A stretch of DNA of 64,000 nt, from contig CM060731.1 in assembly GCA_030704615.1 (NCBI GenBank), forward strand, positions 72,664,001 through 72,728,000. The letters are read 5' to 3'. Source of the DNA: Takakia lepidozioides. Lineage: Eukaryota; Plantae; Bryophyta. The notes under the pieces are model-generated. The model did not search any database. It was not told the DNA's origin and saw only the letters and a list, made by a program, of their open reading frames with translations. How positions within the stretch are numbered: position 1 is the stretch's first letter; each line of letters opens with the position of its first letter. A program made the position numbers and the translations under genes. This document shows positions 1 through 64,000 of the stretch, piece after piece.

Positions 1-756
1 CCGGGTCTGAATCCAAGGCACGCATGAGCTCTGGATCATCCTATAGTGCATCACACTGACCATGTCACTTCTGCAATCCCGTGAACTCACTTAGCAGTGC
101 GAAAGCAATTCCAAATCGGCATCTCGAACCTCCAGAGATTTGTCATTTCTTTCTAATCTGCCCTGCATTCATCTACTGCACCCACGACAGACATGACGAT
201 CTCCCAAATTCCACATTTGCATTTGTGGGTTGTTTTCTTTGCAAGATCAGCTTGAACAGACGAACAGACCCACTCCAACCACGGCTAGAACTTTATAAAT
301 CCGCGGCACGCACCTTGTTTCCACGGGCACCCATCGTGCCACCCAGATTTCGCAGCGTTAATGTTTCCAGTTTCCACCTCCGCATCTCATCAGTTGTCTC
401 CTGAGAACTGACACTTGGACAAAGAGACCGGCCATGGACGCTAGGTGATTGGCTGTAGCTGGGTGGGGTTGTGAGGTACATCCCCCCAAAAATGGTGTGA
501 AATGAGAGCCAACAATTACTTTACCCCCTGGCAGCACGGCCCAACTGCTCATGTGCCTAGCACAAGAGTCATATGTACATGGAAAGAGGGGATGAGGTGT
601 GTGATGAAGCTTGGATATGAAGGAGAAGATGGGCAGCAGGGAGGGGCCGTGTAAGGAGGAACAGCAGAAGCAGTGGGTGAGTGTGCGCAGGCAGAGCCCA
701 TGTGTGCAAGAAGATCCCCGCTTCGTCTTCGTTTCCTGGAAAATGCCATAGGTTCA

Positions 757-1045
757 GCCGAACATCTTTCCCTTGTTAGCATGTATGCCAAATGTGGGAG
801 CTTGAAGGATGGACGTCAAGTGTTTGACAAAATGCCTGATCACAATGTGGTCTCATGGAGTGCAATGATCGCAGGATATGCAAACATAACCGTGAGCAGA
901 GCTGTTGATATGCACATGCTGCTCTTGTATGCCAAATGAGGGAGCGTAGAGGATGCGCGTCATGTGTTCGACATATAGCTCACCGAAATGTGGTCTCATG
1001 GACTGCAATCGGCATGGGTGGAGTAGAGAAGCTTTTGAGATCTAT
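757..1045 (+). pseudogene. Degenerate PLS-class PPR fragment
   Basis: [36 protein letters not shown], followed by a second repeat broken by a stop (TGA 937-939) and frameshifts. Confidence 0.8.
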
Positions 1046-2990
1046 AAACACATGATAGATTTTTCCAATGTTGATGGGTGCCGGGATCCCTTGACTTCTA
1101 CTGGTTCAGAATAAGGGCTGAATATAAGGATGTGTGGGAGGGTGGCTGCACACAGATATGAGTTAGAATTGAAGATTGTGCCAAGGGATCCCAGTTTAGA
1201 GGCGAAATGCAAATTAGATGCTTGAGTACGAATCCACCATGTACTTTCCATTTCGTGCCAATGTCAAAGAGGTATGTCACACTCCCATCGTCCTATTGAA
1301 GGCCATGGACCCCTCTGACCTATTTTGGGTACACCTGCTTCATGAGGCGTGCAAAGTCTTGCGGAGGTCAAGGATCTAATTTTCTTTAGATAGCTCATTC
1401 TAGCAGCATGAAAGGTAGTGTCTTGGTGTTTGTGAAGATTGTGCAACTCTGCCCCCTGTGTGCGCGAAATAGTTAGGTCAAATCTTATTTTTCACTGCTC
1501 TGAGTAAAAGTCATCTCACAAGGCCACACTTCTGTGCATGGAGGAGTAGTGAGTTTGAACCCCTCAAAAAACTAAGACATCTCTGACACCAGGATTACGG
1601 GTGCAGTCTATGCTTAACAGCAGGGGTGAGCCCGAGTTCATGCTACCTCAGTGCTATGTCCAACAAGCCCCCCCATTGCAGGTATGCCCTTCACCAGTCA
1701 ACCTTTTCAAAATGTGGCCCTGGCATAATTGTATTCTAAAGTTAGGGCATTATCTTTGAGCATTTAGTGGTTTTATTAATTCATGTAGGTTCTCTATCAA
1801 CTTGCAAAGCAATGAAGAGATCGTGCTGTGATTGTATCCCCTGGGACTTGAACTGGTTACGCAAGCACAGTGGGATTTTAAAGCATAGCCTGGAGAGATC
1901 TCATGGAGGGAGTTGTTATAAATCAAAGATTTATCAAACAAAAACCGGTTTGCGGTTGGAGTGGCTACTTGGAGTTCGTGTCAAAAACGGAAGTAGAACA
2001 TGAGAACGTCTTACAGAGTTTTCGAAAGGCGGCTTATGTAGTTTCTCTGCATTTCACGAAAGACTCGTGGTTTTTCTTCCATTGTCCATTAAAGCATGTG
2101 CCATTTTGAGCTTAAATTCAGGATGTTTTTGGGCACAAAAATGTAACACTTCTAATTGGGGTTATTGTCTGGTGTATCTACAGCCTGGCAATTTCAGTAA
2201 GTTTCAGCAAGATACTCTGTTCTACATTTTCTACAGGTACAAATTGGGTACTATGATCCTTATCGCTTGCTTTTAGTCTAGTGGCAGTTTCTATGCTTCA
2301 AATATTTTTGGTCCCAGTCTTTTGGTGGAGATTACAGTAATGTCTTTCCGTCGTGATGTGGCAGTGGTCTGTTCACCAGGGAATAATCATTCTCTGGACA
2401 CCTAAATTTGTGTTGGTTTGTCTTGATATTCAATCTTTTGTTTGTGAATATTTATAGGGGTAAGTTTGGCCGCCTAGGAATCTTTCTGGCTCGTTGCAAA
2501 AGTCTCGTTCCCTTAGGGGAGGAAAATAGGGGAGGGATCATTGACATAAGACCTCGGTTGGTTATCTAAGGGTTTGTCATTTCTGTGCAGCATGCCTAAT
2601 GATGAGGCGCAACGGTATGGAGCGACCAGAAACAGAGTGTGGAGCGACCAGAAACAGTACGCAGTTGATCCTCAAACTAAAGGACTTATGTAGTTTGCTA
2701 GCTGTGGTAATATGTAGCAAACAGCCTATCCTTCTTCCTTTAAAGTATCTGCGAGCATGTTATGTGTTAATAAGTTTGAGTACAAAGCTCTGTAACTAAG
2801 ATTTGAGTCATGCAGGATTGGAAGGTCCTACAAGGCACAGCTGTTTGTTGGACTTGAGGCTGGCAGCAGGGGTAGTTCCTCCAGCCTCACCACTGCTTTT
2901 GAAGGGCCACCGAGAGAGGGAGTCAATGGGAACTATTCTGGCACTTACAAGGATGTAAAGACAATATGTAAGGCAGGACGGCATAAAGAA

Positions 2991-5141
2991 GTGCTGCACA
3001 TTTTGGACCAACGTGGCATTCAGGTAGACACCAATACATACATCTGCATCTTGCAGGAGTGCATCAACTTGAAAGATCTAGCAGAAGGAACGCGGGTTCA
3101 TGCCCACATTCTCCAATGTGGATTAAAGCCAAACACCTTTCTACTCAGCACCCTTTTCAAAATGTATGCCAGGTGTGGGAGCATGGTGGATGCACAGCAA
3201 GTGTTTTTAAAAATGCCTGAGCGAAGTTTGTTTGCATGGACTGAAATGATAGCAGGATATGCCAAACATGGGCGTGGTAGGGAGGCTCTCATTGTCTATG
3301 AGCAAATGAAAAGGGAAGGGGTGACTCCAGACAAGGTCACGTTCACTTGCATTCTCAATGCCTGTGCCAGCCTAGGGGCCCTTGAAAAGGGCAAAGCAGT
3401 CCATGATGATATCATCAAGGCTGGAATTGTACCAGATATCATTCTGGAGACTGCCCTTGGTAACATGTATGCCAAAAGTGGGAGCGTGAATGATGCGCGC
3501 AAAGTGTTTGACAATATGACTTTACGAGATGTGGTCTCATGGAACGCCATGATTGCAGGATATGCAAAGCATGGGTGTGGTAGGGAAGCCTTCCAGACAT
3601 ATGAGAAGATGCTAAATGAAGGGGTGCCTCGCAACAAAGTCACGTTCATCTGCGTTCTCAAGTCGTGTGCCACACTAGGGTCTCTAGAAATGGGCAAAAA
3701 GGTCCACGCCGACATCAGGAAAAGTGGAATTTCACCTGATATTAATCTGGAAAACACCCTTGTTGACATGTATGCAAAATGTGGGAGCGTAACTGATGCA
3801 CGTCAAGTGTTCAACAAAATGGCTCAACGAGATGTTGTGTCATGGAACGCAATGATCGGGGGATGCGCTCAGCATGAGTGTGGAAGGGAAGCTTTGGAGA
3901 TCTATGAGTGGATGATAGGGGAAGGGGTGAAGCCAGACAACATAACGTTCATTTGCGTTCTCAATGCATGTGCCAGCCTAGGAACCCTGGATAAGGGCAA
4001 AGCGATCCACGCTGACATTGTCAAAGCTGTTATTGCGCCTGATGTCATTTTGGAGACTGCCCTTGCTGACATGTATGCCAAATGTGGGAGCATGAGTGAT
4101 GCACGTCAAGTATTTGACAAAATGGCTAAGCGAGATGTGTGCTCATGGAGCGTGATGATCACAGGATATGCTCAGCATGGATGTGGTATGGAGGCTTTTG
4201 AGATCTACAAGGAAATGATAGGGGAAGCGGTGACACCCGACAGGATCACATTCATTTCCATTCTCAACGCATGTGCCAGCATAGGAGCATTGGAAAAGGG
4301 CAAAGAGATCCATGCTTGCATCAGCGAAAGTGGAATTGCACCAGATATCATCCTGGAGAACACCCTTCTTGACATGTATGCCAAATGTGGGAGTGTCAAG
4401 GATGCTCGCCAAGTGTTTGACAACATGACCCATCGAGATGTGGTCTCATGGAATGCAATGATTGCAGGATATGCCCAGCTTGGGCGTGGTAGGGAGGCTT
4501 TGGAGATCTATGAGCAAATGATGTGGGAAGGGCTGACACCCGACAACATCACCTTCATTTGCATTCTCAATGCATGTGCTAGCCTGGCTGCCCTGGGAAA
4601 TGGCAAAGAGGTTCATGCCGACATCGTGAAGGCCGGTTTCATGCCAGATATCATTCTGGAGACTGCCCTTGCTGACATGTATGCCAAATGTGGGAGCCTC
4701 AAGGATGCGCATCAAGTGTTCGACAACATGGTTCAACGAAACGTGGTTTCATGGAACGTGATTATTGCAGGATATGCTCAGCATGGGTGTGCTTGGGAGG
4801 CGCTTCACCTATTTGAACTAATGCAAAAGGAAGGCCTGAGGCCAGATGAAATTACCTTTGTAGGTGTTCTCACTGCATGTAGCCATGCCGGCCTGGTGGA
4901 TGAAGGTTGTCACTACTTTGATTCCATGAGTGGAGATCATGGCCTCAGTCCCACAGTGGAGCATTTTGGCTGCATGGTGGACCTTCTTGGCCGTGTAGGG
5001 CGATTGGGTGAGGCAGAGGACCTGATTGATAAAATGCCAATCAAACCAGATGATTCGGTTTGGGTGGCCTTGCTTGGTGCATGCAGAATTCATGGTGATG
5101 TGGACCTAGCAGAACGTGTGGCAAAATGCCTTTTCAAGTAA
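2991..5141 (+). CDS. PLS-class pentatricopeptide repeat protein; E/DYW tail degenerate; true start probably upstream or spliced
   Basis: 716-aa ORF of repeated MYAKCGS..DA..VFD.M..RDVVSW / VTF..ILNACA.LGALE.GK motifs ending in E1 (WVALLGACRIHG). The frame is open upstream (KDVKTICKAGRH) without an ATG. Confidence 0.9.
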   Translation: MLHILDQRGIQVDTNTYICILQECINLKDLAEGTRVHAHILQCGLKPNTFLLSTLFKMYARCGSMVDAQQVFLKMPERSLFAWTEMIAGYAKHGRGREALIVYEQMKREGVTPDKVTFTCILNACASLGALEKGKAVHDDIIKAGIVPDIILETALGNMYAKSGSVNDARKVFDNMTLRDVVSWNAMIAGYAKHGCGREAFQTYEKMLNEGVPRNKVTFICVLKSCATLGSLEMGKKVHADIRKSGISPDINLENTLVDMYAKCGSVTDARQVFNKMAQRDVVSWNAMIGGCAQHECGREALEIYEWMIGEGVKPDNITFICVLNACASLGTLDKGKAIHADIVKAVIAPDVILETALADMYAKCGSMSDARQVFDKMAKRDVCSWSVMITGYAQHGCGMEAFEIYKEMIGEAVTPDRITFISILNACASIGALEKGKEIHACISESGIAPDIILENTLLDMYAKCGSVKDARQVFDNMTHRDVVSWNAMIAGYAQLGRGREALEIYEQMMWEGLTPDNITFICILNACASLAALGNGKEVHADIVKAGFMPDIILETALADMYAKCGSLKDAHQVFDNMVQRNVVSWNVIIAGYAQHGCAWEALHLFELMQKEGLRPDEITFVGVLTACSHAGLVDEGCHYFDSMSGDHGLSPTVEHFGCMVDLLGRVGRLGEAEDLIDKMPIKPDDSVWVALLGACRIHGDVDLAERVAKCLFK

Positions 5142-5445
5142 GATCCACAGCATGCTATAACTTGTTATGTACTTCTATCGAACATCTATGCTGCGGTTGG
5201 CAGGTGGCACTATCAAGCTAAGGTGAAAACAATGATGAAAGATACAGGTGTCAGAAAGGAGCCGGGCGCAACTGCATGGAGGTGGACGAGGGTGCATACA
5301 TTCCTAGTAGATGACAAATTCCATCCAGATATTGTGAAATCTATGCTGAGCTGAACTGATTGTCCGGACTGATGAAGGAGGCAGGGTACATGCCCACGCT
5401 TTGTGTTACACATGATGTGGAGGAGCAAAAGGAATTTTCTCTTGA
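5142..5445 (+). pseudogene. Frameshifted E2/E+ tail of the preceding PPR gene; DYW core missing
   Basis: Out-of-frame remnants YVLLSNIYAAVGRW, GVRKEPG and MKEAGYMP..HDVEEQKE, then unrelated sequence. Confidence 0.75.
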
Positions 5446-7113
5446 GAGAGTGCTCAAGGCCAAGACCACCAGTCGACACGACCACTACTCGCCCAAGCTT
5501 GAGAGTAACATGGAAGGCACAGGGGATCTCTTAGGCTACCTTTCAAAACTTGAAAAAGAACTGGGCACCTTGGAAGACAGATGTGGCCACTTCATTCAAG
5601 GGAAAAGTAGTGCCTCTGAGACAACTCCTGCACAATCATTGTCCAACACGATCAACCTCCGAAAAAAAGAAACCAAAGACATAAATTGATCCGGCTTTTG
5701 CTCATGTGGGTAGGCGCCAATCGTCCTGTATGTATAGAGGTTTGCTGGCACCAGGACCCCGACAGATCATTCCTATTTGCTTCTTGGCTTAGATGTTTGT
5801 CGATTCTTATGCCTACGGTAGTGGTGTGTTCTCCGCGATTTGCTGCTTCGTGAAGGAAGCAAGGGATGGTCTTTGTGATTGCTTCATTTGATGGGTCCTT
5901 TGCCTGTCTTGGCCTATTGCCCATTTACAGTGTTGACCAGATCTTTCCTGCATTCTTGACATTCGTCTTGGCGTTTTGGGGCTGTTAGCCGGGGGTCTCT
6001 TGCCAACCTTTAGTTTGATCGGCAGGCTGATTATCTCTTGTGTAATGATGTGGTCCTGCACGTTAGCCCATTGCCTTGTGTGATAGTCACTTACTATGCT
6101 AAGGGGGGCAATTATTCATTGATGTTCACGTGTGCACGATATCTCGGTGGTGCAGGACTTCATATGAATATGTTGGGTTGCTCTACTAGCCATTGCGGGT
6201 CTCCCATACATGAAGGCAATTTTTGACGATTTTTTTTCAGCATCTTTTTGTTGGGCTAGCACATCTGCGTGATATTGAGCATGTCCTTTGGAGTTGATAT
6301 ACAGGGGGGGTAGATGTTGTATCATGGTATGAGAGGAACTGGCATTCCAAAGACTCTGCTTCTAAGGCAGGTTCGATGAGTGACATCTTTACTTGTAATT
6401 GTGCTCTTGAGTATATTATGTTGGATGCTGGGCAGTAGGATATCGGTGGCTTTGTGTGAGGGTCGTTGTTGTAGACAGGTTGTAAACAATGTATTAATAC
6501 CATTAGGATCAGTTTGGACCTTTGCATGTCAGGGGCACTGGCAGAGTGGTCTAGATAGCACATCATGCGGGCCAATTGCGATATCACATAATCTGGACTG
6601 CCACTTTTGGGTGTGGATACGGTATGGATGTGAGGGGGCATTTGAGATGCTCATAGCACTGGCATCCAGTGGTGACTTTCAGGATTTGGGCATGCTTCCG
6701 TAGGGAATGCTTCAGTAGATGTTCCCATTCGGTGATAGGAAGGAGTTTGCAAACCAAACTTTCCCAAAGAATAATAATTATCTACTCCTATACATGTTTG
6801 GCCTTTTCCTTCTTATTTCCTCTTTGAGTAATAATCCTATGACATTATCCACCGATAGGTTGTTTTGCCCTGTTAGTGCTACTACAAACCCGTCATAAGA
6901 TACTGGTAAGCAACACTAGTGCTGCATGCTCGTCTGAAACTGAAGTTCCTATTGCTTCTGGCTGTCTTCTCAAGACATTGAAGGAACTTAATTGTAACTC
7001 TACCCTCTATGTTTCATTCATTTTTAGATTGTAAAGACGAGTAGTGGCAAACAGATTTGACGTGATGTTGAGGCCATACAGGTTCAAACCTTTCCCCCAA
7101 AGCTGGACTCTCA

Positions 7114-7175
7114 TTTCATCCCACGGATGAAAAAATGAATTTTTCATCCAGCAGTCAGCCAGAATTCATCCATCG
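7114..7175. repeat. TTTCATCC-nnn-GGATGAAA palindrome cluster, same motif family as 28044-28410
   Basis: Hairpin tttcatcc-cac-ggatgaaa at 7114-7132, with further ttcatcc copies nearby. Confidence 0.55.
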
Positions 7176-10100
7176 ATGATTGATCTAGCCCTCTATTCTT
7201 CATTCTTCAAAACACGCCCATTACACTTGAATAATATATCCAGGTGGGTCCGCTGTTGGTTCCTCCACCTATTTTAAGACCTAGTGCCAACGGAAATAAC
7301 CCCCTCTCCCCCACCCCAAACCCTCTTCTACCCCTCCCAAAAGCTTTGGACATCTTGTCCTATTTTCGTGGCGCGGCGCCAGTGGCAGTCCGTTCAGACC
7401 AGCGGTCGCTGACCCACGGTCCGTCGCGGGGACCACGGGGTCCAGCAACAAAACAAATAAAACCAAATGGGGGGCGGGCCCGTCTTGCGTGTCTGTCGCG
7501 TGTCTTGGGGGATCAACGCCTCAGATCGTGGATGAGTTGACAGCCCGCCCCCACTCTATAGCCATTGCATGGCTATTGCCTTGCTTTTCCCTCCTTGGCG
7601 CCTTAAATTAAGGTCAAACCTTCATGATGGGGATGGATCTTGCATGGTACCTACAAAACATAGCATGGTTTCCTAGCCCACATGTTAGGATGGTCCTTAG
7701 GCTTGCTTATATAAACTTGGAGGCCATGTAAGGCTAAGATTTTAGGCCTGAAAATTAACTTAGATTCTAGAAGAAATTTCCAGCGACTACATATGCTTAC
7801 ATAAAAACACAAAACACAATGTGTTAGCTCTTCCACACTCCCTCTTAAGTTTAGGGAGGGGGGGTGCTTAACCACCAAGCCACTTGAAGAACAAAGATGA
7901 GCTTAATAAAAGGCTAAGCCTCACTCACTTGCTTCCAAAGGCAAAAAATAAGAATAACAAGAAGGTTTCCCACCAAGCTATGCAAGCATCTACCCAAGGG
8001 TTAGTTGGTTAGTTTCTTGGTTAGCTTCACACATAAAAAAAAGGCCTAGTGGCCAAGGAAATGAGAACACCCACCCAAGTTAGAGACCCCACTGCATGGT
8101 TAGCACTCTAAGGGTTAGATTCTTCCACTCTTAGTACAAAAACCACAAACTCAAAACTACAAAGCAATTGACAACTCCATGGGCCTCTTGACCACTATGG
8201 AGGGTTAGGATCCCTCTTTTTCCCAAGCACCCACCACCCTTTTGTTAGTAGGACTAGGCAAGGGTTAGTACAAAGGACCTTCAACAACAAAGCACATAAA
8301 CACAAAGTAAAGCAATGAGCAAAGGAAGAAAATGTCTTTCTCTCCACTCTTGAGTGTTTTCCTTTGCTAAGTGGGCTACCAAAACCTAGGGGAAGGGGTA
8401 GAAGCTCACCTCTCCTATGGGTTTTGTTGCTTCGTACCTCTTCTTCTCTCTCTAGGGGCTCACCACACTCCAAAGTGAAACACCGCTCTTTTTGGGGAAG
8501 ATCTCTCCTTTTTCAATGCATAAAATGACACTTGGCCTCACAAACTTAGGCACGGCCTAGAGTATCTCCAGTCTTCCTAAGCTCCACTAGTTGTCTCCTC
8601 CAAGCTTGTATTAAAATGAATATAGGTTAAACTCTACGCCACAAGCAAACTAGGACTTCACACTAAGTTGCCTCCAACAAAGCTTGTCTCTCTCAAGCAA
8701 GCTTCTAAGCAACTAACTAACAAAGCACTAACAAGCAAAAAACTAGAATTACTATATACTAGAAATTCTATTAAAAAAATTGGATGGTATATCCCAAATC
8801 CTTGGCTGAAGAAAGATTTCAACCATTCTTGGTTGGTAGGTGTCATATTTCATCCAACCAGCTGTCCTAGGGTGCTCTTAGATATTTTAGGCCCAAAAAT
8901 CCACTCCATTTGAATTCTTGTGGCCACGAACGCTTGATTGTTGCAAATCTCCTTCAAAATTCTTGAAAAGTTCCTTGGGGTATTATTGTCATCCCCACCA
9001 AACTTTAGCTCCATTGGGTTCCACCATCAACCATGAAAAATCACCAAGCCGCAAATCCACGTGAAAATAAAGTTTTCAATGCGTAACATATTTTTTGGTT
9101 GTGGACAGATCGACGATTGGGGATGAAACTCCTTCCACATCATCATATACCACTAATAGACACACTAAAAAAAACCCTTCCCAAACAGCGCTCGATACTG
9201 ACTTCGTCCTATCGGTTGAAGGTACTTCGTACAGTAAAATCCTAGCCAGTAACTACCGCTGAGTAAAACCTCTTTTGGATTTTTAGTAGGAGACCAAGAC
9301 CTCTTGGAAGCTCCTTGAATTGAATTCACACACAAATACTTAAATGTCATCATGGGAAAAAAGATATATTGCAGGCAGTTTGCAACTTGCGATATTGCAG
9401 TGCATGTTTTGCTTTAGTGAACTAAAACATAGAGGAACCCATGCTTGATCCCTGTCAATAGCGTGTTCGAGCGTGAAATGAAATCATGACAAGAGCATGT
9501 GTACTCCACGCATCCAACGTCCTCTTTGAAACTGCATTGGAGCAACGTAAAAATTGATACCTAGCAAATTGCGAGACAGTTGTCAACCGTGTCATTTAAA
9601 ATATAACCGAGTGGGTAGTTTGTTGTTGAGGTCAAGCTATCCTGGGTCGCCTTCGTTGATAGTGATTGGATGTTGAGGTGAGAAACAGGCAGGCCGTTGC
9701 CTACAGTCCAGTGTAGCTACGGCGTGAGCCCAGCTCTATGAGCCTAGGAGCTGAGGTCACGCTTGGCTGACGTGGCGTGAGCCCAGGCTCCATCTGCATG
9801 ACGTGGAGTAAACGTACGTGCGCCACGTAAACGTGACTGTCCGCCATGTCAGCAGATGTCAGAACACATTTGGCGAAAAAAAAATGTGTCTATATCAGAG
9901 GGACCTATAACCGTGGGAATAGACATTTACAGTATGCCGACTTATGCTGCATGTTCCAAACAAACCGACAATGAAAAGAAACTCCGTGACTGCAATGTTA
10001 TGCAATCTGCCAACTTAAGCTGCATATTGCAGACAAACCGACAATAAAAAGAGACCCGTCTACGTTTCCTTCCATTTCCCCTTTCCTTTGCCTCTCTCCT

Positions 10101-10354
10101 CACCTGCAGGTCTTTTTTTTGCTTTTCGAGAAAGTGTTCTGATCCGGTGTACTTGCCACACGGTTGTCAGGGCATCTGCGTGGGAACAAAAAAAAAAAAC
10201 AAAACGTGTGTGGGATGGGCAGCTGCAGAGAAAACGTGCACCGCAGATGCCCTGAAAGTAGTGTACGGCACGTACCTCCATCCATTCCTCTCAAACAATC
10301 TAACAGTAGAGACACTTTCGGGATGGATGGGAAAGTTGCATGATAGAGTTACAT

Positions 10355-10450
10355 CATAAAGGTAGATGATAGAGATGGATGATAAAGGTGGATGATAAAG
10401 CTATATGATAGACCTACAAGATAAAGGTGGATGATAAAAGTGGATGATAT
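10355..10450. repeat. Short degenerate tandem repeat (GATAAAGGTGGAT-like)
   Basis: Repeated gataaaggtggatgataaa units. Confidence 0.7.
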
Positions 10451-10865
10451 TGTGGTGGTGTGACTGGAAAAGGGATTACTTCCGCGGAAATAGGAACCTC
10501 CCGCGGAAATACGTCCAGTATCTTGGAAATAAATGCGTGACGTGGCGTGAGTCTGGCTGGGCTCACAGACTAACAGGGTCACGATATAGCAACCCCTGCT
10601 TGCAGTCGTATACCAAGCCTTTAGATGTTCGAATTCGGACGATTGGAATCGCACAACTTCAACTGCTGCTCCTTGCAAGTACCCTAGTCGTATAAACGCC
10701 TGAGTGTTTTGGCTTCATGGACGTCGCAGATCCTTCCATGGGCTATACCAGTAGTTGTGTCGATGTTTCGTCAATCTGTAACAAATGGTCCTGATTCTGC
10801 ACTGTCTACGTACATTTCGGCTCTCATGGCCTCAAAAACATTCTAACAAAAATCCGTGCAATAAT

Positions 10866-11670
10866 TTATGCACCTACAGTGCTCTCCCTAAGAGAATAAT
10901 CTGCATAAAAGATAATACTGCAACTAACAGAGAGTTTTTGTGTGATAGGGTCATAAAGACAATAGCCTTTCATGCCCACGCTTTCTCCATATCCAGTAAA
11001 AAATACACTTGGTAGCTTTGGATCAAGTTTTTTTCTTGTCTCATCTGGAATATGCTCACAGGCAGGACAACCAAAGACACGAAGGTGGTGGATGTCGGGT
11101 TTTGTACTTGTCCAAGCTTCATAAGGGGTCAAACATAGAACGGAAGAAGTGTAAGAGACGTTTTGAAGGTAACATGTTGTAGAAACAGCTTCAGCCCAAA
11201 AAATATGGGGCAACCGGGCTGATTGCAACATGCTCCTAGCAGACTCCACCAGTGTCTTGTATGTTTGAAACTTGGAGAAGACTTCAGATTTCTTTTTAAG
11301 AAAATACACCATAGTATATCTAGAGTAATCATCCACAAATATCAAGAAATAACGTGCACCACCAAGAGATGGTGTCTGCATAGGCCCACACAAATCAGAG
11401 TGCACCAACTGTAACGGAACAGTGGCTCGAACCACTTTATGAATAGGAAAGCTGGACTTGTGATGTTTCCTTAAGCCACAACCCTCATAGAAAGGTAGTG
11501 TAGAGGACAAGGGTAGAAGGCCGGTGACATGGTAGTGGTAGACATATGTTGAAGAACATTGAAATTTAAATATCCCAGTCTATGGTGCCATTTAATTGTG
11601 TCTTCTTCTTCTGAAGAAAAGTGTGACACAGCAGATAGGGAACTGGAACTAGAAAGTAGTCTGATGTCTG
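10866..11670 (-). mobile_element. Ty1/Copia pre-integrase and integrase fragment (3' part of the Copia element at 19302-20710)
   Basis: KWHHRLGYLNF; LQLVHSDLCGPMQTPSLGGARYFLIFVDDYSRY; FWAEAVSTTCY; LRVFGCPA; RKKLDPK. Confidence 0.9.
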
Positions 11671-12960
11671 TGTCATGGTTTTAGTCATGGTTATCTAGAA
11701 TTACCTACTTCTAGTTAACTAGGACATTTTAGATATTTATATTTATATTTTGTGTGTTGGGACTTCATTTGGTCTCACATGCCAAGTGAGGTGTCGAGCC
11801 TCACTTGAGACATGGAGATAGGTTTTCCCCTTGTGAGTGTTGAGGAGGCTCATCTTCTTGTAGTTGAGCCTCCATGAGCTTCTCTCACCTCCATAGCTCT
11901 AGGTATTGAGAGGGAGTGTGTTGAGGGCTTTGTAGGGTGGATTCCTTTAGCAAAGGTGCCCTTGGCTTGACTTAGTTTATGTGATAGAGTGGATTTCACT
12001 TGGAAGGACTAGGGCTTGTTCTTCATGTGATTGCTTCATGCTTTGAGAGCTTTCATTGTCTTCTACTTCTCTCATTTCTCATCTCTTATCACTACAAGAA
12101 GATCACCTTATGTTTGTGAGTGCGGAGTGTAAGGATTAGTTTTGCACTTGTGTTTTAAAGAGGTTGAGAGCTAGGAGAATTTAGCTCTTGTATCATAAGG
12201 CTTGCAAGGGGTTGCAAGGAAAGGTGCTCGAGTATTGCATGCACCAAGGAGTTGGAGAGCTTGAGAAGAAAGCTCTTGAGTCACAAGATTTTGCAAGGAT
12301 TGTAAGGAGGAAGTCTTGTGTGTGTGGAAGCATGGATTCTAGGGTTTGAGAATCCTTTGTATGCATTATGGAGTCGATGGTGTGCGCCATGGCTTGTGGA
12401 GAGTGACTAAAGGCTTGTTAGTGCTCATTTCACTATCAAGCTAGGGTTAAGCAAGTTCAAAGTGTGGATGTTGTGGAAGAGAAGCCAAGGAGCTATATAT
12501 GCTTGGGCTTGAAAACAACAAGGGCAAGCACTTGGAGAGCACTAAGAAGCTCAAGAGGTTTTGAAAGGGAGCATGTGAAGAAATCTTCCAATCATGGTGG
12601 TGTGGAGCCAAGCTTAGGGTGGCATTGGAAGGGCTTGGAGAACATATGGTGGGAAATCCTTGAAGGGAAATCATCATTCAATGTATGCATAGCTTCACCC
12701 TAACTATGTAATGTGACAAGAGGGGGAGGCAATACTTGGCTATTCATGCTCTTGGTAGTGCGAGCTTTGTGGTGGATAGTTGACCAAGCAAGTGGTGCAT
12801 GTGTGGAGCATGCTCGCTTGAGTTTCTAAGTTCAAGTTTGAGAAGGGGAGCTCTTGAACTAGCAAGAGGTGAAGGCCTTTGAGATCCATTTGTGTGTGAA
12901 GTGGAGAGGTGTTGATTCATGTTATGATGAATGAGAGCAACACATAGGCCAAGAGGTCAT
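11671..12960 (+). mobile_element. 5' terminal repeat and leader of a relative of the DNMT-bearing Gypsy element (truncated)
   Basis: Starts TGTCA and the repeat ends TTATCA (12091). Shares the ggctca..tgagcc hairpin, the TGAGTGC-loop hairpin, gcacttgtg and gcatgtgtggagcatg with 32515-33800. Confidence 0.7.
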
Positions 12961-12991
12961 GAAACATGCATTCAAATGACCACGGGAGGCA

Positions 12992-13433
12992 ATGGACCCT
13001 GGTATGGGTCGCGGATTTTTTTTTTATGGAGGATGTAGTTTTGGGGGGAGGAGAGGATTCTGTGGATTTGTTCATGTATTTTGGGCCAAGGTACACCCAC
13101 CGGGAGTGGCAATTATTGCAGACACACGGCCTTGGGTCCTTGATCCATCCTTACATCCTTGTTGTGAACGACGATGATGTAAGGGCGAGAAATTTGGGCC
13201 GCAAAGCCCATATTTATTGTGACGAAAACCCCGATGTGTACGGCAACGTGGCTGGGCTCATCAACAGTTCAGTTACCTTACCGTCGGGCCACACCGCCAA
13301 CGTGTTTTGGGATGAGCGCCATGACGGGGATAGTAGATTGGACCCTAACATCACCACTTTTGTGATGACATGTGCAAGGAGGACCATTAGGGCTGGAGAG
13401 GAGTTGTTTGCAGAGTATGACTTCAGGCGTTAG
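12992..13433 (+). CDS. SET-domain (lysine methyltransferase-like) ORF with a 1-nt frameshift; probably CACTA cargo
   Basis: GMGRGFFF/MEDV..G (motif I, split by the T10 run at 13016-13025), MYFG, GNVAGLINSS (cf. GNxxRFINHS), ARRTIRAGEELFAEY (cf. A.R.I..GEEL..DY). Confidence 0.8.
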
Positions 13434-13798
13434 CCGACTTTCATCATGTGTAGATGGACGTAGGAAGACATTTTGTACATTGAGGTGGCTTCCTCCACCA
13501 TGTATATATATACATAGGCATTGATGTGTATTTGGATGCAGTTTTTCATGCTATATTAAATGGAGTCTGGGTGGACGTTATATGTGAATTCATATATTTT
13601 GAATTATATAGTGTCTCCTTCATGTGGTGAAGCAATGTATGTATTCCCCTCGTGTGCATAATGTGTACTTTGGGTTTTATCCTGTATGACAATGAACAAC
13701 GCCATGTATGGAAATTGATAATGACATGGTTGTTTTTGGCATCTTAGGATGCCGGCCACAACCCCACGACGTTAATTCATGAAGTTCATGATCTTGTC

Positions 13799-16580
13799 AT
13801 GAACCGGGATTTTGTTCCTTCGGAGGGGGGTGCGTATCAAAGGGACCCGACCCCGTCTGAAATGGCGGTCTCCGATGATGAGGACAACAATGACAATGGA
13901 ATTATGCATGAGGATGTGGCAGCAATGGAGGACCTCTTAATGCATCAGATGGGAGATGAGGACACTGACTCTTTGAATGACATGGAAAAAGAAGCCAAAA
14001 CTCCCTTATACGAAGGGGCCAAAGTGAGTAGACTTTCAACCATCTTGTTGTTGCTGAATTTGCAAATCCGGTTTGGCATAAGCAATGTGGGTATGTCCAC
14101 CATAATGTGGATTATTGCGGACTACATCCTTGCCCCACATTTGAAGCCGAGAATGCCACGATCAAGAAAAGAGGCAAGAGCAGCCTTGGATGTTGTGGGG
14201 ATGGGCTATAAGATTTTTCATGCATGTCCATGTGATAAAACCCTGTACTACGGAGAGGATGTGAAACTCACCAAGTGTCCAAAGTGCAACAAAGACCGAT
14301 ATCGGGATGATGTTCAAGGGAAGAAAGCTCCGTGCAAGGTATACCCGTGCCACACACTTGTATATACCTTTTTGCAACCGCTACAAGACGTAAGGTTTTA
14401 CTTAGAGATATGAATGACACTGATTATGATATGGGGCCGACATGGGGATGGTGCCAGAAAATGCACTACTTTCCAATCATCCCGCGACTGCAGGCACACT
14501 ACCGAAGCCCCTCATTGGCAGAACTGATGAGATGACAGCCTCACATCGGAGCCCCCCGGGAAAGGTGTGCGGGCCACAAGATTCACAAGCATGGAGGCAT
14601 ACTGAAGAGATGTGGCCTTTTCTCTTAGAGGACCCACGACATGTCCGCCTTGGCTTCTCCTCGGATGGGGTCAACCCATACTCTGTCCAGTCATGTAGTC
14701 ATTCCACTTGGCCGGTGACCATGGTGAATTACAACATCCCTCCGTATCTTTCAATAAAAAAAGGCCATATCATGTTGGCTGCCATTGTACCGGGTGAGTG
14801 TTCCCATTTCATGCTTATTATTTCTTTGGATTTTACATTAATCTTCTTCTCTTTGGCGCAATTCCGATGGAAGATTGATGAGTGACGTAATCATGTAGTA
14901 AGATGTGTCATTCATTATGAAGTATAATTAGCATGGTGGAGCATTGAAACAATTAATGGTGTGAAAGTCTCATAGGGAAAAAACAAGTGAAAAACAAGGA
15001 CACGTACTTGCGACCTCTAGTTGATAAACTGAAGGAGCTATGGAGGGAGGTCCCGGCATTGGATGCTTCACTTGACCCTATGGCCGGACAATCTTTTCAG
15101 ATGAGAGGCATCTTGTTTTGGACAATGCATGATTATCCAGGTATATTATGTTCTCCATGAGAAACCCGCGTACATTTACCTGTCAAGGGATATTGATGAG
15201 GATTGGGATTGATTGAAGTAACGGCAACAGTCTTCTGTACCGTAGTGGGGTAGATGCACATGTAAACTTTTTGTCTTTCCTAATGTGGCGGAATGTCTAC
15301 AGGACTTACTGTTTGCTCGGGGTTGAGCACTAAAGGGTATCATGCATGCATGCATTGTGGTGATGAACTTGATGCACAAAGCTCCAGCAATCTTCGCAAG
15401 ATGGTGTATCCCAACTACCGCAAGTTTCTTCCTATGAGCCATCATTGGAGAAGAAGAGACAAACACTTGTTTGATGGCAAAGTGGAGTTATGTCCCCTAC
15501 CTGTGACACCATCCGGGCACTTTTGGGAAGACCGATGGAAGGAGGCCCATCCGGAGGAGTCCGGTGAAGTGGAGGTGCCCGGCATGAAGCGGCTTTCAAT
15601 CTTCTACGAGTTGCCATATTGGGCGGTACATATTCCACAAAAACACCATCAATATTGCTATGCATGCATGTGATATTGCATGTTTTGTATGATTTCCATT
15701 GTCACTTTCACGACAAAATAGACGTGTAAGAATTTGTGGGTGGGGATATGTGTAGGACCTGAAGATTCGTCATCTTCTAGATCCCATGCATATTGAGAAG
15801 AATGTTTGCTTGTCCTTTTTTCGTGTTCTTCATGGCACGTCGGCAAAGAAGGAAGTGGCTGCGAAAGGAGATTCTCTCGGTGATAGAATAGAACTTGAGG
15901 AGCAGGGTCGCATGCCCCATCTATAGGCCGAAGAAAATGGTTTGGACCCAAAGGGTGTTGTACGGTGGAAGTATAGGCGTGCACCTTGGCAATGGACAAA
16001 GGAGAAATACAAGAAAGTGATAGCCACCATAGGAGCTGTCCGAACACCAACTGGTTATGGGTCATCCCTCCAAGAATGAACGGGGCCGGCAATCGAAGCC
16101 TCTTCCACTAAGTGCACTACCAAGTGCACTTGGATGTCAAAGAAAGAGGGAAGAAGGTGCATCTCCAACATACACATGACCACCGCCGCCTCCTTCTTCA
16201 TGCGTGGAAAGTCCGCTTCCTCCAACTCTTTGGAGCAAATCCACCGGAACAATGCTCACAATCTATAGACTGTCTCGCGAACCTCGGGAGTCAATGTCCC
16301 ACGTATTGCAATGGGCAAGATGTCTTGCAATAGATTGTGGTAGTCATGAGACTTCAAACCATGGACCCCGTCTTACCTTGAGCGATACATGAAGACTTTG
16401 AAAGCACATGTAAGACAAATGACACACCCGGAGGGTAACATGGCGGAGGGGAATACATTGCAAGAGGCTATGTTCTACTGCATGGAGTACTAGGCAGGGG
16501 TGGATAAGGAAGCCCCTCCGATGTGGAAGGAAGATGAGGATGTACGAATCAAGGACATCGTTTTGCCCAAAAATTCAAGA
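13799..16580 (+). pseudogene. CACTA TnpD/Tnp2-family transposase (Transposase_21 and DUF4218-like), intron-containing and disrupted
   Basis: HACPCD..LY..CPKC..DRY; HYFPIIPRLQ; DPRHVRLGFSSDGVNPY..STWPV..NYNIPP; WTMHDYP; SIFYELPYW; LDPMHIEKN; GLKSHDYH; LERYMKTLK..PEG. Confidence 0.88.
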
Positions 16581-18927
16581 GGGTAAAATTACCCATCATG
16601 GTGATTAACCAAGCGCATGAGTTCATACTGAAGAACACCCCATCCATACATGAGTGGGAGACAAGATACAATAACCTTGTTCAGCAACGACAGGAGGAGA
16701 CGGTTGCGTGGAGGCGGAACCATGCAAGGGCGACTACACGCGCTCCGCAAGCAAGGGGCCGGCGTAGGAATGTGCCTTCACAAGAATTGCCCATGGAATT
16801 GTAGCCTCTAAGTTCATTATGCATTGGCTTCTGATTGAAGTAGAGGATAGCATTGCGAAAGGTAAGGTGGTTTCAGATTTGGTGCAAGACATTGCAAGGG
16901 GTCCATCTCAATTTGCAACCTCATACATGGCGATTTGGGTTCATGGTCGTGCGGATGTTGGAGAGGAAGATGAAGACATGGTCATTGAAACCGAGGTGGA
17001 AGATGATTCAGATGTGCCTTTTGGTGACCAGGCCATTTATGACAATGACTCTGATGAGGAGCAAGACTTGCAACTTAATGAGGACGAAGAAGCTCCGGAA
17101 TATGATGGTCAAGTTGATTAGACACGTAATCAAATCTACATAATAATTCTCGTACATAATTGTACCCATCCCTTCGATTGATTGTACATGTACATGCCTG
17201 TAGCTTATTTCTATGATTGATTAATGAAAAATCCATGAAAAAAATCCTTTGTAGGTGTGGCGATCTAAGAATGATTCTAATGAAGTTGTGACTCGAAAAA
17301 ATGACTCTAGGATTGTTGAGTTTTTGTACGAGGGCAAGAATGTTGGAAGATATGGTTCTTGTTCTACAAGTGCTGACCAAGACTTACCCCTGCAAACCCT
17401 TCAATCGATTTGGTTACCATGATCTCGATGCAACAAAAAGAATCTTCGAAATTGGTGTGAAAGACAACAATGTTGCTAAAGCCATTGCCAAAGCAATCTA
17501 CCCTCAACCCTCTAATCCCATGGCCCTTCCCTTTTCCTTTCCTAGTGTCCCCACCCCCTCTTCCTGCCCTTTGTCTTTAACAATAAGGCCGCCCGGGTTG
17601 ATCACGGTCTCCCACATGCAAGATAGACCTGTTATATTGTAGCACAGAAGGAGGACTAAAAAGATTTGCAACAATGGATCCATTCAGCTTGGCCTCTGCC
17701 ATGACCTTTGCAAAGACACAGAAAAGGCGATATTGCGATTCCCCGCCGTCGCAGACCTGTTGGGGCATCACAATGCCGTCGCAAGGTGACCCCTGGAGGT
17801 CCAACCCCCTACATTTACAATATCTATGATTGCGGATTTGTCCGACGTAATGATTTTTGTTTTAGCTCTATTTTGTTTTGTGAATGCAAACCCCAGACCA
17901 CTACATCCATGGAAAACATTGGACCAAACAAAAAAAAAAACAAAAAAAAACAAAGAGTTTCTTTCACTCACTATTGCGGAACTCTCTATGGAGAGTGCAT
18001 GAAGTTGAAAAGAACTCAACTTGGGAGTGCAAATGAGGGAAGAAAATATGGTTTTCAGTCCAAATGATTTTTATTCACTCCCAAAATTTGCACACGCATT
18101 GCAAACGCTGTCATTAAGCATATGGCTTGGGAACAGAATAAAACAAAATCATGTGCATGTGCAAAAAAACATCATCCCACCTGAGGGGATGAGGAGGAAG
18201 ATGTGGTGGCGGCCGTCAAGTTTGCTGGGATCGGCATCAATGGTGGTAAAAAGAACTCTGGCCCTGTTATACAGCAAGAGAGAAGGAGCACTATAAAGAT
18301 TGGAAGAAGGGGATCAATTGACCCTGGCCTCAGCCATGACCTTTGCAAAGAGACACTAAACAGGGCCTCTCTGCGACTCCCGGACGTCGCAGGCCCGTCG
18401 CATTACTGCTGACGGGCGACTTCTAGCAGTCGCAAACCCCACGAGGTGGCGTGCCCTCGCTACGTGGCGGCCAAGGGGGAAATGGCATCATTGCGACTCC
18501 CCAACGTCACGGCCCTGTAGGAGCGTCGCCCCAACAGACATATGACTGCGGGGAATTGCAACCTCGCCATTGTGGCATTGCGGCGACGTCTGGACGTCGC
18601 AAAACCTAGCACGACCTGACTCGGCCCTCCCCACGCGCCTAAGTGTGTGGGGGTGTTCCCGACAATCGCAGCCTTGCGGGAGCGTCGTAGAGGGTAAGTG
18701 CGACGTCCGGGCGTCGCAACCCTCAGCTCGCTGGCGGGTCATCCCCAACAACAACGACATGGCGGAATCGCAAGCAGGCGAAGCGTCACCGGAGCGGTGC
18801 GGCGGCGACAGGCCGACGTCGCAATTTCCGGGCCGGGCGCCTACGCGACGCTGCAGTCGCAGGAGGGTCGTCGCGTCTGGCGCACCCGAGGTCTCGGCGT
18901 CGCTAACCCCCCCTAAACGTAGTAGTG

Positions 18928-19301
18928 AGTACTGGGACTGGGAACAAGAATAGCTCGAACTTGTGTTGGCGAGATTGAAGAGTGTCCAGTCTCGCCTCCC
19001 ATATATACTGGCTACTAGGAAGTTCCCTAAGAAGCTTCCCCAATGGAGGTTTCTTGATGGAGAAGTTTCTTTAAACAAATGAGGTATCTTGATGGAGAAG
19101 TTTCCTCAAAATGAAGCTTCTTGAGCAGTTTCCCAAGTTATTCTCGATAATTTGGTATACTCCCGGTAACTTGGTAATTAATGATAACTTATGGTAAATC
19201 ATGGTAGATCATGATAAATCACAGTAATTTTCGATAAAATGGTAATTTGGTAACTTCTGATATTTACTCCTGGTAAGTTCATCTGGGCTATGTCCGTGAC
19301 A
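18928..19301 (-). mobile_element. Partial LTR of the same family as the Tcn1-like element at 28933-46837
   Basis: Reverse complement begins TGTCACGGACATAGCCCAGA and matches the first ~400 bp of LTR 28933-29542; cut by the CACTA end. Confidence 0.92.
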
Positions 19302-20710
19302 ATGCCTATAAGATAAAGTCTCCCAGCTTGTGGACAATGAAATATTATTTTCTTACCAGTGGGAGTAGAGTTACGATAGTACAGCGACCTGAAGAAAATT
19401 GTACTCTTTCCCTTACTTGTAAGTTGACCCACAGAAAGCAAATTCTTGGCCAAAGCTGGGACATATAAGACATCATCTATAATGGTCACTTGACCAGTAG
19501 ACACCTTGACAGAAATAGTCCCAATGCCTGTAGCTTGATGCTGACCATCATCACCCATGTATATAGTATGAGGTTTTGGTAATGACTCATAGATTTGAAA
19601 CCACCTTTGTCTAGTTGTCATATGTTGGGTGGCTCCTGGATCTAAGTACCAAGTCTCATGAAAGTCTTGACTATTGTCAGAGACTGGAGTAAAGAGATGC
19701 AATGGTTATGGATCGGAGGTAGCAATATTGGCTTGTGGTCGATATGCATGGGGTTTATTCACACCATTTGCTCTATTTTTCAGCCGTTTCCGGCATTCAG
19801 GGGCTTTGTGGTTTGTATGCCGCAATAACGGCATACCACTGTTGTTTTGTCCCAAGATTGGGAAGACCCAAGTCCAGTTTTGGGAAGGGAGCTTGAGCCT
19901 TCAGCGGATGAGGGTCTACTGGATACGTCGTCGCTTGATGGGCTGATTTTTAACATTAAAGACAGCTGATTTAGGATCAGTATCAGCTTTAATCATCCCT
20001 TCTTGGAGCATGTTGGCAACTAGGTCTGCCAAAGTTAAATTTGGCAAATTACCGTGAGTTGAAACAAATAAGCGCCAAGAAGAGGGAAGGGCTGAAAGCA
20101 AAAACATAATTTGCTGGTCTTTAGTAATTTGTAGACCTTCAATGGCAGCCTCATCAAGTGTGCCTTCCCATTCTTCCATAAACTCGGTGACAGACTGTGA
20201 TTCGGAGAGGGTTAGATTTATGATTCGCTTCTGTATTGCGACTTGAGAAGCTTTATTCGTATGTTGGTAGGTTGCCTTGAGCTTATCCCATACCTCCTTT
20301 GCGGTGGTAAGAACTCTCACCCACTGGATTTGACGGTCTCCATAGTGCAAGATGGTGTTGGCACGAGCCTTGCCATCTGGCACTTTCCAAGCGGCTTGTA
20401 AAGTTGCATCTGCAGCACCCGGGTCAGGATCGCTTCCAGAAACAACTTGCCACAATGCGGATCGCATTTGTAGCATCTCCAACTTAATGATCCAAACTGA
20501 GTAATTGACGCTGGTCAACTTCTCAATTTGATAAGCTCATGGAGGTGAACTTGAGGAAGCAGCCATGAGAGACCTTCTGGTCTATGGCAGAGCGTACGCC
20601 CTTGCTTATACAGTTTCAGTTGCTATCTTTTACAATCACGCTCTGATACCATGTAGAATTATGTCACAGGCTCATTGAAGCAATGCAAGAGAGAGAGTAA
20701 ATTCTCTACA
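19302..20710 (-). mobile_element. Ty1/Copia 5' part: LTR end, tRNA-iMet PBS, gag, zinc knuckle, protease
   Basis: PBS TGGTATCAGAGC (20640-20651); gag NYSVWIIKLEML..LW.VV, AKEVWDKLKATY, LLSALPSSW; protease WYLDPGATQHMT; DVLYVPALAKNLLSVGQL. Confidence 0.9.
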
Positions 20711-20779
20711 TGTTAATATATTTAAAAATGAGAGTGAGAGAACATTAAAGGTTCTCCCTAAAGGCACAATAGTCAACAG

Positions 20780-21570
20780 TCATAACCCTAAATATAGGCA
20801 CAACTGTCTAACTATGCACCATACCACCAATTGAATACACAGTCTAGAATATCCATGAACAGGTGCAATGCTTGGTGATGATGAATGAGGTTTGTTAGAG
20901 GATGTTGATGAAATCTCTCCAACAAAGAGTACTCCAGTTAGAGTAGAAATGAAACACTTTAGTCCAAATCCTCCTAGCTCTAGGACATAGGAACGAGCAA
21001 TGCTCAATCGTTTCATGCCCTCCATTATATAGAGTACAGTCAGGATTAGCTTCGTCAATGGCTGTTTTGACCGGGAGTATCCTTTCCATTCCCCTTTTTT
21101 CGATTACTCGGTCAAATTGGGCTACTCTCTCTTATGTCCCCCTCAATCCTTCACTAGAAAGTGACAGCATAAGTGGACTGCTAGCTTCCACGACCAAGAA
21201 GCCCGGAACCTTGTTTGGAAGGACATATGGATGAAAGACCGCTCTGCGAAGGTGTCTGCCTTCTTATGGAAGATTGCGCATAGGATACTCCAGTTGCTAG
21301 ACGTCTTTTTTAGTAGATTGACTGAATGGCTGATGCAGGATTCTGATAAGGTAGTGAGTCAGGCCCTCATGCAAAATATATGGGAGGTGCAATATCTTGG
21401 AGGTTGGAAACAACAACCACCAAATAGGTGTGGAGTATTGCTAACAGGCCAGGCTTGGCGGAAGTGAGTTGGGTTTACCCAAGACCTGCTAGCATTCTGT
21501 GTGTCCGATTGTGACATCCAAACAACCTTGGGCATGAAGGGCACTACTAAACTTTTCATGGTCAACCTGA
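20780..21570 (-). mobile_element. L1-like LINE ORF2 3' remnant (zf-RVT) with an internal inversion
   Basis: WKDIW...KVSAFLWKIAHRIL on the plus strand and ILPVK..PDCTLYNGGHETIEHCSFLCPRARRIW on the minus strand. Confidence 0.7.
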
Positions 21571-22217
21571 TGATAGCGTACTTCTATCATTGTCTTTGTC
21601 ATGGACGTGGGATATTGTTAGCATGGCCTGTGCTCATCTAATCCCGAGTTGTCATAATGGTTGGTCTGGATGCCAGGGTATATGCACATTCCACATACTG
21701 ATAAGTATTGAGGTTTACAATCAATTGGACACAGTTCACCATCCACCCTGGTAGTGCAACCGCCTGTGTTGACAGGGTAATGATGTATGGCAGGGCAACT
21801 ACTTGTATCAGGACAAAACAGTCTTTTGAGACCAGATCACAATCTATATGAGAGCTTCTGGAGAATAAGGGTCTCAGGTAAAACTCCCAGAGGACAACTC
21901 AAAGTCTAGTTTATGGTAAAGTACACTGCTGCATAGTGGTGGATCCTAACCTCAGGAGCACTCTCTGACTAGCTCAAAGAAGCTAAGCATTATCGACTAC
22001 CTACTTGTACAAGTTACATGCGATTTCAGTGCTGATGTCAACTGCATGAAACTCCAGGCTAGAGAAGGAGACGAGCTTGAATAGAAACTTCTGCTACTCA
22101 CATAAGTAGATATCACGGACCCCTCAGAAAATTATCCTCTCACCAGTAAAAACAAAACAATCCTTATCCTTGCCGCTTGCTCCGTGCAGGCTTCTTTTCA
22201 GTTACAATAACCCCAGA

Positions 22218-23742
22218 TCATAGGGTACCAAGTTTGCCAGAGATCCAGGCCTCAATCATCCTCTGAGAGCGGAGGTTTTGGTCAGAGGGGACCAAGTGTC
22301 CAGCCCCAACTATCACCACATGGCTCAATGTCTTGTGTGTGCGCACATACCCGGCCAAGACACCCTCCTCGTTCCAGACCTTCCTTCCAGAATCACAAAA
22401 AGATGGGGTGCCTTCCCAGGAGAGAGTGGCTATCCATTCTTCATTGGATGCAACTCCATCTTGGAGATCGAATTGACCCTGGTACAAGAGCACCGGTATC
22501 TGAGGCAGCACATACTCCAGCATCCACTTGCTGCTTTTCATGGTGTCATTTTGCATCTTGTCCTCCACCACATTGCTACATGATTCCCAGATGATGTTTG
22601 GATCAGCTCTGAGTGCCTTCTTTACGACTTCACTATTAACAAACAGAGTAAGAAAGTCGGTGCCATCATCGGTTGTGTAGTAGTGCACACTCCTGCGGAT
22701 GTCCAGCAAGGTGGCCAATCCTGTCACATTCTGAAGGGAGTCCAGCAGATTTTCCCTAGCTAAATGGGCTGCATACCACTCCTCATTCTCTACAAGTTCC
22801 ACCACCTGTTGACACAACAGTCAGATATATTTCAGTGGTGATGGACCATGGTCAGGCAAGTAATCCACAGGGGATCAGCTGCTCAGTGTTGCTTCAAGGC
22901 ATGATGATCGTCTGAGGGGCCCCAATCTAGCTGCCACTAGTCAATTGATGCTGCTCTTGCACTCGCAGCCAATTCAATTCAAAGACAATTGAAGCAGAAT
23001 TGGTTTTGAGTACCTGGTGAGCAAGTATATCGAACGACAATTTCTGCTGAGAATTAATCAGTCCCATGTAGTATGCAGTGGCAGCGTGCACCTGCACTTG
23101 CACAAGCGGATGAGTGAGGCCATTCCCGATGGCCAGGCCCTTCAATTCGAAGGGGGGTGGTGTGCGCTTGGCCAAAATGTGGCTGGCCTTTTCCATGCGC
23201 TTCAAAATATAGAATCCCAATGCTGGTACATACTTGCCCGCATAGCTCTCCCCAGCAATATACAAGGGACGCAATTCATATAGCGTGTTCCCTTTGAAGA
23301 AAACCCTGAGCGCCCGGTACAAATCCCGAGCTACATGGTGTTCATCGGATGGAATTTCGTCAGGGGTGCCACCAATGCTGAAGCCCGTTCCCACAGGATT
23401 ATCCAAAAACAGCAGGCCATACAGCCGATTCCATGGAGCTGCATTGCGATGTAGCTGCAGGTCTGCTTCCACTCTCCATGGCCCCAACTCGTAGAAATTC
23501 CCAATCATACCGGAGCATCCAGGGCCCCCCTGTAACCAAAGAATAATGGGGGTATTGGAGAGCTCATCTGCGGGGGAAATGGCTTCATAGTAGGCATAGA
23601 AGAGACGCGCCCCGCTGCTGCTGTTCACAGCCAGGTAGCCCGACGCTGTGGGTATCGCCTCTTCTGGAAATGGGTCCTCTGCCCCTGCCCATCCCTGCAC
23701 AGCCAGCAGCAGGCCCAGCAAAGCCAGCAACCACTCTGCCAT
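22218..23742 (-). CDS. Serine carboxypeptidase-like protein (S10 family, SCPL50-like); exons 23742-23014 and 22805-22218, about 438 aa
   Basis: Signal peptide; WLQGGPGCS; DNPVGTGFS; catalytic GESYAG; GQFDL; GAGHLVP; phase-0 GT-AG intron at 23013-22806. Confidence 0.93.
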
Positions 23743-24160
23743 CTCCTTGAGCTCCTCAAGCTTGAACACAGACCATAGCCATCACCATGCCTGCGGTTTC
23801 TGAATCCCAACTGCCACAGCAAAATTTTGAGAAAACATCCTGGAGTTTTACATGCTAAAAATATTTCTCGCTGTCATCCTTCTTCGAGGGCAAGTAATAG
23901 AAAAGGCCCGGGAGTTGAATGCGCCCTGGGCGGGTGTGCCTGCGTGGCCCGCCCCTCGCCCACCTAGGGATAGCAAAAAGGCTGTGTCGCAGAACTCCGG
24001 TCCGACCCCAAGCTCTTGTCAGTCGAATCTGGTGTAGCATTCTCCGTGCTGGAAGAGGAGGCATTGTTATGTATATTGTATGGTTGCACTGCATTTGATG
24101 CCCCATGACTCTCCAGAGTTCGTCTGACTGCATTTGTGAGCGAGGTCCTCCGCACTGAGC

Positions 24161-26368
24161 ATGGTTCTGGACGCAGAATACAGTTTGTACAAGAGGTTGG
24201 GTTCTAGACTAGCTATTTGGTCATGCAGAGCACTGGAGTTTCTCGTCTGGAATAGGACCCTTTTGTTTGTTAGGAATCAGATTCATAGAAAGGGTATTAG
24301 CCGTGGCACTTTCAATACCAGCACCGCTTTCCCTGGAGGACGAAGGCAAGCAAAAGGGAGTGAGGTAACAGACACATGGGGAACTAATGATGTGAGTACA
24401 TTGTGTAAGGAGGGGCCTAAACGAGAAATGCCTAAACGAGATGTGGTCTCATGGACTGCGATGATTGCAGGATATGCACAACAAGGGAAAGGTGAAGAGG
24501 CATTCGAATGTTTCCGGCAAATGCAACGAGAAGGGGTGAAGCCAAACAAGGTCACCTTCGGTAGCATTCTCAAAGCATGTGCCAGCCCTGCAGCTCTGGA
24601 ACGGGGCAGGGGGGTCCATGCGGGCATCATCAAAGCTGGACTAGACTCAGATATCAGGGTTGCAAATGCACTTGTCAGCATGTATTGCAAGTGTGGGAGT
24701 GTGGTGGATGCACACAAGGTGTTTGGAAAAATGGGTGAAAGAGACGTCGTCTCATGGACTGCTATGATTGCAGGATGGGCTGAGCATGGTCACGGTAAGG
24801 AGGCTTTCGATATTTTTTGGCAAATGCAGAAAGCGGGCGTTCAGCCAAACAAGATCACCTTCATGAGCATCCTGACTGCGTGTGCCGGTCCAGCAGCTCT
24901 GACACAGGGTAAGCAGGTCCATGCCCACATCATCAAAGCCGGATTCGAATCAGATGTTCGTGTGGGGAATGCCCTTGTCAGCATGTATGCCAAGTGCGGG
25001 AGTATTGTGGATGCACGGCAAGTTTTTGACACAATGCCTGAAAGGAACGTGGTCTCGTGGACTGCCCTCGTCAACATGTATTGCAAGTGCGGCAATGTCT
25101 TGCACGCTCGCCAACTGTTCAACAACATGCCCAATCGCAACGTGGTCTCATGGAATGTGATGATTGCAGGCATGGTTCAGCATGGGGATGGTGAAGAGGC
25201 TTTTGAACTCTTTCGGCAAATGCAGCAAGAAGGCGTCAAGCCAGACAAGGTTACATTTATGAGCATCCTCAGCAAATGTGCCAACCTAGCAGCCTTTGAA
25301 GAGGGCAAGCGCGTCCATACTCAAATCCACAACGCAGGACTTTCGTCAGATGTGTCTGTTGGAAATGCCCTTGTTGATATGTATGCCAAGTGCGGGAGTG
25401 TTGTGGATGCTCGGCAGGTATTCAACAAAATTCTGAACCGGGATGTGATCTCATGGACTGCAATGATTATCGGATATGCCCAGCATGGGCTTGGTGAAGA
25501 GGCTCTCCGCCTTTTTGAACAGATGCAACACGAAGGGGTGAAACCTGACAAGGTCACATTTGTTGGTGTTCTTTCAGCTTGCAGCCATGTGGGCCTGGTG
25601 CATGAAGGTCGTCGTTACTTCAACTCCATGAATAGAGATTATGGCATCACCCCAACTGCGGAGCACTATGGTTGCATGGTTGACCTGTTTGGACGTTCAG
25701 GGTGCTTGATTGAGGCAGAGAACTTCATAAGACAACTTCCAGTTGGACCAGGTCCCTCAGTGTGGGGGGCCTTGCTTGGTGCCTGCAGAATCCATGGCAA
25801 TGTTGGGCTAGCAGAGCGTGCTGCAGAATGTGCTCTCAAGTTGGAACCACACAATGCTGCAGTGTATGTGCTGCTATCTAATATTTATGCGGCAGCTGGT
25901 AGGTGGGAGAAAGTGGCGAAGGTGAGGAAAATGATGGAGGACAGAGGTGTGAAGAAAGAGCCGGGATACAGCTGGATTGAGGTCAAGAATAAGATCCACA
26001 AGTTTGTTGCAGAAGATAGATCACACCCACAAACCGAGGAGATTTACGATGAGTTGGAAAGATTGACTAAGAAGATGAAGGAGGCAGGATTTATGCCTGA
26101 TACACGGTTCGTACTGCACGACTTAGAAGAGCACCTCAAGGAACAGCATCTCTGCCACCACAGCGAAAAGCTGGCCATTGCTTTTGGGCTCATCACCACC
26201 CCCCCAGGATCATCTATCTATGTAACTAAGAACCTCCGAGTATGCGGTGACTGCCACACTGCCACAAAATTCATCTCGAAACTTTTCAACAGAGATATTG
26301 TTGCAAGGGACACCAGCCGATTTCATCACTTCAACAATGGAGTGTGTTCTTGTGGAGATCGGTGGTAA
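24161..26368 (+). CDS. PLS-E-DYW pentatricopeptide repeat protein, probable organellar C-to-U RNA editing factor
   Basis: PLS repeats, E1/E2, PG box (KKEPGYSWIEV), HSEKLA, CGDCH, ends CSCGDRW; start codon uncertain. Confidence 0.95.
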   Translation: MVLDAEYSLYKRLGSRLAIWSCRALEFLVWNRTLLFVRNQIHRKGISRGTFNTSTAFPGGRRQAKGSEVTDTWGTNDVSTLCKEGPKREMPKRDVVSWTAMIAGYAQQGKGEEAFECFRQMQREGVKPNKVTFGSILKACASPAALERGRGVHAGIIKAGLDSDIRVANALVSMYCKCGSVVDAHKVFGKMGERDVVSWTAMIAGWAEHGHGKEAFDIFWQMQKAGVQPNKITFMSILTACAGPAALTQGKQVHAHIIKAGFESDVRVGNALVSMYAKCGSIVDARQVFDTMPERNVVSWTALVNMYCKCGNVLHARQLFNNMPNRNVVSWNVMIAGMVQHGDGEEAFELFRQMQQEGVKPDKVTFMSILSKCANLAAFEEGKRVHTQIHNAGLSSDVSVGNALVDMYAKCGSVVDARQVFNKILNRDVISWTAMIIGYAQHGLGEEALRLFEQMQHEGVKPDKVTFVGVLSACSHVGLVHEGRRYFNSMNRDYGITPTAEHYGCMVDLFGRSGCLIEAENFIRQLPVGPGPSVWGALLGACRIHGNVGLAERAAECALKLEPHNAAVYVLLSNIYAAAGRWEKVAKVRKMMEDRGVKKEPGYSWIEVKNKIHKFVAEDRSHPQTEEIYDELERLTKKMKEAGFMPDTRFVLHDLEEHLKEQHLCHHSEKLAIAFGLITTPPGSSIYVTKNLRVCGDCHTATKFISKLFNRDIVARDTSRFHHFNNGVCSCGDRW

Positions 26369-28043
26369 TGGTAGGAATGAAGTGTCAAACATAAACTTGC
26401 CACAACTTGCCACCTACCTGTGAACAATGCCAGATGCAAGCTGCTCCAGCCCAACTATGCAAATCCCTCAAGCTTTCCCCAGCATCTACAATCACATAAA
26501 AATGACGGAAAATAATCCCCGACGACAGCTAATTGAACTTTTTTCAAGGAACTTCTGCAATGCCAATTGGTGGGTATGTTTGAGCAACCACTTCACAGCA
26601 ACCATGGCTTTTCATTGCCCACTTCTTCAATGGAAGCATTTGGGGACATGAGTACTGCCATTAAAGAAGTAAAAATAGCCACCCAAGTCCAATCAAGCAG
26701 GCTGGGATAATTGAGTGTGCCATAACATATTGGACGGGACTTTCTATTAGCACAGAGTTGATACTGCACCCCTCAGCTGACGTCTCTCCTGACAGCAGGA
26801 AGAAGGGAGAAAGACCCACAGATTGGACAGATGAGATTTACAGCAGGTCAGGTGAGGGGTAGATGGAAAAGTGCCTTCTTAGGAGACCCTTCTGACTGTT
26901 AGCACATGACAACAAAACTGTTGTAATTGCTGCAGACACAAAGTAGAAATCACAAACACCCTGTTGAAGATGCTAGTTGTTAGGGCTGCAGGTAGACAAC
27001 CATGTTCGCAGTCTAGCTCCAAATCAAATGGCGGCGGGATTATAACACCTCACTGTCCGAAAGAGATGATACCTGAGAGGTAGACAAAAGCACCGGGAAT
27101 TTTGCTACTGAGTTTCGACTGAACAAAAGAAATGAAACAGCTCCTACACATCTATCTTTGCATAGGTAGTCTGCCAAGGATTCTGGACAAAAAGCACACA
27201 GTAATTCAGATGAGAGTGTCTGTGATTAAATTACCCTCCCTTCTCTTCTCCAAAACAAAAGTAATGAAGTATGGTCTGCTTCGTAAAGACAATACTCGTA
27301 TTAGCAAACAATACAAACTTTGAGCCAGATATAGAGGTTACCATGAACCTGTGCTTGCATAGTGCGATCTTTGGACATGCTGCTATCTGATTTAAGCTGT
27401 TTTGGTGTGTGGTGTGTTTTGATATACACTCTCACGAGGACAAACAGTTCAGGAGTCCATCTGATGAACACATGAGGTAGATTGAAACATGTTGAGCAAT
27501 ATACAACGGTAACTTGATATAGATGCATTGTTGTAGCTAGAAAGAGCACTCCTGCCCATTATCTCTATCTATTGCATATCCACTGGCGGTACCTCAGGGA
27601 TGAAACGTTCTCCGAAAAGGTGGCAGTATGATCTTGAGCGATTTCACTATCCCCATGCCCTTGCCATAAGGAAGGCATCCGTAGCAGGGAGCCAGATATT
27701 GCTGTGACATGACATGTGAGGATTACATTCTCAATGATAGTGCACCGCGAGACTTGCAGATCGTTGTTTGTGGTATCCTTTAGAGATGACGGCTTTCAAA
27801 TGCCCTAACGGATCCATATGGAATTAACAGCAACTCAAAGCACTGGAAAATCGTCAAATTGCATGGGACATTTGTAGCAACAGTTGACACTGCTCTGAGG
27901 GTTCTTCAGACCTGCTGGCCTGAGATATGTGAGGACTGGGACTCTGAATACCAAGCTCACTGATACTACCGTCAGAAATGCTGTGGGAAAGATACTGAAG
28001 CCAAACCCAGACCTGGAAAGTATGATTGAGAGAGAGTGCTCGC

Positions 28044-28410
28044 TAAAAGGGGGGGGGGAGTGAATGACTGCTTTTTTTCCGTACTGGATGAGGCTTTCTC
28101 TTAAGGGATGACGAATTACCTGTTAGGATGAAAAACCGCTGCCCTGGATGATGGATACTAATTATCATCCTGCTGATGGACCTCATCCAAATAAATGAAC
28201 CTATTTTTTTTTTCATCTGGACCGGATGAAAAAAGCAGCTTACGATGGCCATGGAGATTTTTCTAATTATCCTTAATTATTGCTAATTAAGGAGTGAAAC
28301 CCTAACTCCTACCCTATAAACCTAGCTAACGGATGACATCCGTCCGGTTCTTAAGAGAAAGGGTATTGATTATTCATCCTACGGATGAAAAATCGGGCTC
28401 TGCCCTAGGG
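28044..28410. repeat. Palindrome-rich non-coding element (possible MITE or foldback remnant)
   Basis: ttttttcatctgg-a-ccggatgaaaaaa at 28208-28234, ttcatcc-tac-ggatgaa at 28373-28389, many GGATGA copies. Confidence 0.5.
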
Positions 28411-28932
28411 TGTCTCTCCCGCTGTCAGCTGCATTTCTCGTGCTGCTGAGCTCGCGAGTTATGGCGTCTGAGCCCTGCTGCTACCCTGTCTGCTGCTTCA
28501 TGCCAGACGAGCTCCTAGGGATGCGCAATGGCGGCGTTTTGTCTCTTCTCACAGGCGGGAGAACCTGCTGTGATGGCATCATCCCTTTCCCTCCTCTGGC
28601 TTTTATGTTTCGCAGCGGCGCTTTGGTGGGGAAGTATATCGCTCCCTCTCCCTTCTTAGACATAGCATTTGTATGCTTCGCTTCTCCCTAGCTGTGCTGG
28701 AGGTGACGTGTTGGTGGCGATGGCGCAGTGTTACCTTTCCCAATCGCTCAAGGTGTTTTTGGCGATTAGGGTTCCTTTTACTTCATATCTTTCTCTCTTG
28801 TCTCTTAGGGTTCTTAGTTGACATCGATAACAAGTGTAGGGGTCTGTGATTCACCTGGGGTTCCACAATCCTCACTAACCCATTGGTTTTTATGGGGGCT
28901 TGTGATGGGACCAGGTGAAGATCCCTACCTAC

Positions 28933-29542
28933 TGTCACGGACATAGCCCAGAGGAACTTACCAGGAGTAAATACCAGAAGTTACCAAGTTATCATGTATC
29001 GGAAGTTACCATGATTTACCATGATCTACCATGATTTACCATTACTTATCAAGTTATCGGGAGTTTACCAAATTACCAAGAGTAACTTAGGAAACTACTC
29101 AGGAAACTTCATTTGGAAGAAACTTTTCCATCAAGATACCTCCTTTGTTTAAGGAAGCTTCTCCATCAAGAAATCTTTGTTTAATCTTAGAAACTTCTCC
29201 AGCAAGAAACCTCCATAGGGGAAACTTCTTGGGGAAGCTTCTTAGTAGCCAGTATATATAGGAGGCGAGACTGGACACTCTTCAGTTTCGCCAACACAAG
29301 TTCAAGCTACTCTTGTTCCAAGTCCAGTACTCCAGTCCAGCTTCCAGTATCAATTCCAGTTTTCAGCATTCCAGTATCCGAGTTGAGTTCCAGTATTTGT
29401 ACTCTTGTCCATTGTTATAAAGATCATCTGGATTCATGTTCACCTACCATGCATTCGGCCATGCCGACCTTGACTTCTTGCCTAGTCTTGTACCTCTAGT
29501 CTGATCTCTTGTTTGTGTTCTGTCATGTTCTCGTCCTTGACA
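28933..29542 (+). repeat. 5' LTR of the chromovirus
   Basis: TGTCACGGAC...CCTTGACA; TATATATA box; direct repeat of 46226-46837. Confidence 0.95.
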
Positions 29543-29580
29543 GTTTGACGAGACTAAAGTTTGTTCTTTAGTTAGTTAAG

Positions 29581-32514
29581 ATGGAATGCACATTTGCGGA
29601 AATGGTCACCATATTGCAGAGTCTTCAACTCCAGATGCAAGATCTTCGTACATCTACCGCCCAATTGCAAGCTGATCAATCTCAAGATCTTGGCAACGTT
29701 CTCCACAATTTGTAACAACAAATTTCAGAATTAAAGGAGTCGAACAATGGATCTTCAACCATACGAGTCTCTACTGCAACAGCTCCTACTGTAAAGGTTC
29801 ATCTTCAACAGAGTATGAGAGAACCAAAGATCAGTATGCCCGAAAAATTTGATGGGACAAGATCAAGATTTCGCGGTTTTGTTCAACAAATACGACTGTT
29901 CCTACGACTACATCCGCAACGCTACCCCGATGAAGGTATTCAAATGGGGTCCGTGGGCACCATTTTATCAAGCATTGCCATATCTTGGTTTGTACCGCTG
30001 TTAGAACAAAATTCGCATTTACTATACAATTTTGAAGCATTCATGTCCGAGTTCACTGCAACATTTGGAGAAAATGATAGGGAGAGAGTTGCAGAGACAA
30101 AGATGCGAAATCTTCGACAAGGAGCATGTCCTACTTCCGTTTATGCTGCCGAATTTCGACAACTTGCATGCGACCTTGACTGGAATGAGAAGAGCCTCAT
30201 TAGTCAATTTCGATGTGGACTAAAGGAGGATGTAAAAGATTTGTTGCTGACAATGCCAAACGTAAGCACACTGAGCGAATTCATCACCCAAGTCATTGCA
30301 TGCGATAATCGTTTGTTCAAAAGACGTCAAGAGAAGCGATCTGGATGATCGACGATGCATCATGCCGCTGCTACTACTGCACCAAACACAATGATTCAGC
30401 AGACATCCAGTAGTGATCCTATGCAGATTGATGCTATCCCATTCAAGCCATTGACGCCACAAGAAAAACAAAGACGACGCTCGAATTGATTATGCTTCTA
30501 TTGCGGAGAAGGAGATCACATAACATTAAACTACCCCAACAAGAGAAGATTCAAAGCTCGGGGCGCAACTCAAGTGTTCGATACGAGGAGGTCGGAAAAC
30601 GAAGATGTCCAGTCACAGTAGGGACCATGCGGCTGGACACCACAAATTCCTCACAAAAAAAAGGTCTCTTTCTACCTCCAGACCCTGCACCTTGCTTCAA
30701 AGTTCCTGTAAAAATCAGAGTACAAAATCGAGATATCTCTGTAGAAGCACTTTTGGACTCAGGGGCTTCAGCATGTTTTATTGACAAAAACTTTGCAAAG
30801 CAACACAATTTAACGCTCGTAAAGAAGAAACTCTCGACCCCCGTTGAAGTCATCGATGGACGACCGTTAGCATCAGGAAATGTTGACCATGAAACTCGAC
30901 CACTTGAAGTGAAGCTTGAAGATCAAGCATCTCATATTGTTTTCAACATCATCCAGTTTCTAACGAATCATGTCATCCTTGGACTTCCCTGGTTCGTACT
31001 TCACAATCCTGACGCGAAAAAATTCTGCAAGACGAAAATGTAGAAATATCAAAGGTATTCAACCCTTGTTCCTTGGAGCTAGAGCTTTCATGAGAGCTAC
31101 CAAAAAGGATGTGACATTCGCACTTTATGCGACTCCGATCAAGACCACAACAGACAAAGGTACTTCGACATTACCCACTCAATATCAAGATTTCAAGGAT
31201 GTCTTCGAGAAGAAAAATGCAGACATATTGCTAGAACATCGACCTTATGACTGTACAATTGAGTTACAAGAAAGAGCCCAACCACCATTCGGCCCAATCT
31301 ATAACTTATCCCAGACGGAGTTGACTGCATTATGTGAGTACATTGATGAAAATTTGTCAAAGAACTTCATCCGACATTCAAAATCACCTGTGGGGGCGCA
31401 TATCTTATTTGTGAAAAAGAATGACGGATCATTACACATGTATCGCGGTTTCAACAAAGTCACAATTAAGAATCGTTATCCGTTGCCGCTGATTTCTGGG
31501 CTTCTCGACCAACTGGGACGAGCAAAGATTTTCACCAAAATTGACTTGAGAGGAGCTTATAACCTTGTACGGATAAAAGAAAGAGACGAATGGAAAACAA
31601 CTTTTCGAACAAGGTATGGACATTTTGAATACAGTGTTATGCCTTTCAGTCTTACAAATGCTTCAGCAATTTCCAACATATGATGAATGACATCTTTCGA
31701 GAATTTTTAGATGACTTTGTAGTCATCTATTTGACACGACATTTTGATATTTTCACAGAATGAAGAAGAACATGGCCGCCATGTACGCCTTGTCCTTGAT
31801 AAATTAAGAGAAATAGGACTATATGCCAAATTGGAAAAATGTATTTTCCATCAATCTGAGGTCGAATTTCTGGGCTACATTATTTCCGACAAAGACGTCT
31901 TTATGGATCAGAAGAAAATACAAACCGTCATCGAGTGGATTAAACCAACTTCGGTCTGAGATGTACAATATTTTCTGGGATTTGCAAATTTCTATAGAAT
32001 CTTCATCAAGGACTACTCCAAAATTGCTGCACCATTGACACGATTCACAGGGAAGGACAAATTTGTATGGGACGAGAAGGCTGACCAAGCATTTGAAAGG
32101 CTGAAGCAGACATTTACAACAGCTCTAATACTGGTGCATGCAGACCCATCTAAACCATTCTTTTTGGAAGCAGATGCATCAGACTTTGCACTTGGCGCGG
32201 TACTCTCTCAATACGGTACAGATGGCCGACTCCACCCTGTTGGTTTTCGTTCTCGCAAATTTTCCGCTGCAGAGATCAATTATGAAATCCATGATAAAGA
32301 ACTTCTAGCGATTATCGATGCTTTTGAGGAGTGGCGTCATCTATTGGAGGGAGCTAAACATCATGTCACTGTCTACACCGATCACAAAAACCTCGAGTAT
32401 TTTATGAGTGCTCGTGTTTTGAATCGACATCAAGCGAGATGGAGTATGTCACTAACAAGGTTTGATTTTATTATTACCTACCATCCCGGACATCTTCAAG
32501 AAAAATCAGATGCT
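29581..32514 (+). pseudogene. Chromovirus gag, protease, RT and RNase H (disrupted)
   Basis: PEKFDGTRSRFRGF; PMQID; ALLDSGASACFID; [13 protein letters not shown]; LEADASDFALGAVLSQ; NYEIHDKELLAI; VYTDHKNLEYF. Confidence 0.93.
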
Positions 32515-32843
32515 TGTCAAGTTATTTTACCACTAGTGTGAAGTTAGCTAGAAAATAGCAAGCTTTTATATATTGACATTTGGGATTGACCCAAGTGTCA
32601 ATCCAGGGGCCAATACATGTTTGGGCACCTAACGTTGTTATCTTCACGGCAGATCGTGGTGGGCTCATCTTTCTCAAGTTGAGCCTCACCGCGCCTAGCT
32701 ATGGCGCCGTAGTGTGGATTCCCCATGGCGTGGGGTGGACTTGGCTTGACTTGTATTTAGGTAATGAGTTTATATATGCATGAGTTTATGCTTCAGCTTT
32801 GTGAGCTCGCATGAGCTTGTGCTTGTATTCTTCTTCTTTATCA
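32515..32843 (+). repeat. Terminal repeat A1 (329 bp)
   Basis: TGTCAAG...TTTATCA; about 17 substitutions versus A2 (43905-44233) by manual comparison. Confidence 0.95.
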
Positions 32844-32858
32844 CTCGAGAAAGATGAG
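32844..32858 (+). promoter_or_regulatory. Putative self-priming primer-binding site
   Basis: CTCGAGAAAGATGAG is the exact reverse complement of 44054-44068 in A2 and has 1 mismatch to 32664-32678 in A1; it does not start with TGG as tRNA PBSs do. Confidence 0.7.
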
Positions 32859-34279
32859 ATCGTATCTGTGAGTGCCAGATACGAGTTAGTTGTAGCACTT
32901 GTGGTTTTTGCTTGAGAATAAGAGAAACCAAGTTGTTATGCAAGGAGCACCGTGGAGCTCTTGGTTGTTAGTAGCGGAGGCGATGTGGGTTACGAGGTGG
33001 TAGACCTTGGCATTCGATCTTCAGCTTCCGAGATGACAGCACCATGCTGCAGGTAATTCCAGAGCACCTTGATGGTTTCAGATTGTGTACATGCATGAGC
33101 AAGCACGATTGGGAAGAGGACCAGTCAAGAGCAGGTTATAGTGGCTTTGGTGGCAAAGCTGAGAACTGGACTTGGGAATGCGAGCTTTCATTGTGTGAAA
33201 GATTGCAAGACCAAACGAAAGGGCTGATTTGGCTTGGGGCAAATCAGTGCACTTTGTGGAATATGTTGAGAGTGGGTTTCAATCTCAAGCTTCAGCATTG
33301 AGATGGCTCTTGTCATGGCAAGAGCAGGGCTGGAACAGGAGCTAAGAGGTGCGGCAAGGCCATGGAATGTGCACCTAGGGTTTCAGAGCTTGGAAGAAAA
33401 GCTCTTGCACCACAAGAGGAGTGTCTTGTGGCTGGAAATGTAAGCCTTAAGGTTTCAGGAGCTTGGCAAAGGTTGTGGAGTGCTTAGTATTGTCTTAGAG
33501 AGCATCAATGAGCCAAGGAGCCAAGATAGGGGCTGATACCTCTTGTGTGAAGAGGTTGCATGTGTGGAGCATGTATTCAGCTCATTGAAGCTTCCATCTT
33601 CAAGCTTGGAGGGCAAGCAAGAAAGAGGGAAGGGGCTGGTTTCCATGTAGGGCATGTGTGGAGCATGCTTCCAGCCCGCTGAAATTTGTATTTTCAGGTT
33701 GGTGGGTGCAAGAAAGGAAGCAAAGGGGCTGATTCTCTTGTGGTGAGAGTGGGGCATGTGTGGAGCATGCCTTCAGTCCATTAGGCTTTTGTTTTTAAGC
33801 TTTAAAGAACTAGAAGAGAAGGTAAGGGGCTGATCTGCTCTTATGTGACAGTCCGACACTTGTAGAGCGTGTTCTTAGTTGGGGTTTCAACCTCAAGCCT
33901 AGATAGAGCATGGCTCTTGAAGTGGCAGATGTAGGGGGCTGGAATAGGCTCTAAAACAGATGCTATGGCCAAGGAAAACGCTTGAATGAGTGCTCACAAG
34001 GGCTAGAAACCAGCAAGGCTTGGTTGTTTGCCATTGAGTTTAGTGGCGTGTTTAGGGAGTCTAAGTGAGAAAGAAGGCTTGGTTTGTGGCAACCATCTTC
34101 CTTAGGCTTAAGGCTACTATTGGTGGTGTGTGGGAGCCGAAAAAGCAAGAATACCTTGCTGATTTCTTCACTGCCGCCATAGCTCAGTGCAAAGAAGCCT
34201 AGGGTCCAAGAGACACAAACCCTAGCTTGGCGTGGCTAAACCCCTTGGAGAAATGGCTAAACTGCCATGAGTGGCCATG

Positions 34280-34930
34280 GATGGGGCTGGCTGTGCCCTG
34301 TGGCTTGTGGGGCCGTGAGGGGCTATGACAGGCTATTCCATGTGGCCCGTGGGGCTGTGACGGGCTGTGCCATGTGGCCTATGGGGCTGTGACGAGCTGT
34401 AAGGGGCTGTGACAGGCTGTGCCCTGTGACCCCTGTGACCTGTGTAGGGCTGTGACAGGCTGTGAGGGGCTGCGCCTGTGGCCTATGGGGCTGTGACGGG
34501 CTGTGACAGGCTGTGGCCTTTGGGGCTGTGACCCCTCTTACCTGTGTAGGGCTGTGAGGGGCTCTGACAGGCTGTGGCCTTTGGGGCTGTGACCCTTGTG
34601 ACCTGTGTAGGGTTGTGACAGGCTGTGAGGGGCTGTGACAGGCTGTGGCCTGTGGCCTGTGGGGCTGTGACGGGCTGTGATAGGCTATGACAGGCTGTGG
34701 CCTTTGGGGCTGTGACCCCTCTGACCTGTGTAGGGCTGTGATGGGCTGTCACAGGCTGCGGCCTGTGGGGCTGTGACCCTGTGAACTGTGTAGGGCTGTG
34801 ACAGGCTGTGGCCTGTGTGGGGTTGTGACGGCTGTGACCAGTGAGCTGTGTGGGCTTGTGCTGGTCTGTGGTGGCCCGTGTTGACCTGTGGACGGCCTGT
34901 GCTGACTTGTGGAGGCACTGGTGGACTGCC
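34280..34930. repeat. GGCTGTGAC-type minisatellite in the element's 5' leader
   Basis: Dozens of ggctgtga(c) units arranged in higher-order blocks of about 50 bp. Confidence 0.92.
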
Positions 34931-35600
34931 TAAGGACTGGCATGTGGTCTTGAAGGCCGAATTTTAAAGCTCGTGGAGGGCGGTTTGAGGAGTATCTTCA
35001 TGATATTCCCATGGTCATGCAAGTGATGGAAGAGAGGAGAGGAAGAGTGTTGGGATGAGGGCATGCTAGGGTTAGGCATTGCTTTAGCTTCTTTTCTTCG
35101 TAGTTTCCACCCTCTCATTAGGCCAAGACCTTTCCGTAGGTGGAGGCAAGAGTCAGTCCGGGTTTGGGCTGGGGTGTCCTTGCAGGAGCAACACCGTGGA
35201 GTTGTTTTTGGTGTGGGGGAGTTGTCGTTCTGATTTCTTGTGTTTGGATCCCCTCCATACCTGCATGCTTGGCTATGCGCCATGCTAGTTTTGTGTGGGC
35301 GCTTGTTTTTATAGTTGATTGGTCCAGATTTGATCACCGGCCAGTCCTAGAGCATGCTGTCGATGGTGAGGCTGGGGTGATGACCAGCCAGACCATCATT
35401 GTTTCTCCTGTGGTGAGGTTGGAGGTGATGACCAGCCAACCATAGGAGTGCTTGCGGTGGATGCAGGTACAAGTGTAGGCTATGTTAGGAACATAGTATT
35501 CCAAACCATAAGCCGCAGCAGGTTCTCTACCCGGTTACTTTGTGGAGAGGGATTAGGGACATGTTCATGACCGGTTGAATGACAGTTTGTCAACACGGAG

Positions 35601-38285
35601 GTGCCACAAGTTGTTGGGGATAGTGCCGGTTTGAGCACTAGCGATACTAGTGGGTACACGAGACGAGGTGTGCGATTTAGGCCACCTTCACCTCCTGTGT
35701 CTTCTACGGAAGGTTCTGATTCGGATTGTGAATCAGGAGGACTCGTACCGGCGGTGCAAGTGGTTTCCTTGCCATTGTTGTGGGACACAATGGAGGAGAT
35801 GTATGGAGCTACCAAGGGGCTACAAAGGTACTCTGGGGCGGTGGGCACCATCGAGTTGGATGATTTTATCCAAGAGTTTGATAGTTGGTGTGATTTGCAG
35901 CAAATGCGCAATCCACAACTATTTACGCCTTTCATGGCATAGAAGGGGCTATTTCAGTACCTTGAGGGGCCGCCTATGGATGATTACCATGAGTTCAGGC
36001 GGGGGCATGAGGTTGAGATCAAGGAGTAGAGGATGTACTGGTCACCCGACTATGTCTCCATCACTAGGGGCACTAGAGCCACGAGGGCAGTGGCTACACC
36101 TGCCGCTGCACCGGCAGCTTCAGCAAGCAACAGTGGGACTAGTGGGACTGGTGGTACAGTAGCTACAATGTCCACCCAAGCCACTACCGCACCAGCACTA
36201 GTACCCGTGCCTGCCTTCAACCCTATTGTGGAGTTCTTCGAAGAGTTGAGAGGGAACTACCAAAGGGTGATGATAGAGAAGTTGCGAAGCTTGCAAGAGT
36301 TCCAACGGAAGCCAACCGAGAGCTTGAGGAAGGCTTTCACTCGCATGAGGCGCTTGATAAATGTAACCCAAGGGGTTACGGAAGCTTAGGTAGTCCAATT
36401 CTGGTATGGGATATTGGACAAGGAGCTGAGGAGAAGGGTGCGGGATGCAACTCTCCTACAAGCGGCCCAACCCACCTTAGCAAATATGTTTTTGCTGGCA
36501 GAGCGGATAGAGCTCAACATGGTGGAGGAACGAGTGGTCATGGTGGGATTTACTAAGGAGACACCACGGGGTAGTGGTGCTCCTAGCCAACCACTACCTC
36601 AATGTGCTCAAGGCAACAAGGGGGCTCAGGTGAAGCTCAGGGAAGGGCAGAGAGGACCTCAGATGCAGGGGTCTCTCCCTTCATTTGCAGGTCAACAACA
36701 GGGGGATGTGGTGTGCTGGACATGTGGAGGACCCCATGTCAAGAAGGATTGCCCAGAGAGAGGCAAAGGGCCGGCACATGCACAGCCTGCACAGTTGCAG
36801 TGTGGGCATTGTGGCAAGCACGGGCATGGAGAGGCCCAGTGTTATGGTTTGCATCCTGACTTGCGTCCAGGCCAGTTCCAAAGGAACAATGGTGGCCGGA
36901 GGCAAGGTGGAGTAGCCCAGAGAGGACGAGGTGGCCAGGCACGAGGTGCAGGCCAAGGGCAAGCTCAACATGGCCAAGGTCGCTGAGGTCAGGGTGTTGA
37001 CCAAGGCATGGCCAACCGGCTTCAGCAGCTAGAGCAGAGGCTCGCTGCCATGGCTACAGCTCAGGTGGTACCGGCTCCAAGGCCGGATGGTCCACCTCCT
37101 GCTCCTAAGGGAGGAGATATGGGAGGCATGGGATTCAAGTGTGGAGCAGCACTACCACTAGTGCAGGTGGAGTCTGCTGCAGCCGTGACTCGAGGAGCAG
37201 CACGAGTTCTTGAGCCACAAGGTGCAGAGGTGGAGTCGTGGGGAGGCAAGCCGTTACTATGCCATTGGGGAGAGCTACACGGGTAGCACCACTACCTAGT
37301 GTTGCCAAGGCTTTGGCAGCTAGTGTGCTGCTAGGAGCGGCCACATCTATGTGTCAGGCTCCATTGTTCTCGGCTACCATGATTGCGACGCCGGGGGTAA
37401 GACCAGCTGAGGTGTTCAGGCTGGCAGCTACACTCTGTGAGAGTGGGGAGGTTACTTCATCTTCTGCGGAGATAGTGGGAGGTGTAGGGCCAGAGGGATC
37501 CTCGGATTTGAGGGTCAAGACTGCCACGGCGGCGCCATGGCAAGCTGCAGCTGCGGTTGATGGAGCTGCCAGCTAGGCCAGCCATTGAGCGCGCCATGGT
37601 GACACCTGGAGTTGTCATGTTAGACAACCAAGATGGCATTTTCTGTTTAAGTGGACCGGTAGGCAAGAGGTACCGGCCACTGCGAGTCTCGTTGGACTCA
37701 GGAGCTCAGCCATTGATGCTGGGCAGAGCTACTATTGCAGGCTTGGGCCTCACGGAGGCGGATATGGAGCCTTATCATTTCCAGATACAGACGTCTCTGG
37801 GAGGATCGGAGCAGGCTCGGGGCATGACACGGCGTGAGTTGGCTATCAGACTATGGCCGGATTACCCTACAGATGGCTCAGTGATGCGAGCCAAGGCCAT
37901 TGTGATAGACGCGGTCTCGTACGATGTCCTGGTTGGTGGGGCAATGTTGTACCCCATGGGCTTCACCCTGGATTTTTGGGAGGAGTCAGCTTCTTATAGG
38001 CCTGGATGGCTGTTAGGGGAGGGCCAAAGTATGCAGCTCCCTGTGACGTTTATAGGAGGAGTTGCGGTTGCCCAGCGGGGCAAGATGCCGACACTAGTAG
38101 CATTCACAGCTGCAGTGACTTGGCCTAGAGAGTTGCTTGAGGGAAACGCTCATTCAGAGGATGACATACCTCCGGGAGAACAGGATGACATGTATGATAT
38201 AGCGGAGTTGCCTGCCATGGTTGCTCTGACTCCATTGTGGGGCACGAGCAAGGTTTTGCAGCAGGTTGTTGATCGACGGGTGTAA
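35601..38285 (+). pseudogene. Gag (two CCHC knuckles) and aspartic protease of the DNMT-Gypsy
   Basis: LDDFIQEFDSWC; CWTCGGPHVKKDC; CGHCGKHGHGEAQC; protease SLDSGAQ...YDVLVG; in-frame stops and one frameshifted stretch. Confidence 0.85.
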
Positions 38286-38417
38286 CAAGCCTGGGTGGAG
38301 GCTTTTGTACCATCAGGAGAGGAGGAGACTGCGGGGATTGCACCAAGACCACCTCAGTTGTCTCCATTGGACACCACACCTATTGTGTGGCAGTATCCGG
38401 ATGAAGGCATTTGTTTT

Positions 38418-39350
38418 CTGGACTTGTTTGGCGGGATCAGCACCAGATTGGCTGCTGTATTACAGGCAGATGTACGAGTTCGGCGTTACCTGTATGTGGA
38501 GAGGGATGAGACTGCACGACGCGTTTCACTTCGCCATATTACTCAGTTGGTGCAGCGGTATCCTGAGTTGTTGCCGGTGGCTGTAGTTCGTGGATATTAG
38601 CAGGCCTTGCCAGCAGACATTTTGATGATGGGGGCGCAGGATTTGGAGCGGGTTGGGTCCATTGATCTGGTAGTGGCAGGTTGGCCTTGCCAAGGGCATT
38701 CATCAGCCGGGCATAGCAATGGATTGCGAGACTCGACGTTGGGTCTGCTTTGGAAGATGGTGCGGGTTTTGCGCCACTTGCAGGTTTATCAAGCTGTATC
38801 TCCAGCATACATCTTGGAGAATGTGCCACTGATGGGCGATTCTCGGGCCAGGGTGATGGCCAGTGTGCATCAAGTCTGGTCGTGGCTTGGGTCAGCAGTG
38901 TTGCTAGATGCAGCTACAGTGGGGTCACGGGCTCATCGTCCACGGCTATGGTGGACTAACTTGATGCCACCCGCACTGCTCAAGCGTGCATTTGATGGGG
39001 TGCAGCGGCCAGCACATCTCACAGTGGATAGCATTCTGGACACAGGGAGGAAGTCTCAGCGTGTGAGACACGATGACCGTTCGCCTTTGGCAGTCGTCAA
39101 CAAGGTGGGTCAACCACGAGCAGCATTACCTACACTGCTCAGCTTCCCAGGATCGCATGCTTTCCGGGATAGTGGACCTGGCCTCCTGTGGGATGCTCAG
39201 TTGCAGCAGTTAGTGGAGTCTAATGCTGACGAAAGTGAGCGGGCAATGGGTTTTACCACTGGTACCACGGCGGTGTCGTCTCTTTCTGAGGCATCACGTC
39301 GTCAAGTGTTGGGGCAAGCAATGGATCTCAATTGCTTGACCTGGATTATC
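38418..39350 (+). CDS. C5-cytosine DNA methyltransferase domain (DNMT3-like) within pol; one premature stop at 38598-38600
   Basis: Motif I LDLFGGIS, II YVERD, IV GWPCQGHS (PCQ at 38685-38693), VI YILENV, VIII AHRPRLWWTN, IX ERAMGF, X RRQVLGQAMD; same reading frame as the protease. Confidence 0.92.
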
Positions 39351-39749
39351 AGCTTGGCTATGGCTGAGCAATGCAGAGTGCGGAGTACACTTCCCTCGAT
39401 GGTCTCTTTGCCTACCGAGATGGTACAGGCAGTGAGTGGGGGCAAGCATGTGAGGACCACGGGGTGCAGGCATCCATGGCACACGTGGGAGGTGCTCGAG
39501 GTTCAGAGGGAGTTGGCAGCCAAGGTGGCGGTGATGGATAATTTTTCTCGGGTGGAGGAAGTCCTTGAGGATGAGATGATGGGGCAGGATGAGGCCTTGT
39601 CACTGACTGAGCAGGTAGGGAGTACTGCTCAAGAGGTTGCAACATAGCAACCACTGGATGCGTCCTCTACCTCTAAGCCCACTGGACTTAAGGTTGCAGT
39701 TACGGAGGACAATTGGGAGCCTGACATTGGACCCATTGTCACCGGAGAA

Positions 39750-42700
39750 GAGAGACGACGTATACGGCGGTTCCTGAGGGCTTACAAGAATTGCTTTGCC
39801 TTCAGTTTGAAGGACTTGGGAGCACTGAAGGGTCAAGAGATCCGTATTGAGTTGGCCACTGACACTCCAATCTTTCGGAGACCCTATAGATACAGTGACA
39901 TGGAGAGGTCTTTGATTCAGATGAGGACTCAAGATCTCTGGGAGGCAGGTTGGGTGGAGCTCTCTGGTGGAGCTCTCTGGTGTAGAGTATGCTTCAGCCA
40001 TAGTGATGTCAGCCAAGAAGGATGTCTATGGCAATTGGACGGAGTGTCGCGCACCTCACTTCGGTAAGCTCCCCCCCCTCAAGTCATAGTTACTCGCTTG
40101 ATGCGCGCGCCTAACTCCCAACCTGGCTGCCGGGCCAACTTGGAGCTTCGGCTGCTCACCGGGACATAACGGTCCCCCCTTAATCTCCCAAAGAATCCTC
40201 CAACGATTTAAAACCAGCGGAATTCCCTTTGGTAGTTGGCAGTCCGGAACAGCTCCCCACTCTTTGGTCGCTTTCCGGCTCGCTCGCTTACTCACTAGCT
40301 TTTGGTCACCAACGGGCTTGCACCGTTCTCGGGGTTACTACTCCCTATATATACTTCTGTAGCTGTCCGCGGGGGTTTCACAAACAACCATGCCATTTTA
40401 TGGCGAACCACCACGAACACCCTCGACTCCCGGTGATGAGTCGCGGTGAGTCTTGGCCCACTCACCAGGGCCCCTATGGACCGTGATGAGTCCCAAGACT
40501 CCCCACGACTCCCACCACGAGGTCTCCGCCCCAGGGTGAGTCCTATGCCACCCCCACTAAGTCCCGCTAAGCTACCACCACCCCTTGTGGAGCCACCCCC
40601 ACCGCAACCCGGTGTGCGGGGCTCCACCTAGTGAGCGCCTCCGCCTCATTGAGTGCTTTGGGCACTCAAGGGTGCTTCAGCCCCCCATACTTATCGCTGC
40701 CACTGCCCCCACCACAGGGGCAGCCCCTCTTGTGTCCCGACCCCCTGCCCTCAAGGCAAAGGGCCGCGACACGGAGAGACGTATGTGCAGTGATTACTGG
40801 CCTGTAAATCGTCAGACCAAGTCCGATAAGTATGCCATGCCAACACCAGAGGAGATCTTTGATGCCATCGGGCATGCTAAGGTCTTTAGCACTTTGGATT
40901 TACAATCCGGATATCACCAATTGCCAATCAAGGAGGCGGACAAGCAGAAGACGACATTCTGGGGGATCAATGAGCACGGCAAGGATTGCCTATATCAGTG
41001 GCGGTTCTTACCATTTAGGCTTAAGAATGCTCCTGCAGAGTTTCAGAGAGTCATGGATAGGATTCTAGCAGGGGTGGACTTTGCTCGGTGCTACATAGAT
41101 GACATCATCATCTTTAGTGTTACGGTGGAGGAGCATGAGAGACACCTTCAGGTGGTATTGGAGCGCTTGAGAGCACACGGATTGAAGTTGCATCCGGGGA
41201 AGTGCAAGTTTTTCCACAACCAGATTGAGTATCTAGGTCACATGATATATCTTGGAGGACTGGGGGTACAGCAAACTAAGGTAGAGGCCATTGCACAAAT
41301 TCCACGCCCCACGGATGTGAGCCGAGTTTGAGCTTTCATGGGGTTGGCAAACTATTATAGACGGTTTGTCAAGGGATTTAGTGCCATTGCAAAGGCTCTA
41401 ACCAAGCTGACCAAGGTGGACCAGGAGTGGCAGTGGGAAGATGAGCAGGAACGAGCTTTTCAAGAGCTCAAGGCAAGGTTGACCTCGGCGCCTATCCTAA
41501 GACGACCTATCAGGGGGCGTCCCTTTCAGCTGCATACGGATTGGAGCATGTTGGGGCTTGGAGCGGTGCTCACACAGGTGGATGATGAGGGAAGAGAGTT
41601 CGTAGTGGCTCATATTAGCCGCTTGAACAACGCTGCAGAGGCTAAGTACAGCTCATATGAGGGAGAGTGCTTAGCTGCAGTGTGGGTTGTGACACACTTC
41701 AGGTGCTATCTATACGGCAATCTTTTCACCTTTGTCACGGATCACCAGCCACTCAAGTGGTTGATGGAGTCAGACAAGCTTACGGGGAAGCTTGCACGGT
41801 GGGCACTCATACTCCAGGAGTATGACTTTCAGGTTGTGCATCGACCGGGTTTGGTCAATCGGGATACGGATGGATTGAGTCGCAATCCATGCACGAGCCA
41901 GCAGGATGACACTGGAGCTCGGTGGCATGGTGAGACGGACGAGGAGATGGTGTCGGGATGGCACGCATCTGCATTTTTGTGTATCTTGGCATCGGGAGGT
42001 CAGGTTAGACCTACAATAGGGATGACTGTAGACGGAGTGTCTGAGGACCCTGAGGCTAGTGATGAGCCAGGTGGTGCCAGAGATATACATGAGGATTCGG
42101 CTGTGTTGGACTACCTCCGCACGGGAGACACGGCAGCCACTACGGCTGCCAGGGAGAGGGATCGGATCTTGCAACGAGCCAAGAGATTCAAGTGGGAGGG
42201 GATACACCTACTTCGAGTGTGGGAGGATGGTCGGGTGAGGATTGTGCCTCACCCCACACAGCGTGCACGGTTAGTGCGGCATGCCCATGAGGAGTTGGGG
42301 CATTTTGGAGTGCGACGCACTCACAGTTTACTGCAGGGGCAGTATTGGTGGCGTGGTATGCATACAAAGGTGCAACAGTTCGTGGCTAGGTGCATGGTGT
42401 GTGACAGGGTGCGTGCTTCATTCAACGCCCAACAGTTGCATCTTTTACCAATCATGGGATTGGGCTACATGTGGAGTCTTGACTTCGCAGGACCGTTGCC
42501 ACTGACTATGCGCCACCACAGATATGTGTTGGTAATGGTGGAGCACTTCTCCAAGTGGATTGAGTTGGTTCCATTGCCTGACAAAGCTAGTGAGGGGGCT
42601 GCGTATGCATTCTTGGATCGTGTGCTTAGCCGATTTGGTGCTCCAGCTGAGGTACTCACGGACCAAGGAGAGAGTTCTTGGGGAGTTTCAGGCTTTGTGT

Positions 42701-43519
42701 GATAAAGCCTTGATAGACCACCGTACCACTTCTCGGGATCATCCTGAGGCCGATGGCTTGGCAGGGAGAGTGGTGTAGACGGTGAAGAGGGGTTTGCGCA
42801 AGTATGGCTTGCAAAAATGACACCTAGGAGATTGGGATCTTCAAGTACCTTGGCTAGCCATGGACTACAGGTTTATCAAGCAAGCATCACTTGCCTTCTT
42901 CTCACCATATTTCCTTCTCTTTGGCCGAGAGCCAGATTTGCCTGCGTCTATTCGCAGGGAGACTGCAGTAATCCTCAACCTTGATGATCCGGATGTGTGG
43001 ACATAAGCATGTGCCCAGCGGGCAGAGTTGTTCAAGAGAGTCATGCCTGTGGCTTTTGAGAATCTTGCTATTGCCCAACACCGAGACACATTGAGGTATG
43101 CCACTATACGTGGAGGGGGATATCGGCCAGGTGTTCGGCGTTTCCACCGTGGGGACTATGTGTATCTGCAGCAGACAGCGCCTACGACCTTGGATATCAC
43201 ATCAGGACGTGTGATTCTAAGGGTCAGAGAGGTGTTTCCTTCAGGAGTGTTGATTCTGGAGGGTCGAGATGGCATGGTATGAAAAGACCATGTGCGTAAT
43301 TGTGCGCCATGTCACCTTCCACATGTGGATGGGAGGATAGATCCCAACCTTGCAGTGGTACCTACAGGATTGCGTTGCATGCTATGTGGGCATGCTCGTG
43401 GTGCCGCCACTATGCTGGTGTGTGATCGATGCTCAAGAGGTTGGCACATGGGATACTTGACACCACCTCTTGAGAGGGTTCCTGATGGAGATTGGTTATG
43501 TCCACACTGCTTGGGATAG
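39750..43519 (+). pseudogene. RT, RNase H, DDE integrase and C-terminal PHD finger of the DNMT-Gypsy
   Basis: STLDLQSGYHQ; CYIDDIIIFS; LHTDWS; EGECLAAVW; VTDHQPL; HEELGHFG..CMVC; WSLDFAGP; VLTDQG; CMLC..CDRC..WHMGY..WLCPHC. Confidence 0.92.
40045..40771. mobile_element. Solo LTR (727 bp) inserted in the RT of the DNMT-Gypsy
   Basis: TGTCGCG...CGCGACA termini; 5-bp TSD CGGAG (40040-40044, 40772-40776); removal restores WTERRMCSDY. Confidence 0.92.
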
Positions 43520-43778
43520 TGACAGTGGATATGACTAGTGGCAGCTCACAAGACATGGGAGGCCAAGCTCATATGAGTCAATACCCGAGATCTCAGGCTC
43601 AAGTTCACAGGTTGCAAGACGACGACTAACGATGGGGCAACTCTTGTACCCGGCCTCTTGATCTATTGAGTTTGAGTGTAGTAGGGACAGTGATGGAGGA
43701 CTTAGTGAGGCTATGGCCACTATCACATCTTGTGGCTACCTGGACTTAGAGGGACCTAAGCGCCAGCTAGGGGGACGA

Positions 43779-43902
43779 TTGTGAGTGGACTAGTGGCAGC
43801 CTAGTGGTGGACTAATGGCTGCACTAGTGGTGACTAGTGTGCACATATGTTGTGTGGTTTGGACAACGATGTAGTTGTGTAGCGATATGTATGCGTACGA
43901 CA
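43779..43902 (+). repeat. Terminal repeat B1, preceded by a polypurine tract
   Basis: Purine-rich AGGGGGACGA (43769-43778), then TTGTGAG...ACGACA; shares both ends with B2. Confidence 0.9.
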
Positions 43903-43904
43903 GT

Positions 43905-44233
43905 TGTCAAGTTATTTTACCACTAGTGTGAAGTTAGCTAGGAAATAGCTAGCTTTTATATATTGACATTTGGGATTGATCCAAGTGTCAATCCAGGGAC
44001 CAATACATGTTTGGGCACCTGACGTTGTTATCTTCACGGCAGATCGCGGTGGGCTCATCTTTCTCGAGTTGAGCTTCACCGCGCCTAGCTATGGTGCCGT
44101 AGTGTGGATTCCCCATGGCGTGGGCTGCACTTGGCTTGACTTGTATTTGAGTGATGAATTTATATATACATGAGTTTATGCTTCAACTTTGTGAGCTCGC
44201 ATGAGCTTGTGCTTGTATTCTTCTTCTTTATCA
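43905..44233 (+). repeat. Terminal repeat A2
   Basis: Direct repeat of 32515-32843, separated from B1 by GT. Confidence 0.95.
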
Positions 44234-44486
44234 TTGTGAGTGGACTAGTGGCTGCACTAGTGGTGACTAGTGGCAGCCTAGTGGTTGGACTAGTGGCTGC
44301 ACTAGTGGTGGCTAATGACAGCCTAATGTTGGACTAGTGGCTGCACTAGTGGTGACTAGTGGTTGTCCAGTGGCAGCCTAGTGGTGCACTAGTGGTGTAC
44401 TAATGATAGACTAGTGTTTGGTGTGCACATATGTTGTGTGGTTTGGACAGCGATGTAGTTGTGTAGCGATATGTATGCGCACGACA
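44234..44486 (+). repeat. Terminal repeat B2 (more ACTAGT units than B1)
   Basis: TTGTGAGTGGACTAGTGG...GCGATATGTATGCGCACGACA, followed by the TSD. Confidence 0.9.
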
Positions 44487-46068
44487 TGCTCTTTCTCGAC
44501 GATCGTATCTTGCGCCAAAAGAAGGGGATGCAGCTTTTGACCAACAAAAATCTATCATCTTGAAACCAACAAATTTTCAATTGAATATGCTATCCATGTC
44601 CACCTATGAGGATGCAGAGATCATAAAGGAGATTCATGAAGCACTGAAGAGCGACCAATTTGCTACGACATTACAAAGTCAACTAAATCGACCTCGAAAT
44701 AACCCACATGTTACAAATGACTTCAAATTCAAAGATGACTTACTTTATTTCAAGGGACTTCTCTATGTACCTTCAGGACCTACACGACTGCGAATTCTTC
44801 AAACATGTCATGATCTTCTTGCTGTAGGACATTTCGGCTTCAACAAAACAATAGAATTGATATACATAGACTATTGATGGCCGCAGATGTGGAAACTCGT
44901 GAAAGACTTTATAAAATCTTGCGACACGTGTGCTAGAGCGAAGGGACCACAACATCGACCTTACAGCCTTCTTCAACCATTACCCATTCCCAATGGTCCA
45001 TGGTCATCCGTGTCTATGGACTTTATTACGGACCTTCCAATTTCCAAGACCACCGACTCAATCCTTTTTATTGTGGATCGTTTTACGAAGATGACACATT
45101 TCATTCCATGTAACAAGACGGTTACGGGCGAGGAAACTGCAAGACTCTTCCTCAATAATATCTACCGCATTCATGGACTCCCGAATGACATCGTATCTGA
45201 TCGAGGACCACAGTTCATATCAAATTTCTGGAGGAGATTATTTCACATATTGGATACTAAGATCAACTCTCTACAGCTAATCATCCACAGACTGATGGTC
45301 AAACCGAACGTGTAAACCAGATTTTGGAGCAGTATTTTCGCTGTACGATAAATTATCACCAAGAAATTTGAATGGACCTTTTGTCATTGGCTGAGTTTGC
45401 CTACAACAACACTATACATTCTTCGACCAAGCAAACTCCATTTTCTCCAATTATGGTCATCATCCTCGAGCAAACATTTTCCACATGAAGACTGTTGGAA
45501 GCCCTGCTGCAGAAAACCTTATTACTCATCTTGCTACGATTCACAAGGAGCTTACATTCCACCTCGCAGAAGCTCAAAAACAATACAAGCATATGAAGAT
45601 CAACATCGCCAACTCCAACCCCAGTTCAAGGTCGGAGATCGTGTGTGGCTTCTTCGACGGGACATACAAATCTCACGACCATCAAGGAAGTTGGATTATC
45701 AACGCCTGGGACCATTCAAAATTATTCGACAAATAAATGCGGTCAGTTTTCGGCTTGAACTCCCACAAAGTATGCGCATCCATCCAGTCTTTCATGTTTT
45801 ATTATTGGAGTTGTATCATCCATCGAATATTCCAGTGAGAGTTTCCGTACCACCTCCACCAATCGAAGTCAATCAGGAAATCGAGTATGAAGTCGACGAA
45901 GTCCTAGACTCTCGCATCAAGTATAAACGTTTTGAGTATTTCGTACATTGGAAAAGCTACGATATCAGCGAACGAACGTAGGAACCTTCATCCAACCTTG
46001 CCAATGCATCTAACAAAGTCCAAGAGTTTCATCAACGATATCCAGCTAAGCCCCGAGCTCCACGTTAA
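44487..46068 (+). pseudogene. Chromovirus integrase and chromodomain (disrupted)
   Basis: CHD..VGHFG; CDTCAR; WSSVSMDFITDLP; IVSDRGPQF; GPF motif (LGPFKII..IHPVFHV); EYEVDEVLDSR..EYFVHWKSY. Confidence 0.93.
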
Positions 46069-46225
46069 TAAGATATCACAACGATGATGTCAGCCAAATT
46101 AGCTTCAAGGTGAAGACTCCACATTCAGTGTATCTTATATACATTAAGGAGAGAGGTTCTCCAACTCTAAGCAAGTCCAAGATCTTACCGCTCCTCGAGG
46201 AATTCGGCGCTAGAGGAGGGGGTGA

Positions 46226-46837
46226 TGTCACGGACATAGTCCAGAGGAACTTACCAGGAGTAAATACCAGAAGTTACCAAGTTACCATGTTACCGAAAGT
46301 TATCATGACTTACCGTGATTTATCATGATTTACCATTACTTACCAAGTTACCGAGAGTTTACCAAATTACCAATAGTAACTTGGGAAACTACTCAGGAAA
46401 CTTCCTTTGGAGGAAACTTTTCCATCAAGATACCTCATTTGCTTAAGGAAGCTTCTCCATCAAGAATCATTTGTTTAATCTTAGAAACTTCTCCAGTAAG
46501 AAACCTCCGTAGGGGAAACTTCTTGGGGAAGCTTCTTAGTAGCCAGTATATATAGGAGACGAGACTGGACACTCTTCAGTCTCGCCAACACAAGTTCAAG
46601 CTACTCTTGTTCCAAGTCCAGTACTCCAGTCCAGCTCCCAGTATCCAGTCCAGTTTCCAGCATTCCAGTATCCGAGTTGAGTTCCAGTATTTTGTACTCT
46701 TGTCCATTGTTATAAAGATCATCTTGATTCATGTTCACCTACCATGCATTCGGCCATGCCGACCTTGACTTCTTGTCTAGTCTTGTATCTCTAGTCTGAT
46801 CTCTTGTTTGTGTTCTGTCATGTTCTCGTCCTTGACA
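46226..46837 (+). repeat. 3' LTR of the chromovirus
   Basis: TGTCACGGAC...CCTTGACA followed by TSD CCTAC. Confidence 0.95.
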
Positions 46838-47641
46838 CCTACTTTGAATTCTCTTGAGCTTGCAGATAAGGATGTGTGCAAAAAGAACATGCTACTGCCT
46901 GCAGCCCCAATTTCGGCCCGCTTGCTCCCGGTTTGACATGATAATGTTTGCTTATGACTTATCTTTTGCTGCTGCTGATGGAGCACTTTGGCCTGGCAGC
47001 TTTGTTTCAGGCAGCACTGCATATGAATCCTACCTTGTCTTGAGTCTTTGACAACTTTGCTTGTGGATTTTTAGACTTGGTTCCCTTTCTTTTTGGCATT
47101 AAAAGAGGATTGATGGTATAAGGAACAAGTCATAAATGGTTGTTTTGCTATAAGGATGAGGAGCCCTGAGTTTTGTTAAAGAAGACCGCATGATAAGGCA
47201 GTGACAGGCCGTTTTCAGACTTGGTTTTGTTGTGGAATGAAGCATAGTGAGGTTCTATTTGCAAAACATGGCATTAGCCTCCTGTGATACAATGACGGTA
47301 AGCTCTAAAGGACTCTGGCCAATGATTATTTACTCTATTTTGCCATTTGAACAGCCACCTGCATTGTTTGATTTATCTTGGCCAAGTGGGCTTGGTCTTG
47401 GACACTCAAAGTGTATATGTGTCCAGATCTGGATGTTGTGACAGGACAAACTTTTCTTCCATGCAAGAGTCATATGTGCACAGGTCCTGAATATTTACAA
47501 TGACAGACTATTCTTACATACCCATAAGGCTTTGCAAGATGCATGCTTTGGGATGCTTACATTTGGCCAAATGTGAAGCTGTAATATGGCTTACCTTGCC
47601 CAAGTAGTGTACTTGGTGGCAGGCCTGAAGTGTAATTAATT

Positions 47642-47747
47642 GCAGGTTGGTCCTTCCTGCTGCTGGTGTGAACACTCACTGAATGTGTTGCAAGGCAGGT
47701 TGGTCCTTCCTGCTGCTGGTGTGAACACTCACTGAATGTGTTGCAAG
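47642..47747. repeat. Perfect 53-bp tandem duplication
   Basis: gcaggttggtcc...gtgttgcaag occurs twice in tandem. Confidence 0.9.
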
Positions 47748-48966
47748 GCAGACTGTTCTTACCTACTTTGCATAATGCTTGTCTTGGATCATCTCAAGGT
47801 ACTTGTGTGTGCATATCTTGGATCTGTAATGTGGCAAGATACTCTTATATGCCCATGATATATTGCATGGTGCATATCTTATGGATAACTATGGATGATG
47901 TAATTTGAGGCTGCAATCTGACTTATATTGTGCATAAGGGTCACTTGGGTACATGACAGGAATCTGATTATGAACAAACCCCGCCCTCCCACCCTGTTTT
48001 ATCATGACTGGTGGCGTCACTTGGTGTGTTATGACAAGACTGGAAATGGTAGATGGTGCCCTGTCATGGTGCTGTTTATGTCTTTAATTGACAATGACCC
48101 TAGTTGGTCTTGTCCATGTCTTGACATGACATGAATATCTTCCCTCTCTCTTTTTAACTTTTTCTGCATAGGGGTCAACTCTGAGGTTAAGAAAACCATG
48201 CTTTGTGGCAGGGTATCATCCCCAGACTGTGGAAAAATGTTTGCTCGGTTGTCTGTATGTTGAGTGGAACTATGCAGCAATATGTGCCGGCATTGAAACA
48301 CTTTGCTGAAAAGGTCCCTTTGATTTCTCCTGTATACAAGGCCTGTGATATGGCCAGAATCAGCGGACTTTTAGTTCCTTCCACTGAATCCCAATAGGTA
48401 AGTATGTGGACCATCTACATCCGAGTCAAGAGAACCTCCAGAAACAATTGACTTGTTGATGTTGTCGTTGGGCAAGAGTATGAGGTGGTGGTCACAAGTG
48501 TCACAGGTAGGTTCTCTAGACCAGGCCATGCATACCTATGCAGGATCATTTGGTTTCTACCCTAACTGGGCATGAGTGTTTTGCTTGATGAAATTGATTA
48601 TGCTCTCTTCCATCCATTGGGGGACTGTTGAACGACAAAGTATTTCTTGGAAGGTGTGTTTTGTAAAGATGCAGAACTGGCAGGACATGGATCGAATAAG
48701 TAATTTGACTTCACATGAGTGGTCCTGCAAACAATACCTCTTTATAAGTATACTTGGCCATCTTAATTGTTGGTGGCTTCCCCAGGTCTAGATTGATATA
48801 AACTTGGGGATGTTCTTAGCATTAGGGGCTTCAGAAACGAAGTGCTAATCTTTGAACTCATTCAGAGAAAGAATGTGACTCTGAGCACCAGACAAAATGG
48901 ATGAAGAGGGTAAGAATGCGCATCACATCTGAATTTACATGTATGAAAAACAGTATACCTGATTTG

Positions 48967-50711
<1,745 letters not shown>

Positions 50712-51959
50712 CTTCAACCCTGCAAGCACCCAACCGGAGAAGGAAGGAAATGAAACGAGACGAGAGCACGAGCGAAGAATCACGCCCAGTAGGAAGTTTT
50801 CCAACCACTTTATCTAGGGCCTAACCCTAATCTGGAAGCATTCATCAGTAGGTGGGTTTCCTGGGTGCTTCTGACACCAATCATTCCCGTTAGGTTCCTT
50901 TCGCTCTCGAGTTTGTGACAGGCTATCGAGGCCAAGAAGAATCTGAATTTCGGACTGAACAGGCAAGCTCTTTGCCTTCCTATGATAGCAATGTCAAACT
51001 GTTGTAGCAATTAGTTCTAATCTGAAATGTCAGAGGTTGTCATTGAACTGATTCTGATGCTTACCACTCAGGGAACTCTTTCCAATTTATCCCCTTGGAT
51101 TGAGGTATCTGGAATGTTGAAAACTGTTTTGTCCTTTGGGACCTTTCTACCAAGTCACCCTGGTCAGGGGTGATATACATATTTCTGGTAGCTCCTGTAT
51201 TTTGCCTCCTTGGGATGCACTTTCTGAGTGTTAAATCCACGACTCTTTGTTTCACAAGCAGGCACAGGTGATGTAGCATCTGGGCCAAGACAGAGGTCAG
51301 CTGTTGTCTCTCCTTCAGTCCTGGAAAAGGGCTGTCAGGCTGTCTATTGCTACTTTGATCTGTTGTCTGCCTCCCTCATTTCTCTGAGCTTCATGAGAAT
51401 TTAGACGCCTGCTTTTGGTTGGTTCTTTCTCTCTGTCTGTGGTGCTGAGAGGGCATTTTCTCATGGTTGCAACGAGCCATTTTGTCAATAACACCGATTA
51501 GAAATCAAGATTACTTTATATTAACGTTCTTACAGTGTCGAAGTTCTTGTATCAAGCAAGCTGATTGATGATGCCTTACAGTTGAATCCAAATCTTTGCT
51601 GTGTTGCCATGTTAGTTGGAGAGCAGCTCTAAACTAGTGTTTAAGGGATGTCTTTACATCTCAGAGTAAGTCGCTCATGTTAGTCAAAATTTGTCTTTGT
51701 GGTGTCAATATCCAAACCCAGTTAAATGCAGAAAAGCCTTTCATCTGCCAAACAGCCTGTCTGCTGGTGAATGGTGGCACTTGGTACTTGGTCATAGAGG
51801 ATACTCCAAAGATGCCAATTCCAGCTCTTATTCAAGTTGAAATACAAATGTGGGTGCCTCACCTCTAAGCTGTAGGGGCGGCTTCCAAATTCCTCTGGCC
51901 AGGAGAAGCCTCAAGCTGTGACTCGGCATGGATGACACTGGCATTGCTTGATGGCAAAA

Positions 51960-52417
51960 GAAGAACATGTGTCTTGATTACCAGCTCCATGGCTAGCAAA
52001 ATCAATGCCAAACATTAGGAGCAAAGTGGTTGACATTGTTTGCATGCCTGACAATATTTGAGATGAACTTGGTGGCCGTGGGTCAGTCATTGCAATTCTT
52101 GATGACACAGATGGCTGCACCAGGGGGCATGCTAAGTAGCCCAAATGCAGCGGCCAGCTTCTCAGTGTTGCAGTCAACAGATAGTATTGCTACCCTCCAA
52201 ATGATGCATTACAATGTGTCAAACATGCACCAGCCTCCTTCATCCACACAGAACCGAGCTCAGATTCACAGATGCAGTTCGTGATCTACAATGAATGCAT
52301 GCACTCCATTCTCCATCTTTTCTCCCTGGCTTCAGCTTTCTCACACCCCTGCCCTCCATCATTTTACAATTGCATTATCCCCCCGTCTCCCTGCAGTATA
52401 TACATTATAGCCTGCTG
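51960..52417 (-). pseudogene. Degenerate E2/E+/DYW tail of the PPR gene at 52418-54769
   Basis: Remnants MKEAG, EKLAAAFGLLSMPPG and TATKFIS, with many indels. Confidence 0.75.
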
Positions 52418-54769
52418 TCAGTCACTCTGGAGAATACTTCCTGCTGCCCGTTCTGCTACTGCAACATCGCCATGAATTTGGCAGGCACTAAGCAAGGCCT
52501 TCCATATGCATGTATCAGCCATGATTTGCATTCTGTTGATAAGGCTCTCTGCTTCATCTAATCGCCCTGCACGACCAAGAAGGTCCACCATACAGCCAAA
52601 ATGCTCCACCGTAGGTATGAGGTTATGATCTCGACTCATGGAATTGAAGTAGTGATGGCCTTCATCCGCGAGGCCGACATGGCTGCATGCAGAGAGAAGA
52701 GACATAAAAGTGACACTGTTCGGCTTCAAACCTTCCTTGTGCATTTGTTCAAAGAGTTGCAGGGCTTCCCTACCAAACCCATGCTGAGCATATCCTGTGA
52801 TCATGGCATTCCATGAGATCACATCTTTTTGAGCCATACTGTCAAACACTCGACGTGCATCATTCATGCTTCCACACTTGGTGTACATGTCAACAAGTGA
52901 AGTCTCCAGGATGATATCAAGCACACTACTATTTTTGCTAATGTCAGCATGGACCTTCTTGCCCTTTTCCAGGGCTCCTAAACAGGCACATACATTAAGA
53001 ACACAAATGAATGTGACACTGTTAGGGGTCACCCCTTCTTGTTGCATTTGCTCATACATCTCGAAAACCTCCCTACCGAACCCATGCTGAGCATATCCTG
53101 TTATCATGGCAGTCCATGAGATCACATCTCGCTGAGCCATAGTATCAAACACTTGATGTGCATCCTTCATGCTCCCACATTTGGCATACATGCTGACAAG
53201 GGCAGTTTCCAAAGTAATATGTGATGTAATTCCAACATTTCTGATGTGAGTATGGACCTCTTTGCCCTTTTCCAGGGCTCCGAAGGTTCCACATGTATTG
53301 AGAATGCAAATAAATGTCACTCTGTTAGGCACCACCTCCTCCTGTTGCATCTGCTCATAAATCTCAAAAGCCTCCTTACCACACCCATGCTGATTATATC
53401 CGGTAATCATGCTATTCCATGAAACCACATCTCGTTCTGCCATTCTATCGAACATTTGACGTGCTTCCACTATGCTCCCGCATTTCGCATACATGTCTAT
53501 AAGGGCATTCTCCAAATTTATGTGTGATACAATTTCAGCTTTCATTATCTTAACATGGACCTCTCTGCCCTTTTCCACGGCTCCTAAGCTCGCACAGGCT
53601 CTGAGAATGCATATGAAGGTGACACTATTAGGGGGCACCCTGTCCTGTTGCATCTGCTCATACATCTCGATAGCCTCCTTACCAGACCCACGCTGAATAT
53701 ATCCTCCAATCATGGCATTCCATGAAACCACATCTCTTGTAGTCATATTATCGAACACTTTAAGTGCATCCTCTATGCTCCCACATTTGGCATACATGTC
53801 GACCAGTGTATTCTCTAAATTAATGTATGATACAATTCCAGCTTTGATAATTTCAACATGGAACTCTTTGCCCTTCTCCAAGGCTCGTAGTCTGGCACAA
53901 GCCTTGAGCATGCAAATGAAAGTGACAGGGTCAGGTGTCACCCCTTCCTGTCGCATTTGTTCAAAGATTTTGAATACTTCCCCACACCCATGTTCAACAT
54001 ATCCGGCGATCATGGCGTTCCATGAGACTACATTGCGCTTAGTCATTTTGTCAAACACTTGACACGCATCCTTTATGCTCCCACATTTGGCATACATGTC
54101 AACAAGGGTAGTCTCCATATATATATCTAATACAATTCCACTCTTGATAATGTCACGATGGACCCGCTTACCTTTGTCAAGGGCTCCTAGGCTGGCACAG
54201 GCATTGAGAATGCAAATGAATATGATCTTGACTGGCTTTGACCCCTCCCATTGCATTTGCTCATAGATTGTGAAAGCCTGTTGAGCATGCCCATGCTTTG
54301 CATATCCTGCCACCAGTGCTGCCCATGTAAATGTATCTCGTTCAGGCATTCTGTCAAACACTTTTCTTGCATCCACCATGCTCCCACACTTTCCATACAT
54401 GTTGATGATGCTGTTCACTAGAAAAATATTTGGCCTGAATCCACTTCGAATAATGTGGGCATGCACCTGCTGTCCCTGTCCCAGAGCTTTCGTTCTGATG
54501 CAGGCCTGCAAAAGATCAATATAAGTTTTGCAGTCGGCCTGAATGCCTGGTTGGTTCAATATCTGCAATGCGTCTTTCAAGCGTCCCTCCTTACATAGTG
54601 TCCTCACATTGCGACTGTCAGAGGAGTTTTTCTTGACTGCCTCTCTCAGCCCACTTTCACAAGCATTGGTGACGGTGAAGGTGCTACCTTTGCCAGAAGC
54701 CTGATAAGTCAAAATAAATTGTGCTGGATGCAACCCTGTCATCTTCCATGTCTCAGAGCTCGTAGTCAT
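52418..54769 (-). CDS. PLS-class PPR protein (783 aa), stops after E1
   Basis: Open PLS array; WKALLSACQIHGDV; close paralogue of 2991-5141 and 56857-59082. Confidence 0.92.
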   Translation of the reverse strand: MTTSSETWKMTGLHPAQFILTYQASGKGSTFTVTNACESGLREAVKKNSSDSRNVRTLCKEGRLKDALQILNQPGIQADCKTYIDLLQACIRTKALGQGQQVHAHIIRSGFRPNIFLVNSIINMYGKCGSMVDARKVFDRMPERDTFTWAALVAGYAKHGHAQQAFTIYEQMQWEGSKPVKIIFICILNACASLGALDKGKRVHRDIIKSGIVLDIYMETTLVDMYAKCGSIKDACQVFDKMTKRNVVSWNAMIAGYVEHGCGEVFKIFEQMRQEGVTPDPVTFICMLKACARLRALEKGKEFHVEIIKAGIVSYINLENTLVDMYAKCGSIEDALKVFDNMTTRDVVSWNAMIGGYIQRGSGKEAIEMYEQMQQDRVPPNSVTFICILRACASLGAVEKGREVHVKIMKAEIVSHINLENALIDMYAKCGSIVEARQMFDRMAERDVVSWNSMITGYNQHGCGKEAFEIYEQMQQEEVVPNRVTFICILNTCGTFGALEKGKEVHTHIRNVGITSHITLETALVSMYAKCGSMKDAHQVFDTMAQRDVISWTAMITGYAQHGFGREVFEMYEQMQQEGVTPNSVTFICVLNVCACLGALEKGKKVHADISKNSSVLDIILETSLVDMYTKCGSMNDARRVFDSMAQKDVISWNAMITGYAQHGFGREALQLFEQMHKEGLKPNSVTFMSLLSACSHVGLADEGHHYFNSMSRDHNLIPTVEHFGCMVDLLGRAGRLDEAESLINRMQIMADTCIWKALLSACQIHGDVAVAERAAGSILQSD

Positions 54770-56856
54770 GAACCTTCGAACTAAAACTCAAATGATACAT
54801 CTCAAACCTCCTAGATACTTCTGGCAAAGATCTCTTCATTTGACTTGAAATATACCCCCTCTTATTCTTGACATCAGAACCATTGACTGATTGGCCTGGA
54901 CCTTGTATAATGGCAGCTAATTCTACTTTCACCCAAGGATGGCTCTGAGTTCAAAGGACCTCCTCTGCTCACTTATGACTGAACTCTGGTGATATTGGAC
55001 TCTCCTGTGAAAACAAAAGTGTGCAGCTGAGCAGCCATAGGTTTAACCACAACCTCGCATAGAAGCTTGAATCACTAAAGCTCTAGAAATTTCTTCTTTA
55101 CCCATCTGTATTGTTGCTCGGTGGCCCCAGGCTGTGCATTGAGATGCGTTGTGAGTGACAGTGCAATCCCGGCCACATGTTCCATCTCCATCCACTGCAA
55201 ATGGCTTCTTGTGACTCTGCACTTGCAATATGGAATTTCTGGCTGGGTTTCCACACCTGACATTGAGATCTGCTCAAACTACACCATTGAGAATAATTGC
55301 ATAGACCATAGTCAGAATGAGCACATAATCTCCATGCCCTTGTCCATCACTCACTGTAACTTCGAATGCGCACCTCGATTGGCGGGTGCGTAACGGAAAT
55401 GCATACATCTCTTGGAAGTTTACACGAGGAGACGGCCTGGTGGGTGTTTCCCAACAGCGGGGTACCTTACAGGGACTATGCCGCACGGAGCTGCCCATGC
55501 AACTCTCTCTCTCTCCCTCTCTCTCTCCATGAAGGGACACCAGAGATATATGAAGATTCATCAGATGTTTCAACGCATATAGATGGAGCTAATGGAGGAT
55601 AAGCGAGTCGATCACATTCACGTTCCTCTGAATTGCTTCGACCGAAATTGGCTGACTTTCGGCTATTATGGGCCCAGGATCATTTGGACTCTGGATTGGT
55701 AAAATACAATTTAGATCCCTAGAAATTTGAACAAAGAGACTGTGTTTCTGATTGCTGCCCTTTATCTCATCTACATCTTTCTCTCGGTTTGGCCGAAAGC
55801 TCCACACTCCTACTGGCTCTCATTGACCGTGCATTACGCTGGTTTGGCAAAGGGCGTTGGCGACAGTGAAAGGAGGGTAATAGCAGAGCTCCAAAGAGCA
55901 AGAGAGGTTACTTGACAGTTTGAATTGTCCTCGATAGACTAGGGGAATTCGAAGTTTAAAAATTCAGAGGTGTCTCCTGGCTTCAGTCTATTTGTAAGTT
56001 TAGTATGTGCACGAGGAAGAGAATACTAACCCATAGTAGCTTGCATGGAAGTCATTCAAAGCGACAGTAGCAGTCCTCAGTACTGAGTGAGGCAGCCGAA
56101 AGGTGGCAAAGGTCTCATAATATGCAGTTCTTTGCAACGCAGGTGAAGCAATGAGCCTAGGACAGCTCTGGCATGAATCCTTCTCATATCCTTCTCTGTG
56201 GTGGGACAGCAGGCTTGAGAAGGTGAGGCTATATCCAGAGTCCAATTAGGACAGGAAACAGGGGATTGTGACCTAGCTGGCATGATGATCTTTGGGGACT
56301 AGATTGTATCTCCAGTTCTAATCACAATTTCTAATCACAATTTCTCTCTGTGTCTTGGAAACAAAGCAAAAGTAATCTTGCTGTTGCTATCAAGAGGTTA
56401 CTTACTGCTCCTTGTCTACAGGCCATGAATGTAGATTATTCAAGGTTGTTCCCTGTCAATTGAAAGATGTTCAACACTAATTTGGATGGAGATTGGTCTG
56501 TGGCTGCCCCAGGTTGAAACTGCCCACTTGTGTTTATCAAAGAAAAGTTCAAGATCACCAGACTTCAGACATAAGCACACACAGGAGGTCCTTTGGTTTG
56601 AGAGTTGGTCAAACTGTCCTTGGGTAGAAGCAGACCTAGCTGCCATCAGCCAAGGTGGAGCACAATCTGAAGCTGCTTCTAAAGTTGATGCAGACCATGG
56701 AGCTTCACCCAAAGAATACAGCAGGTATTGTTTTGGTGATTATTCCAGCATCTCAAATCAGTAAACATTCCTCAGGGAGATGTTTTGCTACACTAGGAGC
56801 TTTGGGATCTCATATGTGGGTTTTCTTGTGAAGGTGGCAGGGATGAATTAGGCACA

Positions 56857-59082
56857 GTGTTCGTTAGCCCTCAGACATGCAGCTGGCATAGCAGCTTCAC
56901 ACCCACCACTGCTCTTGACAGTGGATTGCCAGAGGGGTTCAACAAGAATTCTTCTGGCATTTGTCGGGATGTGTGGATACTGTGTAAGGCAGGACGACTG
57001 AAAGAGGCGCTGCACATTTTGAACCATCAGGACGTTCGGGCAGACTCCAATGTTTATGTCTGTCTCTTGCAGCAGTGCATCAATATGAAATGCCTACCAG
57101 AAGGAAAGCAGGTGCATGCCCACATTATCCAAAGTGGATTCAAGCCAAATATCTTCCTTCTCAACACTCTCATCAACATGTATGCCAAGTGTGGGAGCGT
57201 GATGGATGCACGACAAGTGTTTGACAAAATGCCTGCACGAAATCTGTTTACATGGACTATAATGATAGCAGGGTATGCCAGATGTGGATGTGGTAGGGAG
57301 GCTTTTGAGATCTATGAGCAAATGATATGGGAAGGGCAGACACCAGACAAGGTCACATTCATTTGCGTTCTAAATGCGTGTGCCAGTCTAGGATCACTGC
57401 AACAGGGCAAAGAGGTCCATTACAACATCATCAAAGCTGGAATCATGAACGATATAATTTTGGATACTGCCCTTATTGATCTGTATGCAAAATGTGGGAG
57501 CATGAAGGATGCACACGAAGTGTTTGATGGTATGCCTAAACGAAGTGTGGTTTCATGGAGTGCAATGATCACAGGATATGCTCAGCATGGGTGCGGGATG
57601 GAGTGTTTGAAGATCTATGAGCAGATGCAAAGAGAAGGGGTGACGCCCAACAGGGTCACGTTCATTTCTGTTCTGAATGCATGTGCAGGCATAGGAGCAC
57701 TGGAAAAGGGTAAAGAGGTCCATGCAGACATCATCAAAGTTGGGATTGCACCATACATAAGTTTGGAGACTTCCCTTGCTGACATGTATGCTAAATGTGG
57801 GAGTCTGAAGGATGCTCGTCAAGTGTTCGACAATATGGCTCAACGAGATGTGGTCTCATGGAATGCCATGATTTCAGGATATGCTCGGCAGGGGTGTGGT
57901 AAGGAGGCTTTGAAGATGTATGAGCAAATGCAATTGGAACAAGTGAAGCCCAACAAGGTCACATTCATTTGCATTCTCACTGCTTGTGCCACTTTAGGAG
58001 CCCTCGAAAAGGGCAAAGAGATCCATGCTGATACTATCAAAACTGGAATTGTATCAGATACTATTTTGGAGACTACCCTTGTTGACATGTATGCCAAATG
58101 TGGGAGCATAAAGGAGGCCTGTCAAGTGTTTGTCAATATGGCTGAACGAAATGTGGTCTCATGGAATGCCATGATTGCAGGATATGCCAGATGTGGGTGT
58201 GGTATGGAGGCTTTCAAGACCTATGCTCAAATGCGACAGGAAAAAGTTCCTCCTGACAGAATCACATTCATTTGTGCTCTGAATGCTTGTGCTAACTTAG
58301 GAGCCTTGGAAAAGGGCAGGAAGGTCCATGCTGACATGATCAAAGCTGGGATTTCCTCAAATATCAATTTGGAGAATACCCTTGTCAATATGTATGCTAA
58401 CTGTGGAAGCATGAAGGATGCCCATCAAGTCTTTGACTATATGTTTGAAAGAGATGTAGTTTCATGGAACTCTATGATTGCAGGATGTGCCCAACATGGG
58501 TCTGGTAGGGAGGCCCTCCAACTATTTGAACAAATGCAACATGAAGGCATTAGCCCTGATAGTATCACCTTTACATCTCTTCTCTCTGCTTGTAGCCGTG
58601 TGGGTCTAGTGGATGAAGGTTCTCACTACTTTGATTCCATGAGTCAAGCTCATGGCCTGACTCCCACAGGTGAACATTTTGGCTGCATGGTGGATCTTCT
58701 TGGTCGGTCAGGCCAATTGGATGAAGCAAAGGAATTCATCAACAAAATGCCAATTGAACCGGGTGCGTTGGTGTGGAGGGCTTTGCTTGGCTCCTGCAGA
58801 ATTCATGGAAAAGTAGAACAAGCACAATGTGTCGCAGAAAACATCATAATGAAGGATCCAGAGCATGCTGCAGCTTATGTGCTGCCATCAAACATCTATG
58901 CTGCTGCTGGCAGGTGGGATGATCAAGCAAAGATGACAAGATTGATGGAGGACAGATGTGTCAAAAAAGAACCAGGGCGCAATTCCATTGACGTTTATGA
59001 CCAGGTGCATACTTTTGTTTTGGAAGACCAGCCACATCCACAAATACAAGAAATCCATGCTCAACTGAGGAGATTTGAGTAA
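56857..59082 (+). CDS. PLS-E(+) PPR protein (741 aa)
   Basis: Open PLS array, E1/E2, KKEPGRNSIDV, PHPQ; the frame ends early in the DYW domain. Confidence 0.92.
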   Translation: MFVSPQTCSWHSSFTPTTALDSGLPEGFNKNSSGICRDVWILCKAGRLKEALHILNHQDVRADSNVYVCLLQQCINMKCLPEGKQVHAHIIQSGFKPNIFLLNTLINMYAKCGSVMDARQVFDKMPARNLFTWTIMIAGYARCGCGREAFEIYEQMIWEGQTPDKVTFICVLNACASLGSLQQGKEVHYNIIKAGIMNDIILDTALIDLYAKCGSMKDAHEVFDGMPKRSVVSWSAMITGYAQHGCGMECLKIYEQMQREGVTPNRVTFISVLNACAGIGALEKGKEVHADIIKVGIAPYISLETSLADMYAKCGSLKDARQVFDNMAQRDVVSWNAMISGYARQGCGKEALKMYEQMQLEQVKPNKVTFICILTACATLGALEKGKEIHADTIKTGIVSDTILETTLVDMYAKCGSIKEACQVFVNMAERNVVSWNAMIAGYARCGCGMEAFKTYAQMRQEKVPPDRITFICALNACANLGALEKGRKVHADMIKAGISSNINLENTLVNMYANCGSMKDAHQVFDYMFERDVVSWNSMIAGCAQHGSGREALQLFEQMQHEGISPDSITFTSLLSACSRVGLVDEGSHYFDSMSQAHGLTPTGEHFGCMVDLLGRSGQLDEAKEFINKMPIEPGALVWRALLGSCRIHGKVEQAQCVAENIIMKDPEHAAAYVLPSNIYAAAGRWDDQAKMTRLMEDRCVKKEPGRNSIDVYDQVHTFVLEDQPHPQIQEIHAQLRRFE

Positions 59083-59374
59083 GCAAATGAAGGAGGCTGA
59101 TTACATGGCAGACACACAGTTTGTACTGCATGATGTAGAGGAGCAAAAGGAAAATCTCACTTTGCCACCAGAATGAGAAGCTGGCCATTGCTTTTGGGCT
59201 CATCAGCATGCCCCTTGGGACACCTATCCACATCATCAACAACCTTCAGATCGTGGTGAGTGCCACACAGCAACAAAATTCATCTCAAGATTGTTGGACG
59301 AGCAGTTTTTGTACAGGATTTGAACTGCTTTCACCACCCAGGGTGGGGTTTTTATTTGTGGAGATTACTCGTGA
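59083..59374 (+). pseudogene. Frameshifted DYW domain of the preceding PPR gene
   Basis: MKEADY..DTQFVLHDVEE; CHQNEKLAIAFGLI; ECHTATKFIS; terminal CGDYS-stop at 59357-59374. Confidence 0.82.
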
Positions 59375-61559
59375 AACAAGCAATATGTATGAAAGAAAGT
59401 TTGTTGCTTCAAAATTGAGGCTGGAAAGGTGATTGTTCTCTTCCAATTGAAGCAGGGATTGAGGATTGGATTTGAAGTCAGATGGTAGGAAATTGCAAAA
59501 ACACCTGCAATCTCCTACCATGCACATTTATATGCACATATGTGTAGACTGGGCAAAGATTACAGGTGAAAGAGCAGGCTTATCTCATTGAATGCAACAG
59601 TGAGTACCTCTAGTGATGTAAGATTTGCTGAATTTTGAAATGGATACACATTCTCCACAGAAAACCATGTATGGCACAGAATTTTCCCAAATGAGGTTCA
59701 TGTGTAAGGACATTGATTGGATGCTTAGACTCTTGTCTCAAAATTAGGCTACCAGTGTGTGTCTCTCTCACTCTTTGCAGTCTCCCTTCACCCTAAAAGT
59801 TCCTGGCCACCAGTTTGTTGGATCTTTGCTGCCTTATTCTGAATATTATTTGGGCAATGGTCCTGCAGACTAGGGCCCCTGTCAGGGGATGGCAGCTGAG
59901 AAAAATTGAGAAATGGGCAAGCAGCACTCGTCTCTTTTGGCACTATTACTTAGTCAGGACAAATCTGGGAAACATTATAAATTACCTTTATGATGTTGTT
60001 CTGAACTTACATTGAGTATCTACGTTTTCTGTTTTGATGGGTCCATCAAATGGCCCTCAGGTTGACCCTGGTTAGTTGCACCTTCCCTTCAAGCGGGACG
60101 CTGAGGAGGCCGAGGAACGATGGGATGACCCATGGCTCTCTGCTCTTCGGATTGTAGTCTGCTCATCGTGGGCTTCTCTCTGAAGATCACCACGCAACAT
60201 TGGCTCCCATGTTTCTACAATTGAACTCAAAACGTGTAATCTTGTGACGTGATTGTGCTGAAGGCCTACTGTGGTCCAGAAGGTCAGGGAGACTGGAAGT
60301 GAATCTTGTACTTCCTTGCAAAGCCTTGGTGACAGAATCGTATGTGGAAAGCAGCGGAGGCCAAAATGTGGGACACTTAACTCACACATTTAACTCACTT
60401 ATCAACTTGGAAGGCCACATAGAAACCTGTCTAGCAAGGTTTAAGGGATATGAATGGTGCACTTCAGGGGAAAGTCTCGGGTGAATTTGGAGCCCCTTTC
60501 ATACACAAACCCTGGTGCTACAGGGAGCTTTTCAAAGACAGAGGTCTCAATAAAGTGCCACCTGGAGACAATCTGTACTGTGCTCGATGATAGAGGGCAG
60601 CCTGCCAAGCTCACCAGGTCATTGCACCCCCTGCATGCAAATACCAAAAAAATATGGGTCATCAGAAACTCACATCTCGTGCCATTGCAAGTGTGCCAAA
60701 TGCATTGAATGGCAGTTTTGTCCGAGCTTTATACCGACCCAGTTCCTGTCAGGAAACCACAGGCCCAATTCACAGTTTGTGAAGTAGCATGGATATTTTG
60801 TTGCAACTTGCAGTTCTCGGGAAATAAAACCTCTCCCCTTGATTGTCTCCACCTAGTTACGTTGCATGGCAATGCCTTCAAAATTCTAGCAATCTTGGCT
60901 TTGCTTGAAATTAAACGTAGGGGACAATAGCCCAGCAACACAAGGACAAATGGATCCATATCTGTCCACCAACTGGAAATACGAGTCAAGCAAACAGAAG
61001 CAGAACATACACATACAGTCGTCTGAACTGGTGCCTTGACTGGGATTGATCAAATCGATGCACATTCCACCACTTAAGAAAGCTGGAAATTCCTCTTCCC
61101 CTTCCTATTAGTCCATCAAATCAGGTAGAGGTCCCAACAAGCCTCCATACCTCTCACATGCACACTTTCAAATAAATAATTCCACCTCCTGCTTTCTCAA
61201 AGTGATGACTTGCCGCACAGCCAGAATACTTACCTCCAATGTAGCACCATAAATGGGCTCCTTGTCACCGTCAACCATTATCTCTAGTGGAATGGTCCGG
61301 AGGTTGCCAGTGCTGGGGTCCACGAACCCCTCAGCTGGAGCATCAGGGTCTCCTGTCTGTACTAAAAAGCCATCAGCATCAATTTCAACCATGGCACCGT
61401 TGACCAATTTTAACACAAATGCAGAAGGACCTGAGATCAGCATTGGCACCTACTGTGTTCAGGTTGAGAATGCTGTCTTTATGGGATCACAGAAGAGCAT
61501 TGGCAAAGGCCAATTTGGTTTTATCTGAGCACAGGTACTTTTCCTCAACACTATGGGAA

Positions 61560-62740
61560 AAACGATCGAAGACGATTAGCTATGAAATGCAAGCCATATG
61601 CAAGATTAATTGGGAGAAGAATTGTACAAGAGAGGAATAGATTCTGCTATGAGACGTTGTCTCAATGAAAGTGAAGCAGAAGAAGTCATGCAATCAAATG
61701 CATGGAGTGGCAGGTGGGCACTTTGGAGCAGATACCACGGTAAGAAAAACCATGCTGGCAGGATACTGGTGGCCCACGATCTTCAGGGATATCCATCGAC
61801 ATTGTCAGGAATGTGATGGGTGTCAGAGGATGGGACCCATTGAACTTGCTGGACATGGTGTTCCGAACCCAACCCTTCCTACTGAACCATTTCAGAGATG
61901 GGGGCTTGATAGGACATCAAGCCCCCATCCAGGTTCACCAGGACTCAATACCTCCTGACAGCTACAGATTATACTACCAAGTAGGTGGAGGCAAAGGCAT
62001 TAAGGATAACATCCTAACCCGTACTGGTTGTCCTTTGGAATTTGTGAGTGAACAGGGAACTCATTTCATGAATGTCATAATCAAAACCCTGACAAGAGAG
62101 TTCATGATAGTACACCATAAGAGCACACGTTACTATCCACAGGGTAATGGGCAGGCAGAATCCACGAATAAGATCCTCTGCACTATCTTAACTAAGATAG
62201 CGGGGGCCAATCAAACTGATTGGGACAAGAAGTTATTCACAGCATTATGGTCTTATCGCACTTCATATAAAGTGACTATGAGGCATACACCTCTCCAACT
62301 GGTTTATGGAGTAGAAGCATTACTCCCCATAGAATTCCAGATACCCACACTAAGGACGAGAGGAATGCAGCGATGGGGGTTGGAAGAATCCATAAGATTG
62401 AGGGAACAAGAACTCTTCAATTTGGAAGAAGTATGAACAGATGCAGCAGATAATATGCTCCGAATACAAAATCAGAGGAAGTTCAGGTCCATGGAGGGGA
62501 GCATTGCTATCCATTAAGCGAGTAGAGTTTGAAGGCTGGGAGGAAAGAAAAGTGAATGTTTATACTCATATGCATGAAGTCAAAGAATTTAAAGAAGGAG
62601 ATTTGGTGCTTAAGCTGAAAATGCCATGGCAGGGACAGTTCCAGATCAAGAAGGTCTATGGGAATGGAACGGTCGATCTGCAGACACTGGAAGAGGAAGA
62701 GGTAGCACGGGTGATAATAACAAGCTCAGGGGCTATCGTG
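61560..62740 (+). mobile_element. Degenerate non-chromoviral Ty3/Gypsy integrase remnant
   Basis: HGVAGGHFG..GYWWPTIFRD..CQECDGCQ; FQRWGLD; SEQGTHF; YYPQGNGQAESTNK; ALWSYRT; GDLVL. Confidence 0.85.
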
Positions 62741-63569
62741 GTTACCACAGGGAAAACTCTCAAACACGACCTTTTCATTCTGCAGGATGCACGGGAAAAA
62801 GACAATGAACTTGGGGAACGGACAAAGGTTAGATCAGGGATTATATGTTCTATGCAAGACTGCAAGGTAAGTGAGGGCTACCCTGATGTGCTAGCTGAGT
62901 ATGCGGCTATATACATCAAAGAGGCATACATCACTAACGCTCATTTACCATATCTCAACGATGTTAAGAAACATACTGTGTTGGGGGATGTGGTAGGAAG
63001 CACCACACTTTGGAATTTGAAGCTACTGAGACATGAGGTTTAGGAAGTTCTACTCCTTTGTTTGTCAATAAAGCCCTTACTTCTAGCAGTAATCTGTTGA
63101 ATCTAGTTTTTTCCAGGTAAGTGTTTAGCGACATTATGATTGAACAATGAAGCATATTTTGTGAATTTATATACAAAGGCTGGTTCGAACACCACATGAA
63201 TGTGTGTGTTGTGATTGTGATGTTGTTGTTTCTATGGATGGCATGTTTGATTGTAGTTGTCTTTTAGACTGTATGATATTGGTGCTTCTGTCAGTCTGTG
63301 CAACAGGGTTGGTGGTAGAATCTTTCTTTGTCACACTTTGCAACTGCTAGCAGGGTTGGGGGTCCACTCTTTGGTCATTGGAAGATTAATGCAGGCTCTC
63401 CTTCCCTGCAGAGGGATTGTGTCTTGATATAGAGGGCCAATTGCTTTGCCAATTGTTGTGCTTATGAGAGCTCCACATGGTTTGTTTAAATTTCATATTA
63501 ATTTACTTCATTTACTATTTAAATTAGTCATTTGAAATTGAATAATATATAACAAATTTTAAAATCTAC

Positions 63570-64000
63570 ATGACCTACACGTGTCATTCACACATACTCC
63601 AACAAGACCACGTGGCATCTGTAGTGTTGTAATGATATAGTCACACCCATAGTAATGTAGTCATACATGTATTCAGGAAATGTGCCACATGTCATCGTCA
63701 GCGATGTACTGAGTAGTTATGTAGTCATCAGTGTAGTCACACAATGTAGTCATGTAGTCATAAAGTTACGCCTACATCACTATACTCCATCCCACGATTT
63801 GGACACGTGTCATAGCAGAGGGATTACGTGTGTCACGCAGACAACTATCCATGTAGGCGGACTTCTGTAGTAGTTATCATGTTAGTCATGACATGTAGTC
63901 GTGTAGTCGTGTAGTCCACTGTACCATATGGTCACACATGTCAAATCCCAAGGATCCCACGTGTCACGCACAAGCCTCTCCATGTAGGCGCAATGTTGTA
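63570..64000. repeat. Low-complexity GTAGTCA/CACGTGTCA repeats, probably a TE end running off the window
   Basis: Recurrent tgtagtca, cacgtgtca and tccatgtaggcg. Confidence 0.5.

Follow-up and report, generated by a model that had tools for sequence, protein, structure and literature searches.

In a 64,000-nucleotide stretch of Takakia lepidozioides contig CM060731.1, referred to here as the window, a reading frame resembling a SET domain lies next to a CACTA transposase. This arrangement raises the question of whether a DNA transposon carries its own chromatin-modifying enzyme and, if so, how such an enzyme would be produced. The SET feature is real, and the window holds a dead copy of it. 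According to the explanation that we slightly favor, this remnant is the 5'-deleted SET domain of a repeated CACTA (EnSpm, Tnp2-type) transposon family. Intact copies would encode a predicted SAM-dependent lysine methyltransferase, probably encoded by an alternative last exon of the transposase unit, and the enzyme may mark the chromatin on the element's own copies, keeping them active. Contigs of sequencing runs (denoted X1, X2, X5, X6 and X8), from three studies over one stretch and from four over another, were compared with the window; missing flank cover in X1 and X5 was left out of the evidence.

Nested elements around the SET remnant

The locus consists of three nested elements: a Copia retrotransposon is split by an LTR-like repeat, and the CACTA element sits within that repeat. 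The host Copia element (10869..20536, minus strand), recognized by its Pfam domains and an empty-site contig, retains gag and protease in one half (20536-19302) and the integrase region in the other (about 11668-10869); the empty site is represented by one X2 contig that joins 11654 to 19302. The LTR-like repeat (11671-19301) is flanked by a 5-bp duplication with one mismatch. Its left piece (11671..12986) starts with TGTCA and meets the cut SET sequence, overlapping it by 2 bp, and its right piece (18928..19301), delimited by the loose ends of 53 X2 contigs behind 19301, ends with TGACA. At the left junction, loose contig ends lie behind 12986 and before 12985: the LTR contigs exit at 12986 and the SET contigs enter at 12985, so a deletion took both the left end of the CACTA element and the 5' part of the SET sequence. 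Assignment of the SET sequence to the neighboring LTR was rejected because the LTR contigs leave the window at this point.

The CACTA remnant, with the class defined as in PMC4158355, spans 12985-18927 and comprises the SET sequence, a 314-bp spacer, a Tnp2 transposase, subterminal repeats and the right terminal inverted repeat (TIR). The spacer (13434..13747, plus strand) is AT-rich (37% GC) and ends with a T-rich tract and AG. The Tnp2/TnpD-type transposase (13748..16600, plus strand, end approximate) matches PF02992 with E-values of 1e-24 and 2e-12; it is a pseudogene that contains several introns and in-frame stops and is rearranged near 16073-16416. The original prediction, made from the sequence of the window, placed the SET frame about 370 bp upstream of a co-oriented Tnp2 gene; PF02992 is indeed on the same strand, with the nearest Met (about 13799) ~366 bp past the SET stop, but 13748 marks the opening of the transposase frame. 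Five to six subterminal units with GCGAC...GTCGC cores, from repeat families D1, D2 and D4, occupy 17726..18909, and a TIR search located the right TIR at 18915..18927, where the minus strand starts with CACTA. The left TIR had been described as missing, and none was found upstream in the window, the left end being deleted in this copy.

Several further features were observed in the 3' part of the element. Within the transposase, at 16073-16416, an opposite-strand joint (16119/16416) and loose ends at 16073 and 16374 mark an inversion or replacement. Past the transposase, an acidic 117-aa frame without a Pfam match (16768-17121, plus strand) is possibly the last transposase exon or an ORF2 remnant. 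The segments 17628-17770 and 18263-18398 form an offset duplication of 635-638 bp in the 3' subterminal region.

The SET domain and its relatives

The window retains the 3' part of the SET coding sequence (12985..13433, plus strand), as identified by contigs of other copies and by profile scores. The stop-to-stop frame (12963-13433) contains an ATG at 12992, a frameshifting run of ten T residues (13016..13025) and a stop codon (13431-13433) located four codons past the tyrosine at the catalytic position; after the T run, it encodes YFG, GNVAGLINSS and GEELFAEY up to the stop. The ATG was rejected as a start codon because the window copy is truncated at 12985 and the reading frame continues upstream in other copies. 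In another copy, the 30 letters before 12985, hand-read in the SET frame, give F-W-G-R-M-Y, which matches the relatives described below, with equal spacing from motif I. In other copies, 13016 is C and the run is one base shorter, so their motif I, the SAM-binding GxG, reads G-R-G-L-F, the counterpart of GxGLF in the relatives; in the window copy this motif is out of frame. The proposal that removal of one T joins the frame is therefore borne out by the one-base-shorter run in contigs of X1, X2 and X5 (in X2, a single contig with a depth of 1052 out of 4372 summed at that place). The proposed MYFG is not, since the Met is private to the window copy and other copies have Pro. The window copy is dead regardless of whether its extra T arose by mutation or by a slip in assembly.

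Against the Pfam SET profile PF00856, the window frame scores 20.1 bits (E 9e-4; cut-off 22.4). Against a profile of 44 relatives made without the window row, it scores 114.9 bits, a value that is not fully independent because the relatives were originally found using the window ORF; with one T removed, the score is 125.8 bits. The best of 500 shuffles reached 4.3 bits, which rules out a chance ORF. The majority variants of other copies alter five residues, three of them restoring conserved positions, and raise the score to 133.9 bits, and the low-share variants are mostly non-synonymous, as in decaying copies.

The canonical consensus of one SET motif is RFINH. At this position, Asn is kept in 42 of the 44 relatives, Arg is replaced by Gly in 37 and His is found in none, and the catalytic Tyr of the C-terminal GEEL...Y is present in all 39 rows that reach it. 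The motif reported in the window as GLINSS instead of RFINHS is thus present, with Arg and His replaced, but INSS is a trait of the family, and its interpretation as a decay mutation was ruled out. The missing RFINH lowers the assignment to canonical SET but not that to the SET fold. The family has this fold: its structural matches include SETD8, Set1/COMPASS, EZH2, SETD7, LegAS4/RomA and PR domains, and viral vSET is absent among those listed. Histone methyltransferases hold the top Z rows, but enzymes for H4K20, H3K4 and H3K27 are tied there, and the fold hence does not identify the substrate. Atlas assigned SET to 29 of 30 matches, with a recognition value of 2252 (weak, being under 2300), and phmmer with the single window ORF gave no SET match in PDB. 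The Cys-rich post-SET region is absent from the family, as anticipated for the window, although the feature there is a truncated dead remnant and not a compact whole gene. Catalytic activity of the intact copies appears quite probable.

When 1.84 billion proteins were searched exhaustively with the window ORF, 19 matches at E<=0.001 were returned, 16 of which hit PF00856 at E<=0.1 and seven of which exceed the Pfam cut-off; P0018, a false match with FMN-binding repeats, is unrelated and was dropped from all alignments. The fragments P0002 and P0015, as well as P0054, P0056 and P0057, were left out of alignments A3 and A4. A profile search yielded 37 proteins from 2,859 candidates, and querying a word index with the window ORF gave no match. 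Most relatives are unnamed; those with names come from Calypogeia fissa (two), Ceratopteris richardii (three, plus three cluster members) and Adiantum nelumboides (one), with none from seed plants, animals or bacteria. The tree places the window protein outside the fern and Calypogeia clades, with the fragment P0002 as its sole partner. Identity among the six Ceratopteris models is 76-93%, and their locus tags are dispersed, as would be expected of transposon copies. No longer fused relatives were found among 7,998 candidates, which is weak evidence. Scans of prokaryote genomes were empty, so no donor was found, and five loci returned by a metagenome scan were all rejected as chance matches to glycosyltransferases. 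A viral scan with A5 gave no matches, and one with A6 gave two generic algal-virus-like SET genes on a very long branch; these 174-aa genes (8113-8634 in contig L006 and 4123-4644 in L007) show weak similarity (E 8.5e-8 in a small search).

Pieces of genes are frequently picked up by CACTA elements. The SET sequence could accordingly be a passively captured host-gene fragment, in the style of Pack-CACTA, with no role for the element, and both the frequency of such capture and the pseudogene state of the window copy fit this scenario. However, the sole outcome of the exhaustive search was one divergent family with 30-56% identity, the named relatives are dispersed near-identical models or linked to transposase, and the motifs are conserved across the liverwort and the ferns, all of which makes passive capture highly improbable.

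Relation of the SET sequence to the transposase unit

On a stretch of 541 bases, 191 X2 contigs were found, which identifies a repeated family, the depth giving no copy number. One X5 contig (record 18) covers 14222 to 12985, including the spacer and the SET sequence, with 32 differences and one gap, the shortened T run; beyond 12985, another 362 bases of it have no alignment to the compared stretch. A copy whose upstream flank differs thus also carries the SET sequence and the transposase linked to each other; among the pieces listed, this contig is the only one to bridge them. The original view of a transposon-borne SET frame accompanied by Tnp2 is upheld by these contigs of other copies.

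A GT-AG transposase intron of 119 nt (14339..14457, plus strand) is skipped in X6 record 27 and kept in DNA contigs (X1 record 4 and X5 record 19 read through it), which makes transcription and splicing of a family member likely; X6 is presumed to be RNA, based on a guess and this one spliced contig. The X6 SET contig covers 13125-13401, with no strand shown, and the match in X8 comprises only 38 bases. Among the contigs compared, no transcript was found that joins an upstream exon to the SET sequence or skips it. At 13359-13475, contigs of X2, X5, X6 and X8 match the 3' end of the SET sequence alone, with foreign sequence on both sides, and represent a derivative element or a second family.

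CACTA transposases usually have an N-terminal Cys/His domain, which is lacking in the window transposase frame. The transposase context among relatives is known from a single Adiantum gene model, P0057, with the order Cys/His motif (no Pfam match), N-terminal half of SET (a weak profile match, E 3e-4), acidic linker with a transposase-like segment (29% identity to the window transposase over 69 aa, pairwise E 0.001) and DUF4218, which we take to be a CACTA-associated domain. We consider it likelier that the SET sequence is an exon within the transposase unit than that it is the separate upstream accessory ORF originally envisaged, because the transposase frame opens at AG past a T-rich tract, because the Cys/His motif precedes SET in P0057 and because some Spm families splice TnpA/TnpD alternatively (10.64898/2026.08.24.746577). 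The AG at the end of the spacer would likely be the splice acceptor of the transposase exon; its pyrimidine score of 0.65 is equalled by two of the ten other AGs listed for 13434-13800. A shared first exon with the Cys/His motif, which would target the enzyme, is probable.

Alternatively, SET might be a separate accessory gene with its own promoter and start, as in Plavaka PAG2. In favor of this layout, the SET sequence ends in a stop codon of its own, ORFs of 150-290 aa with an upstream Met are called for many relatives, the Met at about 13799 could start the transposase, and TnpA-like products of Arabidopsis Spm elements come from spliced as well as separate-gene layouts (10.64898/2026.08.24.746577). 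Nevertheless, the AG with its T-rich tract, the missing Cys/His domain and the Adiantum gene order render this layout unlikely.

Possible role and comparison with known systems

The product of the SET sequence may methylate histones and counteract silencing, an effect that TnpA and VANC have; this remains a tentative proposal. Instead, the fold could serve as a non-catalytic binder, or its target could be a protein other than a histone, either the transposase or a factor of host silencing. The replacement of Arg and His in RFINH, the lack of post-SET and the presence of PR domains and SETD7 among the fold matches would agree with such functions, but GxG, Asn and the last Tyr are conserved and the top Z rows, though tied, are histone methyltransferases, so that we find this option improbable. 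The fullest version of the scenario, in which an old CACTA lineage of seed-free land plants joins, by splicing, a first exon for DNA binding to an active non-canonical SET domain and writes a histone mark on its own copies, thereby opposing host silencing with an enzyme of the transposon, is rather doubtful.

The original suggestion that the SET frame is the second epigenetic writer on a transposable element of the window implies another such element, and one is present: in a Ty3/Gypsy-type element (36390-42699, plus strand), a C5 DNA methylase domain (PF00145, E 1e-10, 38601-39644) separates the protease from the reverse transcriptase. DNMT-bearing Gypsy elements have been described from the charophyte Klebsormidium (PMC5890265), whereas the window element is in a land plant. 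The window also contains four PPR genes (2796-5138, 24140-26365, 52421-54787 and 56797-59079; Pfam was checked for one), with a 303-bp repeat spacing, presumably the layout of organellar RNA-editing factors. Together with the relatives of the SET protein, these PPR arrays suggest that the host is probably a seed-free land plant.

Should the proposed role prove true, liverworts and ferns would have in common a histone-writing transposon enzyme, a counter-strategy different from that of the plant anti-silencing factors VANC and TnpA, which are DNA-binding regulators. The role of transposon SET domains, so far only suggested, would become directly testable, and some fern and liverwort models annotated as "SET domain-containing" would be transposon genes that inflate host SET counts.

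Among proteins of known structure, SETD8, Set1/COMPASS, EZH2, SETD7 and Legionella LegAS4/RomA share only 15-24% identity with the family, with no orthology. LegAS4 likewise lacks the His of RFINH; RomA keeps the Arg, and its activity needs its ankyrin domain (PMC10653858). A literature search, with Repbase outside its scope, found no paper on SET in Tnp2-type CACTA elements of land plants, and nothing pertinent was found in PMC11982613. Spm TnpA/TnpD and VANDAL VANC are described as anti-silencing, DNA-binding regulators that cause hypomethylation (10.64898/2026.08.24.746577, PMC12730594), and a whole-word search of the former source for "SET" and "methyltransferase" found no such domain. The window family resembles Spm TnpA and VANC in encoding an epigenetic regulator of the element, with alternative splicing in some Spm families, but its product would be an enzyme. 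Transposon-borne SET genes are also cited for HarbingerS and oomycete MuDR elements (PMC12730594) and, as captured by Helitrons, in a preprint on Bostrychia (bioRxiv 10.1101/2025.02.11.637652); these belong to other superfamilies and hosts and are likened here by description alone. A close parallel by description is PAG2 of Plavaka elements (EnSpm/CACTA superfamily) in red algae, a SET (PF00856) protein suggested to modulate transcription (bioRxiv 10.1101/2025.02.11.637652). In both cases SET resides within a DNA transposon of the CACTA superfamily, and its activity is a suggestion. In PAG2, SET is fused to an N6-adenine methylase within a three-gene cassette of 17-19 kb elements; no match to this methylase (PF01555) was found in 30 scanned relatives of the window protein, which are short ORF calls, the window copy itself being without its 5' part. 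Unlike PAG2, and set apart by description rather than by sequence, the window family has a lone SET beside a PF02992 Tnp2 transposase in land plants.

Follow-up and report, generated by a model that had tools for sequence, protein, structure and literature searches.

Anatomy of the element and its relatives

Judged from its sequence, the site under study is the 5′ end of a Ty3/gypsy retrotransposon with a DNMT3-like methyltransferase and an A…B-A-B arrangement of repeats, a relative of KnitGypsy-Dnmt3 (Table 1). It lies in a 64-kb stretch of DNA, referred to here as the window. The domain order is that of Ty3/gypsy elements, with RT, RNase H and integrase assigned by Pfam and gag and protease by position and motif only; a Pfam search of the gag- and protease-like frames gave no match. 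The methyltransferase is located within pol, between protease and RT, and all 26 of its matches in a PDB search were DNMT3A, DNMT3B or DNMT3C. The PHD-like finger was recognized by eye from its cysteine pattern in the window element and is PF00628 in most relatives. This element (copy 1) is inserted in a chromodomain Gypsy element, whose pol gene it interrupts; the empty-site junction was found in runs X1 and X5, where contigs have loose ends at 32514, and loose ends in runs X8 and X12 place the start of other copies' insertions at 32514–32518 as well. At the right side, the end of A2 is joined directly to B2 at the base that in B1 is the first after the polypurine tract (PPT). No primer-binding site (PBS) bases are retained at this junction, which is found in the same form in 13 contigs of run X1. 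The B/A junction is likewise present in contigs of both window families. Copy 2, which represents the second family, is flanked by two parts of one Copia element, and neither a B repeat nor a second A belonging to it was found within the window.

Table 1. Positions of the element features in the window
Feature	Position (strand)	Remarks
Copy 2, 5′ end of second family	11671..12152 (+)	A start 11671; primer 11852-11863; Z strand 11964-11972; PBS 12092-12103; S1 12106-12134; GCACTT 12144-12149
Target-site duplication TGCT	left 32511..32514 (+), right 44487-44490	4 bp
Repeat A1, left element end (TGTCA...TTATCA)	32515..32843 (+)	94.8% identical to A2 over 330 nt
TATA-like run	32564..32574 (+)	100 nt 5′ of primer; doubtful promoter
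Hairpin X, primer in loop	32655..32693 (+)	32655-32667 with 32680-32693; 13 pairs, one bulge
Predicted 12-nt self-primer	32667..32678 (+)	predicted cut 32678/32679
Helix Z, 5′ strand	32677..32685 (+)	bases after primer
Helix Z, 3′ strand GGCTTGACT	32743..32751 (+)	within 13-nt block, longest identity between window families
Helix W, 5′ strand	32761..32768 (+)	pairs with A end 32837-32844, adjoining PBS
Primer-binding site, 12 nt	32844..32855 (+)	adjoins A1 end; no TGG start
Hairpin S1, loop TGAGTGC	32860..32884 (+)	32860-68/32876-84; probability 0.83-0.99 in 18 folds
GCACTT(GTG), loop partner, helix S2	32895..32903 (+)	6 core pairs, up to 9; pseudoknot or fold alternative to S1
Gag- and protease-like frames	35583..38285 (+)	interrupted by stops; zinc-knuckle- and protease-like motifs, by eye
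C5 cytosine methyltransferase domain, DNMT3-like	38286..39647 (+)	PF00145, E 1e-10; stops present
RT, RNase H, integrase, C-terminal PHD-like finger	40561..43510 (+)	PF00078, PF17917, PF17921, PF00665; stops and frameshifts
Polypurine tract	43769..43778 (+)	immediately 5′ of B1; position shared with L056, L057
Repeat B1 (end ACGACA)	43779..43902 (+)	
B/A junction, GACA-NN-TGTC near-palindrome	43899..43908 (+)	predicted integrase attachment site
Repeat A2	43905..44233 (+)	contains perfect 15-nt complement (44054-44068)
Repeat B2, right element end	44234..44486 (+)	

Ten further loci were retrieved from prokaryote bins, and four of them (L056–L059) belong to the clade. The four families compared are represented by copy 1, copy 2, L056 and L058, the last two from contaminated bacterial bins. 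L057 holds the 3′ end only, including B-A-B, and L059 was left out of the family count for its imperfect duplex; L060–L065 are outside the four-family comparison, and L085 and L164 contributed nothing further. The B/A junction is a perfect palindrome, GACAGCTGTC, in L056, L057, L058 and L059. Pattern scans for more copies gave 1, 0, 8 and 45 matches. The single match proved to be the antisense of a phage gene and not an element copy, and none of the other 53 was followed by a downstream complement. An att-like scan of viral contigs gave 78 matches, of which 75 had enough flank; an inverted repeat of at least 11 bp occurred in three of these, and none was module-like. Two protein scans of viral contigs returned no loci in one case and one ordinary env-bearing Gypsy element in the other.

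A 12-bp complement between repeat A and the primer-binding site

The earlier note proposed tRNA-independent self-priming from a stretch of 15 nt after A1 that complements repeat A. That stretch, CTCGAGAAAGATGAG, is present at 32844–32858, but its exact 15-nt complement occurs only in A2; A1 matches at 14 of 15 positions because of an A at 32676. Over the 12 bases of the PBS, the predicted self-primer is complementary at 11 positions in A1 and at all 12 in A2 (44057–44068). Position 32676 is G in 98% of the contig depth of run X1, and in all four runs, and this family-1 letter restores the 12/12 duplex in copy 1. Duplexes of 12/12 pairs made of different letters are found in copy 2, L056 and L058. 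The two partners had been said to change together in copy 2, as they indeed do, with 4 of 12 positions differing and all four compensated. Conservation is limited to 12 bp, since pair 13 is broken in copy 2, L056 and L058 and also, through 32856 G>C, in 23% of family-1 depth; a C at 32859 (99.6%) would nonetheless let most of family 1 lengthen the duplex to 16 bp. The duplex terminates at base 12 in three of the four families, where the next base is a C that faces an unpairable base, as is expected from copying of a 5′ cap. Among the 38 entries listed for family 2, no difference of at least 4% falls in the primer, the PBS or the following C.

Shuffling of A did not produce a perfect PBS partner in any of 3000 trials in each of the four families. 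As controls, chance matches to the primer-flank pattern had a downstream complement at no more than one mismatch in 0 of 53 cases, and chance att-like sites were followed by a 12-bp inverted repeat in 1 of 75. The position of the PBS is fixed independently in L056/L057, where the A end and PBS start align with the start of B2; the A end of L058 lacks such a fix, and the candidate duplex of L059 is imperfect (11/12, including G-U pairs). Because the 12 PBS bases complement the element's own repeat A, the element likely self-primes, and given four families with different letters we consider it highly probable that it primes reverse transcription from its own RNA. Pairing with the CCA end of a tRNA requires a PBS that starts with TGG, and such a start is found in none of the four PBSs, including those of the window. 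Moreover, where the PBS letters differ between families, the element's own repeat differs with them, a pattern incompatible with a fixed tRNA. It is thus extremely improbable that a host tRNA or half-tRNA primes and that the self-complement is a by-product, even though tRNA priming is used by most plant LTR elements, among them Phygy (tRNA-Trp, 81%) and Selgy (tRNA-Ala, 90%), two non-chromovirus clades of mosses and lycophytes (PMC6317226). No tRNA genes for comparison lie within the window.

The complement could instead act on DNA or in strand transfer, guiding the joining of cDNA ends or the folding of single-stranded cDNA while priming takes place elsewhere. These elements likely join their ends prior to integration, and the PBS and repeat B share their first five bases in L056/L057, both of which would suit such a role. 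The five-base identity is not found in the window element, however, no other PBS candidate was seen, and the complement starts exactly where the minus strand must start, so that we regard this reading as quite unlikely beside self-priming.

RNA folding, transcript start and the downstream hairpin

Folds of RNAs with upstream sequence were compared with folds of RNAs that start at the primer; the run contigs themselves cannot show the transcript start. Hairpin X is predicted in A2 and in upstream-extended RNAs, with a probability of 0.91 in A2 and 0.99 in copy 2 and an 11-bp stem as its equivalent in L056, and it excludes the priming fold. The primer partner had been placed in the loop of a GGCTCA/TGAGCC stem, and this stem is present (32662–67/32680–85), but stem and primer duplex are alternatives in the folds and do not form simultaneously. 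In upstream-extended RNAs the primer duplex had a probability of 0.00 in nine of nine folds of copy 2 and nine of nine of L056. When the RNA started at the primer, it rose to 0.94–0.96 in four of six folds of copy 2, falling to 0.08–0.18 in the two longest, and to 0.70–0.92 in all six of L056. The duplex of copy 1 was independent of the start (0.55–0.74 in 18/18 folds), and that of L058 reached at least 0.5 in eight of nine upstream-extended folds and was erratic (0.0–0.91) in six primer-start folds.

In two of the four families, then, the duplex escapes the upstream hairpin only if the RNA begins with the primer. This favors the Tf1 geometry, in which the primer would be the first 12 nt of the RNA and would be cut off by RNase H, over a long 5′ leader; by analogy and from the folds, the Tf1 geometry is probably correct. 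The earlier note had taken the geometry to differ from that of Tf1. Under such an arrangement, transcription would begin ∼30 nt downstream of the TATA-like run, with the primer held in the loop of hairpin X until refolding once the PBS was made, and an RNase H cut after 32678 would leave a primer of 70 to 80 nt. AT-rich TATA-like runs do lie ∼100 nt upstream in both window families, hairpin X is kept despite different flanking letters, and upstream sequence does not prevent the primer duplex in copy 1 and L058. However, in the folds of copy 2 and L056 X suppresses the duplex altogether, pairing stops abruptly after base 12 in three of the four families, and the distance from A start to primer varies from 94 to 182 nt. 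The TATA-like run, moreover, is disrupted in 65% of family-1 depth (32569 T>C, with C in 414,916 of 639,348 depth units of run X1). On balance, the long leader is improbable. A TATA-like motif 25 to 35 nt 5′ of the primer is absent in both window families; L056 and L057 have TATAG ∼29 nt 5′ of it.

Two helices that the first reading had missed flank the predicted cut site. Helix Z has nine pairs in A1, A2 and copy 2 and seven Watson-Crick pairs in L056 and L057, where C-G and A-U take the place of two G-U pairs. Its probability was 0.82–1.0 in 18 of 18 copy 1 folds and at most 0.21 in those of copy 2 and L056, and it is broken in one contig of run X12 (11868 G>C). Helix W, which is weak in folds, forms 7/8 pairs in A1, 8/8 in A2, 7/8 in copy 2 and 5/7 in L056.

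Downstream of the PBS, the stem at 32860–32884 with its TGAGTGC loop and its counterpart in copy 2 are present as had been described. The loop and GCACTT were proposed to form an H-type pseudoknot with compensatory changes between the copies. GCACTT is indeed found at 32895–32900 and at the corresponding place in copy 2, the loop-spacer-GCACTT pattern occurs twice in the window and in none of 100 shuffles, and the H-type layout, with linkers of 1 to 2 and 9 to 10 nt, beats 299/300 and 300/300 shuffles in the two window copies. Compensation holds for the primer duplex and the S1 stem, but not for the pseudoknot helix, all six core pairs of which are invariant. Among the 10 pairs of S1, copy 1 and copy 2 differ by three two-sided and four one-sided changes, with one pair unchanged and two broken, and a two-sequence covariation comparison gave the same score in 54 of 500 shuffles; with C at 12113, the family-2 letter (98%), a C-G pair is regained. 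The three-pair extension of S2 is improved by two one-sided G>A changes (32868 in 10%, 12152 in 99%), and one change that looks uncompensated, at 12120, accounts for 0.2% of run X1 depth. Such a loop partner arose by chance in 152/5000 and 88/5000 shuffles. A nested alternative for copy 1, the 9-bp S2 with a small inner hairpin, scores −7.2 kcal/mol versus −11.3 for S1; the S1 of copy 2 (−5.1) is itself outscored by a competing 3′ hairpin (−8.1). We lean only slightly toward a pseudoknot of S1 with its loop partner, the alternative being a two-state fold.

No S2/pseudoknot motif follows the PBS of L056 or L058. Because both distant relatives keep the primer duplex without it, the downstream structure is not a primer-making module and is dispensable for priming across the clade, and the earlier suggestion that it generates or positions the primer lacks support as a general mechanism. 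We take the hairpin and its loop partner to be a leader structure that is likely genuine but restricted to its lineage. Its most likely role is that of a signal for packaging or dimerization, or of a fence by which the PBS is kept accessible. Being so restricted and unproven, the pseudoknot alone is of little import.

It had also been stated that no known ribozyme core could be recognized. A search with Rfam 15 covariance models agrees, with no match at gathering score in the 64 kb and no family at its threshold in copy 2 or L056; the best local scores (16.5, 15.8 and 22.5 bits) belong to non-ribozyme families and are far under thresholds. Pistol-, hammerhead- and twister-like cores were rejected by eye against their consensus, and Rfam concurs. 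It is very unlikely that the primer is released without protein by a new self-cleaving ribozyme, be it the three-way junction described below or the downstream pseudoknot. In its favor, conserved blocks gather around the G^U step at the primer 3′ end in three families, the invariant loop and linker words are short, and the H-type arrangement exceeds nearly all shuffles. Yet the Rfam thresholds are not reached, the pseudoknot is missing from two of four families, L058 has A^A at the step matching G^U, and the element itself encodes RNase H. Small ribozymes, furthermore, leave a 2′,3′-cyclic phosphate that reverse transcriptase cannot extend without repair.

A proposed replication cycle and its known counterparts

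The explanation that fits best overall, and that we hold to be probable, is that the site is the PBS of a DNMT3-carrying Gypsy element whose self-primer lies at the RNA start and is released, in the manner of Tf1, when the element's RNase H cuts 3′ of base 12. Its sequence basis is the anatomy of the element, the 12-bp complement in four families, the exact abutment of the PBS on the A end and the lack of PBS bases at A2/B2. By analogy with Tf1, transcription would start at the primer stretch and the element's own RNase H would cut after base 12, where the folds suggest that the primer duplex may stack on helices Z and W in a three-way junction. Because hairpin X requires bases 5′ of the primer, it would form in A2 and in read-through RNA and, on this model, would prevent those copies from pairing with the PBS. 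Were the retained primer copied into the PBS, as the Tf1 analogy would have it, this alone would yield matched primer and PBS changes. The true LTR is likely B+A, and the two cDNA ends are likely joined before integrase cuts the internal B/A palindrome. The exact primer boundary fixes the right cDNA end, making the A2/B2 joint an end-to-end join, which would support the long-debated use of a circular precursor by integrase. A wider proposal, which we find attractive but rather doubtful, is that a DNMT3-Gypsy clade ranging across green algae and land plants follows a cycle of its own that evolved independently, in which a start-site-gated RNA switch would make the 12-nt self-primer only at the RNA 5′ end, cDNA ends would be joined precisely, integrase would always use the internal palindrome, with circles as the obligatory substrate of this DDE integrase, and, in the window lineage, a pseudoknot after the PBS would mark primed RNA for packaging.

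No report of priming in this DNMT3-carrying Gypsy clade was found in the literature. KnitGypsy-Dnmt3 of Klebsormidium nitens, as presented by de Mendoza et al. 2018 (PMC5890265), shares with the window element the Ty3/gypsy domains, a DNMT3-type methyltransferase inside pol and a DIRS-like A-coding-B-A-B layout; priming, PBS, PPT and B/A palindrome are not described in the available part of that article. Klebsormidium proteins are among the relatives at 45 to 48% identity, and the closest named relatives, from Marchantia and Coleochaete, show 74 to 78% over the RNase H stretch. Unlike Klebsormidium, the host of the window element is likely a land plant, and a seedless one. In a tree of 174 columns, the window element and the Klebsormidium elements fall in an 18-row branch with support of 87/90, which is below the starred level.

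As in Tf1/Tf2 and the Tf1/sushi group, to which plant Tcn1 chromoviruses belong, the PBS complements the element's own repeat and a tRNA match is absent (PMC7175516, PMC6317226). In Tf1, bases 1 to 11 anneal to the PBS and RNase H cleaves between the eleventh and the twelfth (PMC7175516), a three-duplex structure is reported (10.1101/2022.12.06.519325), and ∼50% of cDNA retains the PBS copy (PMC11042837). The window element similarly has a short primer (12 nt versus 11) and extra duplexes beside the primer duplex. Of the Tf1 "pretzel" duplexes on both sides of the PBS, however, it has the upstream-side W, and a duplex of PBS-downstream sequence with the LTR was not found at a conserved place by eye or in folds; helix Z, unlike in Tf1, pairs two LTR strands. 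Unlike Tf1/sushi elements, it has no chromodomain at the integrase end but a PHD-like finger, carries permuted A…B-A-B repeats in place of two ordinary LTRs, and shares only 37% identity over RNase H with the chromovirus that it interrupts, falling outside the branch of the latter with weak support. The different scaffold around the same 11- to 12-nt primer would make the rules of RNase H cutting on an RNA duplex testable by comparison. In the available text of the survey PMC6317226, plant self-priming is assigned only to Tcn1 chromoviruses and TAR (Houba/Osr-1) Copia elements, the latter being predicted plant LTR self-primers outside the Tf1/sushi group, as here, but with Copia domain order, ordinary LTRs and a separate origin. 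If our reading is true, a non-chromovirus Gypsy clade represents a further origin of self-priming. Because LTR-finding tools are built to look for two LTRs and a PBS of the tRNA type, this abundant family has likely been missed or misannotated.

The A…B-A-B layout, which suggests a circular intermediate, is shared with split-direct-repeat tyrosine-recombinase elements (PAT/Ngaro/TOC1 and, in PMC5890265, SymbioDIRS-Dnmt3). In contrast to these and to DIRS elements, the window element has a DDE (rve) integrase, a 4-bp target-site duplication, a PBS and a PPT, and no tyrosine recombinase family was found in the scanned frames. For the predicted attachment site, the nearest counterpart is foamy-virus integrase acting on palindromic 2-LTR circle junctions, where a CA..TG palindrome is likewise cut to give processed ends (PMC1180852). 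The foamy-virus palindrome arises from the joining of LTR ends, whereas that of the window element lies inside the LTR, at B/A, and its joint of cDNA ends, A/B, is not palindromic.

The primer duplex

The earlier note proposed tRNA-independent self-priming from a 15-nt complement in repeat A to the bases that follow A1. This complement is exact in A2, whereas A1 is mismatched at 32676, a position at which 783,586 of 798,085 X1 depth units (contig depth, not copy number) and all four sequencing runs carry G; the mismatch is therefore copy 1's own change. The 12/12 pairing of primer and primer-binding site (PBS) in copy 2, the second family's 5' end, was borne out, and in the contigs copy 2 likewise opens an A repeat behind the same B|A junction. 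Perfect 12-bp complements between a stretch within A and the bases after A also occur in two relatives, L056 (182 nt into A) and L058 (94 nt into A); the end of A was fixed independently in L056, through L057, unlike in L058. Because the perfect complement in copy 2, L056, and L058 spans 12 bp, we take this as the conserved duplex. Shuffled A gave a perfect partner in 0 of 3000 trials for each of four families, and one of 75 chance sites had such a repeat behind it. A further relative, L059, was left out of the four, having only an imperfect candidate duplex (primer 12956, partner 13137). One caution applies: a primer that stays on the cDNA can be copied by reverse transcriptase to become part of the PBS, as described for about 50% of Tf1 cDNA (PMC11042837), and matched changes in the two strands thus argue for self-priming and not for selection on a fold. 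We consider it very probable that the element self-primes.

The element, its setting, and its relatives

The window contains PLS-type PPR genes and nested transposons, a content that suggests a seedless land plant. The inner element (copy 1) has landed within pol of a chromodomain-bearing Gypsy element whose LTRs are 94.6% identical. The inner element's frames are gag-like, protease-like, C5 methyltransferase (PF00145; DNMT3 in 26/26 PDB matches), RT, RNase H, integrase, and a PHD-like finger; all contain stops, so the copy is old. Its repeats run A1, PBS, then polypurine tract (PPT), B1, A2, B2, with B1 (124 nt) and B2 (253 nt) differing mainly in array length. The host Gypsy PBS does not open with TGG and resembles, in gapped alignment only, the complement of LTR bases ~30 nt past the TATA box; an ungapped test was unconvincing.

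Features in the window and in related contigs
Feature	Location	Remarks
Inner element	32515-44486	11,972 bp; 4-bp duplication TGCT at insertion
Predicted self-primer; PBS	32667-32678; 32844-32855	
Exact 15-nt complement in A2	44054-44068	
A repeat opening copy 2	11671	
Insertion in RT region of inner element	about 40045-40770	~725 bp; L056 matches 39985-40044, then 40771 onward
Short G-rich tandem arrays	34277-34930; 44234-44420	long 5' leader; inside repeat B
Host element	28933-46837	chromodomain Gypsy, Tcn1-like by domain content
Host solo LTR	18927-19301 (-)	
Host PBS	29543 ff.	
Four long PPR frames of PLS type (repeat unit 303 bp) and one serine-carboxypeptidase-like gene	2796-5141, 24140-26368, 52418-54787, 56797-59082, 22218-23781	named by eye from translations
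CACTA-like element after copy 2	12963-17400 region	Transposase_21, E 1e-24; frame ahead has weak SET-domain match, E 9e-4, below Pfam cut-off
L056		whole element, collapsed; pol identity 64%
L057		3' end with B-A-B
L058		more distant relative, 46% identity
L059 frames	122-9919; 10033-12174	more distant relative, 41% identity; 3265-aa open frame and second 713-aa frame, ahead of B|A palindrome
PBS and repeat B opening with same five bases	L056 7416-7420; L057 2311-2315, 2779-2783	

Protein relatives among the 120 listed of 272 at E <= 1e-60 include Marchantia, Coleochaete, Klebsormidium, Closterium, Haematococcus, and Tetraselmis. Pattern scans for further copies returned chance matches only, and a search based on 42 aligned proteins from among these 120 led to L056-L059, plant or algal retrotransposons lying in three species-representative prokaryote bins (G001, G002, and G003, with 9, 4, and 4 matches), where they are contamination. 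A protein from one of these bins carries the label cyanobacterial reverse transcriptase.

RNA start and predicted cut site

The GGCTCA..TGAGCC stem of the earlier note exists (hairpin X, holding the primer in its loop), but it uses the same bases as helix Z, described below, and part of the primer duplex. With upstream bases present, X abolishes the duplex (0.00 in 9/9 folds each of copy 2 and L056); in RNA with the primer as its 5' end, X is gone and the duplex reaches 0.94-0.96 in four of six folds of copy 2 (0.08-0.18 in the other two) and 0.70-0.92 in 6/6 of L056. Folds of copy 1 and L058 lack this start-dependent gate. Within A2, X has a fold probability of 0.91 and would likely silence this 3' copy. 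In 65% of family-1 depth the TATA-like run, 100 nt upstream, is broken; TATAG stands 29 nt ahead of the primer in L056/L057, with nothing like it at the matching place in either window family. In three of four families, and in 23% of family 1, the PBS is followed by a C, which has no pairing partner in the nucleotide that precedes the primer, as a copied cap G would explain. In Tf1, the primer is the first bases of the RNA (PMC7175516). On balance, the first 12 bases probably serve as the primer here too. The view that the geometry departs from Tf1 is disfavored by the TATA-like disruption and by the gate in copy 2 and L056, and by analogy a Tf1 geometry with an RNase H cut is reasonably likely.

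Six blocks of at least 8 nt are identical between the window families: the primer's two ends with flanks, a block at ~32740-32752, the end of A, and the loop and loop partner considered below. Helix Z (nine pairs) forms between the third block and the nucleotides that follow the primer and is kept in L056 and L057 with two G-U pairs turned Watson-Crick; folds give it near-certainty in copy 1, against only ~0.2 for copy 2 and for L056. The end of A is closed by W, a short helix, and the cut site is predicted where the primer duplex, Z, and W meet.

The TGAGTGC-loop hairpin (S1) and its GCACTT partner lie where first described. Compensatory change is seen in S1, whose letters differ between families (10 pairs, with three two-sided changes, four one-sided, and two broken), and its two-row covariation score was matched by 54/500 shuffles; at 12113, the letter carried by most of family 2 brings back a C-G pair. 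The loop/GCACTT helix (S2) provides no covariation because its six pairs never vary. In the two copies, partners like GCACTT arose 152 and 88 times among 5000 shuffles, and the complete H-type arrangement 1 and 0 times among 300. One-sided changes at 32868 and 12152 strengthen a three-pair S2 extension and weaken the top of S1, so the loop likely pairs downstream, as a pseudoknot or a two-state fold, either being compatible with these changes; a rare change at 12120 has no visible partner. We put pseudoknot formation at slightly better than even. Motif and arrangement are absent from the 70 nt after the PBS of L056 and L058, which marks this as an accessory structure in the leader of a single lineage and does not support, as a general mechanism, the once-suggested role in making or positioning the primer. 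Self-cleavage was also raised then; Rfam gave no match and ribozyme chemistry would leave an end incapable of priming, and we regard it as highly improbable.

cDNA ends and comparison with known elements

The A2|B2 joint, found also in 13 X1 contigs, contains zero PBS bases, and B2 begins with the exact base following the PPT in B1. Judged from sequence, it corresponds to a joint between the two ends expected of a cDNA primed at 32844 and the PPT, with B+A as the putative LTR. The integrated ends, by contrast, are at the B|A palindrome, which is kept in L056-L059. In the simplest account, we infer, the cDNA ends would be joined and integrase would then cut at this palindrome, much as foamy-virus integrase is described as able to cut palindromic junctions of this kind (PMC1180852). 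The five bases shared by PBS and B in L056/L057 are a microhomology that might help bring the ends together for joining; they are missing from the window element.

In the literature searched, mostly without subscription papers, KnitGypsy is named in one study and priming in its clade was described nowhere; the parts seen of a 2026 preprint mention streptophyte Gypsy-DNMT3 without priming (10.64898/2026.05.21.726589). Self-priming has been proposed for Tj1 (PMC4600332) and, in the portion consulted, predicted in plants for Tcn1 and TAR only (PMC6317226). KnitGypsy-Dnmt3 shares the A...B-A-B layout and domain set of the inner element (PMC5890265). Tf1 likewise requires a three-duplex structure (10.1101/2022.12.06.519325), but its third duplex was not found in the window element. 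The element works like Tf1, yet without belonging to the Tf1/sushi group.

Follow-up and report, generated by a model that had tools for sequence, protein, structure and literature searches.

A methyltransferase-bearing Gypsy element in Takakia

The window, the whole 64,000-nucleotide stretch of Takakia lepidozioides DNA that was analysed, contains a decayed Ty3/Gypsy retrotransposon of about 12 kb at positions 32515-44486, flanked by the 4-bp target duplication TGCT (Table 1). Its genes run in the order Gag, zinc knuckles, protease (PR) and a C5 cytosine DNA methyltransferase (DNMT), followed after a conserved stop by reverse transcriptase (RT), RNase H (RH), integrase (IN) and a PHD finger, and it ends in split repeats arranged A-coding-B-A-B. 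A sequence-only reading had placed the element at 35601..43519, which is too short, and its list of features missed the PHD finger and the split repeats. This copy is dead, carrying frameshifts, stops and a solo LTR of 727 bp inside RT. The empty-site joint, skipping 11,976 bases, is present in contigs of three of the four runs, and a joint skipping 732 bases, with the solo LTR absent, in all four. Other copies end at CA, and for this reason ATGCT was discarded as a possible 5-bp duplication. No Pfam match to a chromodomain was found in the window element, which is therefore not classed as a chromovirus; the PHD finger is present in nearly all relatives, and 2-4 further residues follow it before the protein of the window element, or of its closest relatives, terminates. 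CG depletion of the element (0.51) equals that of the window (0.47) and so gives no sign of self-methylation.

Table 1. Features of the element and its surroundings, in window positions
Feature	Position	Strand	Remarks
Older ordinary chromodomain Gypsy	28933..46837	+	hosts the window element in its pol; LTRs 28933-29542 and 46226-46837; duplication CCTAC
Left target-site duplication TGCT	32511..32514		
Repeat A1, 329 bp, TG...CA	32515..32843	+	self-primer and transcript start predicted near 32664-32678
Predicted self-priming primer-binding site	32844..32858	+	15 nt of complementarity to the interior of repeat A
Tandem-repeat array	34277..34871	+	5' untranslated region
Gag, two zinc knuckles	35790..36872	+	broken by stops; Marchantia Gag-PR-DNMT gene models match at up to 63% identity
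Aspartic protease (LDSGA)	37602..38021	+	weak Pfam match, E 0.067; frameshifts upstream
SLDSGAQ protease motif	Asp 37695-97	+	
DNMT3-type C5 cytosine methyltransferase domain	38382..39392	+	between protease and RT; unpermuted
LDLFGG motif (DNMT)	38418-35	+	
GWPCQ motif (DNMT)	Cys 38688-90	+	
ENV motif (DNMT)	38817-25	+	
AHRPRLWWTN motif (DNMT)	about 38931-60	+	
ERAMGF motif (DNMT)	about 39237-54	+	
RRQVLGQA motif (DNMT)	about 39297-320	+	
Conserved in-frame TAG, then CAA CCA	39645..39653	+	likely programmed readthrough signal; CAR-YYA consensus
Reverse transcriptase (YIDD)	39717..41250	+	interrupted by solo LTR; PF00078, E 3e-30
Solo LTR of another family, inside RT	40045..40771	-	5-bp duplication CGGAG; private to the window copy
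RNase H	41332..41880	+	PF17917, E 2e-33
Integrase (HHCC and core)	42064..43279	+	one frameshift and stops; PF17921, PF00665
PHD finger, integrase C-terminus	43376..43510	+	PF00628, E 3e-9; aligned with 8 relatives
Polypurine tract	43769..43778	+	directly 5' of B1
Repeat B1, TG...GACA	43780..43902	+	shorter than B2 because it has fewer tandem units
B/A junction GACA-NN-TGTC	43899..43908		predicted target of the integrase; other copies have a perfect 10-bp palindrome here
Repeat A2	43905..44233	+	
A2/B2 joint, one base	44234		variable among relatives; predicted scar of cDNA end-joining
Repeat B2, right end of element ...GACA	44235..44486	+	40 and 29 contigs with unrelated flanks depart exactly here
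Right target-site duplication TGCT	44487..44490		

The methyltransferase domain

The protease motif and DNMT motifs I, IV, VI, VIII, IX and X that the sequence-only reading had quoted are all found on the forward strand, in one frame shared with the protease and in unpermuted order. The domain it had recognized as a C5 methyltransferase matches Pfam PF00145 with a score of 41-42 bits (cut-off 22; E 1e-10), and its AlphaFold2 model reaches a pLDDT of 93 and a pTM of 0.92. All 35 matches listed by Foldseek for this model are DNMT3A, DNMT3B or DNMT3C structures (best E 3.9e-19), with DNMT3A as the best fold, and profile E-values are 6e-28 for DNMT3A, 1e-16 to 5e-13 for DRM-type enzymes and 3e-9 for HhaI. 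Judged by sequence profiles and predicted fold, the domain is nearest to DNMT3, ahead of DRM, DNMT2 and bacterial enzymes; the earlier reading had likened motifs VIII-X to DNMT3-type enzymes rather than to the permuted plant DRMs. The window copy retains the catalytic Cys and Glu and the Arg-x-Arg; it deviates at near-invariant columns and has one stop within the domain. Catalysis is argued for by the Cys and Glu, which are invariant in 41 diverse DNMT sequences.

A conserved stop between methyltransferase and reverse transcriptase

The breaks in and next to the domain had been taken for single-base nonsense changes. This does not hold for every break: the TAG at 39645-47 is a conserved family feature, and the copy also has frameshifts. 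Nor can the DNMT be regarded as part of one open pol frame with RT: the stop is conserved in this clade and places the DNMT at the end of the Gag-protease frame, so that RT is likely to be reached by readthrough. The sequence context of the window's stop fits the CAR-YYA leaky-stop consensus (PMC2194720) of the TMV type, and no ATG lies close behind it. CARYY is found 3' of the stop in 49 of 60 sequences, and strict CARYYA in 6/60, from four separate lineages plus one copy; in the largest subfamily the stop is followed by CAA CCC ATG, which fails the strict CARYYA and would allow re-initiation. We consider it probable that Gag-PR-DNMT would be the main product and RT-RH-IN-PHD the product of leaky readthrough, and the DNMT would then be made at Gag-like levels.

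One family in green algae and bryophytes

Is the methyltransferase a host DNMT3 fragment captured once by a single element, or brought there by chance nesting? The window copy is decayed and lies within nested elements, as such an event might leave it. However, 80 metagenome loci, kept from 162 matches, have a common gene order wherever the contig reaches, and the PR-DNMT-RT arrangement recurs at the same position in these loci and in many gene models. The domain has neither introns nor a target duplication of its own, and contigs of other copies cover it like the neighbouring regions. With the selection and congruent trees described below, these observations make a one-off capture exceedingly improbable, and the earlier view of an integral domain of a multicopy Gypsy family stands.

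Relatives occur in Marchantia, Calypogeia, Sphagnum and Closterium; proteins of the first three match at 47-71% identity, and the nearest named relatives of the window element are bryophytes. The host itself is marked as a land plant by PLS-DYW PPR genes, and an atlas search placed it in Streptophyta. Protein searches returned no named match from vascular plants, which, as only a minority of matches carry names, does not argue for absence there, and viral contigs yielded distant methyltransferases only (best E 1e-12). In chlorophyte relatives the DNMT lies between RNase H and integrase. Sequence comparison thus places chlorophytes, streptophyte algae, liverworts and mosses within the span of one DNMT-Gypsy family.

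This multicopy family is under purifying selection: dN/dS of the DNMT is 0.11-0.14 among three stop-free copies, compared with 0.044 for RT-RH in their longest pair, deeper pairs being saturated. In decayed copies the DNMT value is 0.37-0.53, like that of their RT-RH. DNMT and RT distances are correlated across 41 elements (Mantel rho 0.50, 0/999 permutations as high), two long-branch rows having been dropped beforehand, and 15 of 17 strong DNMT splits are recovered in the RT tree, with one strong conflict; the trees used 24 of 88 chlorophyte-type proteins, 23 of them in the co-descent comparison. In an unrooted quick tree, the window and Klebsormidium DNMTs both fall among the 26 rows with DNMT before RT (branch SH-aLRT 99), and the RT tree sets the Klebsormidium rows apart with weak support. 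DNMT-less elements were rejected as an RT-tree outgroup: two fell within the family on long branches, and since the outgroup did not form one side of a branch, we claim no root or order of events. One of these elements, L064, has ordinary LTRs. No DNMT is present in the same protein in 57 of 104 RNase H-integrase relatives, most of which begin just before RT and are not scorable, and a few long ones (e.g. P0257) seem DNMT-less, so the DNMT may be dispensable to the element.

Split terminal repeats

In the window, A1 and A2 differ at 17 of 329 bp (K2P 0.054). The A-B-A-B layout with 4-bp duplications is also found in L079 and L050, and among ten loci with both ends the duplication is exact in seven, has one mismatch in two and is absent in one. 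Thirteen of 17 moss-type right ends are of the form A-coding-B and four continue into B-A, whereas the mirror form, A-B-A-coding-B, was found at none of 20 distinct left ends (Fisher p 0.036, or 0.017 with L061 counted). The predicted primer-binding site matches A2 over 15 nt and A1 over 12 nt (0/200 shuffles each), and it pairs in the predicted RNA fold (z -5.9). Self-complementarity extends over 15-16 nt in L068, L079 and the window element, over 9-11 nt in a further six copies and over no more than 8 nt in five decayed ones. A tRNA primer was rejected because no TGG follows A1.

In bryophyte-type and chlorophyte-type elements alike, B is linked to A by a conserved palindrome, GACA-GC-TGTC. 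It lies 104-236 bases 3' of the polypurine tract in the window, L004, L050, L054, L058, L079, a second family in L046 and the chlorophyte-type L162, and the L161 contig terminates within it. The A2/B2 joint is T in the window, AT in L079 and about 20 bases ending in a polypurine-tract tail in L050; in L061 and L062 it consists of 9 bases of primer-binding site plus filler. B1 and B2 differ within a copy at 7 and 10 of 112 positions and between copies at 7-10 of 112, and since the former are no lower, B2 is not demonstrated to have been copied from B1.

A proposed model for replication

How might such ends arise? We find it reasonably likely that in this family, which is of the KnitGypsy-Dnmt3 kind, an end-joined circular cDNA is opened by the integrase at the palindrome within the LTR, and that the DNMT marks the new DNA. 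Very likely the RNA would start inside A and prime its own reverse transcription, as in Tf1-type elements; ordinary reverse transcription would then give a linear [BA]-coding-[BA] DNA, so that the true LTR would be B+A. On balance, we favour the further steps in which the cDNA ends would be joined, producing the variable A/B joint, and the integrase would make a staggered cut at the palindrome, producing normal CA-3' ends; opening at the left-LTR site would yield A-coding-B-A-B. As the only form seen with two copies of A, A-coding-B-A-B could replicate again. The polypurine tract, the self-priming site, the palindrome and the variable joint with its primer remnants fit a circle opened inside the LTR, and cleavage of a palindromic circle junction by foamy-virus integrase (PMC1180852) provides a precedent. 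If the two sites of a circle were equal, A-B-A-coding-B would be expected as well, and the absence of this form means that an extra asymmetry is needed.

The same absence would be expected if no circle were formed and linear cDNA were cut by the integrase at each of its two internal B/A palindromes. This would give A-coding-B directly, the form of most moss-type right ends, and A-coding-B-A-B would come either from dimers joined end to end or through template switching of the PAT/Ngaro type on B2-containing RNA, in keeping with a repeat layout that matches DIRS-group elements. We consider this route unlikely. The primer-binding-site and polypurine remnants at the A2/B2 joint (L061, L050) point to a DNA joint remade in each cycle rather than inherited through RNA; A-coding-B, having one A, could presumably not finish strand transfer, and it could also be obtained by B-B recombination or assembly collapse.

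A bolder version of the circle model, which we regard as quite improbable, would make the integrase a site-specific nuclease acting on the in-LTR palindrome and the DNMT its partner, methylating the second copy of the site, in a clade as old as green plants. If true, only the left site would be opened and the integrated copy would stay whole, in a manner resembling restriction-modification, and both the missing mirror form and the recurrence of methyltransferases in split-repeat elements would be explained. The B/A junction contains conserved CG and CHG sites.

Possible roles of the methyltransferase and PHD finger

There is about an even chance that packaged DNMT would act on the cDNA or circle ahead of integration, methylating cytosines, probably those in CG. 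The sequence-only reading had likewise proposed that the enzyme would be freed by the element's protease, packaged, and directed at nascent cDNA or the integration site. It is somewhat unlikely that the DNMT instead acts after integration or without catalysis, either methylating or binding the insertion site together with the PHD-integrase, or binding RNA in the particle. Such a role would suit the PHD finger of nearly all relatives and the position of the DNMT directly before the integrase in chlorophyte-type elements, and the Klebsormidium domain gave no methylation in yeast, a result deemed inconclusive by its authors (PMC5890265). In the window clade, however, the DNMT belongs to the Gag-protease frame and is well separated from the integrase, and the invariance of the catalytic Cys and Glu argues against a role without catalysis. 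Going by PHD fingers in general, that of the element would, rather more probably than not, read histone H3 for the choice of insertion sites.

Novelty and relation to known systems

New here are the conserved stop in a CAR-YY context and the split ends with their palindrome, self-priming site and variable A/B joint. The literature covered, beyond which figures, theses, Repbase, subscription papers and supplements may hold part of this, contains no report of the DNMT-Gypsy family in land plants or chlorophytes, nor of the split-repeat end mechanism. The passages covered of PMC12344493, PMC11982613, PMC9477723, bioRxiv 2021.11.30.470311 and bioRxiv 2021.02.12.428880 mention neither. Marchantia polymorpha carries the family, in gene models labelled only as hypothetical proteins, so that the role of retrotransposon DNMTs can be tested in a plant amenable to genetics. 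The structure of the ends suggests a concrete model of how a DDE-integrase element with DIRS-like termini could replicate, contrary to the rule by which the ends of linear DNA serve for the integration of LTR elements.

EpiLTRs (bioRxiv 10.64898/2026.05.21.726589) are also LTR elements combining a C5 DNMT with a chromatin reader, but theirs is a DNMT4-related enzyme accompanied by DAM and a chromodomain; the preprint separates them from "streptophytes (Gypsy-DNMT3)", and its abstract and the passages covered mention neither land plants nor Marchantia. Gypsy-7a_cRei of Chlamydomonas (PMC9940879) likewise has a PHD finger in its polyprotein, but no DNMT is listed. Tf1/Sushi and the plant Tcn1 elements (Neumann et al. 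2019, PMC6317226) have, as is predicted for the window element, a primer-binding site complementary to their own LTR, not to a tRNA, but are chromoviruses with ordinary LTRs. That survey demanded LTR pairs with flanking duplications, a filter that the split-repeat layout would likely fail. LTR finders requiring a duplication beside both LTRs would likely miss this layout, so such elements may be under-counted. The integrase of prototype foamy virus (Delelis et al. 2005, PMC1180852) is reported to cleave an LTR-LTR junction that is palindromic and has two bases separating CA from TG, so that both processed ends are produced in one step. The foamy-virus site is an end-to-end junction of ordinary LTRs, whereas the window's predicted site lies inside the LTR and is kept after integration.

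SymbioDIRS-Dnmt3 and other DIRS/PAT-type elements (PMC5890265) share with the window element A-coding-B-A-B and a methyltransferase in pol, and two SymbioDIRS enzymes carry out de novo CG methylation in yeast. Unlike the window element, with its rve DDE-type integrase and 4-bp duplications, DIRS/PAT elements have a tyrosine recombinase and no target duplication. The link to de Mendoza et al. 2018 (PMC5890265) made in the sequence-only reading proved correct. That paper presents the Gypsy element's DNMT as gained within the Klebsormidium lineage and leaves the role of retrotransposon DNMTs open; in its text "PHD", "Marchantia" and "chlorophyte" have 0 occurrences, and a self-priming site and palindromic junction are also unmentioned. 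Its KnitGypsy-Dnmt3, from Klebsormidium nitens, is likewise of the Gypsy type; the DNMT3-type domain that it carries is intronless, unpermuted and under purifying selection, and the element combines a DIRS-like repeat layout with Gypsy domains. The Klebsormidium protein KFL_009030040 is also ordered PR-DNMT-RT-RH-INT, and its DNMT shows 42% identity. The window element differs in being from a land plant and in the conserved stop that splits DNMT from RT, the Klebsormidium gene model being continuous. With its DNMT between PR and RT, its A-coding-B-A-B ends and an intronless domain whose Ka/Ks among stop-free copies is <0.2, the window element belongs, by sequence, with KnitGypsy-Dnmt3.

Identity and extent of the element

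The sequence-only reading had proposed that a complete, unpermuted C5 DNA methyltransferase lies between the protease and RT of a Ty3/Gypsy element, and that its motifs VIII-X resemble DNMT3 rather than plant DRM enzymes; both proposals stand. With stops read as X, a single frame runs from the protease through the methyltransferase motifs, in unpermuted order, to the start of RT. Pfam matches DNA_methylase (E 1e-10) and also RT, RNase H, integrase and a PHD finger. Solved structures rank DNMT3A first, then DNMT3B/3C, with DRM and HhaI far behind, whether the query is the single sequence or a 41-sequence profile (for the profile, DNMT3A 6e-28, DRM 1e-16 to 5e-13, HhaI 3e-9). The AlphaFold2 model of the domain has a pLDDT of 93, and every one of the Foldseek matches listed for it is a DNMT3. 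The DNMT domain within this Gypsy element is real.

Two repeats emerged from self-comparison: A, of 329 bp, starts at 32515 and 43905, while B starts at 43780 and 44235, giving the layout A-coding-B-A-B. The element begins with TGTC, ends with GACA, is flanked on either side by TGCT, and interrupts an older Gypsy element within its pol frame. Its bounds are confirmed by contigs from public runs: a joint omitting all 11,976 bases occurs in three of four runs, and exits at exactly 44486 into unrelated flanks occur in 40 and 29 contigs (two runs, one sample). The window copy is dead, with stops, frameshifts and a solo LTR within RT, and A1 and A2 differ at 17 of 329 sites. The older element, which has a chromodomain, carries 610-bp LTRs that are 94.6% alike and a 5-bp duplication, with a further diverged LTR copy on the opposite strand. 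The solo LTR belongs to a high-copy family; loose ends of other contigs reveal, on the minus strand, a primer site of tRNA type.

The 64-kb window also contains four long PPR frames of the PLS class, all without introns, and one of them includes a complete DYW domain; they suggest that RNA editing is heavy in the host's organelles. PPR genes of this kind place the host among the land plants, and it is probably a bryophyte. Five other intervals include serine carboxypeptidase-like exons (PF00450), Copia fragments, exons that we take to be from an RPN11-like proteasome subunit, and a presumably CACTA-like transposase fragment.

Features of the window
Feature	Position	Strand
DNMT-bearing Gypsy element	32515-44486	
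Protease to RT start, single frame	37512-40067	
PHD finger	43376-43510	
Solo LTR	40045-40771	
Older chromodomain Gypsy element	28933-46837	
Diverged LTR copy of older element	18927-19301	
PLS-class PPR frame	2796-5141	+
PLS-class PPR frame	24140-26368	+
PLS-class PPR frame	52418-54787	-
PLS-class PPR frame	56797-59082	+
Other exons/fragments	49188-50813	-
Other exons/fragments	22218-23781	-
Other exons/fragments	10866-11579	-
Other exons/fragments	19199-20536	-
Other exons/fragments	13748-14885	+

Family, selection and proposed role of the methyltransferase

The DNMT query matched 49 proteins of comparable length, of which 18 are Marchantia gene models (with redundancy between assemblies), two are from Calypogeia and two from Sphagnum. 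It also matched 24 longer proteins, including those of Klebsormidium, Scenedesmus, Monoraphidium and Cymbomonas; a protease plus DNMT profile found 532 representatives at E <= 1e-30. Among 364 proteins, the DNMT follows the protease or precedes RT in 58, where named members are streptophytes, and lies between RNase H and integrase in 137, where they are chlorophytes. One strong branch of the DNMT tree separates these two types. For 41 elements, the trees built from the DNMT and from RT-RH are congruent (rho 0.50, one strong conflict), and dN/dS of the DNMT in stop-free copies is 0.11-0.14. None of the three refutations set out in the sequence-only reading (no C5-MTase profile hit, other copies lacking the domain, a one-off capture) is therefore borne out. 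Of 104 relatives of the RNase H-integrase region, 57 have no DNMT in the same protein, mostly because it begins just before RT; a few seem truly to be without it.

In the DNMT tree, Sphagnum-type and Marchantia copies group together with Calypogeia outside, in disagreement with the host tree, which may reflect old paralogous lineages or horizontal transfer. The RT-RH-INT-PHD frame of a Coleochaete scutata transcript (P0220) shares 68% identity with the window RNase H-integrase. Two green-algal-type DNMT retrotransposons, L161 and L162, are on contigs in two bacterial genome bins, most likely through binning contamination; L162 has a single 3265-codon frame and an additional 713-codon frame ahead of the polypurine tract.

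Together with the selection, the invariance of the catalytic residues in 41 diverse sequences favours an active enzyme, and the position of the DNMT on the Gag frame suggests that it is packaged in quantity. The simplest use would be methylation of cDNA, as de Mendoza et al. proposed for DIRS elements; in that paper, CG activity is shown for two DIRS-element DNMTs and not for the Klebsormidium domain (PMC5890265).

A TAG at 39645 is kept in position in nearly all close relatives, and the Marchantia and Calypogeia gene models terminate there. In 49 of 60 sequences the first stop that precedes RT has CARYY right behind it, and in six it has the strict CARYYA; these counts are not independent because one moss subfamily predominates. 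CAR-YYA is described as the tobacco mosaic virus readthrough signal (PMC2194720). The main product would be Gag-PR-DNMT, and readthrough would yield RT-RH-IN-PHD. The moss subfamily, unlike the window element, has an ATG two codons past the stop and might re-initiate there. In more distant members, including Klebsormidium, DNMT and RT share one predicted frame.

Split ends and a proposed circle model

What might explain the layout A-coding-B-A-B? B plus A behaves like one ordinary LTR, since B1 is immediately preceded by a polypurine tract, and A1 is followed by 15 bases complementary to mid-A (0 of 200 shuffles; fold z -5.9). The moss subfamily has equivalent self-complementarity of different sequence, some 20-25 bases below a TATA-like motif; in five decayed copies it extends to at most 8 bases. 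The B/A junction in other host copies is a perfect palindrome, GACA-GC-TGTC, which also follows the tract in the metagenome loci L004, L058 and L079; L050, L054 and L046 depart from it by one or two changes. It recurs in two chlorophyte-type elements, L162 and L161, although their repeats are unrelated in other respects. The A2/B2 joint is variable: the window has a single base and L079 two, L050 has about 20, closing with the tract's tail, and in L061 filler accompanies 9 bases from the primer-binding site. Target duplications of 4 bp are exact at seven of ten loci with both ends. A further PHD-bearing family, more distant, is found in L046 (14607-17213); its RNase H is 52% identical and its upstream part is missing, and it too ends tract-B-palindrome-A-B. 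In the moss Phygy lineage, NCGN target duplications of 4 bases are described (PMC6317226).

Ordinary reverse transcription would yield linear [BA]-coding-[BA], of which the integrated form would be a permutation at the B/A junction. If linear cDNA ends were joined together, a variable A2/B2 joint would be the expected trace, and cutting both palindrome strands after CA in a staggered fashion would give normal processed ends. The model resembles foamy virus, where processed ends are reported from circle-junction cutting (PMC1180852). The mirror form, A-B-A-coding-B, is found at none of 20 left ends, and right ends run on into A in four of 17 (p 0.036). The circle model consequently needs a left-site bias; one improbable candidate for its source is that the element's own methyltransferase protects the right site. 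B1-B2 divergence is uninformative. Most moss-type copies are A-coding-B, a form that could derive from circles with one LTR, from linear DNA cut twice, from recombination between B repeats or from collapse in the assembly.

Comparison with known elements

The window element has the defining features of KnitGypsy-Dnmt3, the Klebsormidium family of de Mendoza et al., except for the single open frame. The text of PMC5890265 mentions neither Marchantia, chlorophytes nor PHD, and later papers from that group still cite the family for streptophytes only (PMC12344493; bioRxiv 10.64898/2026.05.21.726589). Our literature search, within its limits, found no land-plant report of the DNMT-Gypsy family. 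The split ends supply a testable replication model, and the window element widens the range of a kind of retrotransposon already known from KnitGypsy-Dnmt3.
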